From Octopus vulgaris (Eukaryota), in contig OX597827.1 of the NCBI GenBank assembly GCA_951406725.2, forward strand, positions 23,870,001-23,934,000: a stretch of DNA of 64,000 nt, read 5' to 3'. The position numbers were made by a program, and so were the translations under genes. Below, one piece after another: positions 1-64,000 of the stretch. Position 1 is the stretch's first letter. Each line of letters begins with the position of its first letter. The notes under the pieces are model-generated. The model made no database searches. It saw only the letters and a list, made by a program, of their open reading frames with translations, and was not told the DNA's origin.

Positions 1-2
1 TG

Positions 3-524
3 AAGAAGAGGGCACCGAAAGACCAATTGAATCCTTCAATGAGCAATGAACAAAAGGAATTTGAAGAAATCGAAGTAGATATGTGGCTGTCTTCTGAAGA
101 TGAAGATGGAAATAAACAGCCAAGTACTGAGGTGGAACAGGTGCAGGCCGGCACCGATTCCGTTTCAAATGCTGCTGCTGCTGCACTGCCATGCACGGCA
201 TCAAATACAGCAACAGCAGCAGATGAAACCAAAACAAGCACAGAAGATGATGAATGGAAGCCACCTTTGCCAAAAACCCCTCCTCCCGACCAGCCACCGA
301 CGCTCCTTGAAGAACCTGAGGTAATTTTCGTTGACAATAATGACGTCACTGACAAACATTTAATTGAAGCCGAGTCAACTCTACCCTCGGCAGCGGCGGC
401 AACCGTTAGCCAACAGCAACAACAGCAACACATGCCACAAACAGCCAACACAAATGACCAATCAAAACAACAGGTTGGTACCCCCCAACTCAGTGATGTT
501 ATCCCCTCCCTCGTCTCTACTTGA
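3..524 (+). CDS. 5'-truncated coding exon; acidic, Ala/Gln/Pro-rich low-complexity protein segment of unknown identity
   Basis: Frame open from window start (KKRAPKDQLNPSMSNEQKEFEE...WKPPLPKTPPPDQPP...QQQQQQ...PSLVST*), stop TGA 522-524, followed by UTR-like AT/CA-repeat sequence. Confidence 0.8.
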   Translation, partial: KKRAPKDQLNPSMSNEQKEFEEIEVDMWLSSEDEDGNKQPSTEVEQVQAGTDSVSNAAAAALPCTASNTATAADETKTSTEDDEWKPPLPKTPPPDQPPTLLEEPEVIFVDNNDVTDKHLIEAESTLPSAAAATVSQQQQQQHMPQTANTNDQSKQQVGTPQLSDVIPSLVST

Positions 525-3500
525 CCTCTGACACCATCAGCATGTCTAGTGGGCTTTTTTTTCTGTTGGCCATTTCCATTTTTCTACACCCTCGTTTTTG
601 GACTCAGCTGCCATTAGTTTGTTTTATACATACATGTCTGCATGTTTGAGTGTCTGTGTGTGTGTGTGTGTGTATATATACACACACACACACACGGACC
701 ACCATAGACTGTGGGTGAAGCATGTTGCTTTGGTTCATTTTGTTTGTTTTTTTTTTTATTTATTCTATGAACAAAACATCTTTTTATTAAAAAAAAGTTA
801 TAAAAGCATCCACTCACACTCACTAACCATGTATACACAAGCACACATGCACATATACACACACACACACAGAGTTCTTGTAGTTACTTCTGTATAATGG
901 TTTCAGCAGATTATTTGTCATTGAGACAAAAGTCTTCTGAATATTCTGGATTCCCGAATAGAACAGCATTCAGACCGTGAATACAGGCAGTGTGTGTGTA
1001 CATACATACACACACACACACATATATATACATACACACACACACACACACAGCATTGTAGAAGACTCGTTCCAAGGGCATACTGAGTGCTTATGTTTCT
1101 ACGTGAAAATAAAAGCTGCATTTAACGATATTGTTTACACTGTGTGTGTGTGTGATAAAACAGATGCCCAGATATTTTTCTTTTTAATATAAAATTATAA
1201 TTTTTTTTTTATATAAGTTAGTTAAATAAGTTCTAAATCGTCCCCCTTCCTCTCTCTTCTCTGCATGTAAATATGGTCAGATAATGTTTGGAGTGTGAAT
1301 GTTGGTGGATTAAACCGGTCAATAGAGACTGGACTGGACTGTTGGTAAAACAAATTTATGAAATGATGAAGGGGTCTATGTAAGTAGAACAGGACATAAC
1401 TGTGTATAAGGGAGAGAAAGATCAATCAGTGAATGGCAGGCAAAACTCTCTCTTAATTGCTCTTTCTATCACCCTTACTCTTTCTTCTCTTTATCTCTCA
1501 CTTCGGTCCTCTTCTATTTCCCTGCAGAGACACTTTTATCATTTAATATAAATTGTTTTTAGACAATCTAAAGTTGTTTTGAGAAATCAACTGAAAACTG
1601 AAACACCTCAGTCAGTAATGGGTGAATGCTTTGTTATAAATGTGTTATAAATGAACACCAAATAATGTCAGCGTATTGGCAGAATGAATGAAAACGGTTT
1701 GTACTAGTAATAAATGAACACCATCTAATGAATGAATAATGGTTTGTGTCATGAGTACATCTACATGTTTGTAGTTCAAATTCCTGTCAGGGTCCACAAT
1801 GCCCTGTTATGTCTTTTGGGGGTCAATAAATACCAGTCATAATCTAGGAAGAAGAGAGCTTCAATCAAAACAATTATTTATACACAAAAAATGTTTTTTT
1901 TTTCTAGTCAAAATCCTATCTAATCAAATCAATATTTTAAATGTAATCAGATGAAGGGAAATTGCTTTTCAAAAGAATTTTCCCATTTTTTTGTTTGTAT
2001 TTTCTTATTACAGACTTTTGTTTTGCATTGTTTTTGTTTTTTGTTGTTGTTAGGCATTTTTTTTTTTTTTTGCTTTATATTTTTGCTATTTTGGTCTGAT
2101 GGAATTACTCTTTTATGACTAAAACTGGAAATAAAATCTTTGGAGAGGTATTGACACACATGCAAACACACACATATACCAGTGATTAACTGGGATTAGT
2201 TCAGTCAACTCGACTGTTCCCTGTAAATAAATATGTTTTCTGTGCCTTAATCTATGGTGGGTAGTAGCGGTGGTGTTTGATATGGTAATATAATGACCAC
2301 GGTTCAAGTCAGTATTTGTCTGTATAACTGGGACTGAAACACAAAACAAAATGTTTTTGTAACAAAGAAAGTTGAAATTTTTTTAATTTTTGTTTTGTTT
2401 TTGAACAATACCTGTTTTTTTGGTGTTATATTTTAGTTGATTTAGTGTGTGTTTTATAGGTATATAAATGTATATATATATATATGTATTTAGTTATGTG
2501 TGTATCCACATATACATGTGCGTTGTAGGAATGGTCAAGAAGTACCCTTTGGAACAATGTGGAGAAATCATAATTAAGATTATTATTAAAATAACAAAAC
2601 TGTGATATCATTAAAACTGACAATATACCTTGACCCAAGAAACAAATTTTTTTTAAATATCTTAAAATTTCAACTTAATTTTCCAGAAATATGAATAAAA
2701 ATGATTACAATTTACTTTTTATTGCTTTATGAAAGATTCATGTTAACCATTCAAAACCACACAGAAGACTTTAACATTTATTGTTTGGTGTCAAAATTTT
2801 CATCACACCAACTGCAACCTGGTCACTGACATGATTCCATTGTGTCTGTGTGAAGTTAATAATCATTGTGTGTATTAATGGATGGCTGATATGTGTGTCT
2901 TCCATCCTATAACTGATTTAGTTTCAACACATGGATCCGAATCAAGTTAGTGGCTAGACAAGGACACCTCTAAAATTTTATTTCTCCTCTCATCCCAAAT
3001 ACAAATTGCTGTGAAAGTCTATTTCAATCCACCTTCACCATTTCCAGCATCTCAGTTCAGTTTTATAACTTGGAAATTTAAATTCTATCTCTCAGCTTTC
3101 CTTATCTCAACAGCCTCCTCCTCCTCTTCATACTTTACATAAGAGATGAGAGTAGACAAAAAAAATTGATTTGGACTACATCGTGGGTAGAGGTATTTTC
3201 AAGTACCAGTGATATACTGGGGGCTGGTTTGGGTTTTTTTTTTCCTTTTGTTTACATCTTGCATATCTAATCAGTTTGCTCTCTCACGCATACACACACA
3301 TACATATAATTCTCAGCCAACAAATGCCACACAGTGGAATACAGTATTTTGTCCAATGCCACCCATTGATGGATTCCATATGATTTAGTTACAAAATAAA
3401 CTTTTTCCCTTCCTTTACGTTTGTGCTTCTGCTTGTTTGTGCTGTTGTTACCATTTCTTGCTTTTCTTTTGTGTTGCATTTCTTCAATCTTTATCTGTTG

Positions 3501-4389
3501 GGAACATGTTTCCTCTTGTACAGCTCTCAGCACTTCTCCTCCTCCTCATTTCTACCAGCTTACCTTTGCTAAACAACAACAACAACCAACTGTACAGTAA
3601 AAGCACTCTCATTCCATCAAACATTGGTAGCGATAAAGGCAGCTTCTAGAACTTTCTGGAAAATTCTTGTATTAGCATTAGTCATTTCCAATACTGACAT
3701 TTCATTTTTGTTTCCTTTGTGCCTTTACCTATTGCTATGAGTATACTAATAGAAACTGCAGATTGCTGTCAGTCTATGATATGTGGCATCAACCAGATGT
3801 AGAGGTTAACAGAGCTGCCTGTTTATGCTGACAGATGGACATTAGCTCTGATTTTCTGTTTAAGTTAGATCTTGGGCTGTACAGTATATGTCTCCACCAA
3901 ATAGATATTGTATCATTCTGTATTCCTGAAAGGTGCTGCTACATGATTTTCATGAAGGTTAGAATGTCCCCTATTTTGTCTCTGTACCATATTTTCTTGG
4001 AGAACAATGTTTGAAGAAGCCAGAGTGTTGGTACAAATTTTTAAAGATATTCTTCATTTGGTTGATCTACGTCTTTTTTTTTTTCCTGTCTGTCTGGCAT
4101 TAGAGCAGTCAATGAGAATCATTTTCTTCAAGCAGGATTTATCTAAGAGAGAATGACAAGTATTGGAATTGATTCAGTCAACAGTTCCTCTCTCTTCAAA
4201 TATGCGACCATTTTTTTTTTTTTATAATTATGTCTGGGGTCGCTTATCTTAATGGTACAAAGCACTCAGCAATAATTTGAGAGGTGCAGAGTTTGATTCT
4301 TTGTAGCAGCTTGCTGGCCACTTTTCTCAAGGCAGTGCTCCAGCATGACCACACTTTAATGACTGAAACAAGTAAAAATTAAAAAGATA

Positions 4390-4890
4390 ATTCCATGTAG
4401 TTTTGGAATGTTAGGAGACTGAAATAGTTTCTTCCTGTTTAGAAATATTTGGTTTATTAGAGAAAGGAACTGGTTTACCATACATGTCCTGTCATTCATA
4501 TTGAATGGTTATTTAATTTCGTCCCATGTTGTTCCTTCTATTTTTGTTGGGTGTTTGGCTGTTATTTACTTCTTTGTATCATATACGCCAATGCCAGCTT
4601 GTAATGCCCTGCTCCTATGGTAAATACTGCTTTGTTTGAGCATAATTTCCAGTTCAACGATTCGATGCCCTAATTTCCTGTCTTCATCAGTGAATTACAA
4701 TTTGTAATTGTCATTCTCAAATCATGTTTTATATTTTATTTATTCAATACTTCCAGCTAGATTGCCAACATTCTTTGCAGTATTGCAATTGTGTCTAATA
4801 GTTTTTGGAGGCAATTCCCTTTTAATTTCTCTTCTAGTTAACCATTTATTGCATCTATCACATGGTATTACATCTACTCCCTGTTTTAGT
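4390..4890 (-). mobile_element. Possible decayed LINE ORF1 with PHD-like start
   Basis: Minus strand VIPCDRCNKW followed by stop-riddled coding-like sequence. Confidence 0.3.
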
Positions 4891-6030
4891 TAACGGTATT
4901 TCATCTGTTGCTATGTTCTGAGTTCAAATTCCGCCGAGGTCGACTTTGCCTTTTATCCTTTTGGGGTCGATTAAATAAGTACCAGTTATGCACTGGGGTC
5001 AATATAATCGACTTAATCCGTTTGTCTGTCCTTGTTTGTCCTCTCTGTGTTTAGTCCCTTGTGGGTAGTAAAGAAATAGGTTTATCTATCAACATCCATT
5101 TGTGTAGCTTCATGACAATGAAACACGGGTGTTTGATGTGAAAACTTTTAATTATTTTGATTTGCCGAGGGGTTTCTCATGCCCTCCTCCTTCAGTTTCT
5201 GCAAAGGACCACCTGTGGTTTGAACTAGTTCCATCAGTGAACAGAACCACCTGTGTGTGGGTGTCTGGTTAGTGCTGGTTTCCATCTGTGTGCCATACCT
5301 CTCCCTCAATACTAATTACACTTCTAAACTCCAATTCTCTTATACAATCTGTTACGTTAACCTCTCCACCTTTTCCTCTCTTCTGCTTTATGTCCTGAAA
5401 CCACTTCCATGTTTGTTCGTTACTGTTATTGTTGGTGTCATTCACTAATAGTGGATTGTTTTGTTTAAACCCTATTAAGTCTGGCTAAACCTGTTATAAA
5501 CACGTCTTTGTAACCTGTGCTGCTTATTGCATGTAGTTAGAAGAAGCTGTTCCAAACATTTATATGCTTCCAACGTGTCAATATATTTCCACGTGTCTTA
5601 TTATTAGTTCTTGTGCTGTGTCATGTCTTTACATAATCTGTTGCCTACCATTCTGTCCAGTACCAACTAACAAGTGTTCTCTGTCTTACTGCTTATAGCA
5701 CACACTGTGGAATCTTTGTTTTTTGTTTTGTTTTGGTTTTTATTTTTGCCTTTTTTTTCTTTGGTTTGTTGACCATTGATATTTTATTTATTTTTTACTG
5801 CATTTTTGCAAACCCATTAAGGGGTTGTGGTTGTGAACTCATCACAGATTTTTTTGTGTTGTTATTATTAATATTATTAATATTATTATCATTATTATTA
5901 TTATTATTAAGTATTTTTATTTATGTATATATTTTGACATACTGAATTATGTCTCCTAGTTATTGGTAAACATTGTTTTTTTATGTTATTGATTTTTATT
6001 CTTTTCATAGTTTGCTTTTTTTCCCTCTTG

Positions 6031-6071
<41 letters not shown>

Positions 6072-6341
6072 ATGTGTGTGTATATGTGTATGTATGTAAG
6101 GATCAATAAGTCATGTTATTCATATGTATATATTTTATTATCATTATTCATATTTATATATAATCATTACATCATGCTTTTTCTCTCTGAATGCCCCCTC
6201 TCTGCCCCCCTCTCATATATATATATATATATATATATTGTGTGTGTGTTATACTGTATATATGGTTATATACGAGTCTGAGTGTGTGTGTGCAGCTGAT
6301 TTTGTAAATCTATGTGTGGGAAATGTGAAATATATGTAATA

Positions 6342-6942
6342 TACATAATGCGGAAGCGAGATCGTGTTAGACTGATGAGAACAACAGGTAGAACAGCCAG
6401 AGGTTGATGGAGGAAAGAGGAGGTGGTGATCCTCCGTGAGGCCCAAAGTTTGAAGCATGATCTTTGAACTTTGGGCCTCACAGAGTCAATGACTAGTGAG
6501 CGAGGCCTTTAACGATATGCTGTGCTTCAGAAGATCCATCAAGCCAAATGAAATTCTAGTTTGTGGCTGATGCTGGTGTCACGTAACTGGCACCTGTGCC
6601 AGTGGCATGTGAAAAGAATCTTTTGAGTTTGGGCCTTACTGAGGTGGCAGAGCTCCTTTCAAGTGTTGAGCCCACTGGCATTATATTGTGCCTGAGAAGA
6701 AAACCCATCAAGCCGAGCAAAATCACAGTTGTGGCAGATACCAGTGTCATGCTAATGGTATTCCGTGCTGGTGGCACATAAGAGCACCCATAACACTCTG
6801 AGTGGTTGGTGTTAGGAAGGATATCCAGCCATAGAAAATTATGCCAAATCAGACTGGGACTTGGTGCAGCCTTTCAGCTTGCCAACCCTGGTCAAACTGT
6901 CCAACCCATACCAGCATGGACAACGGACACTAAATGATGAAT
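6342..6942 (+). mobile_element. RTE LINE 3' end
   Basis: GAAGCATGATCTTTGAACTTTGGGCCTCACAGAG...CCAGCATGGACAACGGACACTAAATGATG, shared with 40690-41120. Confidence 0.85.
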
Positions 6943-7274
6943 GTAAATTATGTATATACATATCTACACAAATGTGTAGATGTGGTGTGCATATATAAAT
7001 GCAGGTTAAGATATTTGTATATTTTGTTGTGTCTACTCATAAGACAATAAAGAATGAATGTTGTGAGTGTGTGCGAGCGCATATACACACACATACACAT
7101 GCATATATACACATAAAAATATCCGGAATTTCTCATGTTCTAGTTGTACACGATTTTCTAAACCGAAGACATTTGATTCCATTATTTCCCTCTCCCCCCC
7201 CCCCTCTATTTGAAACAAACTAAAATAATCATTCTTTTCCTCTGAAATAAAGTCATTAACCAAATATACAGGTG

Positions 7275-7312
<38 letters not shown>

Positions 7313-7318
7313 TCTACC

Positions 7319-8460
7319 AAGTTCAACTTTGCTTTTCATCCTTTCGGAGTCAATAAGTACCAGTTGCGTACTAGGGACAATATAATCAACTAGACCCTTC
7401 CCCACAAATTTCAGGCCCTGTGCCTCTAGTAAAAAGAATTGTTGTTGTTGTTATTAAGGTGACAAGCTTGCAAAGCCTTTTAGCACGTTGGTCGAAAATG
7501 CTTAGTGACCTTTCTTCCTGCTCTTTACACCTGAGTTCAAATCCCGCTCAGGTCAATATGCCTTTCATCTTTTTCAGGGTTGATAGAATTGAGTGTGTAG
7601 CACCAATATTATCGACTTGTCCCACTCCACTCAAATGGGTTGGCTATGTACCTAAATGAGAATGTATCGTTGTTGTTAATAGGATGTTGGAAACAAAATG
7701 CCTTGTGGTATTTGTTCCAGTTGTTCTGAGTTAAAAATCCCACTGAGCTCAGCTTCAGTTTCCCTCCTTTGGCGACCAATAAAGCACTTGTCCATTTCTG
7801 GGGTCGGTGTCTAACTCCCTCCCCTTAAAATTACTTGGCTTGTGTCTGAAGTTAAAACCACTGATCTTATTATTATTCTGGCCAAATGGTTAGCATGCCG
7901 GACAAAATGCCTGGCAGCATTTCATCCATCTTTATGTTCTGAGTTCAAATTCTGCTGAGGTCGACTTTACCTTTCATCTATTTGGGAGTTGATAAAACAA
8001 GTACCAGTCATATACTGGGGTCAATGTAATCGACTTATCCCTGCTGTTGAAATTGCTGGCCTTGTGGTGAGCTGGAAAAAAGCTTAGCAGCATTTTTTGT
8101 AGCTCTTTGCATTCTGAGCTCAAATTCCACCAAAGACAGCTTTACCTTCCATCTTTCGGGGGCTGGTAAAATAAGTACGAAGAATTTGGGGGAGTTATGT
8201 AATTGACTTTTGCTCCCCTCCAAAATTCTGGCCTTTTGCCAAGATTAAAAGGGATCTGTTGAAGGTTGCAAGCTGGCAGAATCATTAGCATGTCAGGCAA
8301 AGTATTTAACATTATTTCCTCCAGCTTTACGTTCCGAGTTCAAATTCTGTCTGAGTTGACTTTGCCTTTCATACTTTCGGGGGTCGATAAAGTAAGTACC
8401 ACTCAGCTACCCACTCCCACAAAAATCCAGGCCTCGTGCCTATAGTAGAAAAGATTATTA
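7319..8460 (+). mobile_element. Head-to-tail cluster of SINE family A copies
   Basis: Repeated GCTGGCAGAA..TTAGCA..GTTCTGAGTTCAAAT..GACTTTGCCTTTCATCCTTTCGGGGTCGATAAA..AAGTACCAG with (ATT)n tails. Other copies ~4893-5080, 10290-10700, 14330-14535, 23118-23290, 37530-37730, 39610-40025. Confidence 0.85.
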
Positions 8461-8470
8461 TTATTATTAT

Positions 8471-8826
8471 TACCTCTGCTTTAGTGAAGGCAGAGGTATT
8501 GTTTTCAGTCATGTTTGTTTGTCTGTGGACAAGATATCTCAAGAACTGCTGGATGATTTAGATGAAACTTTCAGGGGTGTTTGGCCTTGTAACTGGCATG
8601 GACTGATTAGATTTTGGAATTGATCCAGTATCAGACGAGGATTCTGGATTATTTTTCCTGTTTTTTTACTTAATTTTTGAGAACGGTCAAGTTCATTTTT
8701 AGTATTCTCATTAGTGAGAGCAGTCGAGTTTATTTCAGATATTCTCATTTTAAAAATCATCTCTTGCTAATCGTTGAGAGGATGTTGGTTGCCTTGGCAG
8801 AGGTTTGCACTCTCTGAGTGCTCTTA
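8471..8826 (+). mobile_element. Helentron/DINE-like non-autonomous element
   Basis: 5' inverted repeat TACCTCTGC...GCAGAGGTA, (GTTT/GTCT) core, 3' subterminal GGCAGAGGT followed by hairpin GCACTCtctGAGTGC. Confidence 0.75.
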
Positions 8827-11149
8827 TTATTATTATTAGGCAGAAGATTGACAGAATTGTTAGAGCTTTGTAAATAGCATTTTGCAACATTTTTTGGGCT
8901 CAGTATATTCTCATTTCAAATCTTGTCAAAATTAAGCACCAGCCAAATGCTTCAAGCAACTTGCCCTCTCCCTACAAAATTTGAGGGTTAAAAAATAATT
9001 TATGTTTATATAAGAAATATATATTGATTTTTAAGACAGGCACAAGGCCTTAAAAATTAACTAAGGTGTCATTAGTTTTAAGACCTTGATGTACTTTGAG
9101 GGATATTAAGCTGCTGACTCTAGCAGGTTGAGCAACTTTTATTGGTTTTTGTGTGATGTTTTCAATAAAAATAGAGAAATTAGTGGTTAAGGTATTTGGC
9201 TGATGGTGGTATGGTCATGGGTTCAATTCCTGGTAGGGCATTGTGTCCTTCAGCAAGACACTTGATTTCATGTTGCTTCAGTCCACTCAGCTGCCAAAAG
9301 ATGAATTTTACTTGTAATTCTATGGGCCAGCCTTATCACATTCTATACCACACCGAATTACATTAAAGGTACACGTGTTAATTCCACAAGCTGGATGTTC
9401 TGCTGATTGGATCAATTGGAACACTCATCGTAACTGATGGAGAGCCAGTATAAGAACAGCATGAACACCACAGCACAGTAATTCTATCCATCGATGTTGG
9501 ATACATTAGGATGTGAAGCTGGGATCTTGAAAGAAAATAGGGAATCCCTTTACTGCTCCCCGCCACACAACTCCAGACATAATTAGCTGTTTTATATAGC
9601 TTATTGTAATATATTTGGTGACGGTGACAGATTGATGAAGGACAGGGTATTTCCTTACCCCTGCCACAGGCATAAACTAGCAGCTGCATGTAGATTATTC
9701 TGATATTTGGTTAAGAAACAATGAGAACACCAAACTGAATGTATTCAATTTTGTCTCTCTGTTCTAACTTTAACCATTTAGCTTTCAGATTTCTCTGATT
9801 TGTTTACAATGTTTTAAAGGAATCGGGCATTAACTTGTAGCTTTGAGGTTCCAAGGATGTGGTTGTTTATTTTTAGAATGACATTGTAGGGTATGTGTGA
9901 GAGGCTGGATCTAGCCAGTTAGATCATAAAACAGAATATTTGGGCCATACATGGTTGATTAAATCATTCCAGTAAAGTTGTTGAATTGTTTAGTCCAAGA
10001 CATAGATCAAGCACTGACTTATGTTAAAAAACATCCCAACCCAGCCATGGCCATCTCATCTAATTATTGAATCTGTTGGACTCTATCATTTAACAGATTG
10101 ATTTGAGGTGGTGGTGTTTATTTGCTGCTATTTCTAGCAGGTCAAGCAACCACATAAAGGCTTTTTTGTTGTCTTGGAAACAAGAAGCAATGAAGAATTC
10201 TCCCATGTTAATAGAAATAAACACAAATCAAGGACTGCCTTCCTTATTCCCCCACCCATCCACCCTCTGTTGCTGAGGAGCAGGGTGGAGAAGTGGATTG
10301 GCAGGATCAAGTGTCAGGCAAAATGCCTTGTGGTATTTATTCCAGCTCTTATTTTTGGAGTTAAAATTCCACTGAGATCAACTTTGCCTTTCATCTTTCC
10401 AAGATAAAGTACCAGTCATGAACTGGGGTTGATATGATTAATTGTTCCTTTCCCTTAAAATATCTAACCTTGTGCTTATGTTCCAAGTTATTAGGGTTGA
10501 TGGTAGAATTGATAGAGTGCTAGACAAAAAGTTTTGAGGTCTTTAGTTACGTTCTGAGTTCAAATTCTGCTGCAGTCAGCTTTTCTTTCATCTTTCAAGG
10601 GTTAAGATAATGTATCACTTAAGTACTGGTGGGGGTCAATAAATCAGTTAAACCCCTTCCCTCAAAAAAACACAATTTGTGCCTATCTTAGAAATCATTA
10701 TTAGGGTGGAATGTAGATAAAACGGGGAGCATCAGCTATAACAGGTGTATTTGAATTGGTAGAAAATGTCTTGAGGGTGGCAGACAAATTACACCCTTTG
10801 GAAAGAAAAATCATTCTTTGAGCAAATTTAAAAAAAAAAAGACAAATAGAAAAAATATGACTACGAAACAATTAGTTATTCTCTCAAGTCCAGACAATCA
10901 TAATTCATCTGAAAATGCAATTTTGCTCAATCTAAGGAAAAGTAACAACACCACATGTGCATATGCTTGTCAAATAAAGAAAATAACAAAAATGACAACA
11001 GTTACATTTCCACACATGCTGTCATTAACCTATAAAATTTTAAACATGACTCACTTAGCCAGAACAAAAATCCACTTGGCAGAGCTGTGTAACCAACAAA
11101 GTGCTTCTTTACCAGTGACTTTCATACAAGAGAGTAGTCAAAGGAAATT

Positions 11150-11800
11150 ACCTAACTCTGCACCATTCAAACTAGAGTAGGTTTCCTGATGCCCTCAAAG
11201 AACAATTAGACTTAGTTTTGGCCATTTGTGGGGAGATATTTTCTCTATCAGTCAAGAGAAAAGTCTCAGAACTGTAAATCTAGTTTTCAAAACTGAAAAT
11301 GAAGTGAATGAGGCCAAGCTGGAACATTGGTGCCACAGTACTTGAATTGGTGAAATATGAGGATCGGAGTGAATGATATTTGCAATGAACCTGACCCTTG
11401 TCACCCTCATGGCACAGTTCAGGTAGGAGATGGGAACCAAATAAACACAAGAACAAGATGTGTCTTAATGACACCAGAAGACCCCATATGGGGAATTGAT
11501 TCCTATCATGAAGGAACTGCAATAAAACTGATACAGAAGGCTAAGATGCTATACATGTAGCAGTAAGGGTTGTTTCAGTTGGATGAACTTCAGAAGAAAA
11601 GGGGGAGCTGTGAGCAACATTGCAATGATTGGAAGAATTACCTCATCGTTGCTCCTAAAATTGGATCAAGGATCCTTCACCAGCTAGTTATATCCAATCA
11701 TGAGGAGAAGATAAGCAAGGAAGAGAAATGGCAATCTTAGCACCACAAAAAAAGATGGAAAAGAACCTTAAAAGAAAAGAATTGGCACAAAAGGAAAGGG
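11150..11800 (+). mobile_element. Probable decayed non-LTR ORF1 (gag-like) relic; similar relic ~56850-57430 (-)
   Basis: Purine-rich coding-like fragments (VNLVFKTENEV, PQYL..MRIGVND) broken by stops; family assignment is inference only. Confidence 0.3.
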
Positions 11801-11880
11801 AGCAGAATGTCTAAAATGAAATCCAATGCCACCATCTTTGTTTTTATGCTTTTTCATAAAGTTATCAAAGTGCTGATGGA

Positions 11881-12105
11881 TTAACTCTTTAGCATTTCAA
11901 TTACTCTGTCAAATGTAAGGCTTATTATGATCCCATTATTTTGGATTAATCATGCATTATTATGTAGCTTCAAGATTTTGATGACGCAACTATTTTTATA
12001 ATGACAATGTAGGGTAGGTGTAAGAGGCTGGATGTTGACAGTTTGAACATAAAACAGATAGGATATTTGGGCCGTCTATGGTCAGTTGAGATGCTAAAGG
12101 ATTAA
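11881..12105. mobile_element. TTAA-flanked (piggyBac-type) MITE; related copies ~9770-9963 and ~54943-55170
   Basis: TTAA CTCTTTAGCAT ... ATGCTAAAGGA TTAA; internal sequence shared between copies. Confidence 0.75.
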
Positions 12106-12599
12106 ATGAGTGACATGAACAGTTAGAAACAGATGAAATGTAGACTTGTGGTTGGGTAGGCTCTGATTATGTGGAATATGTGACAGCCAGATCGTCAAGA
12201 GAAATACTTTTCCTAGCAATATAAACCTGTGTATAAATTACAATGAGTATTTGGTCCTTTTCTTGTCCACTCAAAATGTTCATAAATAGTTTTTAGGACA
12301 AGAGTCTTTCAGTAGCTGGGTGATGTGCAAAGGGTTGTGAGCATATCTGCTCTGACTCTGACTCTTTAATTACTTTGTGTAATTTCAAAGAAAGAAAAGA
12401 AAAAAAAATTCTTTTACTTGTTTCACACATTGGACAGCTGCCAAACTGGGGCACCACCTTGAAGTATCAGTTTGATTGAATCAACTGCAGGTTTTTGAAA
12501 ATCTGGTACTCGTGTAAACGATAAGGTACAGGGACATAACCAAACAACTACGGGATTGGGAGGTAAATCAGGCAAAAATACACACACATTCATGTGTGT

Positions 12600-13720
12600 G
12601 TTTGCACCCAGTCCACACTCTGTAAAGTGGTTGGCATTAGGAAGGGCATCAAACTGTAGAAACCATGCCAAAATAGACAACTGGGGCTCCTGTCAAACTG
12701 CCCAACTCATGCCAGCATGGGAAACTTAAGTGGTGATGATGATGATATAGCGTGTCTTTGGAGCGTCAACTGAGACATGCTGTTTGCAGATGATTGTGGG
12801 TTTGGTAACACTTGGTGGAGCAACCGCAGCACTTCATGGAGAGTCTCTCAGCAGCCTGTCAAGACTTCAGCTTGACCGTCAATCTGAAGAATAGAAAAGT
12901 GCTGCACCAAGATGTTGAAAGCCTCTCTTAATATCATCATCAACAACTGGGAAGGGGAGATAATCCACAAATGTCCATCCCTTGGCTCTGCCATCAGCTA
13001 ACCTCTCTCTTGCGGCTGAGGTGAACAGACATGTTGGATGAACAGCTTCAACACAAGCTAAACTGACAAGGAGTGTCTTGGAGAATAGTGAACTAACAAT
13101 GCAATCCAAGGTTGCAATCTATGGAACTTGCATCATCTTCATATTTCATTATGGAGGAGAAACTTTGAGCATCTCCTCTCGACAAGAGGGTGCCTTAATG
13201 CTTTCCTTATATACAGTTTGAGACAGATTTTGGACATCAAATAGACTGTTCCACCAACAAGGAGGCCCTAGCTGGGCCATATACACGTCAGTTGGGAGGG
13301 TGCCCAAACACCTGCTGCATGGAGAACTGGCCTCTGGCCAGAGAACTCCAGGGTGATTTCATCTTTGTTTCAAAGATGTCTAAAAGAAAGACATGAAGTC
13401 TCTTTAAAAAGATTTAGAAAAGTGGAAAGACATTGCTAATGCTTACTTACTCTCACAGGAGACTGGAACTGGATGAAGGTTTAAAAAGATGAGAAAAGAG
13501 ACTGAGGTTTGTTGATATAGAAAATCAAAACCAACAGAAACAACAACACCAGGGGACAAAACTAGTGGACAAAACCTTCCAGTGCAATTGCTGTAGCTGG
13601 GACTGTCATTCACATGTTGGTCTCTACAACCACAGCAGATATTGCTTTGTCTAGAAGACCGAAGCAAGACTTCCCATGGCCAAATCAATGGTTTTGCAAG
13701 ACCAACAGATGCCTTCATAC
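12600..13720 (+). mobile_element. RTE tail (12600-12745) followed by a decayed BovB-type RTE 3' region
   Basis: Decayed peptides VLENSELTMQSKVAIYGTCII..HYGGET, LLHGELASGQR..G...CFKDV.KKDMK and terminal C..C...CHSHVGLYNH..C. Confidence 0.8.
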
Positions 13721-14564
13721 ATACATCTGTATGTATGCAGACAAAAGGTGAAAGCTAGTAGGGCTCATCCAGGATTAGGTTAAGAGTGACTATACTGTAT
13801 ATGTAGGTATATGTATCTATATAAATCTATATATACATGTCAAGTCTAATTGTGTTTATGTGTGTGTGTGTGTGTGCATATATATATATATATAATATAC
13901 ATTATGAGTTAGAGGTTGTGCAACTGTCTAAGGGATAAATGTATCCTTCCCATTAAAGAAACATACACGAAGAACCTAAAAGGACACAAAAATGTTAACC
14001 TAAAGACTTGAACTTTTCCTTTTTCTCCTTTCTATATTCCTCCGATAAACTCTAAATCATTCTGACAATGTTTGTTAAATGGAATGAGATAAATGCAAAA
14101 TTACTTTGAAATAATAAATTGAAACAGCTGTAAATGTTCTTGAACTACAATTAAACTATGACCTTTTAATACCAATGATCAATTGTTAATTGTTGCTCCA
14201 TTACTTTTTCTTATCTGTATGTATGTATATATATATATATATAACGTGACAGGTTTCTGAACAGTTTGTTTATTGAATTCACTCACATTGACTGACCTGA
14301 GACTCAACAAAATAGATCATCAGTCAAGCACTTGGGTCAATGTAATTGACTTATTCCCTTCCCCACAATTTCTAGCCTGAGTTCCAATTCTGCTGAGGTC
14401 AGTTTCGCTTTACATTGTTTTGGCGGTCAATGAAGTAAATACCAGTTGACCACTGGGATTGATGTAATCAACCAGTCACCGCTCTGCCCCTGCCCAAATT
14501 TCAGACCTAGTGCATATAGTAGAAAGGATTATTATTATTTGCCTTTTTTCTACTATTTTCCCAG

Positions 14565-14663
14565 GTAAATATATTGACCAAGGCGCTGAATGACAAGAAC
14601 AAATATATAACAATGCTGGAAGCTTCTATTGAAAGACTTGGCCAAATGTTGTCCCAACCACAG
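14565..14663 (+). CDS. RIMS-binding-protein-like gene, exon a (coiled coil)
   Basis: ttttcccag|GTAAAT...CCACAG|gtaagt; 99 nt, phase 0/0; VNILTKALNDKNKYITMLEASIERLGQMLSQPQ, heptad-like. Confidence 0.75.
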
Positions 14664-15118
14664 GTAAGTACATCAGTTAGCTCCTTTCACTAGGGATGGG
14701 CATGTCAGTGAATTTGGCTAACAAGAAATGATGGAAGTGGCTTGATGAACATTGAGCCAAGATTTGTAGCTTTGACTCAATGCTGCTCTAACAAGCAGGG
14801 CTCTAACATCAGTAAGGAGGGGGCACTGTGCATTGAAGCCCTCAAGGGTAAGGCTCTGAAATGATGCATCATCTCTACTGGTGAGTTCTTAAGCCTACTT
14901 GTGTCTGCTATTTGGAGCTTTTCAACTGGTAGCACTTGCATCTGCAAATTCTTTGCAAATAAACTGTCTTTGATTACCATAAATACTAAGGTCTTTCTTC
15001 TTCTTCTTATTATTATTATTATTATTCTCCGTCTTCTTCTCCTTCTCCGTCTTCTCTTCCTCCTCCTTCCTCTTCCTCTTCTTCTATCAAATCTGACTTC
15101 TGTTTGTCTCTGCCCCAG

Positions 15119-15286
15119 GGTTCCAACCCCGATGCAGGTGTAAGAGAGGAAGCCATTAAGAAGCTGGAGAGTCAGTTGAAGAGTCTTCAGCAAGAATTGA
15201 GGCAACACCATGTGGAAGGTCAACAAAGTCTGACCAGTTTGCGGACACAGCTTCAGGGTAATACAGACATCACAAACACACAGAAG
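15119..15286 (+). CDS. RIMBP-like exon b (coiled coil)
   Basis: tgccccag|GGTTCC...CAGAAG|gtaagg; 168 nt, phase 0/0; REEAIKKLESQLKSLQQELRQ. Confidence 0.8.
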
Positions 15287-15436
15287 GTAAGGGATTGAAA
15301 CTTTGACTTATCCCAGTCTTTTCTCCCCATAACTCCATGCAGAATATCCTCCTGAAACCATGGTTTCCTTTTTCCCAGGCAACTAATCTTTAACAGTTAT
15401 GTATATGCATACCCTAAGTAAATGATTATATAATGA

Positions 15437-15474
<38 letters not shown>

Positions 15475-15492
15475 CATATATATATTATATAT

Positions 15493-15793
15493 ATCACCGT
15501 GACCGACCAGGCTATCAGATGTTGTTACACATCGCTGGTCACAATGCGCTTTGCATTGTTTTAGCCTTCAAATGATGCCACCCTGCTGGCTAAGTGAGCA
15601 GGCCAACAGAAGAAAGAGTGAGAGAAAGTTGTGGCAAAAGAGTGCAACAGGAATCGCCACCACCCCCTACTGGAGCCTCGTGGAGCTTTAGGGGTTTCTG
15701 CTCAATAAACACTCACAACACCCAGTCTGGGAATAGAAACCGCGATCCTACGACCATGAGTCTGCTGCCTTAACCACTGGACCATTGTGCCTC

Positions 15794-15794
<1 letters not shown>
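15493..15794 (-). mobile_element. SINE family C (tRNA-like head); related copies ~32969-33261 (+), 58632-58900 (+), 9180-9448 (+), 26396-26712 (-), 63640-63943 (-)
   Basis: Head GGAGGCACAATGG.CCAGTGGTTA..GCAG..GGTTTC.ATTCC, tail AAAACAATGCAAAGCGCATTGTGACCAGCGATG in several copies. Confidence 0.82.
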
Positions 15795-15851
<57 letters not shown>

Positions 15852-15855
<4 letters not shown>

Positions 15856-16800
15856 AAATGAGAAAATGAAGAAACATACCTAAATCAATCATCAACCATC
15901 AGATAATACCCAATCAATACTTTATTAAACCATTACATAACAGCAATGATATTATACATAATATATTGCAAATATAACTAGACATGGAAATAGAAATAGA
16001 AAATACAATTACATCATATCTGACAGCTGTTTCGGCCGTGAAGACAGGTATGTCTCATTTAACCTATTAGCCATATAAAGTAGGTATAAATGAGACATTA
16101 ACAAGGATGTCTCATGGCCTCTTCAGAGAATTTAATATAAGTATGAAAAAAATTTACATATAAATATAAAAATATAAAATATAAAAATGTGTGCATAGAC
16201 ACTCATAATTCTACACATATATATATACACATTAATACAATATAAACAAAATATATCAGTATACATTAACAAACACAATTATTTTCCATATTGGACTCAT
16301 AGTTCTATAACCAACATCAAGGAAATACATGTACACTCACATTTAAATTTAAAGCAGACATATATATATAAAACAGTCCAGTTCATTAAAATGTATAACC
16401 ATACAAAAGTCAATAAAATTAATATTAATAATAATAATAATAAAAATAACAACCATAATTGTACCATGTAAAGCAAGCGGACATCCACATATATACTCAA
16501 TAAGTCGAATTCATCTGTCCGGTTGATATTGATTTTCCTAGATAGATTCTATTGGCTTATAGTTTTAAATTTGAATCACAATGGAAATTTTACGGTTAGT
16601 TAGCCAAGAAACGCACATACGCACACGCACATCCACAGATCCTGCGCACATACATACATAATTATATGTATACACATACACTCACACACATACACACATA
16701 CATAGCCACATACACAGCCAAATCATAAATAAATAAATAATATAAGAGGTATAATCGTAACTATACACATGGAAAAACAGAGGAACCCAACCGATTGCAC
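15852..16800 (-). mobile_element. Penelope-like non-coding relic carrying the hammerhead; related partial copy at ~21310-21825 (+)
   Basis: 15852-15940 is a diverged reverse complement of ~21725-21822; both abut (TA)n; boundaries approximate. Confidence 0.5.
16019..16129 (-). ncRNA. Type-I hammerhead ribozyme motif with long branched stem II
   Basis: Minus strand: TCT CTGAAGA GGCC...GGCC GAAA CAGCTG TC AGA; canonical core, palindromic stem III ACAGCTGT, GUC cleavage triplet. Confidence 0.8.
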
Positions 16801-16869
16801 ATACATGCATGCATATATATATAAACAAACTTTGAGGCACTGAGTGAATTATATTTTACAGAAAATAGA

Positions 16870-17147
16870 GGAAACATTGAATGCAGAATAGCTGTAAAAA
16901 CAGTTTAGAAGACAGGAAAACTGACCAGCAAGCTGCTATGGAGAATCGAACCTTGTACCTCTCAAATTCTGGCTGAGCTCTTTGTACCATAAAACTGAGC
17001 AACACCTTACAACAGATACTGAAGTTTGAAATGTACAGTGTTTGATTCTCTGTAGCAGCTACAGGCCACTTGTTTCTGTCTTCTAAGGGTATTTATTTAC
17101 CCAACCTTCTAAGCTGTTCTTACAGCTATTCTGCATTTGAGATTTCC
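16870..17147. mobile_element. Fold-back element around a decayed tRNA-like segment
   Basis: AATGCAGAATAGCTGTAA.AACAG.TTAGAAG / CTTCTAAGCTGTTCTTACAGCTATTCTGCATT plus inner GCTGCTA..GAGAATCGAAC / GTTTGATTCTC..TAGCAGC. Confidence 0.6.
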
Positions 17148-17247
17148 AGTAATATATATATATATGTGTGTGTGTGTAACATATGGTATAATTATAAACA
17201 GAGCAAATTTGAACTATTTCTCTGCAGACTGAAAATATGATGAACAA

Positions 17248-17288
17248 CCTTAATCAATTTTTGAACCTGATTGGGTTCTCATCAGAGG
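17248..17288 (-). ncRNA. Decayed hammerhead motif
   Basis: Minus strand: CCT CTGATGA GAACC caatca GGTTC aAAA attgat TA AGG; stems I and II intact, GAAA mutated to AAAA. Confidence 0.55.
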
Positions 17289-17552
17289 CGTCTACATCAT
17301 TCTGACAGTCTCCATATATATATATATATATATATTTATGTGTGTGTGTGTGTGTTTGTCCATGCATACATCCACCGCAGTACAAACTGAAAATTATGTG
17401 CACTACCACCACACACCCACATATACATAAACACATAGATATTTGTTTATAGATCCATACTCATACAAAAATAATATATATACATCTGTATACACATATT
17501 ATAACTTACAAAATATCAGCGAGTGAAAGTATCAATGCTATATCTTTTACAG

Positions 17553-18042
17553 AGGCAGAGTTTCCCGCAGTGCCATCCACAAAAGCCAACACCCCTGGCA
17601 CACTCCTACAGTACAACAGATCTCTCCCGGATCAGCTTCTCAGCATCTGACGTAGAGAACTTGTTGAAAATGCCTCACCCAGTCCGTGCCTGGCCAAGCT
17701 GTAGCCACCTCGCTCCGCAGACGTTCTCACGCACCGTCCGCAGGCGAAGTGACACATTCGACCCAAAACTTCTTCCTGCAGGACAACAGCAGCAGCAGCA
17801 ACAGCAACATCAGCTGTTACTGCAGAGTAACCATGGTAACATTCCTGTTTCAACCTTACCTGGTTGGTCACCTGATAAAACTTCTCTACATCATCTTCAA
17901 CAACAGCAACCAAAATCCCAGATGCTAGCCCCTAATTCTATATTTGTGGCAGCTTCAGATTACAGTCCAGAGTTATTTTCAGCTAGTGGCCACCTCCACC
18001 TTGAGATACCACTCAAGGAAGGTGATGTCATTATTAAAAAAG
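17553..18042 (+). CDS. RIMBP-like exon c (polyQ linker plus N-half of SH3-1)
   Basis: cttttacag|AGGCAG...AAAAAAG|gtcagt; 490 nt, phase 0/1; ends FVAASDYSPELFSASGHLHLEIPLKEGDVIIKK. Confidence 0.85.
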
Positions 18043-18619
18043 GTCAGTTGTTCATTAATTTACTCTTGTGTCTTTCACTGGGAGGCAGGGCACAGCTTAA
18101 ATGATATTTTGTTTGTTTTCAATAGTTCCATTGAGGGGTTGCGTTTGATGTTGATGCAGAATGAAAATGTATTTCCAGAGCTGTGTGTAGAAGTCTCTAT
18201 CAACACTCAGAAACAATTAACAAACTTTATTTACTGCACGAAGGGGTTTCTGTGTTGGTCTTTGACAAAATCTGTCAGCAAAACAATCTATACACAGGGA
18301 GAGACATACTCCTGGAATTTATGACAATTTCACTGGTTTATCAATCTGTGGTTGGCCCATCACAACTGAGAAATAATTGCTCTCTGTTCGTGGCAACAAA
18401 ATTGGCTCTTTTAATTGGGCAAATTTTGTCAAGGAATAGCGGATAAGCCATCCATACCTGGATACAACTCACTCAACAAGAACTCCCTTCTTGAATGGAC
18501 CATGATATCACAAAACTCAATTTAAAAAGGATTTAGATAATCCTATCAGGTGATGCTATTAAGTTAGACATGGCCTGGACCAGTCTTTTGTTGGAACATA
18601 TCTAAGTTTGTATATATAT

Positions 18620-18688
<69 letters not shown>

Positions 18689-18873
18689 GTGTGTGTTGAT
18701 GTTTGTTTTAATGTTCAGTTATAATAAAAACAATTTTACATTAATCTGAAGGGCCGCTCTATTCTTTTGTAGAGTACAAATATATTGTTCTTAAGCAAGA
18801 ATATTATTAACAGTGATTTCAAATTTTACCCAGTTAAGCCAAGCATACATACATTCATACATGTATGTGTATG

Positions 18874-18913
<40 letters not shown>

Positions 18914-19121
18914 TAATGTAGGATAAACATTTTTTTTTCGAAAAAAAAAAATTTTATCAATGGCCAGCATATTAAAAAATACCTTTAAAGGTTAAATTTA
19001 TAAATAACTTATAAAATAAGGGCAAAAGAAAAATTCTAATGCCAAATATGCCGAAAATAGACAAAATTGTCAATAACCATTATCATATATATATACGTGT
19101 ATATAATTTTCTATTGTGCAG

Positions 19122-19252
19122 GACCTGTTGGTGCTAACGGTTATTGTGAAGCTTTAGTGAAAGGTAAAGTTGGCTTGGTACCATATAAATACCTACACCC
19201 AGTCAAACTTGAAACGATGACAGCAGAGGAACAGAGAGCTCTACATTTACAG
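19122..19252 (+). CDS. RIMBP-like exon d (C-half of SH3-1)
   Basis: attgtgcag|GACCTG...TTACAG|gtaagt; 131 nt, phase 1/0; GPVGANGYCEALVKGKVGLVPYKYL contains the SH3 GxVP motif. Confidence 0.88.
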
Positions 19253-19879
19253 GTAAGTCTCACTCAAATAAAACCACAAACACTCCACTCCATCTCTTCT
19301 AAGTCTATCTTGGTCGTGTCTACAGCCTTATAAGATGATACTCCTATAACAAACACTGTGTGAGTTGAGTTTAGGTGTTTAGACAACGGGTGATCCTTCG
19401 ATTACATCTTAGTGGACCGGACAGTAAGTACCAGGGTGGGGATGGAGGGGGGGTGGAGGGGGGGCGGGATTAGCAGCAGAAAGATCTGTTAAAAGTGTAG
19501 AGAAAGATTTTTGCATGCAGCTTTTCAGAGAAAGGTGATTTAAACTAAGGTTCTGAAACAATGGGCTGATGGAAGTGGCTGTTTTCAACACCAGCTTCCA
19601 ACACCACCACAGCCACAACCACCAACCATTACACCACACCACAGTCACCATGACAACTACTACAACAACCCACCCACCATCACCTAACAATCACTGAAGT
19701 GTAACACATCTTTGAATCGACAATCGTATCACAATCACTTAGTTCTCACTTCATAGTCTGATAAGATTTACCTTAATTTCGCTTTAATTTCTCAGGACTT
19801 TCAGTCAACAGAGATGCCTTCGGCATGATGAGAGACCATTTGCCCAACAGTTACTTCAAATAAGTACTCAAATCTCATA

Positions 19880-20125
19880 CGATGGTCAACCAATGTCATA
19901 TGGCTGTCACATGACGGTCAGCCAACAGTCAACGAAACATCACACATGTCACCCAACCTTTATACATCTGTCACTCAAATGTCACCCATCTGTCACTCGA
20001 CAGTCATTCAGATAACCTTCAACTGTCCTACTACAGTCTCCTAACAATTGCCCAACTATTTCATATTCACAGTCAACAGTTTCCCAAACAACCACCGAAA
20101 TGTCACATAGGTGTCAACTAGCTGC
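19880..20125. repeat. Degenerate intronic minisatellite
   Basis: Recurring (CA/TG)GTCA(C/A)CCAA units. Confidence 0.55.
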
Positions 20126-20243
20126 TGTGCCCCTCTGACCCAACAACCACAAACCCCGACATCGCCCTCACTTGATGTTTTAATATTCACGTTTGTCCAT
20201 TTACTGATTCCATGATTGAATGCCTTCTTTTTTGTATTTCCAG

Positions 20244-20328
20244 TTCCGTGGTGACACAACAGAAACAAATACAGAACACATAAGACCACCCTCAGAAGTG
20301 GCATCTTATTTTCAAAAAGCCCACCTAA
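20244..20328 (+). CDS. RIMBP-like exon e (linker)
   Basis: tttgtatttccag|TTCCGT...CACCTAA|gtgagt; 85 nt, phase 0/1, supplies the phase change needed between exons d and f; FRGDTTETNTEHIRPPSEVASYFQKAHL. Confidence 0.72.
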
Positions 20329-20996
20329 GTGAGTTCTGTTTTGCTCTCTTTCAACCAGTAATTGCATTCTGATGCACTATTGTGCATGATATTGCTCCTT
20401 CACTGCACAGCAATGCACTATGACACAAAATAATGCATCATGGAAAAGCATGGCTGTGTGGTAAGAAGCTTGCTTCCCAACCACAGGGTTTTGGGTTCAG
20501 TCCCACTGTGTGACACCTTGAGCAAGTGTCTTCTATTATAGCCTCGAGCCAACTGAAGCCCTGTGAGTGATATATATGGCCTTCTACAATGGCCTTGGAC
20601 TGACCAAAGCCTTGTGATTGGATTTGGTAGATGGAAACTGAAAGAAGCCCATTTAATATATGTATATGGAGCCTGGTGCAGCTGCTGGCTTTCCAGACCT
20701 CAGTCAAATCGCCCAACCCATGCCATCATGGAAAACGATGATGACATTAAACAATGATGATGTGTGTGTGTGTGTGTGTCTCCGTTTGTCTTCCACAACT
20801 TGGCAGTTCAGCAAAAGAAACCGAATAAGTACCAGGGATTGATTTATTTGACTAAAAACTCTTCAAGGCAGTGCCCCAGCAGCATGGGCACAGTCTGAAG
20901 ACTGAAACAAGTAAAAGATGCAAAAAATAAAATATACATCCCTCCCTGTGGTTTATATTAATGTTTTTTTGTTTTTACTACTGTTTTTGTTTACAG

Positions 20997-21188
20997 CATC
21001 CATTCCAAACCTAACTGGTAACCAATATCTCCCGCCCGAACACGGCAGATGGAACAACAGTGTCAGTAGTACTCCGCCACATACTGCTGTTTCCGCTGCT
21101 ACCACCACATCCCCAACTTCACAGTTTGTGAAGAGACACAGTGGTGGCGGCGGCGGCGGTGGACATATCTCGCACACTCCTATTAAAG
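20997..21188 (+). CDS. RIMBP-like exon f (S/T/P and polyG linker)
   Basis: ttgtttacag|CATCC...ATTAAAG|gtgagt; 192 nt, phase 1/1. Confidence 0.8.
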
Positions 21189-21252
21189 GTGAGTATCATT
21201 TGCAAGGAGAGTGGCATGCCTTGATTATTACAGCTGGCTATCTTTCACACAT

Positions 21253-21309
<57 letters not shown>

Positions 21310-22158
21310 CATTAGGCACATATATTCAATAAGAATATTATGTACTGAATTTATATTGAGTGCTCCATTGTATCAAAGTATTAATACTATTAAAGTATTT
21401 ATATATTTAATACGAGTGATATATACATATATAAGATGCTTAAATAATTAATTCAAAACTTTTAAACTATCAAATTTATTTTATACATTATATTTATATT
21501 TTTATATTTATTTATATATATTTTTAATACAATAAGGTCTTTCACATGGGTATATCTTTATGATGAGTTTGGATATTAATTTCCTTATATTAATAATAAT
21601 AATATATTATTAAAATATATATATATATATTTGCATATTGTATTTGTAATTTTTTACTTATATCTCTTTATCTTTTTACTTTTACTATTACTGTATATCT
21701 CATTTCATTTTATATATTGCCTTTACTCCTATGTAATGGTGTATTAAAGTATGGATTGAGTATCATCGGATAGTTGATGTTTTATTGATTTAAATATGTT
21801 TCTCCATTCTCTAATTTTGTAGTATATATATATATATATATTTATCTATCTATCTAACCCTCTCTCTATCTTTCTTTTTCTCTTTGTCACTCTCTCTCTT
21901 TCTCTCTCCTCTCCTTCTCACTCTCTTTCCCTTATGTTTCTCCTCTTCTTTTCTGTCTCTCCTCTGTCTCTCCTTTCTTTCTGCCTCTCTCTCCTCTCTC
22001 ACTCCCTCTCTCTTCCTCCCTCTCCTATTCCACGTGTTTGAATATGATATTTCCACAGAAAATGGAAGAAAAGATCATTCTGCTTTCCTGTATTCTACAG
22101 CTGAAAGTCATGTAGCCACCTTTCACTTCTCTCTCTCTCCTTCTCATTGCACACCCAG

Positions 22159-22289
22159 GATTGCCTGAAGCACCGTCCACCTTCCGTCTCGAAAGAATAG
22201 TTGGAGATAACAGTGTTCTTCTAAGTTGGCACCCACCAATGATGGATGAGCTTGACCAGAATAATGGTATGCAGCTAATTGGCTACCGG
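22159..22289 (+). CDS. RIMBP-like exon g (N-half of FN3)
   Basis: acacccag|GATTG...TACCGG|gtaagt; 131 nt, phase 1/0; LPEAPSTFRLERIVGDNSVLLSWHPP...NGMQLIGYR has the FN3 SW.PP and GY motifs. Not in the ORF track. Confidence 0.88.
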
Positions 22290-22412
22290 GTAAGTGGATG
22301 CTGGTGTTAAATATCTATCTATGGGTGTGTGTTGACAGATAAACATACATACACTAAATAATGCTATTGTCTGTTGTTGAGCTTAGACTATATATATATA
22401 CATATATATATA

Positions 22413-22453
<41 letters not shown>

Positions 22454-22472
22454 ATATATATATGTGTGTGTG

Positions 22473-22624
22473 TGCAGGAATGGTTATGTGGTAAGTAGCT
22501 TGCTTACCAACCACATTGTTCCAGGTTCAGTCCCACTGCATGGTACCTTGGGCAAGTGTCTTCTTCAGGCTGACCAAAGCCTTGTGAGTGGATTTGGTAG
22601 ACTGGAGCTTGAAGAAGCCCATCG

Positions 22625-22680
<56 letters not shown>

Positions 22681-22898
22681 TGTGTGTGTGTATGTTGGTC
22701 CCCCCACACACACACACACACACATCGCTTGACAACTGATGCTGCTGTGTTTATATCCCTGTAACTTAGTGGTTCGGCAAAAGAGACCAATAGAATAAGT
22801 GCTAGGCTTACAAAGAATGAGTCCTGGGGTCGATTTGTTCGACTAAAGACAGTGCTCCAGCATGGCCGCAGTCAAATGACTGAAACCAGTAAAAGAGT
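22473..22898 (+). mobile_element. SINE family B (tRNA-like head, internal microsatellite); copies ~20445-20917, 24070-24225 (-), 51372-52040
   Basis: A/B-box-like TGG.T.TGTGGTAAG and GGTTCAGTCCC, then ACCTTGGGCAAGTGTCTT, tail CCAGCATGGCCGCAGTC..ATGACTGAAAC.AGTAAAAGAG. Confidence 0.85.
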
Positions 22899-23319
22899 AT
22901 ATATATATGTGTGTGTAATATTTTGGACTAATGAGTATAAATTAATTAGTGTGCTGATGTGTTGAGTAAAGCACTGTCACAGTTTGGGGCTACCTGGTGT
23001 CATTTCATGTATATTTCCTTTGGATCTAATCCATATGCACAGACTTGTTAGTAACCATTGCTCCAAATAACCAACCATTATTATTATTGTCATTATTATT
23101 ATGATATATATATATAAAGGTGGCAAGCTGGCAGAATCGTTAGCACACTGGTCGAAATGCTTAACAGTATTTCATCTGCTGCTCTGTTCTGAGTTCAAAT
23201 CTTGCCAAGGTCAACTTTGCCTTTCTTCCTTTCAGGGTTCATAGATTAAGTACCAGTGAAATAGCTGCCCTTGTGGCAAAATTTGAAATCATTATTATTA
23301 TTATTATTATATTTATATA

Positions 23320-23703
23320 TCTCTCTCTATATAAACGGCAGTTTGTCTGTGTGTGTTTCTGTGTGTCTGTTTGGTTGTACCCTCACCCTGACCACGGCTT
23401 TCAACCGATTCTGATGAAACTTGACACACACATAGCCCAATGTCATAATTGAAAACTAACGCAGCGAAAATTTTGAAAAGTTCCCCCAGTTCTGAAAAAG
23501 ATCGATAAATTCGACATGGGATCGACAATCAGAAACACAAACCACAGATGGTCTAGGGGACGCAACTCGACCATTTTAACTATCAAAAAAAATTTACCAT
23601 CATTTTTTTCCCCATTTTTTTGCTATTTTTTGGCTATAACTCTCTAAAAATGCTTTATAGTTATTTTCCTTACAAACCCGAGCAACGCCGGGCGATACTG
23701 CTA

Positions 23704-23704
<1 letters not shown>
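23320..23704 (+). mobile_element. Non-autonomous Helitron
   Basis: 5' TC(TC)nTATATAAA, 3' hairpin CCCGAGCAACGCCGGG ~9 nt before terminal CTAG, A|T insertion context. Confidence 0.85.
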
Positions 23705-23744
<40 letters not shown>

Positions 23745-23774
23745 CATACATATATATATTATATATATATATAT

Positions 23775-23980
23775 AAAGTTAATCCAAACATGAAAACACT
23801 AAGAGAAAACACAACAACGCGAGGACGTGGAACAAGTATAGTATTATTGGACGCTCAGGAAGGAAGGGAAGAAGGAGGATTTACCGTTTCGAGCGGAGCT
23901 CTTCGTCAGAAACATAGGAAAAGGAAAGATCCAGTGAAGGGAAGACGGAGGAAAAAAAATCGCCAATGGTACACACGCGG

Positions 23981-23982
<2 letters not shown>
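23775..23982 (-). mobile_element. Short Penelope-type pLTR relic with degenerate hammerhead (23878-23913)
   Basis: Minus strand: GTTT CTGACGA A GAGC tcc GCTC GAAA cgg TA AATC; element lies between two (TA)n tracts. Confidence 0.55.
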
Positions 23983-24022
<40 letters not shown>

Positions 24023-24223
24023 CTCTCTCTTTCGGAGAGGCACTGAGCAGCTATACGCACACATACACACACGGCAGTAACTTCCACCTACCGAATTCAA
24101 TCACAAAGCTCCGGTCGGCTCGGGGCTATAGTGGAAGACACCTACCCAAAGTGCCACGCAGTGGGACTGAACCTGAAACCATGTAGCTAGGAAGCAAGCT
24201 CCCTAACCACACAGCCGTGCCCG

Positions 24224-24261
<38 letters not shown>

Positions 24262-24982
24262 GAGTCTGAGAAACTCCAGCTGGAAGGATAAGACAAGGGA
24301 GATAAATATTGCACTTACTACATGCTACTGTGGGGTGGTCTGCTAGAAATAACAGCTGAGTCTTCTTCATACTCTATTCTCTCCTTAAAAAGGAAGAACA
24401 CATTGGATGACATAGCCCTTGATATACAAAGCTGTGGGGATGGTCATGGATGGAATGCCTTTGATCCTAGATTTACGGGATCAATGCTGATATGTTCTGT
24501 TCATATACAACATTTTTTTTAGGGAGGAGGTTATGATATAATTGTTAGTTTTAATCAACCATCATTAAGCAGACATGTGATTGGAAATATTCCAATCATG
24601 AGCATCCCATCTTTTTCGGGAGATTCGACTGCTATTTCTAGCATCTAACATAGAGACTCTCTCGTTGGCTCACATCTTGGTTGTTTGTTGTTTAGCCCCA
24701 GGTCAGTACTCTTTGAGCAGACCTATGAAGTTGTCTACAATTTGTTACTGATGCAGTATTTCTAGGACTACCTTATCTCATGTGTCCTTCATGTTTTTGA
24801 CAACAGTGTTATTTGAGAGAGATTTGGCTGCTATTGTTAGCAGTTCAAGTAATTACTTACATGCTTCCTCATTGGCTTGCATCTTGATTAATATTTTAGA
24901 TGAGAATTCATCTCTTCAAGAACCATAAATTAAATTAATTGAAGCAAATGACAAACATAAACCAAAACATCTTCCTTTGTAT

Positions 24983-25163
24983 TTAACTCTTTAGCATTTA
25001 AACCGGCCCAGACATCATTTTTATTTTATGCTCTCACATCTGTCCTACTGTGTCATTCTGAAAATAAGCAATCACATCATCAAAATAAAGTATAATTAAT
25101 TCAAAATGATGTGAATAAATAAGGATTACATTTGAGAGAAAAATCTGAATGCTGAAGGGTTAA
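24983..25163. mobile_element. TTAA MITE copy in opposite orientation, 40 nt upstream of exon h acceptor
   Basis: TTAACTCTTTAGCATT ... AATGCTGAAGGGTTAA. Confidence 0.75.
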
Positions 25164-25203
25164 AATACCTTTTCACTGTTTATTTGTTTGTTAATCTCTC
25201 CAG

Positions 25204-25464
25204 ATATTCCTGAATGGTCGGCTGTGCCAACAACCGGGAAGTGCACACCTTGCTAAAGCTGTGGTGGAGAACCTAGATCTGTCTCGTCCACAGTACTTTG
25301 CCATCCAGTCTGTTGCTGCCAATGGTCAGATGTCACCCTCAGCAGAGGTTGTCTTTGAAGGTTTGGAGCGATGGCTCGATGCCGGCGATAAAAGCACTGA
25401 GTCGGACACAGATCTTTCAGAGATCCTTCCTAGTCCCCTTGGTAATTCAGGACCACAGAGAACG
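25204..25464 (+). CDS. RIMBP-like exon h (C-half of FN3 plus linker)
   Basis: aatctctccag|ATATTC...AGAACG|gtaagt; 261 nt, phase 0/0; IFLNG...KAVVENLDLSRPQYFAIQSVAANGQMSPSA. Confidence 0.88.
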
Positions 25465-26813
25465 GTAAGTTCTAGTTTTTGTTCTGTTGTTTTAATTATG
25501 TTATTATGTTAGCGGAGAGGGGTGCAGATGGTAACTTGCTGCCCCAAACATCATATAAATTGACCCCCCTTTATTTTGTATTTAAGTCATTTTGTATTGA
25601 GATTTATTTCTGCCTTTCATCAAGAAAATGACAAGGGTATGGGTTGTGATATTCATTCCTTGCTGAATGGCATTTACAAGTGTAGCCCAGTGGTTAAGAG
25701 GTTTGCTTCCCAATCATGAGATCTTTGGTTCAATCTCACTTAGTAACATCTTAGAGTAATGTCTTTTTAGCTTTTGGCCAGCGTAAACCTTTTCAGAGAA
25801 ATTAAGTAGATGGAAACTTTGTGGAAGCCCTTACCGTGTCACCTAATTTTGTGTGAGAATTATATTAAGAATTGACATATCTGTGGAATATTCAGCTCTG
25901 TCTACACCTTAATTTAATAAGTCAATTGATCATCATTAAAACTCACAGGTAAATCTCATTAAGAGGGAAAGTGGTAGAGTTACAGACTTGTTAGAACCTG
26001 GCTGCAAGAGAATTCACCTGGTGCTTCCTATCTTATTACTGGAAATGTGAGGTATACTTTATGGCAACATGTTTTTGCCACCACTGTAAGGTAAAGTCTT
26101 AATTATCACTATGGTGGGAGGTTTTAGCCATTACTGATGTAGTTTTGACCATCACTACAATGTACAGTTTCAGCCATCACTGTGAGGTGTAGTGTTACAT
26201 GAATAAATGTATTTTCTCTGAGCTGCTGGTTTTGATTCTTATTACAATCTCATCAGGGATCACTAACCCACTTCATTTGTTCATCAAGAAACTTATTACT
26301 TATTATTATGTATTAGGACTTCACTAAAGTGGATAGTCCAATTTGCATGACAGTAGTTTGACTTACCGACATGAGTAATTAATTATCATCAAGAACTCCG
26401 TCAGTTATGATGACAAGTGTTTCTGTTGATCTAATCAATAGAGCAACCTGCCCATGAAATTAAGGTGCAAGTGGCTTAGTACTCCACAGACACGTGTACC
26501 CTTAATGTAGTTCTCAAGGAAATTCAGCATGACATAGAATGTGACAAGGTTGGCCCCTTTTGAAATTCAGGTACAGCTCATTTTTATTAGGTGAGGGGAC
26601 TGAAGCAACATGAAATAAAATGTCTTGCTCAAGGACACAACATACCACCAGGAATTGAACTCATGACCTCATGATTATGAACCGAGTACCCTGACCACTA
26701 AGCCACATGTCTTCACCAATTGTCATCTATCATCATCTCTCATACAATACTTACAGTGCAATCCACCCAAACACCCTGAATGTCAGTAAGTGCAGTTGTA
26801 CTTTTAATTTCAG

Positions 26814-26948
26814 TTTGTTGCAATCTATGACTACAACCCATCAGTGCAGTCTCCACATGACTACGCAGAATCTGAATTACGGTTTAATGCAGGTGACCTT
26901 ATCACAGTCTTTGGGAACCAGAGGTCAGATGGATTTTTCTGGGCTGAG
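26814..26948 (+). CDS. RIMBP-like exon i (SH3-2)
   Basis: ttttaatttcag|TTTGTT...GCTGAG|gtaact; 135 nt; FVAIYDYNPSVQSPHDYAESELRFNAGDLITVFGNQRSDGFFWAE, with the long RT loop and DGF motif typical of RIMBP SH3 domains. Confidence 0.92.
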
Positions 26949-27155
26949 GTAACTAGAAATTATTATCTTACCTCTTTGCCTTCATGTCTAAGTGTGTGTG
27001 TAAGTGTGTATTGTAAATAAATATATATTATATGTATGTAAATATATATATATATGTATTTACCTACAATTATGTATAAGTATCTCTTTGTGTGTGTGCG
27101 TACAAACATGTACACATATGGGCATGTACTTCATCAAAAATTCTCTATCTTTCAG

Positions 27156-27230
27156 TTAAATGGTAACCAAGGGCTTGTCCCTGCAAGTTTTGTGGAAGAA
27201 GTTCCAACAAAAGGTTCTCGGTCAAAACCA
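27156..27230 (+). CDS. RIMBP-like exon j (end of SH3-2)
   Basis: tatctttcag|TTAAAT...AAACCA|gtaagt; 75 nt; LNGNQGLVPASFVEEV. Confidence 0.9.
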
Positions 27231-27773
27231 GTAAGTTTCACAATCCGCTTTTTAAGATTGTTTTTCTTGCCTCTCCGTCCACTCTACAGCAGCAGCCCCT
27301 GACCGTTTATCACATCATGGTGGGCGGAGCATGATTCACACAGCAAAACACTATAAAGTACATGATTTATAATTTAATTATTACAGACATAATACAGGAT
27401 GTATTACATATGTGATGCACATATAATGCAGAAACACCCTGCAGATGGTGAGGGTCAAGAAAATAAGACTAAAATTTTTTAATTTATTCTTTTTGTGTAG
27501 TCTGGTGCCAAATGGTCCATACCCAGTTGGCTGGGAACCCTTTCACTTTAGGATCTATTGTTCCTTCTATCGTCCATTCTACAACCTGTTGTTCTTTTCA
27601 CTGTCTATTTACCTTTCATTCCTTCAAATTTGATGAATGACACAGCAGACTGACTTACCAGAATTCTGCTGGACTATACTAAATGTTAACTTCTTACGAC
27701 CTTGTTCCAATGCCAAAAGACATCATCTTCACCATTTCTCTTTATTGTTTATTATTAGTATCATTATTACTAA

Positions 27774-28415
27774 GGCGGCAAGCTGGCAGAAACGTTTGCA
27801 CGCCGGGCAAAATGCTTAGTGGTATTTCGTCTGCCGCTTTGTTCTACATTCAAATTCCGCCAAGGTCGACTTTGCCTTTCATCCTTTCAGGGTCAATTAA
27901 ATAAGTACCAGTTACACACTGGGGTCGATATAATCGACTTAATCCGTTTGTCTGTCCTTGTTTGTCCTCTCTGTCTTTAGCCCCTTGTGGGTAGTAAAAA
28001 AATAGGTATTTCTTCAATTGCTACGTTCTGAGTTCAAATTCTGCCAAGGTCAACTTTGCCTTTCATCCTTTTGGGGGTTGATAACTTAAGTACCAGTTGC
28101 ATACTGGGTCAATCTAATCGACTGGCCCTCTCCCCACCCCCCAAATTCCAGGCCTTGTGCCTATAGTAGAAAGGATTATCATCATTACTACGAAGATGAC
28201 AAGCTGGCAGAATCATTAACACGCTGGACAAAATGCTTAGTGGTATTTCTCTCTCATCGCTACATTCTGAATTCAAATTCCGCCGAGGTACACTTTGCCT
28301 TTTAATCTCTCTGAGATCAATAAAATATAAAACGCCTGTCAAGTACTGGGAGTCGGTGATATTTATTAGTGGCCCCTCCCCTCAAAATTATATCTTTAGC
28401 CCTCTGTCAGAAACC
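27774..28415 (+). mobile_element. SINE family A cluster in the last intron
   Basis: Well-preserved GGCGGCAAGCTGGCAGAAACG... copy plus two tandem copies. Confidence 0.88.
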
Positions 28416-28462
28416 GTTGTTGTTGTTGTTATTATTATTGTTGTTGTCATTTTGCTTTTCAG

Positions 28463-28531
28463 GTGAGTCGCCAGAACAGCAACGCCTCCCAGAAATCCCT
28501 ACAGAACACAGTTGGTCGAACAAGTAGGTGA
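28463..28531 (+). CDS. RIMBP-like probable terminal coding exon
   Basis: tttgcttttcag|GTGAGT...; VSRQNSNASQKSLQNTVGRTSR*, stop TGA 28529-28531. Confidence 0.7.
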   Translation: MSRQNSNASQKSLQNTVGRTSR

Positions 28532-29266
28532 TGTGATGTGTGGCTTACCACACCTGTCTTAATGAGGTGGTGGGGGAAAAGGGTGGATGGGTGGGTGGAA
28601 ATAAATAAGCAATAATAATAATAGTAATAATAATAGTAATTATTGTTAGTGCCAAATCTGTGTAAGATACATCTCATATATATAATAGTATATTTATTAT
28701 ATCCATATGTTTATATATATATATAATAGTATATAATATATATATGTATTATATATTTATATATAATATATATATATATATATGTATTATATATATTATA
28801 TATTTATATATAATATATATTATATGTTTATGTTTCTATATATATATACATATTAGAGTTTGTTCCAGAAAACCCCACTTTGTGTTAATTGACTGCTGCA
28901 TCTGATGGTTGATCACAATGGCTGTGGGGAGGGGTGGGTGGGATGGAGAAGGAATCTGGAGGTGGGGGGGACTGGTGGTGAGAGCTCGATGTTCTCTCCT
29001 TCACAGCCCTCACTTTATGTTAATTTCTCTGTTACTTCATAACTGGCTATTATTGTGTCTAGCTAGCCACACACACACACACACACACACACTAGACTTG
29101 TATTATTAAGTATTTGTCACAATACAATGAATGCCATGCGTTTGTGAAAGACTTTGCTTAGCGCCACAAATGCCATCCATGGACTTTGGTTATGATTCCT
29201 GCCGCTTGTCACATTTGTATTTCATATCATGAAAAACTGGAGTTAAGGACAAATTTCTATTCTAAT

Positions 29267-29272
29267 AATAAA
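29267..29272 (+). promoter_or_regulatory. Candidate polyadenylation signal of the RIMBP-like gene
   Basis: AATAAA ~740 nt after the stop; AATAAA is frequent in this AT-rich DNA. Confidence 0.3.
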
Positions 29273-30243
29273 GTTTAACCAAATTACTAAAATACTTCTG
29301 TGTGTACTTAAATTATTAAACTGGACATTTATTGCTCATAAACGTGTGTGTGTGTGTGTGTGTAAAACTAAATTCCTGTAAATGGATTGGATGGGGGGGG
29401 GGCTCTTAGGTCTTCTGCCATTTGCAGAATATGTTCTGTACAGTTTGTTGCTAATGCCATAAACTCTTTTAATAACTTTTATTACAACAACAAATGCAGT
29501 AAATTTTATTGTTGAAAATTTTGAAATGGAAAATTTAAAAAAAAAAAAAAATACAATTTTCTTAAAAGTATTTCAAGAAAATTCTGTTTTGTAGAATTTA
29601 CCAATATTTGTAGAATTTTCATAAACCTGTAAAGTTTACTAACATTTGCAAAGTTTCTGTTTATTTCTGGATTTTTAAATCCATTTCATATAGTTGACAT
29701 AATTTTGTAGTATTTATGCATTGGCAGGTATATGAAATATATATATACACAATCTCTGATATTTAATCAATGACTAGACCATGGTTTGTGTGTAGTATGA
29801 AGGATCACCTGGCTAGAGAGCTGGGTAGGATCTCGATCGAATATTGATCATTTCTACATATTTTAGATAGTAGATGGTGAATTTGGATGTAATTGATGTG
29901 CATGTGAGTGTGTGTGGGTACATGCGTAGTTCCATATGTATGTACACACACACGCACACACTCAATGCAGCGGGTGTGGAGGTTATCTTACTAAGCAGTT
30001 ATAACTATTTCATTTACATGGTTGCCCTCTGCATTGCTGATACATACACACACATATATATATATACACACACACACACACATACATATTTACATATATG
30101 TATGTATGTATGTTTGTGTATATATATATATTTGGCATGACAAATTATGCCATGAGATTATACATATTGGTATGGTGTATAATACCACCTTATTTAATAT
30201 GTATAGCTTTACAGGAATAATTCTAATATCCGGTGTACCCATA

Positions 30244-30275
<32 letters not shown>

Positions 30276-30402
30276 GCATCCCCCCCACACACACAAATAT
30301 ATGCAGAAATATATCCATATAATCTAATAACCATTGTTCAAAGACAACATTTTATAAAAAAATGTTTAATCCTTAAAAAAATAAACCATGCAAATACAGT
30401 AT

Positions 30403-30451
<49 letters not shown>

Positions 30452-31031
30452 TTATATGTATATATATGTGTGTATATATAAACAACATATATATGTATAT
30501 ATATATATAAATGATATATATATATAGATATATATGATATCATATATTGCTTATATTTTTATAAGTAAAACAATAAATTATTCTCTAAAAAAAACAATAA
30601 TCATAATATTAAATATCAAAAATATATATATAAAATAAAGCAAAAATATTTTTAAAAAGCACATGCATGAGGAAGAAAGTTTCACATTGAAATGGTGGAA
30701 ATGTTTTTTGTTTTTTTTTTTTGTGGATTTCATAGTTTTAAAGTTTCCTCTTATAAACTGATTGGGGAAACAAAAAAACTTACAAAAATTAAACAAAAAA
30801 ATATATAAACATTTGCCTGAAATACTCTTTGTACAATAATAATAATAATAACGATGAGGATGATGATTATGATGATGATATGTTCACATAAATTCTAAAG
30901 AAGTATATCAACTTGGTAGTGTTGGTGTTTGTAGAGCAAAGATGTTTTGGGGGGTGAGGAAGAGGGGGGTGGGGTTGAGTAGAATAAAGTATATTGTCAC
31001 CCAGGTGTGAAGTGCAAAGTTATATACATAC

Positions 31032-31100
<69 letters not shown>

Positions 31101-31486
31101 GCTTGGTGGCAATGATGACTAGGTATTATTGTTACCAAGTCCTCTCCACCCAGAGTCGACACTTCTCACCTGTAAGATAGATCTATCTCTAAGTGCCATC
31201 ACCTTGATGTGCCACTTATAGTCAGCAATGACTGAGGTACTGCAAACAATAAGTACTCTTGTACACCCACCCCCATCTACCCCCTACTATACTGCTGGGT
31301 TTTTTTTTTTTTTGTTTTGTTTGGTTTCCTTTTTTTTGCTTGGTTTTCTGTTGTATTTAACAGTTTTGCATTTAATTTGAAAATTACTGCTTGAAATCAT
31401 ACACATATATACATACCATTACACTGCCATACACACATATCCACACCTTTATATACTGAAGCACACACACACACACACACATATAC

Positions 31487-31519
<33 letters not shown>

Positions 31520-33918
31520 TTATTACACTGCCACATACCCATATACATCCTCACTGTTATACATACAAACACTTTTGCTCCCAGCAACATACATTTGCAT
31601 ACTCACACATACTTACAAACTCTCCTGCATACACAAGGCAGAGATTCAACCGGAAGCTACCCAAATTCTTAACATTGGCATTGAGTTCTTAGAGATGCCA
31701 TTTTGGATTTACTTTCTTTTGGCTGATTTTTATTATCAAGGAAACCATCAACAAACATTATGATTCTTCGATGCCTTATCTACCTCTTACATATACTCTT
31801 TTGGTTTGTGTATATGGTCAACGTTCACCACAGATACACACACACACACACACACACACACAGAAGTGAGCATAGGTGGGGCAACTGGGCAGAATCTAAC
31901 AAGTATCAGCCTGCCGTCTTTACCTTCTCGGAATTTTTGACCTGTGGAAGGTAGAGCGGGATGCGAATACAAAAGAGGTGTATTGTGGAAGCCCGTCTGC
32001 AGCCATTGTTATGGAACACCTAGAAAACCGTGTTTGGTGTCGAAGAATGCCCCTTTACTTTTGGGTTAACATGTATTTAGCATTGCTTCCCATGTGGTGA
32101 GAGACTGCCTTGCTATGGTAAGGGAAGTCTCTCCTTTCTTGACAACCGTTGAGTTCCTTGGCAACTGGCGAGTCTCTCATAGTTTTGAATTTCTTGCCTA
32201 TTGCCAAGTCTCTCAACTACAGTCAAGTCTCTCGGCAAATCTGAGTAAATGTCAGATGCATAAAAAAAAAAGAAAGAAAATTTTGAAATTCGTGACCAAC
32301 GATGCAGCTCTTACGTGATAACCCGAAGTCATTCTTCACATAGCACACATATATATTGAAACACACATACACCTGCATGTGATATCGCTGTTTTGTCTGT
32401 ATGTCTGTATATGTAGTGACAACCACACTTACACACATGCTCATTTGGAAACAGAAGACGAATGAGAGAGAGAGAATGCTATGGGTGTATGTATGTGCCT
32501 GAGCCACTTCGCTGTTAACTACTGAAGCCTCACTGAGACCCGGTCATATCCTCTCTCACTGAGGGGTCACGTGTTGTCAGAGAATGCTCACGTCCAGCAC
32601 TTCAACAATTCCATCCTGATCGCAGACTAGAGGACGGATGCAATGGTAGAAGTCACTGCTCTTGTTGCCTCATCAAAATTCTCCAAATATGTCTTCCAAC
32701 TCACGGACACACAGACACACCCCTTTACACATACATACTTATACAGGTCTTTGACAGAAAGCAATAACAAAACCCAATGTTTGATTGTAAAACCTGCTGT
32801 GCCGTCCGTCCATCGTCCGAAACATGAACAGGTCTCAGTTCAGTGTCCTGATCTCAAGGCCTCTGCATCAACACCACTCCTCTTACATAATATACACTGT
32901 TAACTTCAGCCTTTAACTTTTTTTTATTCCATCTTTAGACATACATCCAAATATCCAAGGCAGCGTGTGAAGGCACGTTGCCTGGTGGTTAGGATGTTTC
33001 ACCCATGATCGTAAGATCATGGCTTCAATTCCTAGACCAGGCGACGCGTTGTGTTCTTGAGCAAAACACTTCATTTCACGTTGCTCCAGTCCACTCAGCT
33101 GTAACTGGGTCACCCTGTGGCGGAATAGCCTTCCAATCAGGGGCAATGTTGACCTGCTCGCCTAGGCAGTGGGACGACATAATTCGAAAGCTAAAACAAT
33201 GCAAAGCGCATTGTGACCAGCGATGAATAACAACGTCTGATAGCCTGGTCGATACTGTGATACCATGATTATATATATACATCTATATATAGCTACCAAT
33301 AGTGTAAGGAACTCTGGGAAAACATTATATGCTCAGGTTGGAAGTGGTAAAAATGCTTTTGTATTTTGTTTTGCAAAATATCTTTCAGGAATTAACCCCA
33401 TTAATAGATTGTTTGTTATGGGTTTATATGTTAAGAACAGTTAAAAAGCCATGAGGGGTTTTATGACTTCAGTGCCTCGCTCTCTTTTCTGAGCTCAGTT
33501 GCCACCCCTGGCACTGCTAGATAAAGCTGTGTTCTCAAATGATACCCACCCATAATACCATCACCACCCTCGCAGACCAATGAAATAATGTTTTAGCAGC
33601 GTTAATGGAGGTTAAACTATTATTTCTTTCCTTCTCTTTAGAAAAATGAAATTTCAATAAATGCAAAGGTTGTGTTCCTGAGAAATTAAGTAAATTTCTG
33701 TTTAAGAATTAAATATAACAAAAATATTCTAATGACAGGAAAATCTTGTCAGCTCATTGTTGTATCTGAATTTCTGATCATGGTTTAGCAACTCATTACA
33801 TTTTCACAGTATCCAGTGACCATCCCACCGACTTGGTTGAACTTTACTACTACTACTACTACTACTGCTACTACTACTACTACTACTACACCACATTATA
33901 TTGTTAGATGTCTTGTTA

Positions 33919-34667
33919 ACTGTGGTTTGTGTGGTTGTTCTCTCATAAATCTCCTGGACCGCACATCAAAATACAATGAGAGGAAGCCCCTCACTGGCCA
34001 CTGTTTCATGTTCTAACCAACATGATGTGAGTTGAGTCTTTGCTTCTGTAGACTGTTTCACTGGATACGCTGCCCTGTGTCAATTTGCCAGGGTAATTCA
34101 CTTTCCGCATCAAAGATGTGTGAATAGCTGTTAGAAAATGACTGAGACACCACCAAGAGGTTTACCAGTGTTTACTTCAAGACTGAAATTATTTCTTTTT
34201 TTTACCATTCTTCCTGTCTTTTGATTCTTCTGGAGTTGAGAGGGACTCCACTGTTATTTACTGTGATCTGTCAAGCGATCCTCTTTCCTGGACCGCTCAA
34301 CATCAAATATACAGGGGATCAAGCTTTACAGCCTGTAGTAGGTCACAGGGATTATAACTCTTCACTCCAAAAGCAAATTCAAGTTGTTGTTGTTGTTGTG
34401 CTAAGCTATGTAAAGTTGGATGGTGAAAATAAGTTCCTGGTATGTCAAGACAAGGAGTGGTTTTGACAGCCAGTTGCAGCTATTTCACCCCACTAACACA
34501 GCCGATGCCCACTTCATCATCACTTGTTCTCTAAATGCTCAACAAAGATATTAAGTTGGCTAGAGGTAGTAACTGTTCATACACCCATGGGTAATAACAG
34601 GGGAACTTTCTCAGTTACCTGGACCGACTTTTAACATCATATACTGGTTAAGTACTTCAGCTATTAC
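33919..34667 (+). ncRNA. Three copies of a putative structured RNA module (loop CCTGGACCG-N1-7-ACATCA-W-rich-TAC)
   Basis: Exact 9-mer at 33953, 34287 and 34618, each followed by ACATCA and enclosed by a stem of different sequence; G-U pairs favour the + strand. Confidence 0.45.
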
Positions 34668-34861
34668 TCACAAACATTTCATGTGTTCTTAAGCAAATCT
34701 TTTAATATCTTTTTCCTGGGGCAATGTCATCAATTTTTGGAATACTTATTGCTTACCTACACAATGAAATAGTGACAGTTATTATATGATAAACAATATC
34801 TATATGCACCTCTCGTTTAGTCTTACTTTCCCATGTTTAATTAAACATCCTTAATTGTAAG

Positions 34862-35097
34862 GATGGTTACAGATATATATCTGGTTACAGATATAAATTA
34901 CACTGGTTACATTTATCCACTTGTTATAAACTATACTGGTTTTAGGTATAAAATTATATTTAAAACACTAATTAAAAACATTACTGATTACCAATTGTTT
35001 TTGTTTTGGTGGTTCAGTCTCAAACTAGTTATAAATGCGATTATAAGCCACACCAGTGGTTACAATAATATTAGGTTTATATACCACTGGTTATAAA
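34862..35097. repeat. Degenerate short tandem repeat
   Basis: Recurring TAC.CTGGTTA.A units. Confidence 0.55.
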
Positions 35098-36238
35098 TAA
35101 GTCAATATGTCTAGTTAAACAGCTAACCTGATAGAAATAAGATTCACATGTTAGGTAACTAGCAGAACCTGTAAAGGTTCTGGGTATCTTTTCTTTCATT
35201 AAATGAATTAGAAAAGATCATCTCTGATAAATAATAATAATAATATATATTTTAAATAATTAATATTTTATAATATTTACTTAAATACTCAATGACTGTT
35301 TTAGTTATAAATATCTCTATTAAGAATTTTCTAATCTTAATAATTAAGGAATCCTAAGAGTTAAGGAATTATAAAGTTTTTTTGCAAAGTCTTTAGGGTG
35401 AAAGATATTCAATCACTCAGGAATTCATTTGAAGAAGACTTCCAGTCTTAATTTGAAAATACTTTTTGGTTTGTGGTGGTGCCAGGGTTTACCTCTGGAT
35501 TTGCTTTGGTGAAATACTGAATCTATTCAAGGAACACTGCTATCGGTATTGAAGTGTTAATTTAGCCTGTATTTAGTTGTATGGTTTAAACAATGGACCT
35601 AACGATGGATTAGTCCTAACACATTCATCGTGTTTGTTTGATCCAACTTTGGGTGGAACTGTTGTTATGTCAGTTGTAATATGACTCAGCATTTCTGCTG
35701 CAGCTTGGTCGTACAGTCAGTCAAGCTGAATGTTAACGTGTGAGCCATCTCAGCATGTATAGTTTAAAAATAGACATAGATCTTTGTTGATAGAAAATGG
35801 GGTTTTGTTCAGGGAGGCAGGGTACAGAAATATTTCTGGGATATTCAGATCAGGGGTCAGAATCACAGAAGGAGACAGATGTATAAAACTTTCTTTTTTT
35901 TTGTGAGAGGAGTGGTTAATCTTTACGTTTTTCACCCGCTGATGGATTGTTTTTGATATTTTGAAATAATTTTCACAATTTACAGACTTTTCTTCCTCAT
36001 TTTTGATTTTAGGGGATCGAAGGGTCAGTAATCTCTTCATTTTTGTTTTATTTTTCGTTTTTTTTTTTGTCTGTAAAAAAAAATTTTGTTTTATATTTTC
36101 AAACTTTCCACTCCAAGTTGACTTCTATTTTCATGTCTTTCATAACATATTCTGACCAAATTCATACCTAAACAATTGTGTGTGCATGTGCGAGAAAGAC
36201 AGCATTTTCTATAAAATATAATTCTAAATTAAAACTAC

Positions 36239-36278
<40 letters not shown>

Positions 36279-37208
36279 ATTTATCACATCCACCAAACTC
36301 TCCTACTACTTATAATAATGTTTTCATACTAACACACCCTTTCTTGCACTCTTGAATATTACTAAATATACTATTTGTATATATATATATATATGTAGAT
36401 AGGTAGATATATGTATACACACATTTCTACACCCATGGTTCAATATCCGTCAGAGAATATCACATTTCTTTCTTTCAAATCGTTATGTTTACATACATAT
36501 ATATAAATATATCTGTTAATATTGATTTACAAAAATGCCTCAAATGTGTGTGTATGTTATATATATATATATATATTATATAACATATATGTACATATAT
36601 GTATATACACATATGCACACGCACTCTGTCGTAGATGTAGAAGTATAAAACGCGATTGAGTTCTTTTTCATTGAAACAACTTTATTGTTCACGTTATTTT
36701 CAGTCTACAAACATGGTAGCAACAAATTTGACTCTCCTTATTATTTAATATATATACACACACTATTCGTGCTGAATAAATATAACGTTATCTTACATTT
36801 GAAATATTCACCATATACAGTGTATAGACACTCATTAACATACATGTATACATATGTGTGTATATATCATATATATGTATCTGTTGTGAGTGAAACGCTA
36901 TAGTTGTATCATGTATGATATGAAGATAGTTCACATAAAACTAAGATATCAAACTGTAATATTTACTTTTCAACAACGTCTGGGAAATATTAATGCATGT
37001 GGTTAGTAAAATGTAAATTTAAAATATAAACGTTAGTTGTTGTAGGTGTATTATGAAACACTAATTGTACAGAAGTCAATACTTTTAAGGGGTGTTTTTT
37101 AATTCCCTTTGGAGTGAAAGAAGCACCTTTAACCAATATTTCTCTTGTACAGCACTCCAATTGCTGTGAGCAATCTATTGTTTGTGAGTTGTCATATCTA
37201 GAAAGCCA

Positions 37209-37253
<45 letters not shown>

Positions 37254-39179
37254 CTATATAGCAATTAAAGTATTTCATATAATGTATGTGTAAAATCAAT
37301 TTAGTGAGCTAATAAATGAATGTATATTTGAGCAGTGACATCAAGGTTTCAATCCTGACTCATAATTCATTTAAATTGTGACAAAATATATTTTACTGTT
37401 ATTTTATTAACACAAACCACACAAAAAGAATTCTGTTAGTGATTGATGTAATTAAGATTGTGGGGGTTTAACTTCATTTCACTACATTAATGGTAATCTG
37501 GAACAAACTATTAATCTTATTATTATCATGGACTAGGGCTTTGGGAAAAAATGCTCTGCAAGTATCTCTTCCAGTTCCTTGCATTCTGAGATCAAATCTT
37601 GTGGCAGGTGGTGTCAGTTGACTTCAACTTTCATCCTTCCAAGATCAATCAAATTAAGTACCAGTCATGTACTGGGGGATCCATCAAAACAAAGAAAAGG
37701 TTATGGCATTGTGTGCCTATATTTTAGAAAACTATTATTATTGCTTTTTCCCCCGTCAGAACAACTGGAAACGACTTGGTCAACCTTTTGTTCGTCACTC
37801 ATCCGTCCGTCCACCCGTCTCTTCTTCCACCTCAACAGGGTTTTAACCAACCAACAAGACATTGGCAGAAGTTTTGAAATTGAAGAAATAAAAAAGAAGA
37901 AATTTCAAAAAAAGAAACATCTAAAATGTTTTAAAATGTAAACTAAAGTCCAGCGGAACTTAGTAGCTGAGTGTGAGATAGAGACTCTAGACAGACACTC
38001 ATCCTACTGCTGCTGAGGCAGTAGACTACTGCTTCCATATTGTTGTCATCACTGAAGCAGCAGAACTCTGCTGCTTCTATTTGGTACCATATGTTGCATC
38101 CACTGCATGTTTATATATACAAGTGCGTGTATATATATACATACGTGTATATGCACATTTGTATATTTCTTGCATTACAATGCAACAAAATAAAAGAGAA
38201 AAAAAACAAAAAAAACAAGAACTCAATTGTGTAGAGAAGAAACTGTTTTGTTTGTTTTTATTTTATAATTATTTTTGTTTTGCTTTATTTTTTCTTTTGG
38301 TTTTCTTGTTGATGTTTGATTTCAGGTTCCACCCCCTTCACCACCTCCTTAGAACTCCCACGACTTTACATTTTTCATGGCAGCATCAGTATATCTGTTG
38401 CATAAACAAATCATTACCAGTCACCTTGGATTCACAGAAGCAGTGAACAGAATGCCATGTGGTGTTTAGTTATCATGAGTTCAGATCCCACTATCGGCTG
38501 CTTTGATGCAAATTTGTGGTTCTCTGCTTGTTAGAAATCCTTATTTCAAAAGCCCTAAAATAATGACTTCCTGCAGTAGTGGTGGTCAGATGATGTGCCT
38601 CCGAATAGCATCTTGTAAGAATGTGAATTTCATAGAAATTAAATTTTGATCTATGCATATTTGGGTAAAAGGCCACATTCTGGAACAGCCAAATAAAGAA
38701 GATCAATAATTGATCAGACAGTATCGGAACTGGATATTTCCTTGGTATTATTGATCAGCCCAAGCATTAACGATGTCTTATTTGTGTCTCTTCACTCTGA
38801 GAAAAGACAAGATTACAAAACATTGAATTCCTTTCTTCACATGACCATTCTGCAGAATTCTCAAACTCTCCTCCTGTCAACAAATTCTTGCTAAAGAAGA
38901 CAATTCCTACTTACCTGGGATTCCAAAGTTCACCATAAGTTTTGAAAGTAACAACAGTCCTAACGAATATTGGAAGACAAGTCAAGGAGCTATGAGCAAA
39001 ATGCAAGGCTGGCACAATTGTCAGGTACAATAAAACCAGCCCTACATCTTTCAGAGCAGTGGTCCCCAATTTTTTTCGCATCACAAACTAATTCCATGCA
39101 AGACAATTTTTCCACAAACCAAAGGATCACGTACGTAACACACAATAAAGTGCATAAGATATAATTACATATATATCGG

Positions 39180-39382
39180 TTTAAAATTCTGGCACAAGGC
39201 AAGCAATTTTGGTGGGAGAGGTTAAGTCAATTACACTGACCCAGTGTTCAACTGGTACTTACTTTATCAACCCCAAAAGGGTGAAAGGCAAAGTCGATCT
39301 CATTGGGATTTGAACTCAAAACAGTTGAAATGCTGCTAAGCTTTTTACCCAGCATGCTAACAATTCTACCAGCTTACCACCT
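39180..39382 (-). mobile_element. SINE family A (minus); similar copy at 63424-63628
   Basis: Reverse complement of the family A body. Confidence 0.8.
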
Positions 39383-40231
39383 TATATCATATATTTTACA
39401 TATAAAATGCAAAAATATCCTGTAAACCACAATGGTCATTAAAATAGAAATGAAATTTTGAAAATTATTCTTTCTGTGCAGCCTGGTGGTTGGTAAGTCC
39501 GATGATAAGAGATTAAGCAGCAGTCTGTAAGAAGACGTGTCTTTTGATGACCCAATAAATAAGCAGTCACATCCCTTTATCTTCAAATCCTACTGACCTC
39601 ATCATGCTTGTCCTTCAGGATGAAGTAAGTACCAGTAAATCACTGAGTTTGATTCAACTGACTACATCTTTCCTTGATGTATGTTGCCATGAGGTGGAAG
39701 ATGACACCTGTATTTCAAGTACCAGTCATATACTGGGGGTCGATGATATCAGCAACCCCACACACACCTTCCTAAAATTAATGGCCCTGTACCATAATTT
39801 GAAACTGTTATTCCTGTTGTTGTTGTTGTTAGCATGTTAGACCGAGTTCTTTGTGGCATTTCTTCTGATGTTATGTTTTGAGTTCAGTTTCTGTTGAGGT
39901 CATCTTTACCTTTCATCCTTTCAGGGTTGATAAAATAAATACCAGTTAAATACTGGGGATCAATGTAATCAACTAGCTCCCTCTCCTAACATTTCAGGCC
40001 TTGTGCTTTTAGTAGAAAGGATTATTGTTATTATTGTCTGGCCAACAAGGAGAGGGATTCTGTGATGGTAAAAGAAGACACTTCCTCAGGTATCAATCAC
40101 TAACATCTATACAGCTTGATTCAACATCTTGGGGATTGATTTGAGAGGCGCAAAATATGTCATGATTGTATCCAAACATTTTGAGTTGAAGAAGTTACAG
40201 AATATAAAAGCTTTACTAGCTTTTATATTCT

Positions 40232-41122
40232 GTAACTTCCATTATCTAAGTGACCAAGATAAGGTGGATGCTCTGAGAGCATAGCTGTGAAAATAAGATT
40301 AGGCTGGGCAAAGTTCAGAGAGCTCCTACCCCAGCTGGCAACAAAGGGCCTCTCTCTTAGAGTGAAAGGCAGATTGTATGATGCTTGTGTGCAAACAGCC
40401 ATGCTACATGGCAGTGAAACATGGGCTATGACAGCCAAGGACATGTGTAGGCTTGAAAGAAATGAAAACAGTATGCTTTGTGGGATGTATAATGTCAGTG
40501 TGCATGTTCAACAGTGTAAGCATCTTGAGAGGAAAGCTGGGCATAAGAGGCATCAGATGTGGTGTGCAAGAGAGACGACTGCACTGTTATGGTCATGTGA
40601 TGCATATTGATGAGGACAGCTGTGTAAAAAAAATGCCGATCTCTAACTGTGAAGGGAACATGTGGTAGAGGTAGACCCAGGAAGAAGGTGGTGAAGCATG
40701 ATCTTTGAACTTTCAACCTCACAGAGGCAATGACAAGTGACCGAGACCTTTGGTCATGTGCTGCTGTGTTTGAAAGGACCCATCAAGCCAAGTGCACCTA
40801 TGCTACTGGCACATAAAGAACACCTTTTGAGCGTTGGGCCTCACAGAGGCAATGACCGAGACCTTTAGCATTATGTCATGCTTGAGAAGAAGACCCATCA
40901 AGCCAAGCAAAATTGCAGTCATGGCAGATACCGGTGTCACACAAATTGGCACCTCTACTGGTGGCATGTAAAAGCACCCCCAATGTCATGCAATTGTAGT
41001 TGGCATTAGGAAGGACATCCAGCTTTAGAAAACCATGCCAAATCAGACTGGAGTCTGGTGCAGCCTTCCAGTCTGGTGCTAGTCCAGTCAAACAATCCAA
41101 CCCATGTCAACATGGACAACAT
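40232..41122 (+). mobile_element. RTE LINE 3' fragment
   Basis: KIRLGWAKFRELLP...KGRLYDACVQTAMLHGSETW, plus family 3' tail. Confidence 0.9.
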
Positions 41123-41399
41123 GACTGAGTACCTACGTCAGAAAATATAATCACTAACAAAATACAGTGGCTGATGTATGAATCCATTCCCCCATCACAT
41201 CACAATACTAGGATTATACTTATGATAGAACACATCATTAAGGATCTGCCCTTTGTAGACTTATTGATGTTGTCATAGATGGCATGGATTAACTGATTGG
41301 GAGAGTGACAGACAAAATTCCATGTGGTATTTAGCTATGTTTGATTGACGTTGTGAATACAAGAGCTGAATCATCGTCACCATATCTCTCTCATTAGCA

Positions 41400-41812
41400 C
41401 TCTCTTTATTTTATCTTACTCTCTAACTCGGTCGTCTTTTTCTCCAACTGGAGTATCCATGTATCTACAGCAAGACACCTATGTCCGTCCCTCTACACCT
41501 TTAATCTCTCAACTGGCACAAAGCAACCCCACCAATACTACGCCCCAATTCTATTAGAGGGGGTGTTTTTACTTTTTTCTTTTTGACATACATGGTACTT
41601 GATGCCACATGTGGTGCTGATATCACATACAAAGCACTGGAGCTGGTGCCACATAAATAGCACCTAGTCCATTCTATAAAGTGGTTGTCATTAGGAAGCT
41701 GTATAAACCCTGCCAAAACAGACGATGGAGTCTGGTATGCTTCCTGGTCTTGTCAGCTCCTGTTAAACCATCCATGGAAAACGGACGTTGATGATGATGA
41801 TGATGATGATGG
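41400..41812 (+). mobile_element. RTE-family 3' UTR/tail fragment
   Basis: AAAGTGGTTGTCATTAGGAAG...CCATGGAAAACGGACGTT(GAT)n tail. Confidence 0.7.
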
Positions 41813-42351
41813 AAATCAAGCAGCAGCAAAGAGCCTGGATGAGGGACTGACGTAACCAACTTTTATCCCTAGAAATCTTTATTTTGAATAGATCATTTCT
41901 GAAATAATGACCCTCAATAGTTGCCAGTTGGATAATGTTCTTCCAGACTGTGTTGTAAGGGTGGGGAATTAATAGAAATTAGGTCTAATCTATGAATATT
42001 TGGCTAAAGACCACCCTTTGAAATAACTGAGCAAAGATCAATTATTGATCAACAAATATTGGAATTGGATATTTCCTTGGTGATATTGATCTTCAGTAAA
42101 TTTCTGCATTTAACTAAATTTAGAAATAATTTATCAATGAATTTCCTGCTGAGACATTCCACATGAAACCGATATTAGAGATTGTGTGGAACAAATTTGA
42201 GGAGAACAGCAGAAGAGGTTCTTGTTCACACGGATGTTCAGTAAGGTGTCAAGCAATGTTTCCAATTATAATCTGAGAGTCACTAATTGATCAGGTCTAT
42301 ATATTGCAACAGAAATACAAGACATTGAAACACGTAAGTTTCACAATCATC

Positions 42352-43600
42352 ATGATCATTTAACGTCTGCTTTCCATGGCATGGGTTGGATGGTTTGACT
42401 GAAAACAGGTAAGCCAGGGAGCTGCACCAAGTTCTGATCTGATTTGGCAAGGTTTCTACAGCTGGATGCCAACCACTCCAAGAGTGTAGTGGGTGTTTTT
42501 TTACATGCTGCCAGCACGGGTACCATTGGCCTGACACTGGCATCAGCCATGACCATGGTCTCACTTGGCTTGACAAGTCTACACAAGCACAGTATATCAC
42601 CAAAGGTCTTGGTCCCCTGTCACTGCCTCCATGAGGGCCAACACTTGAATGGAGCTTTATATGTGCCACTGACACAGGTGCCAGTCAGATGGCACTGGCA
42701 TTGGCCATCACTATGATTTCACTCAGCTCGACAGGTCATCACAAGCACAGCATATCAACCAACATTTGATGGGTTCTTTTAACAGGTGAGATACGCCTTG
42801 GCCATGACTATGATCTTAAGCACAACATATTACCAAAGATCTCGATCGCTTGTCATTGCCTCTGTGAGATCATGCTTCACCACTTCAACCCATGTCTTCC
42901 TGTGTCTACCTCCACAGGTTCCCTCCATCATTAGAGTGTGACACTTCTTCACACAGCTGTCCTCATCCATACGCATCACATGACCATACCAGTGCAGCCA
43001 TCACTCTTACACACCACATCTGGTGTCTCTTATGTCCAACTTTTCTCTCAGAACGTTTACACTCTGTTATGTATGCACACTGACATTACACATCCAGCGG
43101 ATCATACTAGCTTCATTTCTTTCAAGCCTACACATGTCCTCAGCAGCCACAGCCTATGTTCCACTGCTATGTAGCATGGCTGTTTGCACATAGACATCAT
43201 ACAATCTGCCTTTCACTGTGATCAAGAGGCCCTTTGTTACCAGCAGAGGTAACTCTCTGAACTTCACATAGCCTATTCTTATTCAAGCAGCTACGCTCTT
43301 GGTGCATCCACCCCGCTACTGACTTGGTCACCAACGTAATGGAAGCTATCGACTATTTCTAGTTTTCCTCACTGGCATCTGATGGAATCTATTTTCTACA
43401 CATTTTTAGTGTTATTTGTACTGAGCATCTTCCACACACAAAAGCTATTTTCCCTGTTAACCTTTCTCTGATATTGCTGCACCTCTCATGTGTCCATAGC
43501 TTATACTGTGTACATCTCATGGAGTTTCTACCTAATCCTTTTCAACAGATCAAGCAGGGTCATCTACCTGAAGGGATTTGTTATTTGTCTGTTTTCCTAT
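42352..43600 (-). mobile_element. RTE LINE 3' fragment (same family)
   Basis: Reverse complement matches the 3' ORF end and tail seen at 40232-41122 and 46050-46760. Confidence 0.85.
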
Positions 43601-43699
43601 TTACAATTACAGAAGTACAAACAAAATTACATGACCAAGTGATTACAGGAATGAAGAGACATGTTCCACAAGAGGGCAGCTATAAAACATTGAGAGGAA

Positions 43700-44310
43700 A
43701 AAACCTACAAAATGAAGTAATTTTGAATACAGGGGTAGAAAGACAGCACCAGAAATTAATAATGGGAATACAAGAGTACTAAGACTGCTCCCTGAAGTTA
43801 GTAATTTGGAAAACATGAGCAGGGTATGTCTGTTCTAAAGGTTTATTAATTTGGAATACATGAATAGAAAGACTGCCCCACAAGATTAGTCATTTAGAAT
43901 GGACGAGTAATACAACTGTCCAACATGGCTGTTAATTTGGAAAGCAGGAGTAGTAAGACTACTCCAAAAGTCAGAAATTTGGAACACAGCAGAGGTAAGG
44001 TTGCTCCACAAGGTTCCAAATGAGGTAAAAAAATGCAGTAAGACAGTTCCACAACTTTGATAATTTAGGGTAAAGGTTGGGGTAAGAATGTTCAACAAGA
44101 TGAATGCAGGAGTAGCAAGAATGTTCAAGAGTAGTAATTTGGAATAATACATAAAGAGTAAAACTGATCAACAAATGATTAGTAATTGGAATACAAGAAG
44201 ATTAAAACTGGTGAACAATATTAGCAATTTCAAATAGAAGAATAAAACTGATTAAGAAGATTAGTAATTTGGAATACAAGAAGAGTAAAACTGATCCACA
44301 AGGTTAGTAG
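43700..44310. repeat. Detached, highly degenerate part of the same 43-bp satellite
   Basis: GTAATTTGGAATACA-like motifs at ~43-bp spacing; separated from the rest by an RTE LINE. Confidence 0.75.
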
Positions 44311-45315
44311 TCTGTTTATGACTTTGGTCCTAAGAAGGAGGTAGGAACAAGGCTGCTGGAATTCTGTGATGCACCATTAACTTCAGAAAACCAGCCAATC
44401 ACCTAATCACTTAGCAGTCTGATGGGCACAAAAGCTAGATCGATTACCTCCTCACCAAGCAAGGAGATAGACAGATGCAAAGTCTTTTCCAGGGGAAGAT
44501 CATACACCCCAACATAGGCTGCTAGTCAGAGACTTCAGTATGAGGTCTTGAAAGACTTGGAGAAGTAAATCACACTGGAAATGAAGATTATGGAAGTTCA
44601 AAGACCCAGTAAACCATCAGAAATTTAGAGAAATTCTAATAGTAACTTCTGACGAAAGAGGAAGAGATAGGGACATATGGCTTAGAGAACAATCAGATGT
44701 TCCTGTGGGACCATCCACTGAGAACTGCTGAGCAAATCTGTGGCTGGTGAAAAGTCCCAGTGAGGCCAAGGGTATGATGGTGAGTCAAGTAGGTGGACAA
44801 TGCCATAAAAGCAAAGAGACAGACCTGGAAAAATGGTGGGAGTAGAGAATGATATCGGGTAGCCAGAAGGGAAGCTAGACGACAGGTTTACATTGCAAAA
44901 GGTAAGAGATTTGCCAATGTTTTACAGGATCAGGATCGGAGGCATAAGGTGGTCAGGATTGCAAAGTAGTGTTTCAGTGAGAATTGAGATGTGGGTGAGA
45001 AATGTGTGTGAATGGATAATGGTATGCTTGCACTTTGTATCTCAGAGAAGAAAGATGCATGGAAGTGCCACTATGAAAGGTTAGTAAATGTGGAAAAGGG
45101 GAGACTTTCAAATATTGAACCAATTGAGTGACCAACCATCAGAGTTGATAGCAGTATAATAGATAAGGCAATTAAGGATATGAAGACAAGGAAAGCCCCA
45201 GGACCATCGGGTATCACTGGTGAAATGACAAAAATCTCCGGCAGTATGGGATACAGCCTAGTCACCCAGATAGTTAGTCAGGTTATTCGGGAAGGGGTCA
45301 TCCTTAATGTGCATG

Positions 45316-45359
<44 letters not shown>

Positions 45360-47558
45360 TATGTGCAGTAGTATTATAGTTGGCTGCTACAAAGGTAAAG
45401 GTGATGCCTTAGATAGAAACCACTCCAGGGGTATCAAACTACTGGACCAGGTCATGAAAGTTACCAAGAGAGTTATAGCTCTCAACTGATTAGAAATAGA
45501 ATTAAACTAGATGAGATGCAGTTTGGTTTTGTACCTGGGAAGAGTACCACTGATGCCATCTTTCTAGTGAGGCAGTTTCAGGAAGAGTTTTTGGCCATTG
45601 TACTTAGCTTTGCATTTAGCTTTCATTGAGCTGGAGAAAGCTTTCAACAGAGTCTCATGTTCTGTTATCTGGTGGTCTCTAAGGAAGCTAGGTGTAGAGG
45701 AGTAGCTTGTTAGAGCTGTACAAGCCATTTACACAGGTGTTATCAGTAAGGTGAGAGGAGTCGGTCATGGATACAGTGATGAATTGAGCTTACAGGTAGG
45801 GGTTCACCAGGGCTCAGTTCTCAGTTCACTCCTATTCATTATAGTCCTCCAGGCCATAACAGAGGAATTCAAAACTGGATGCCCATGGGAACTATTATAC
45901 ACTGATGACCTCACTCTTATTGCAGAATCTGTAATGGAATTGGAGAAGAAATTCTAGGTGTGGAAGCAAAATCCAGAATCAAAGGGCTTTAAAATTAACC
46001 AAGCTAAAACCAAAGTCGTTGTTAGCAAGAGAGCAGATAAGACTCCATTTCTGTCAAACAAATGGCACTTGCTCAATTCATAGGAAAGGAAGTAATTCCA
46101 TTTGCTGCACCAAATGTAAGCTATGGACACACAAGAGATGCAGTGGAATCACAGGTAGATTAACAGATAAAGTTGTCTTTGTATGTGGCAGATGTGAAGG
46201 AACAATAATCACTAAGAGCACATGGAGGAGATTATACTCTGTCAAATGCCCAGGAGGCTCTCTTCATGGAGTAGATAGTTTCTGTTGCCTAGGTGACCAG
46301 ATTAGCAATTATGATGGATGCTCTGAAAGTATTGTTTCTAGAATACAAACAGGCTGGAGAAAGTTGAGAGAGCTCCTACCTGTGTTGGTGACAAAAGGAC
46401 AAAAGGTAGATTGTATGATGCTTGAGTACAAATGTACTCCATGTCCTCTGAATGCAGCGGACATGCATAGACTGGAGAGGAATGAAAGCAGTTTGCTCCA
46501 CTGGATGTGCAGCATCAATGTGCATGAACGACAAAGCACAAATGTATTGAGAGAAAAGTTGAGCACAAGAGGATCAAATGCAGGAGAGAAGACTACGTTG
46601 ATTTGGACATGTGGATGAAGACAGCTGTATAAAGAAGTGGTGGTCATTGGAAGTAGATGGCACTTGTGGAAGAGGGAGATCGAGGACGATGTGGGATGAA
46701 GTGGTGAGGACCAATCTCAGGATGTTGAGGCTCACGGAGGAAATGACAATGGACTGAGGTGTCTGGCAATATGAGGTTCTGGAGAATACCCACCCACATC
46801 AGTGAAACTGGGTTCTGGAAGCATTGTGTTCCACCCACACAAAACAATAAAATTTTCACACCCAAACAAACTCGACCCCCCCTTCTCTGCCAAGTTGTTT
46901 CTCTTCTTCATACACTTTGGTTATTTTCCACCCTTGAATCCAGTCTTCCCTACCCTGCTGCTCATTGGGTTTGTTGCATCCCCTCCCCCTCTGTACCCAG
47001 ATTCTCACCAGTCACAGCATTCTTCACCCCCACTCCCTACTCATTGGCAATATCCTACCAGTACCTACCACCATTCATTCCATTCTTCCTTATTCTACCA
47101 TCCCATCTATGCTCTGACCCCTGTTCCTTGTGAGTATACCTCAGCACTTACTGCCATCCTGCTCCTGCTGTCTCCTACTCTCTCTCTCTCTCTATTTCCC
47201 TTGCTCTTCTCTAAAACAACAAATCTGTTCCTGTCCTAATTCTTGATCACTCTCTCTCTCCCTCCCTCATCCTTTTGCCTCTGGCTAAGTAACCATGTCC
47301 CTCCTCTTCAGCAACACTCCTCTTTCTTGTTCACTCCTCCTGTCTCTGGAGGTAACCATGTCCCTCCTATTCAGCAGCACAACTGATCTGCCCTCATTCT
47401 TGTTGACACTTGCTCTCTTCCCCTTCCTCTCCCTCTCTTCCCCTCTCTCTCTTCCCCTCCCTCTCTTCCTCTCCCTCTCTTCCCCTCCCACTCTTCCTCT
47501 CCCTCTCTACCTCTTTCTCACTGGGTAACCATGTAACTCTTCTGTAGCAAGAGATCTG

Positions 47559-47591
<33 letters not shown>

Positions 47592-47980
47592 AACCTTTCA
47601 TCATCTAAAACAAGATCACCTCCTCCAATACCCCTCTCTCCTCTCTCAAAGATTCTCTGTCTTGCAAAGTCACTTGGTGACCCCCCCCCCCACCTACCAG
47701 TGCAGGTGCCACTTAAAAAGCACCTAGTACACACTGTAAAGTGGCTGGCATTTAGAAGGGCATCCAGCTGTAAAAAAGTATGCTGAAACTGACCTTGCTG
47801 GTGCAAGTGCGATGCAAAAGGCATGCAGCTCTTTCCATGGAGTGGTTAGAGTTAGAAAGAGCATTCAACTGTAAAAAAAGGGCCAAAACAGACATAGAAG
47901 CATGTGGCAGGCTCCGGCCTGGCCAGCCACACCATCCAATGCATGCCAGCATGGAAGTAGGACATTAAACAACGAGGATG
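44311..47980 (+). mobile_element. RTE-clade LINE, 5'-truncated, with stops/frameshifts and long 3' UTR
   Basis: End of endonuclease, RT motifs KAPGPSGITGEM, RGIKLLDQVMKV, QFGFVPGKSTTDAIF, GVHQGSVLS.LLFIIV, ELLYTDDL; Cys-rich insert CTKCKLWTHKRCSG. Confidence 0.92.
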
Positions 47981-48954
47981 ATTAAGAAGAGTAAAATTCA
48001 TAAAATTATTATTATTATGGAATACAAGAATAGTAAAACCATTCCACAAGATTCCAGACTACAAGAGGAGAAGAAAAGAGGGAAAATATTGGTAATTTGG
48101 GAGAGAACAGAAATAAAACTCATCAACAAGGTTAGTAATGTGGAATGCGAGAACATTGGAATGGATGAACGAAACAAAACTGGTAATCTGGAATACAACG
48201 CTAAAAAGAGATGGACAATGTAAGTAATTTGGAATACAAGAAGAGTTGAACTGCTCCACACAATTATTAACCCGGAATACAATAAAAGTAATTTAGAAAA
48301 GAAGAAGATTAAGAAAGATGAAGAGTAAAACTGCTCCATAAGATTAATAATCTAGAATACGAGAAAATTCGAATGGGTGAATAGTAATTGGAATGAAAGA
48401 AGAAGAGGGAAACTTCTTGAAAAGAAGGGTTCTTTGGAATACAAATATATTCAAATGAGAAATATAAGTACTTTGGAATACATGAAGATTAAAGTGGATG
48501 AAGAATATAAGATGGAATACAGGAAGTGTAACACTGTTCCAAAAGATTAGTAATCATCAATACAAAAAGATTAAAATTGAAGAACAATATAAGCAATTTA
48601 GAATTTAAAAAAAGGGTAAAACTGCTAAACAAGTATAGGAATCTGGAATACAAGCAGATTAACCCTTTCGATACCAACCCAGCTGAAACCACCTCTGGCT
48701 CCACCAGATTAGAAATCTGGAATACATGAACACTAACACAGATGCAAAGTATTAGTACAGAGGAACACTAAAACTGATCCACTGGATTCGGGATCTGGAA
48801 AAGAAATGAGTGAACTTCATGGAGGTTAGTAATATGGAAGAAAAGGAAAAGGAGAACGAATAGACAAGGTTAGTTATATGGAATACAGGAATAGAACAAG
48901 CGATGAACAAGTTTAGTAATCTGGAATACAAAAAGTGTAAAAATGATGAACAAG
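47981..48954. repeat. Degenerate flank of the 43-bp satellite (also ~50706-50910)
   Basis: Recurring TAGTAAT.TGGAATACAAGAAGAGTAAAACTG at ~43-bp period. Confidence 0.8.
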
Positions 48955-50705
48955 GTTAGTAATTAGGAATAAAAGAAGAGTGTAACTCGGGAAGAGGGTT
49001 AGTAATTAGGAATACAAGAAGAGTGTAACTCGGGAACGTGGTTAGTAATTAGGAATACAAGAAGAATGTAACTCCAGAACGAGGTTAGTAATTAGGAATA
49101 CAAGAAGAGTGTAACTTAGGAGCAAGGTTAGTAATTAGGAATAAAAGAAGAGTGTAACTCGGAAACAAGGTTAGTAATTAGGAATAAAAGAAGAGTGTAA
49201 CTCGGGAACAACGTTGGTAATTAGGAACACTAGAAGAGTATAACTCGGGGACAAGGGTAGTAATTAGGAATAAAAGAAGAGTGTAACTCGGGAGCGTGGT
49301 TAGTAATTAGGAATACAAGAAGAGTGTAACTTGGGAACAAGGTTAGTAATCAGGAATAAAAGAAGAGTGTAACTCAGGAAACAAGGTTAGTAATTAGGAA
49401 TACAAAGAAGAGTGTAACTCGGGAACAACGTTAGTAATCAGGAATACAAGAAGAGTATAACTCGGGAACAAGGTTAGTAATTAGGAATACAAGAAGAGTG
49501 TAACTCAGGAACAAGGTTAGTAATCAGGAATACAAGAAGAGTGTAACTGAGGAAGCAAGGTTAGTAATTAGGAATACAAGAAGAGTGTAACTTGGGAGCA
49601 AGGTTAGTAATTAGGAATAAAAGAAGAGTGTAACTCGGGAACAACGTTGGTAATTAGGAACACTAGAAGAGTATAACTTGGGGACAAGGGTAGTAATTAG
49701 GAATACAAGAAGAGTGTAACTCGGGAGCGTGGTTAGTAATTAGGAATACAAGAAGAGTGTAACTTGGGAGCAAGGTTAGTAATTAGGAATAAAAGAAGAG
49801 TGTAACTCGGAAACAAGGTTAGTAATTAGGAATAAAAGAAGAGTGTAACTCGGGAACAACGTTGGTAATTAGGAACACTAGAAGAGTATAACTCGGGGAC
49901 AAGGGTAGTAATTAGGAATACAAGAAGAGTGTAACTCGGGAGCGTGGTTAGTAATTAGGAATACAAGAAGAGTGTAACTTGGGAGCAAGGTTAGTAATTA
50001 GGAATACAAGAAGAGTGTAACTTGGGAGCAAGGTTAGTAATTAGGAATACAAGAAGAGTGTAACTTGGGAGCAAGGTTAGTAATTAGGAATACAAGAAGA
50101 GTGTAACTCAGGGAACAAGGTTAGTAATCAGGAATACAAGAAGAGTGTAACTCAGGAACAAGGTTAGTAATCAGGAATACAAGAAGAGTGTAACTCAGGA
50201 ACAAGGTTAGTAATCAGGAATACAAGAAGAGTGTAACTCAGGAACAAGGTTAGTAATCAGGAATACAAGAAGAGTGTAACTCAGGAACAAGGTTAGTAAT
50301 CAGGAATACAAGAAGAGTGTAACTCAGGAACAAGGTTAGTAATCAGGAATACAAGAAGAGTGTAACTTGGGAACAAGGTTAGTAATCAGGAATACAAGAA
50401 GAGTGCAACTCAGGAACAAGGTTAGTAATCAGGAATACAAGAAGAGTGTAACTTGGGAGCAAGGTTAGTAATTAGGAATACAAGAAGAGTGTAATTCAGG
50501 AACAAGCTCAGTAATCAGAAATACAAGAAGAGTGTATCTCGGGAACAAGGTTAGTAATCAGGAATACAAGAAGAGTGTAACTCAGGAACAAGGTTAGTAA
50601 TCAGGAATACAAGAAGAGTGCAACTCAGGAACAAGGTTAGTAATCAGGAATACAAAAAGAGTGCAACTCAGGAACAAGGTTAGTAATCAGGAATACAAGA
50701 AGAGT
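48955..50705. repeat. 43-bp minisatellite, homogenised core (~40 units)
   Basis: Unit GGTTAGTAATTAGGAATACAAGAAGAGTGTAACTCGGGAACAA in direct tandem. Confidence 0.95.
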
Positions 50706-52257
50706 AAGGAATAAAAAAAATAGTAACGATGATGAAGGCGATTAGTAATCTGGAATGCAATCAGTGAATAACTGATTAACGAGGTTAGTATTCTGGATTA
50801 AAAGAAGAGCAAAACTGATGAAAATGTTTAGTTATCTGTAGTGCAAGAATCGTAAATGTTTTGAACGAGGTTTATAATCTGGAATAGAAGAAGAGTAAAA
50901 CTGACAAACATTTCTTGGCATATTCTTGGGAATAAAGAAACCAATGCAGTTTATATTCCCAACATCTGTTTCGCACACAATGATTATTCTTGTTTTCCTT
51001 TCATGCAACTTTTCTTGCTTTGTTGTTACTTTCATGTACTTTGACCCTGTTTTCAGGATCGGAGCCAAATACATTTGTCTTGCATTCTTCACTGCAACTG
51101 CTTCAATATCGCATCATTGATATGCATAAAAAGACTAAAAGACCAGTGTGGTCGAATTTGGTTCTCAGTGTGGTTGGATAATCTTAAAATGTACCATGTT
51201 TTAGTCCTCCATGTGAGATGTCGTGCTAAAGGTTCTTTTTAGATCAAACATTCTCAGTTCTACAACTTTGTGATCAAAGTTACAATAACTCTTCCCTGAC
51301 CGTTATTCCTGAAGCTGATGTCTAAAACTCATAATGCCACAGATAAAGTCCAAGAACAACTATTTCATAGATGTGGGTGTGACTGAGTGGCAAGAAGTCT
51401 GCTTCCCAATCACATGGTTCTGGGTTCAGTCCCACTGTGTGCAGCCGGAGAAAGTGTCTCCTACTATAGTCTCAGGCCAACCAATAGCCTTGTGTGGTAG
51501 ATGGAGACTGAAAGAAGCCCATCTCGTCGTCATCATCATTTCACATCCTTGTTCCACACTGGCAGGATATGGATATATTTCCCTTAGGCATTGTGGGATT
51601 GATAACCTGGTGTAGAATCCAATAAATGGATGCTTCTGAACAAAGTGTTGGACGAGAATGGAATGAGAAAAGGTAGACGACAAAGGAATGGAAAGTTTTA
51701 ACCATTTTCTTTTTCCTTTGTCATCTCATCTTCTTTGTGTGTGTGTGTGAGTGCATGTGTGTGAGTTTGTGTGTGTGTGTGTGAGTTGTGTGTGAGTGGT
51801 GTGTGCGCATGCGTGTGTGTGTGTGTGTGTGAATATTGTCACCACCACTTGGCAGTTGGCTGGTGTTGCTGTGTTCACATGCCTGCAACCTAGCAGTTCA
51901 ACAAAAGAAAGCAATAGAATAAATACCAGATTTGAAAAGAAATTAAACATTAGGATCAATTCATTCAACTAAAAGTCCTGCAAGGAATGCCCCAGCATGG
52001 CCACAATCTAATGACTGAAACAAGTAAACAATTAAAGATGAGTTTCTGGTAACAAATCAAAACATCCAAAAGGGACATTATGAAAAGATTCCCATGTAAC
52101 AGAATTTGGGATCTCCTTGGGCAATATTTCAGACTTTGTCACAATCTCGCTGTTTTACCTTTCATTTGAATTCAGTGATGAAAATCACTCACCTCACAGC
52201 CTACAAAACCATATCCTACCTCGTCATCATACAGGTTCTTTTTTTTTTCCTCCATAA

Positions 52258-52702
52258 AGAAGAGGATGGAACATGTGGAAGAGGGAGACCCAAGAAGACA
52301 TGGGACAAAGTACTGAAGGATGACCTCTGGACGCTCAAACTTTCAGATGAGATGACAAAGGCCCAAAATACCTGGCACTTTGCTGTACTCAAGCAGACCT
52401 GTACTTCATAGCCGAAGTGTTAAGGCCACTCCCCGCCCCCTGGTGAAGAGAATTGGTCTGCAAGAGTCATGTGCCAGTGCCACGTAAATAACTCATGCTG
52501 GTACCACATAAAAGGCACTTGTGCCAGTGCTATGTAAAAGCATCCACTACACTCTTGGAGTGGTTGGTGTTAGGAAGGGCATCCAGCTATAGAAACCTTG
52601 CCAAATCAGATTGGAGCCAAGTGTAGCTCTCAAGCTCGTCAGCTCTGGTCAAACCATCTGACCCATACCAGAATGGAAAATGGATGATGATGATGATGAT
52701 GA
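52258..52702 (+). mobile_element. RTE LINE 3' end
   Basis: DGTCGRGRPKKTWDKVLKDDL followed by family tail ending in (GAT)n. Confidence 0.85.
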
Positions 52703-53283
52703 TAACTAGAATACACATCTTCAGTGCCTTCCATGAAACTGAAAACTTGAATATTGTTTTACTTGAGGTTCTGGTTGTTATAGAAAGTTCTTTTAGCTCA
52801 GTATCCTCTTTAAGATCAGCCTCTTCATTCATCTGAAGAACTTCATCCAAATACTTTTGCGTGAATAATCATTTTCACAAAATACAATTATACCAAGCCC
52901 CATTGGTATAATTCATAAAGGTAACATTTGGTGGCCCGGACACCTTATTTGACCATCATTACAAACAAGTAGGAGACCATCTGTGCCCCAAATTAGCAGT
53001 GTCTTCATCTCAGCAGCAGAAAATCTGAGGACGTCTTGTTACAAACACACATCAGGGACTAAATGTGAAAAAAGCCATGAATGTAGAAATGCCATAATTT
53101 TGGGAATGGTAACAATGCCATGGTAGCTGATGCAATATGTCTTTCAAATCTGCAGATGTGGGTTTTGTTTTGGAGTTTAATTTAAATACAAAGGTCTTGG
53201 ATGGGTAACTTGGGATCAGGAATGGTTTGTGGTTGACTTAGTAACATGAGACTAGCGGTGGTCATGGTTGGTAAGACAAGACA

Positions 53284-54508
53284 AAAAGGTGGGCTGAAAA
53301 ATTCATAGGCTAGCTCTGAAGGAGTGATGCTAGAGCTGTGAAATCTTGCATGCATCTATTTCAGCTTTTCTTATTAATAACTGTATTGTTTCTTTCCAGG
53401 TAAACTGACGGCTGACTCTTCAAAATAGACTTCAGAGGTAACTAGTAGCAACTTCTCTTGAAAATGGACAAAATTCAGCTTTGTGGGGTTAACAAATATC
53501 TGCAGAAAAAAAGGTTTAGCTCCCAACATTCATGCTGACATGGTATTAGAGTATGACATTCCAACTTTATCAACAGTGCCAAAATGGACAGCTGAATCTA
53601 AGAGGGAAAAGGAAAGTTTTGAAGACCGCTCACAGTCTGGACATCCTGCAACTGCCGCCATCAAGGAAAATATTGATCGTGTTCATCACATGATGATGGA
53701 TGACAGGCGATTGACTATAAATCAAATAACCAATGCTATTAGCTTATCCCGTGTGAAAGTTTGAGACTATTCTGCACAATGAACTTGTTACGAAGGAAGT
53801 TTCTACTTGGTGGGTGCACATCTTCCGACACCTGACCAAGAGTGCAACAGGCTGATCACATCATGGGAAAACCTGACATTGTTTTAGGCAGATCCAGCTG
53901 GGTTCCTTAAATGTTTCCTAACCCAGGAAGGATGCTGGCTTCATCACTTTGAGCCAGAGACAATCCATGCAGTGGAAAAACCCCTCTCTCCATCTGCTCC
54001 CAAGAAGACCAACATCGTTTCATTTGCAGGGAAGGTGCTGGCCTCAGGGTTTTGGGATACAAAAGCATTGTGTTTATTGACTATTTTCAAAAGGGCCACA
54101 CCATACACGGTGAGTACTGTTACCAACTTGCTGAGGCTGTTAGGAAAGGCTAACAAGACCAATTGCCCAGGAAAACTGATGAAAGGGGTCTTGTTCATCA
54201 GGACAGTGTTCCAGCACACAAATCCTTGGTTTCAATGGCTGCTTAGTCTTTGAAATGGTTGATCACCCTCCTTATTCTCTTGATTTATCCCCATCTGACT
54301 ACTATTTGTTCCCCAATATGAAAAACGCTTGGCTGGGAATCCTTATCGCAGTGATGATGATGTCACATCTGCTGTTGATGGCTTATTTTGTCCCAACAGA
54401 ATGCAAGTTTCTTCACCAATGGTATCCAAGCACCGGAACACCAATGGAAGAAGTGTGTGGGCTACAGGGGAGGGAGCGTATCTATGAACTTTTCAGCTAA
54501 TCCTCATA
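53284..54508 (+). mobile_element. Near full-length decayed mariner DNA transposon
   Basis: Terminal inverted repeats GGCTGAAAAATTCATAG / CTATGAACTTTTCAGCT; transposase motifs DRRLT, AGKVLASGFWD, HPPYSLDLSPSDYYLFP with frameshifts. Confidence 0.93.
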
Positions 54509-56294
54509 GATGAGGTTGGGCGCTAGCAACATGGACTCAAGAAAGCTAATGGTTGGGTTAGTACTTTAGAATTACAGGTGACCCTGGTTGGATTGGTAAC
54601 CTGGAACCAGGGATGTTGTTGAAAAGATTATCAAAAGAGTTAAAAAGCAAGACAATTCTATGGCAATAATTTTGTTTCCAAAGCCATACATTTAATGGCG
54701 TTTGTAGTTTTGGACATTTTCCTTTCAAATATACATCCATATCTCACCTGACTTTGTGTTGCATATTTAAGGGTACAGATGGATGAACTGGTCATAAATT
54801 TAAATCACTAACATTAACTAGGGAGATGAGTAACACTTTTGAACCATTAGTACAAAAAATTTAAGGTTAATGGATTGTATTTTCTGGTATACAAGTCAAA
54901 TTCTTCAAACCAAAATTTACAGGCAAAACAAGGGAGGTTGCCTTACTCCTTTAGCATTCAGGTTTTTCTGTCAAATGTAATCCTTATTTATTCATATTGC
55001 TTTGAATTAATCATATGTTATCTCAAAGCTTTGAGGTTTCAATGATGTGATTGTTTACTTTTAGAATGATATAGTAGGGTAGGCATGAGAAGCTGGATCA
55101 GGCCAGTTTCAACATGAAGCAAGTAAAATATTTACGCCAAAAATGGCCAGTTTAAATGCTAAAGAGTGAAACAGCAACATGACTTTGAAGGACCAAATTT
55201 TGTGAAATGCAGCAGAATTTAGAAAGTGTGTTGTTTCAATATTTACACTACATGTTTATGTTATAAACCATGTCGACTTGTATGCCACAAAATACAGAAT
55301 AAACAGAATTAGTTGTATTCATAAAAGTATTACAAATCACCTGCAGCCACCTGTTAAAATGTCCAGTTGATAGCTTCTTCACAGCAGTTCCGTAGTCCAT
55401 ACTTCACCTTGGATAATCAGTAAATAAAAGGAAATGCAATAAAGACAGAGACACAGGAGTCTACACAACAACAACTACAAGACTTATTAGAAAAGGAATA
55501 TGTGTTTATTATATCACCACATTCTGTCAACATATTACATAACACTCTGTGGTTACACCTCACCATCCTGGGGAGGGACACATTGCCACACTGGAGGAGT
55601 AACATACATTACCACAGCAAGGGATGAGATCTCATCAATGCATTCTGTATCACCTGTTACATTTACAGATAAATATTGTCATTAATGACCAAAATTTGGT
55701 GTCATTCAGACTCAACACCATTACCACTGGGTTCTGAGTTGTTTACTCTCTGTTATATTGTATGATATATAACCAATGTAATATAATATACTATAACACC
55801 TTAATAGTTGTGTGTGCGTGTGTATGTTAAAGTGTACAATATTTTATATCCATTATGTTCAATTTTACCAGTCCCAATTGGTAAGATTGTCTACTATGGA
55901 TATATAATACTGTACACTTTAATATACCCACTCCATTGACAATATGGGTGAAGATTTTTTCTCACTACTGGATTTTTAGCTATATGTGTGTGTGTGTGTC
56001 TGATTGTATGATGACAGGAATATAAGAGGGACCTGTTTATCTTGTCAATTTGCAGCAACTGCCTTTCTGGTCTCTGCTGCTGAAGAGGAGATAACCATGC
56101 TGAAATGCATGCATCCACCAGTCAGGTTAGGGAATGCTGCAAGCTGACTCACTGTATTTAACACCTATTTGTCTATAGCAAGAAATTTTCTCCACCATCA
56201 CAAAATACAGTGAATGGCTTTCTTGTGGGTTCAAATATGCCAGAAGCATATTTGAACTGATACCAAATGTGTGTACACACACACGTGTGTGCAC

Positions 56295-56517
56295 ATCTAC
56301 CAGACTTTAGAGCCTGGAACCATGTCGAAGATCTTCCTTTATATGGTGGATGTTAGGTATTATAATTTGTTCTTGGTTGAGAACTTCTTTTGTAGTTGCC
56401 TCCCTAGAAAGAGGGTCTTAGTGGTTCTACATCAAAGACAAACCCAAACTACGCCTCATCTATGATATCTTCTTGAATAACTTTGCTATAATTCTTTCTG
56501 CAACTTTCAGGTTATCA
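56295..56517 (-). mobile_element. RTE RT fragment
   Basis: Minus strand KVAERIIAKL...FGFV...TLFLGRQLQKKF.TKNK...FDMVP. Confidence 0.7.
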
Positions 56518-58040
56518 AGAAAGGATCGCGATGGGTGGAGGGAAAAATACCCCTAGTTAGAGGGAAGTCTCCCAACTAGCCCTCCTTTTAATTATATTCA
56601 CAGCCATTTTTCATAAAGTGGTAAGTTTCCCTCCCTCTGAAGTGATTCTATTCAAATAGCTCTTTAAATGGGCTGGTCCACATATCATTCACACCAAGCT
56701 TATGGAAGGAGTCCTTTCTCCTGACACACTCATTGCAGTTTACTCCAGTCAAAGAGGACTTCCGAAATAGAGAACATATGACACTCCTTACTCTTCAGTC
56801 ACTGCTTTTTGAGATGGACTCCTTCCTCATTGATGAGTAGTATCCTCCTCCTTCCTACTGCACTGCTACCATGATGGCATCTGCTTTAGTTAACTAGCTA
56901 CTTACATTATCACCTCTATCCAATACACTTGTCTCTCCATTCTTCCACTCGGGCCCAGCACCGACCAATATCTCCCATTCTTCCTCTTTTGAACATTGTT
57001 TCTTTGTAGTTCTAACCCAGTCAGGTTTTTCCTCCGTATTAAATATCGAGTGACATTCACCATCCTATGAGCACTTGTCAAGGCTACGGTTTCTAACCCT
57101 TCCTTAATAATCTTAAAATATTCCCCAGCAAAGAAGGAAGTTTGACTATTCATCAGAAATCATAGAGAAGTCAAAGGATCCATTCTTAATTTCAGGTTTT
57201 CAAGTGTAATGTAGTTGAAATCATCTGGTTCCATATTCCAACACCACTCCAGCTTTTATTAGGATTTCTTTGACCTCACTTAGAAGTCCTCACCCATTCT
57301 GCTCTGAAGACCAATTTCCCTGATTTCATTATCTTCATCATCAGAAACGATGAGGTTGAAATCCTTCAAACAAGTTGGTCGCTCTCCTTATCTTGGAAGT
57401 TTTCATTCCAACAAATGCTTTTCCAAAAAGAATGTGAAGCACAGAATTGGATTAGCCCATTAAGTATTTGAAAAACAGGGCAAAATAAGCTTTTAAGAAC
57501 AAATATCTAAGCACTGCCACCCAAAAATTAAACTGATGGTTTACCAAGATGACATCATCTGAACCTCATTATGTGGTTGCAAAACATGGACACTTTACTG
57601 GTGGGAAATCAAAGAGCTGGAGTGTTTCCATCAACAGAAGCTCTGTGCCATCATCAACAACAAATAGGAGGATTACAAACACCAGCAGATGAAGCATAAA
57701 ATCAACCCTGATTAAACACCAGCTACAATGGTCAAGACTTGCGATTAAAACGTAACAAATGAGATTTCCCTCATTTAATTCTCTTGAATGGATTAATTAT
57801 GAGGGAAAGGCCATGAGGATGACTCTTTCACTGTTACAAAGATCAGCAAAAAGAAAATTGAGTTATCAATGCCAACATGGCGGACCCACTGAGATTGAAG
57901 TTCTTTTATACATACATATACACACATATTATATATACACACACACACATATATATAAATATATACACACAAACACACACATATATATAAATATATACAC
58001 ACACATATATATACGGGTGTGTGTGATTGTGTATAGAAGA

Positions 58041-58470
58041 ATATATTAATAAAAGGAATTTCAACCTTGTCTGATTTTCACGTTTTATTTACAATCTTAT
58101 AATGATATATTATAAGATAATATATTAATAATAGAATAAAATAAAATAAAATAGTAAAATGTTAAATGTTCATTCTGATTGAACTAGTACTTTCATGCAT
58201 TAAATTCTGCAATCTTCAGGTTCATGTAGTAGTGGTGACAGTCATGCTTCACAATTTTTGACTGTCAAAAATTGTGAAGCATGACTGTCACCACTACTAC
58301 ATGAACCTGAAGATTGCAGAATTTAATGCATGAAAGTACTAGTTCAATCAGAATGAACATTTAACATTATACTATTTTATTTTATTCTATTATATTATAT
58401 TATATCATTATAAGATTGTAAATAAAACGTGAAAATCAGACAAGGTTGGAATTCCTTTTATTAATATATA
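58041..58470. mobile_element. ~430-bp palindromic (fold-back) element, probably inverted Penelope-like pseudo-LTRs
   Basis: Centre at T58263; arms 58158-58262 and 58264-58368 are perfect reverse complements and continue with mismatches/indels to ~58041/58470; flanked by (CA/TA)n; hammerhead motif in each arm. Confidence 0.8.
58302..58346 (+). ncRNA. Minimal type-I hammerhead ribozyme motif (mirror copy 58180-58224 on -)
   Basis: TGAAC CTGAAGA T-TGCA gaatttaa TGCA-T GAAA gtac TA GTTCA: stem I TGAAC/GTTCA, stem II TGCA/TGCA, palindromic stem III AGTACT, NUH=CUA. Confidence 0.75.
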
Positions 58471-58483
58471 TATACATAAATAT

Positions 58484-58631
<148 letters not shown>

Positions 58632-61600
58632 CACATGGCCTAGTGGTAAAGGCATTGCACCCACGACCTAATGATCGTGGGTTTGATTTCTGGATTGAGC
58701 AGTGTGTTGTGTTCTGTAGCGAAACACTTAATTTCATATTGCTACAGTCCACTCAGCTGTAAACAGCTCACCCCAACAATGGATTAGTCTTCAGATCAGG
58801 GGGGGAATGTTGGCCTGCTCGTCTTGCTAGTGGTGTGGCAGTATTCAAAAGCTAAAACGATGCAAAGCACACTGTGCCCAACAAGGGTCAATCACATGAT
58901 CTACACACACACACACACACGTTATTGGTTTGGTCTGAGGGAAAGTGTTGTGCCTATGGCCTCCAAGGCTTGGGTGATCAACTTCAACCTTGTTCCTGTT
59001 CAATATTTTGAAGTTGAAAGCTGCAAGAAAGTAATTCCAGTAGACGAACATTCTGTGATGGAAGAGCTGAGCTGGGTAGAAGGGATTAAACAAAGCCAAA
59101 GAGGGTGGATATGGTGTAGGGAACTTAAGGAAAGTAAGCCAAAAGTCCCTGGGAGGGGTTGGCAAGAGACAATCAGCTCTGATAAAGCAGGGGCCACTAT
59201 TTTAGCAATAGGAAAAAAAGCAGAAAGGAAGAGGAGATACAATACGTCTGCCTGAGGGTCAAAGGCTGAAGTTCATTGGCAAGCAATTTTCATATTCAAG
59301 GACATCTAAGGAAGAACTGTGTCTTGCTGGTGAGTGAGGAGGGTTCACCATCCTTGTTCTAAATTCTGACACAGCTGCTAACTCCAAATTTGATAGGGCT
59401 TATGTTTTGACCCTACATTCGAGCCTCACTTCTGCCTACTACGTCCACAAGGTTCCTAATGTAATATTGGTGACCATCAGAAAAGCTAAAGTATAATTCA
59501 ATCTCATGGTCACACCCTACTCCGATATCAGTCATGTTAGCATGATTGATACTGGGGTGTCAGTCATGTTAACATGATTAAAGTAAAACAAAAATACAAA
59601 GTCACTCACATCCACATTAAGAGTAAACTACAAACTCATTCCTGTTCAAATTAAGGGTACACTCCCATTACACCAGCCAATAAGGGAACCTCTATGTGGT
59701 TGAATGACTCTCTAGAAACAGCAGCAAAATATCCCTCAAATCACACATTCAGCTCAAAAGTGAAAGGACACATTGGAGGACAGTATAGGTTTAAATGGGT
59801 CTGGAAAAGAAAAAAGGATAACATGGCCATGGTTAGAATGTCTTTGATCACAGGTCAGCCTAATAGTGGTTGACCTAGGGTGAAACACCACCATTTCACT
59901 GCCATTCACATTGTTGTTGGTGGTGATGATGATGATGATGGTGATGATAAAAAATACAACAGCAACAACATAAAAATAAAACTGAAGGTTCTGCTTTAAT
60001 GGCTGCCTCACATAAAAAACAAAGTAAAAATATAAACAAAAAGAGGGGGAGGTAATGCAGTTTATACATACAGAGAGGGGGAAAGATAGAGAGAGTGTGT
60101 GTGTGCAGAAGTGTATATCGTTATGTGAATATACAGTCATCTACATAAATATATAAATGCATACAAACAGGAGTATCTATTAATTTATTTACTCATGATT
60201 CGAATGAGTTGCTACTCAGAGTTACTTGGTTTGATTGCAAACCTTTCAGACGACAGCAAAATGATATTTTGTTGTCATCCAACAGATTGCATCTGAGTGA
60301 GAAACTCAGAGTTGCAACAGCATGAATTACCAGTTTCATTGACATCAAAACAAAATCCTTTAAAACATTTATTGAATATTCTTGTTTGTGAAACCAAAAC
60401 TCTGCGTGTGTGGGTGTGTGCATGTGTGTGTGAGTGTGCATGTGTGTTTGTGTGTCTTGCTATTTAAAGAGGAATCTGTCCACCACTGAAACCACCATCA
60501 GAATGTCCGTGCCCTACATTCGCACTTTGTGGATGGGGAGTGGAGAAAGAAGCAGTGTAGGTCCCACTGCAGTGATATGTAAATATACAGGACATTACCT
60601 CCTCGATGTCAGACAAAAGGTGAAAGGTTAAGAGCAAAGAGGGCTCTCCCTGTGTTTGAGAAAAACTGACAGATCAGCAAGCGGGTATGTCCATACACAC
60701 ACACACACACAGAAATAAAATGACTGTGTACCTAGCTGTAAGCATATCCTTTGACTGGTTCCTAACATGGCACTGTGGCCATGCTGGGGCATTGTCTTTT
60801 AAGGTTCATTTCATTACATTGACTCCATTATTTCTTTCATTGTGCTTTGGGGAATGATGATGGTAAAGTGGAGCTAAGATTGAAATCAGAACACTCGTTA
60901 TTAATTCTGTCGCACACCTTGCTGCTTCTGCTGTCAACCTACCATAAATATACGGCAGGTTACAGTTTGTAAATAAAAGGTAGTTCCCAATACATGACAC
61001 AGTACTTATATATATATATGTATATATTAACATACAGAGACACACTTATGGTGAAGATAGAAAGCCAATCCAGCCATGGAGACTATAGGTGGTGAAACCC
61101 ACAAAAACAAAACATGGTTGAATGTAGGAGAATGTAATGAGAACATAAGGAGCTTCGTTGCTCAGAAAGTTCATCATAGTTTGGATAGAGAAGAAATATG
61201 CTGGGAACATCTCAAGATGGAGAGTTCCTTGAAACACAGAGAAAGGGAATCTTCAGATTCGTATGGCCCTTGGTAAAAGCTGGGTCTGAATTTCAGAGAA
61301 ATGTTAAATGCATGGAGATAGACTTTCAGTTTGACCAAAACCCCATCCACAGATGTGAGTGTCCTGACTCTGAAGGAGGATGTAATAAGTTTGTCCAAAC
61401 ACAGGATAAAATTTAAAGACCAAATTTAATTTCTAAGCAACTCAGCCCCTGGATGTCATCAAGTATTTATGTATATATTTCACACTCACTAATATCTTTG
61501 TTTTTAATTGGTTTTACACCAAATTACAGCCAGCATAACTGACTGACCACCTACACAGTTAAAAAAACAGAAAAAACAAAAACATGGTACAGAATACACA

Positions 61601-62725
61601 AAGACATTAAGTGTGTATGTGGGTGTGTACATGCACAAACTAGTTACCAGTTCAAACATGCTTGAGGCATATTTGAACCCATAAGATAGCCATTCACTGT
61701 ATTTTGAATGGCTTTATTATGAGTTCAAATAGGCCTCAAGCATATTTGAATTGACAAGAAGTATCTATTTATGCTGTCACCCTGTATATAAGTTTATTTA
61801 TACACATACATAGATATATATATACATACATAAATATATATAAATATATATATACACACATATATATATGAGACTTATGTCAAAATGTATGTAAACATGA
61901 ATAAGTGAAAATAAGAACCTACTCTATCACAGTATAACACAAATTGCACTAACACAGCAATATAGCAGTGGTTTATCAGTGCAGTCAGGGGACCAACAGC
62001 TGCACCTGTAATGCATCATCAGTGCAGTGCTGTGTCTCCCACTGCCGCCTGTAAGAGTAGTGGTGCATCGGTGAGCAATGCACCATTGTTTGCACTGCTT
62101 TGCTGCAGTGGTACTGCAAAGGAAGCCTGGGATCCAGCCCCAAGACACATGTGGTCAGTAAAAGGAAGATATACATGACAATTGGTCATTATGGTGGTGG
62201 TGTTGGTGGTGATGGTGGTGGTGGCAGCAACATCTGCAGAGTTTGGATTAACTGTCAACTTTATTGTGCTTATGGGCCGACCCTACTGATGGGTAGTGGT
62301 GATGGTGGTAGCTAGGGTGATGATAATTGTTACAGAGGACCAATAGTAGTTTTGGTGGTGGCCATGGTGATGCTTATGTGGTGGTAGTGTTGGTGGGTGG
62401 TAGTGGTGGTGATGTGGAATTAGGACAACTATCTTTCGTAGTGATGCTGACTACATAGAAAAAGTTGTCTTGCCTCAAAATACACTGATATCATGCTATA
62501 CTCTATCAGCTCTGTACCTACTCCTGCCATCATCATCACTGGAGACAGGTACCAATACCCCATGTGACAGGCTTGATAATGGTTGAGAATTCTCTGCAGG
62601 AAACCAATGGTAACCTTGTTAACACACAAATAAAGAATATTTATCCACCAGTGCAGTGTTGAACACTCATTCGCACTGTTCAATATTAGCATGTCTGTGT
62701 ACGTGTGTGTGCACATACATAAATA

Positions 62726-62759
<34 letters not shown>

Positions 62760-62812
62760 AATATCATATGACAAAAACAAGTGCTCAACACCACATTGGT
62801 GGATAGAATTTA

Positions 62813-63039
62813 TTTATTTGTGTCTTAAGGCTACCATTGGTTTCATGTTAAGAAAATATCTTAATATCTTAATTTTTCAAGCTGATGACATGGAGGAATA
62901 GTGTTCATCTCCATTTGGGTGTTTTCATTCAAAATGGAGACGAACACCATCCCTCCATGTGATCGGCTTGAAAAATTGTTAAGGATATTAAGATATATTT
63001 CTTAACATGAAAACAATGGTAGCCTTAATACACAAATAA

Positions 63040-63040
<1 letters not shown>
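62813..63040. mobile_element. ~230-bp imperfect palindromic element with variant hammerhead motifs in both arms
   Basis: Arms TTTATTTGTGT...CTCCATTT / AAATGGAG...ACACAAATAAA around centre ~62923. Confidence 0.75.
62965..63024 (+). ncRNA. Hammerhead motif with U3-A8 core variant (mirror copy 62829-62883 on -)
   Basis: GGC TTGAAAA A(T)TGTTAAGG...TCTTAACAT GAAA acaatgg TA GCC; stem I GGC/GCC, long stem II. Confidence 0.5.
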
Positions 63041-63106
<66 letters not shown>

Positions 63107-63159
63107 TAACAGTGAACATGTGATGAGAATGACACTGCCATGCCACAATCTCCTATTAA

Positions 63160-63422
63160 CACACACAGTATAAACTCAATATTACAATGAACCAATATTT
63201 ACCCTATATCATTTCAGTATTAACACTGTAATAGTCCAATATCAGCTGCATAAGTTTAATCCAATATTAACTTAATATTAATCTAATATTAATACTGTTT
63301 AAGCCCAATATTAACAGAATAATAACTCAATATCAACATACATAGAGCCAATATCGGCACAGTATCAACCCAATATTAATGCCATATTAATTCAATATTA
63401 ACACAATAATAACCCAATATTG
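63160..63422. repeat. Degenerate ~11/22-bp minisatellite
   Basis: Recurring AACCCAATATT / AACACAGTATT units. Confidence 0.7.
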
Positions 63423-64000
63423 GTTTCAAATTTTGGCACAAGGCCAGCAATGTCAGAGGAGGGAATAAGTCAATTATATCAACCCCCAGTACTCAACTGG
63501 TATATATTTTATTGAACCCAAAAGGAAAAGTCAACCTTGGTAGAATTTGAACTCAAAACGTATAGATGGATGAAATGCTACTAAGCATTTTGCCCTGCAT
63601 GATAACGCGTCTGCCAGCTCACTGCCTTATATTAACCCAGTGGCACTTTGTCAGTTACAACGACGAGGGTTCCAGTTGATCTGATCAATGGAACAGCCAG
63701 CTCGTGAAATTAACGTGCAAGTGGCTGAGCACTCCACAGATATGTGTACCCTTAACGTAGTTCTCGGGGGAAGATTCAGCGTGACACAGCGTGTGACAAA
63801 GCTGGCCCTTTGAAATACAGGTACAGCAGAAACAAAAAGAAAGAGAGAAAGTTTTGGTGAAAGAATACTGCAGTCTGGGAATCGAAACTGCCATCCTATG
63901 ACTGCAAATCTGCTGCCCTAACCACTGGGCCATTGCGCTTCCACATAAACCCAGCATTAATATGGTATTGACATAGCGGCAAATACAATGAATGTAACAA

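Follow-up and report, generated by a model that had tools for sequence, protein, structure and literature searches.

What does a short word mean when it is repeated three times, at nearly equal intervals, in a stretch of non-coding DNA where nothing else is repeated with it? The window analysed here, a 64,000-nt stretch of the Octopus vulgaris genome, raises this question: each copy of the word sits in a potential hairpin with a different stem. We therefore asked whether the three copies make up a selected RNA element and, if so, what might read it. Our analysis suggests that the element is real and probably under selection, with a new motif placed on an old design, and we treat it as a well-supported candidate at a single locus. 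To our knowledge, few structured cis-elements have been described in the UTRs and lncRNAs of animals. The literature we searched yielded none in cephalopod UTRs or lncRNAs, and no description of this loop motif or of its locus was found in the literature on the motif, on cephalopod RIMBP and on cephalopod structured RNA. The cephalopod lineage is noted, in an excerpt of PMC9699675, for its long 3' UTRs and for its expansion of miRNAs. Three copies of a loop with 18 invariant bases would offer a sharp, testable handle on post-transcriptional control in these animals.

A bipartite motif clustered at one locus

The original prediction described a 9-mer, CCTGGACCG, occurring three times and followed by ACATCA, by A/T bases and by TAC. 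Exact matches were found to the entire pattern, all on the plus strand and spaced by 334 and 331 nt (Table 1). The distance from the 9-mer to ACATCA is 1, 4 and 7 nt in the successive copies, and 3, 4 and 2 A/T bases separate the latter from TAC. We searched the positions 28500 to 37000 for a fourth, degenerate copy with at most three mismatches in total and found none. The clustering is not expected from local composition: in 1000 dinucleotide shuffles of 33300-36200, no bipartite motif of any 9-mer and 6-mer occurred three times. Across the genome we counted 10 matches to the exact pattern, three of which are the cluster and seven of which are isolated, against 13 matches for a reversed control. 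Hence, the motif does not form a dispersed family, and it is only its clustering that is unusual.

Table 1. Positions in the window of the loop motifs, the enclosing hairpins and the features of the candidate host transcript.
Feature	Positions	Strand	Basis or remark
RIMBP-like gene (SH3, Ig_RIMBP2 domain, SH3), last exon with stop codon	28464..28531	+	candidate module host
Minimum contig span, three probable RNA runs	33860..36067	not given by contigs	lengths and offsets
Module 1, interrupted hairpin (predicted) of 25 bp with 4 G-U, 29-nt loop 33947-33975	33918..34005	+	folding
Loop motif 1, CCTGGACCG-N1-ACATCA-W3-TAC	33953..33974	+	pattern match
Module 2, interrupted hairpin (predicted) of 28 bp with 4 G-U, 28-nt loop 34285-34312	34251..34348	+	folding
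Loop motif 2, CCTGGACCG-N4-ACATCA-W4-TAC	34287..34312	+	pattern match
Module 3, weaker hairpin (predicted) of 23 bp with 4 G-U, 27-nt loop 34616-34642	34588..34670	+	folding
Loop motif 3, CCTGGACCG-N7-ACATCA-W2-TAC	34618..34644	+	pattern match
First AATAAA beyond the modules, candidate poly(A) signal	36775..36780	+	inferred

Three of the eight CpGs in 33900-35000 lie inside the motif, in a stretch that is CpG-poor (observed/expected ratio of 0.19-0.25), and their retention suggests, from base composition, that the motif may be under purifying selection. No significant likeness was seen among the spacers or among the flanks: the spacers between modules gave z-scores between -1.4 and +0.6 in all 10 local comparisons, and one pair reached z = 2.3 in a global one. 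Plus-strand ORFs starting with ATG are at most 44 aa long in 33900-34700; a stop-free frame of 106 codons (34146-34463) has neither an ATG nor a Pfam match. The claim that the spacers are mutually unrelated is borne out, and there is no coding signal. We rejected a coding role for the motif: inner spacers of 1, 4 and 7 nt preserve the frame, yet there is no ATG ORF or Pfam match in support.

Predicted hairpins enclose the motif

We analysed the strength of the enclosing stems as the duplex formed between the two flanks of each motif, using 35 nt on either side. On the plus strand the predicted flank duplexes reach -28.7, -26.5 and -16.2 kcal/mol for modules 1, 2 and 3. Of the 10,291 window positions outside microsatellites, 17, 25 and 734, respectively, reach these values, which places modules 1 and 2 each in the best 0.2% and module 3 in the best 7%. 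The minus strand gives weaker duplexes for all three modules (-20.7, -19.1 and -13.3 kcal/mol), and the twelve G-U pairs of the plus strand become A-C mismatches there. This agrees with the earlier suggestion, based on the G-U pairs, that the RNA is read from the plus strand. The size of the loop remains constant, within 2 nt, despite the differences in the inner spacer.

The proposal of three hairpins with differing stems stands for modules 1 and 2, which have strong predicted stems and unrelated arms, but less well for module 3, whose stem is weak and can be refolded. In the latter the outer stem with a GTAGTA arm, as originally drawn, gives way to a collinear one between 34588-34596 and 34662-34670. 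The folding of whole modules relative to shuffled sequences is modest, with z-scores of -1.83, -2.41 and +0.04 for modules 1, 2 and 3. Within a context of 136 nt, the fold of module 3 in which 34552-34563 forms a helix with the motif (-27.1) is predicted to be favoured by 4.2 kcal/mol over the one that leaves the motif open (-22.9), i.e. the motif would tend to be buried. A rival predicted fold also pairs the motif of module 2 in a context of 101 nt, and the minus strand of this module has a folding z-score of -3.57. Taken together, the folding predictions support a plus-strand RNA element in which the three modules present an invariant loop on unrelated stems.

The alternative folds could have a function of their own. 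An upstream segment would pair with the motif and the variable spacer, compete with the long stem and so regulate access to the loop. Such a segment can be drawn in all three modules (-13.6, -15.9 and -14.1 kcal/mol), and the resulting structure is the minimum free energy (MFE) fold for module 3 and the rival fold for module 2. Yet each of these helices is unremarkable alone, since 5.8-11.1% of background windows reach it, and the pattern was noticed post hoc. We consider a switch of this kind highly improbable.

The cluster may also lack any role as RNA, being either a non-functional relic of a decayed triplication or a DNA-level element of three composite transcription-factor sites, with stems that arose by chance. 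The near-equal spacing does suggest duplication, hairpins devoid of the motif are present in the region as well, and the function of the modules is putative. However, under neutral decay 18 bases, a CpG among them, would not stay exact as all remaining similarity was lost, and a DNA-level site would not be expected to show two stems in the best 0.2% together with a G-U polarity. In our view, this makes either version very unlikely.

Copies elsewhere and repeat origin

The segment 33895-35230 is single-copy in the genome. The motif matches outside the cluster lack comparable structures: the flank duplexes range from -9.8 to -18.8 kcal/mol in the seven isolated exact matches and from -4.5 to -15.4 kcal/mol in 13 looser non-self matches. 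Hence a strong enclosing stem is absent from all 20 of these chance matches, none being better than -18.8 kcal/mol. Six of the 13 looser matches correspond to a single LINE family, in which endonuclease codons resemble the motif, and a seventh lies in a related LINE. The endonuclease stretch of this family (copies L191, L193, L198, L199, L203 and L205) shares about 19 of 22 bases with the loop of module 1, a likeness that we judge to be coincidental. In principle, antisense small RNAs from the family could pair with the loops.

A repeat origin was also evaluated with sequence profiles. The profile built from seven SINE copies gave only matches with E of at least 0.21, all outside the loops, and the profile of the LINE endonuclease, also from seven copies, gave no match. 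We rejected both origins. Two of the isolated motif matches do sit within SINE-like copies. With both profiles negative and the spacers unrelated to each other, the modules match neither a decayed transposable element nor a uniformly diverged tandem repeat, an origin that the original prediction had raised as a counter-explanation. In metagenomes, 119 stretches matched; the 80 that were listed had a single match each, and none of these resembled the window beyond the motif.

Upstream gene and candidate host transcript

The three modules lie 5.4-6.1 kb past the stop codon of a RIMBP-like gene, on the same plus strand, in a genome of 2.8 Gb. The protein encoded by this gene matches the Pfam domains SH3 (E = 0.0077) and Ig_RIMBP2 (E = 1.5e-5), both below the curated cut-offs. 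Among 116 candidates we identified one homologue, P0002, with 79% identity over the query exon. Its alignment covers the exons from 14562 on, and P0002 ends with the peptide of the last exon in Table 1, so that the stop codon at 28529-28531 is a conserved gene end. The Pfam matches and the homologue confirm the earlier assignment of the gene as RIMBP-like and of its end at 28531. In the gene (14562-28531, plus strand) and in P0002 there appear to be two SH3 domains plus a single Ig/FN3-like one, which is fewer than in canonical RIMBP.

There are two candidates for the host RNA. One is the RIMBP-like mRNA, in whose distal 3' UTR the modules would then lie, and the other is a lncRNA of its own. 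Seven plus-strand AATAAA signals occur between the stop codon and the modules, and the next one is the candidate poly(A) signal of Table 1. We noted by eye acceptor-like AG sites with pyrimidine tracts at 32938, 33388 and 33641 on the plus strand. These sites would allow a separate spliced RNA as the host of the modules as well. Joining the one at 33641 in phase 0 to the gene's donor at 27232 would produce an alternative gene end of 15 codons. No convincing converging host gene was found in the 66 of 150 frames that were scanned downstream of 28500, which gave just LINE fragments and one weak synaptobrevin match. The latter (Pfam, E = 0.006) is at 52590-52868 on the minus strand, and LINE fragments with RT/PHD similarity are at 45706-46615 on the plus strand. 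A SINE copy with a tRNA-like head, recognised by eye, occupies 32946-33260 (plus strand), just 5' of the structured region.

Probable expression

We used 92 words sampled from the sequence to find sequencing runs that contain it. Among the 24 runs listed, 20 hold 99-100% of the words, and these come from eight studies. All 92 words are present in 15 of them, from four studies, which we guessed to be RNA and none of which is recorded as RNA. Four runs were then tested for cover. Three of them, chosen because they contain the sequence best, cover 33895-34760 at word depths between 102 and 1816, free of joints and indels, while the fourth (X24, from another organism) does not cover it and carries no evidential weight. 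Two runs show zero letter differences from the stretch, which is no test of constraint because the runs had been selected for containing it. DNA sequencing of a 2.8-Gb genome would not be expected to give contig sets of 32-110 Mb at a depth of 102-1816x, from which we infer an abundant unspliced RNA.

The stretch with the modules is thus probably carried in abundant unspliced RNA, and the transcription of the region that had been anticipated is probable, given that three runs guessed to be RNA, of the four tested, cover it at 102-1816x. A cluster of excised small RNAs looks unlikely because the contigs pass through the modules continuously, unspliced and without joints.

Comparison with known RNA families

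We searched the whole window with Rfam and found nothing at gathering score. A search of 33700-34900 at E <= 10 returned only matches with E of at least 0.49, located outside the loops or below threshold. The modules were therefore not assigned to any known RNA family, in line with the first assessment of the sequence. Several families were rejected individually. For the hammerhead, HDV-like, twister, pistol and hatchet ribozymes, neither of these two Rfam searches gave a match. SECIS elements have a core made of an AUGA/GA quartet and an apical AA; the modules have no AUGA on their 5' arms and no SECIS match in Rfam. SnoRNAs are usually encoded in introns and carry either boxes C and D or the hairpin-H-hairpin-ACA arrangement. 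A cluster of either class was dismissed given Rfam matches with E of at least 0.49 only, no consistent D box and no splice joints in 33895-34760. We also rejected the iron-responsive element (IRE), because the loops have 27-29 nt, contain no CAGUG and have no IRE match in Rfam.

The IREs nevertheless provide a comparison at the level of organisation. The 3' UTR of the TfR1 mRNA carries an array of five IREs and, as far as the array is described in an excerpt of PMC4112806, the octopus modules are like it in having several hairpins in one non-coding stretch, an invariant loop and interrupted stems. In contrast, the IREs of TfR1 present a CAGUGH hexaloop above a C bulge, whereas the octopus loop spans 27-29 nt, consists of two blocks around a spacer of variable length and sits on predicted stems of 23-28 bp. 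Structured lncRNA repeats offer a second comparison. The A-repeat of Xist is a structured repeat domain of a lncRNA, and such domains share with the modules repeated hairpins that have been proposed as multivalent protein scaffolds. Unlike the A-repeat, the octopus stretch has only three units, some 330 nt apart and devoid of homology between stems.

A third comparison is with pri-miRNAs, since the modules could be substrates of Microprocessor, i.e. three unrelated pri-miRNA or UTR-cleavage hairpins with a shared, regulated terminal loop. Pri-miRNAs with conserved terminal loops, as well as loop-miRs, are reportedly known, and their long stems and large conserved loops resemble the modules. 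The arms of 28-36 nt, the loops of 27-29 nt and a spacing like that of miRNA clusters are consistent with this reading. Yet the arms of the predicted octopus hairpins are mutually unrelated, which led us to reject a miRNA precursor defined by arm conservation, and no Rfam miRNA matches at threshold. The stems also have large internal loops, and module 3 is unstable. Furthermore, an excerpt of PMC9699675 reports no two novel octopus miRNA families that co-occur on one scaffold. We assign this reading a low probability.

Alternatively, each module could be an independently folded functional domain, such as an aptamer or a self-cleaving ribozyme, in which the invariant loop forms a tertiary core and which is present three times in a lncRNA or UTR. 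The invariant core, the freely varying stem and linker and the conserved loop size are what one would expect in this case; a short conserved helix of UGG with UCA could form, as folding predicts for module 1, and the modules have no Rfam match. However, we found no conserved pseudoknot or kissing partner: duplexes between loops reach only -5.5 to -7.3 kcal/mol, and the downstream pairings are not shared. The contigs are unbroken across the modules, which argues against self-cleavage to the extent that contigs, which cannot show RNA ends, can do so. Such a domain seems improbable to us. In a broader form, the modules would be the first members of a new class among animal RNA domains, consisting of a long hairpin with a large bipartite loop present three times in one abundant cephalopod transcript and acting as a folded ligand-sensing or catalytic core or as a structured trap that destroys a small RNA. 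We regard this as unlikely. If the ligand were a small RNA or a metabolite, the modules would be a rare invertebrate trigger of miRNA decay or an animal aptamer, respectively.

A small RNA or a protein as possible partner of the loops

The loops may be sites for a small RNA, acting as a sponge or as a trigger of target-directed miRNA degradation (TDMD) and held open by the stems. In the register that we propose, ACAUCA is the seed match, CCUGGACCG provides the 3' pairing and the spacer of 1-7 nt is the central bulge. TDMD triggers, as described in an excerpt of PMC10899785, combine a seed with an unpaired centre and with 3' pairing over 6 bp or more. The geometry of the loop would fit this architecture in a register that depends on the cognate miRNA, and the loops are like the triggers of that excerpt in having two invariant blocks around a short variable spacer. 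The exact conservation of 9 + 6 bases, the variability of the spacer, the exposure of the predicted loops and the probable high expression fit it too. There is a similar likeness to multi-site lncRNAs of miRNA decay, which shares repeated accessible sites and a non-coding stretch that is probably abundant.

The octopus loops differ from TDMD triggers in being presented in long hairpin loops, in their weak class of seed and in that no cognate miRNA was found. The seed site would be just a 6-mer or a 7mer-A1, and the target spacer of module 1 has 1 nt, whereas validated triggers are quoted at 3-11 nt. The reverse complement of the bivalve miR-1990-5p, as given in an excerpt of PMC11067994, resembles module 1 by eye, with about 17 of the 22 positions in agreement, but the likeness breaks the seed. 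An octopus mir-1990 hairpin was not found among the matches folded, which were all three of one search and 30 of the 113 of another. More generally, there was no hairpin resembling a pre-miRNA among seven non-self exact complements of the motif, 17 wobble-tolerant complements with GTA, 11 further wobble complements and six more; precursors were called by eye from MFE folds, and the genome searches for complements give lower bounds. The CpG that is retained points to a Watson-Crick partner, and the search for exact complements should have shown one. Hence, among the genomic matches folded there was no gene for a miRNA pairing with both blocks, as membership of the TDMD class would require, and within the window no best duplex was common to the three loops. 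We find it rather unlikely that a small RNA is the partner. A short stretch like the loop motif is also seen in a novel miRNA precursor of two bivalve species (rows Cni-novel-2 and Mga-novel-5 in the excerpt of PMC11067994), probably by chance.

A genomic hairpin for such a small RNA was looked for and not seen among the matches folded, which moves the weight from an RNA partner to a protein. The explanation that we tentatively prefer, at somewhat less than an even chance, is that the modules form a multivalent cis-element through which a sequence-specific RNA-binding protein would control how stable the host RNA is, how it is translated or where it is localised. The spacing of the modules is compatible with an old tandem triplication of a unit of about 332 nt. 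Spacers and stems would then have diverged past recognition, while selection would have maintained the pairing, the size of the loop and its 9 + 6 + 3 bases. Stems of free sequence would serve to hold the bipartite loop open for the protein, and a protein with two domains could read both blocks, the 9-mer and ACAUCA, with a flexible linker in between. The presence of three sites may provide avidity, as it would in the five-IRE array of TfR1.

Some observations count against a protein. The evidence comes from one locus in one genome, and module 3, with its folding z-score of +0.04, is predicted from its sequence to bury the motif. Most RNA-binding proteins read fewer than fifteen invariant bases, and fifteen such bases look like base-pairing.

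Other features of the stretch

Hairpins are not restricted to the modules. Others lie in the spacers between them on the plus strand, at 34000-34130 (z of -2.5 to -2.8) and at 34400-34505 (z of -2.8 to -3.9), and hence the whole stretch is rich in structure. A run of adjacent hairpins at 35120-35240 on the same strand, within the probable transcript, has a z-score of -4.7, going up to -6.0, and does not include the loop motif. Finally, words containing TGGTT occur seven times in 34643-35093 on the plus strand, among which TGGTTACA and CTGGTTA are found four times each. They are in part the result of local tandem duplication and are possibly a second repeated site.
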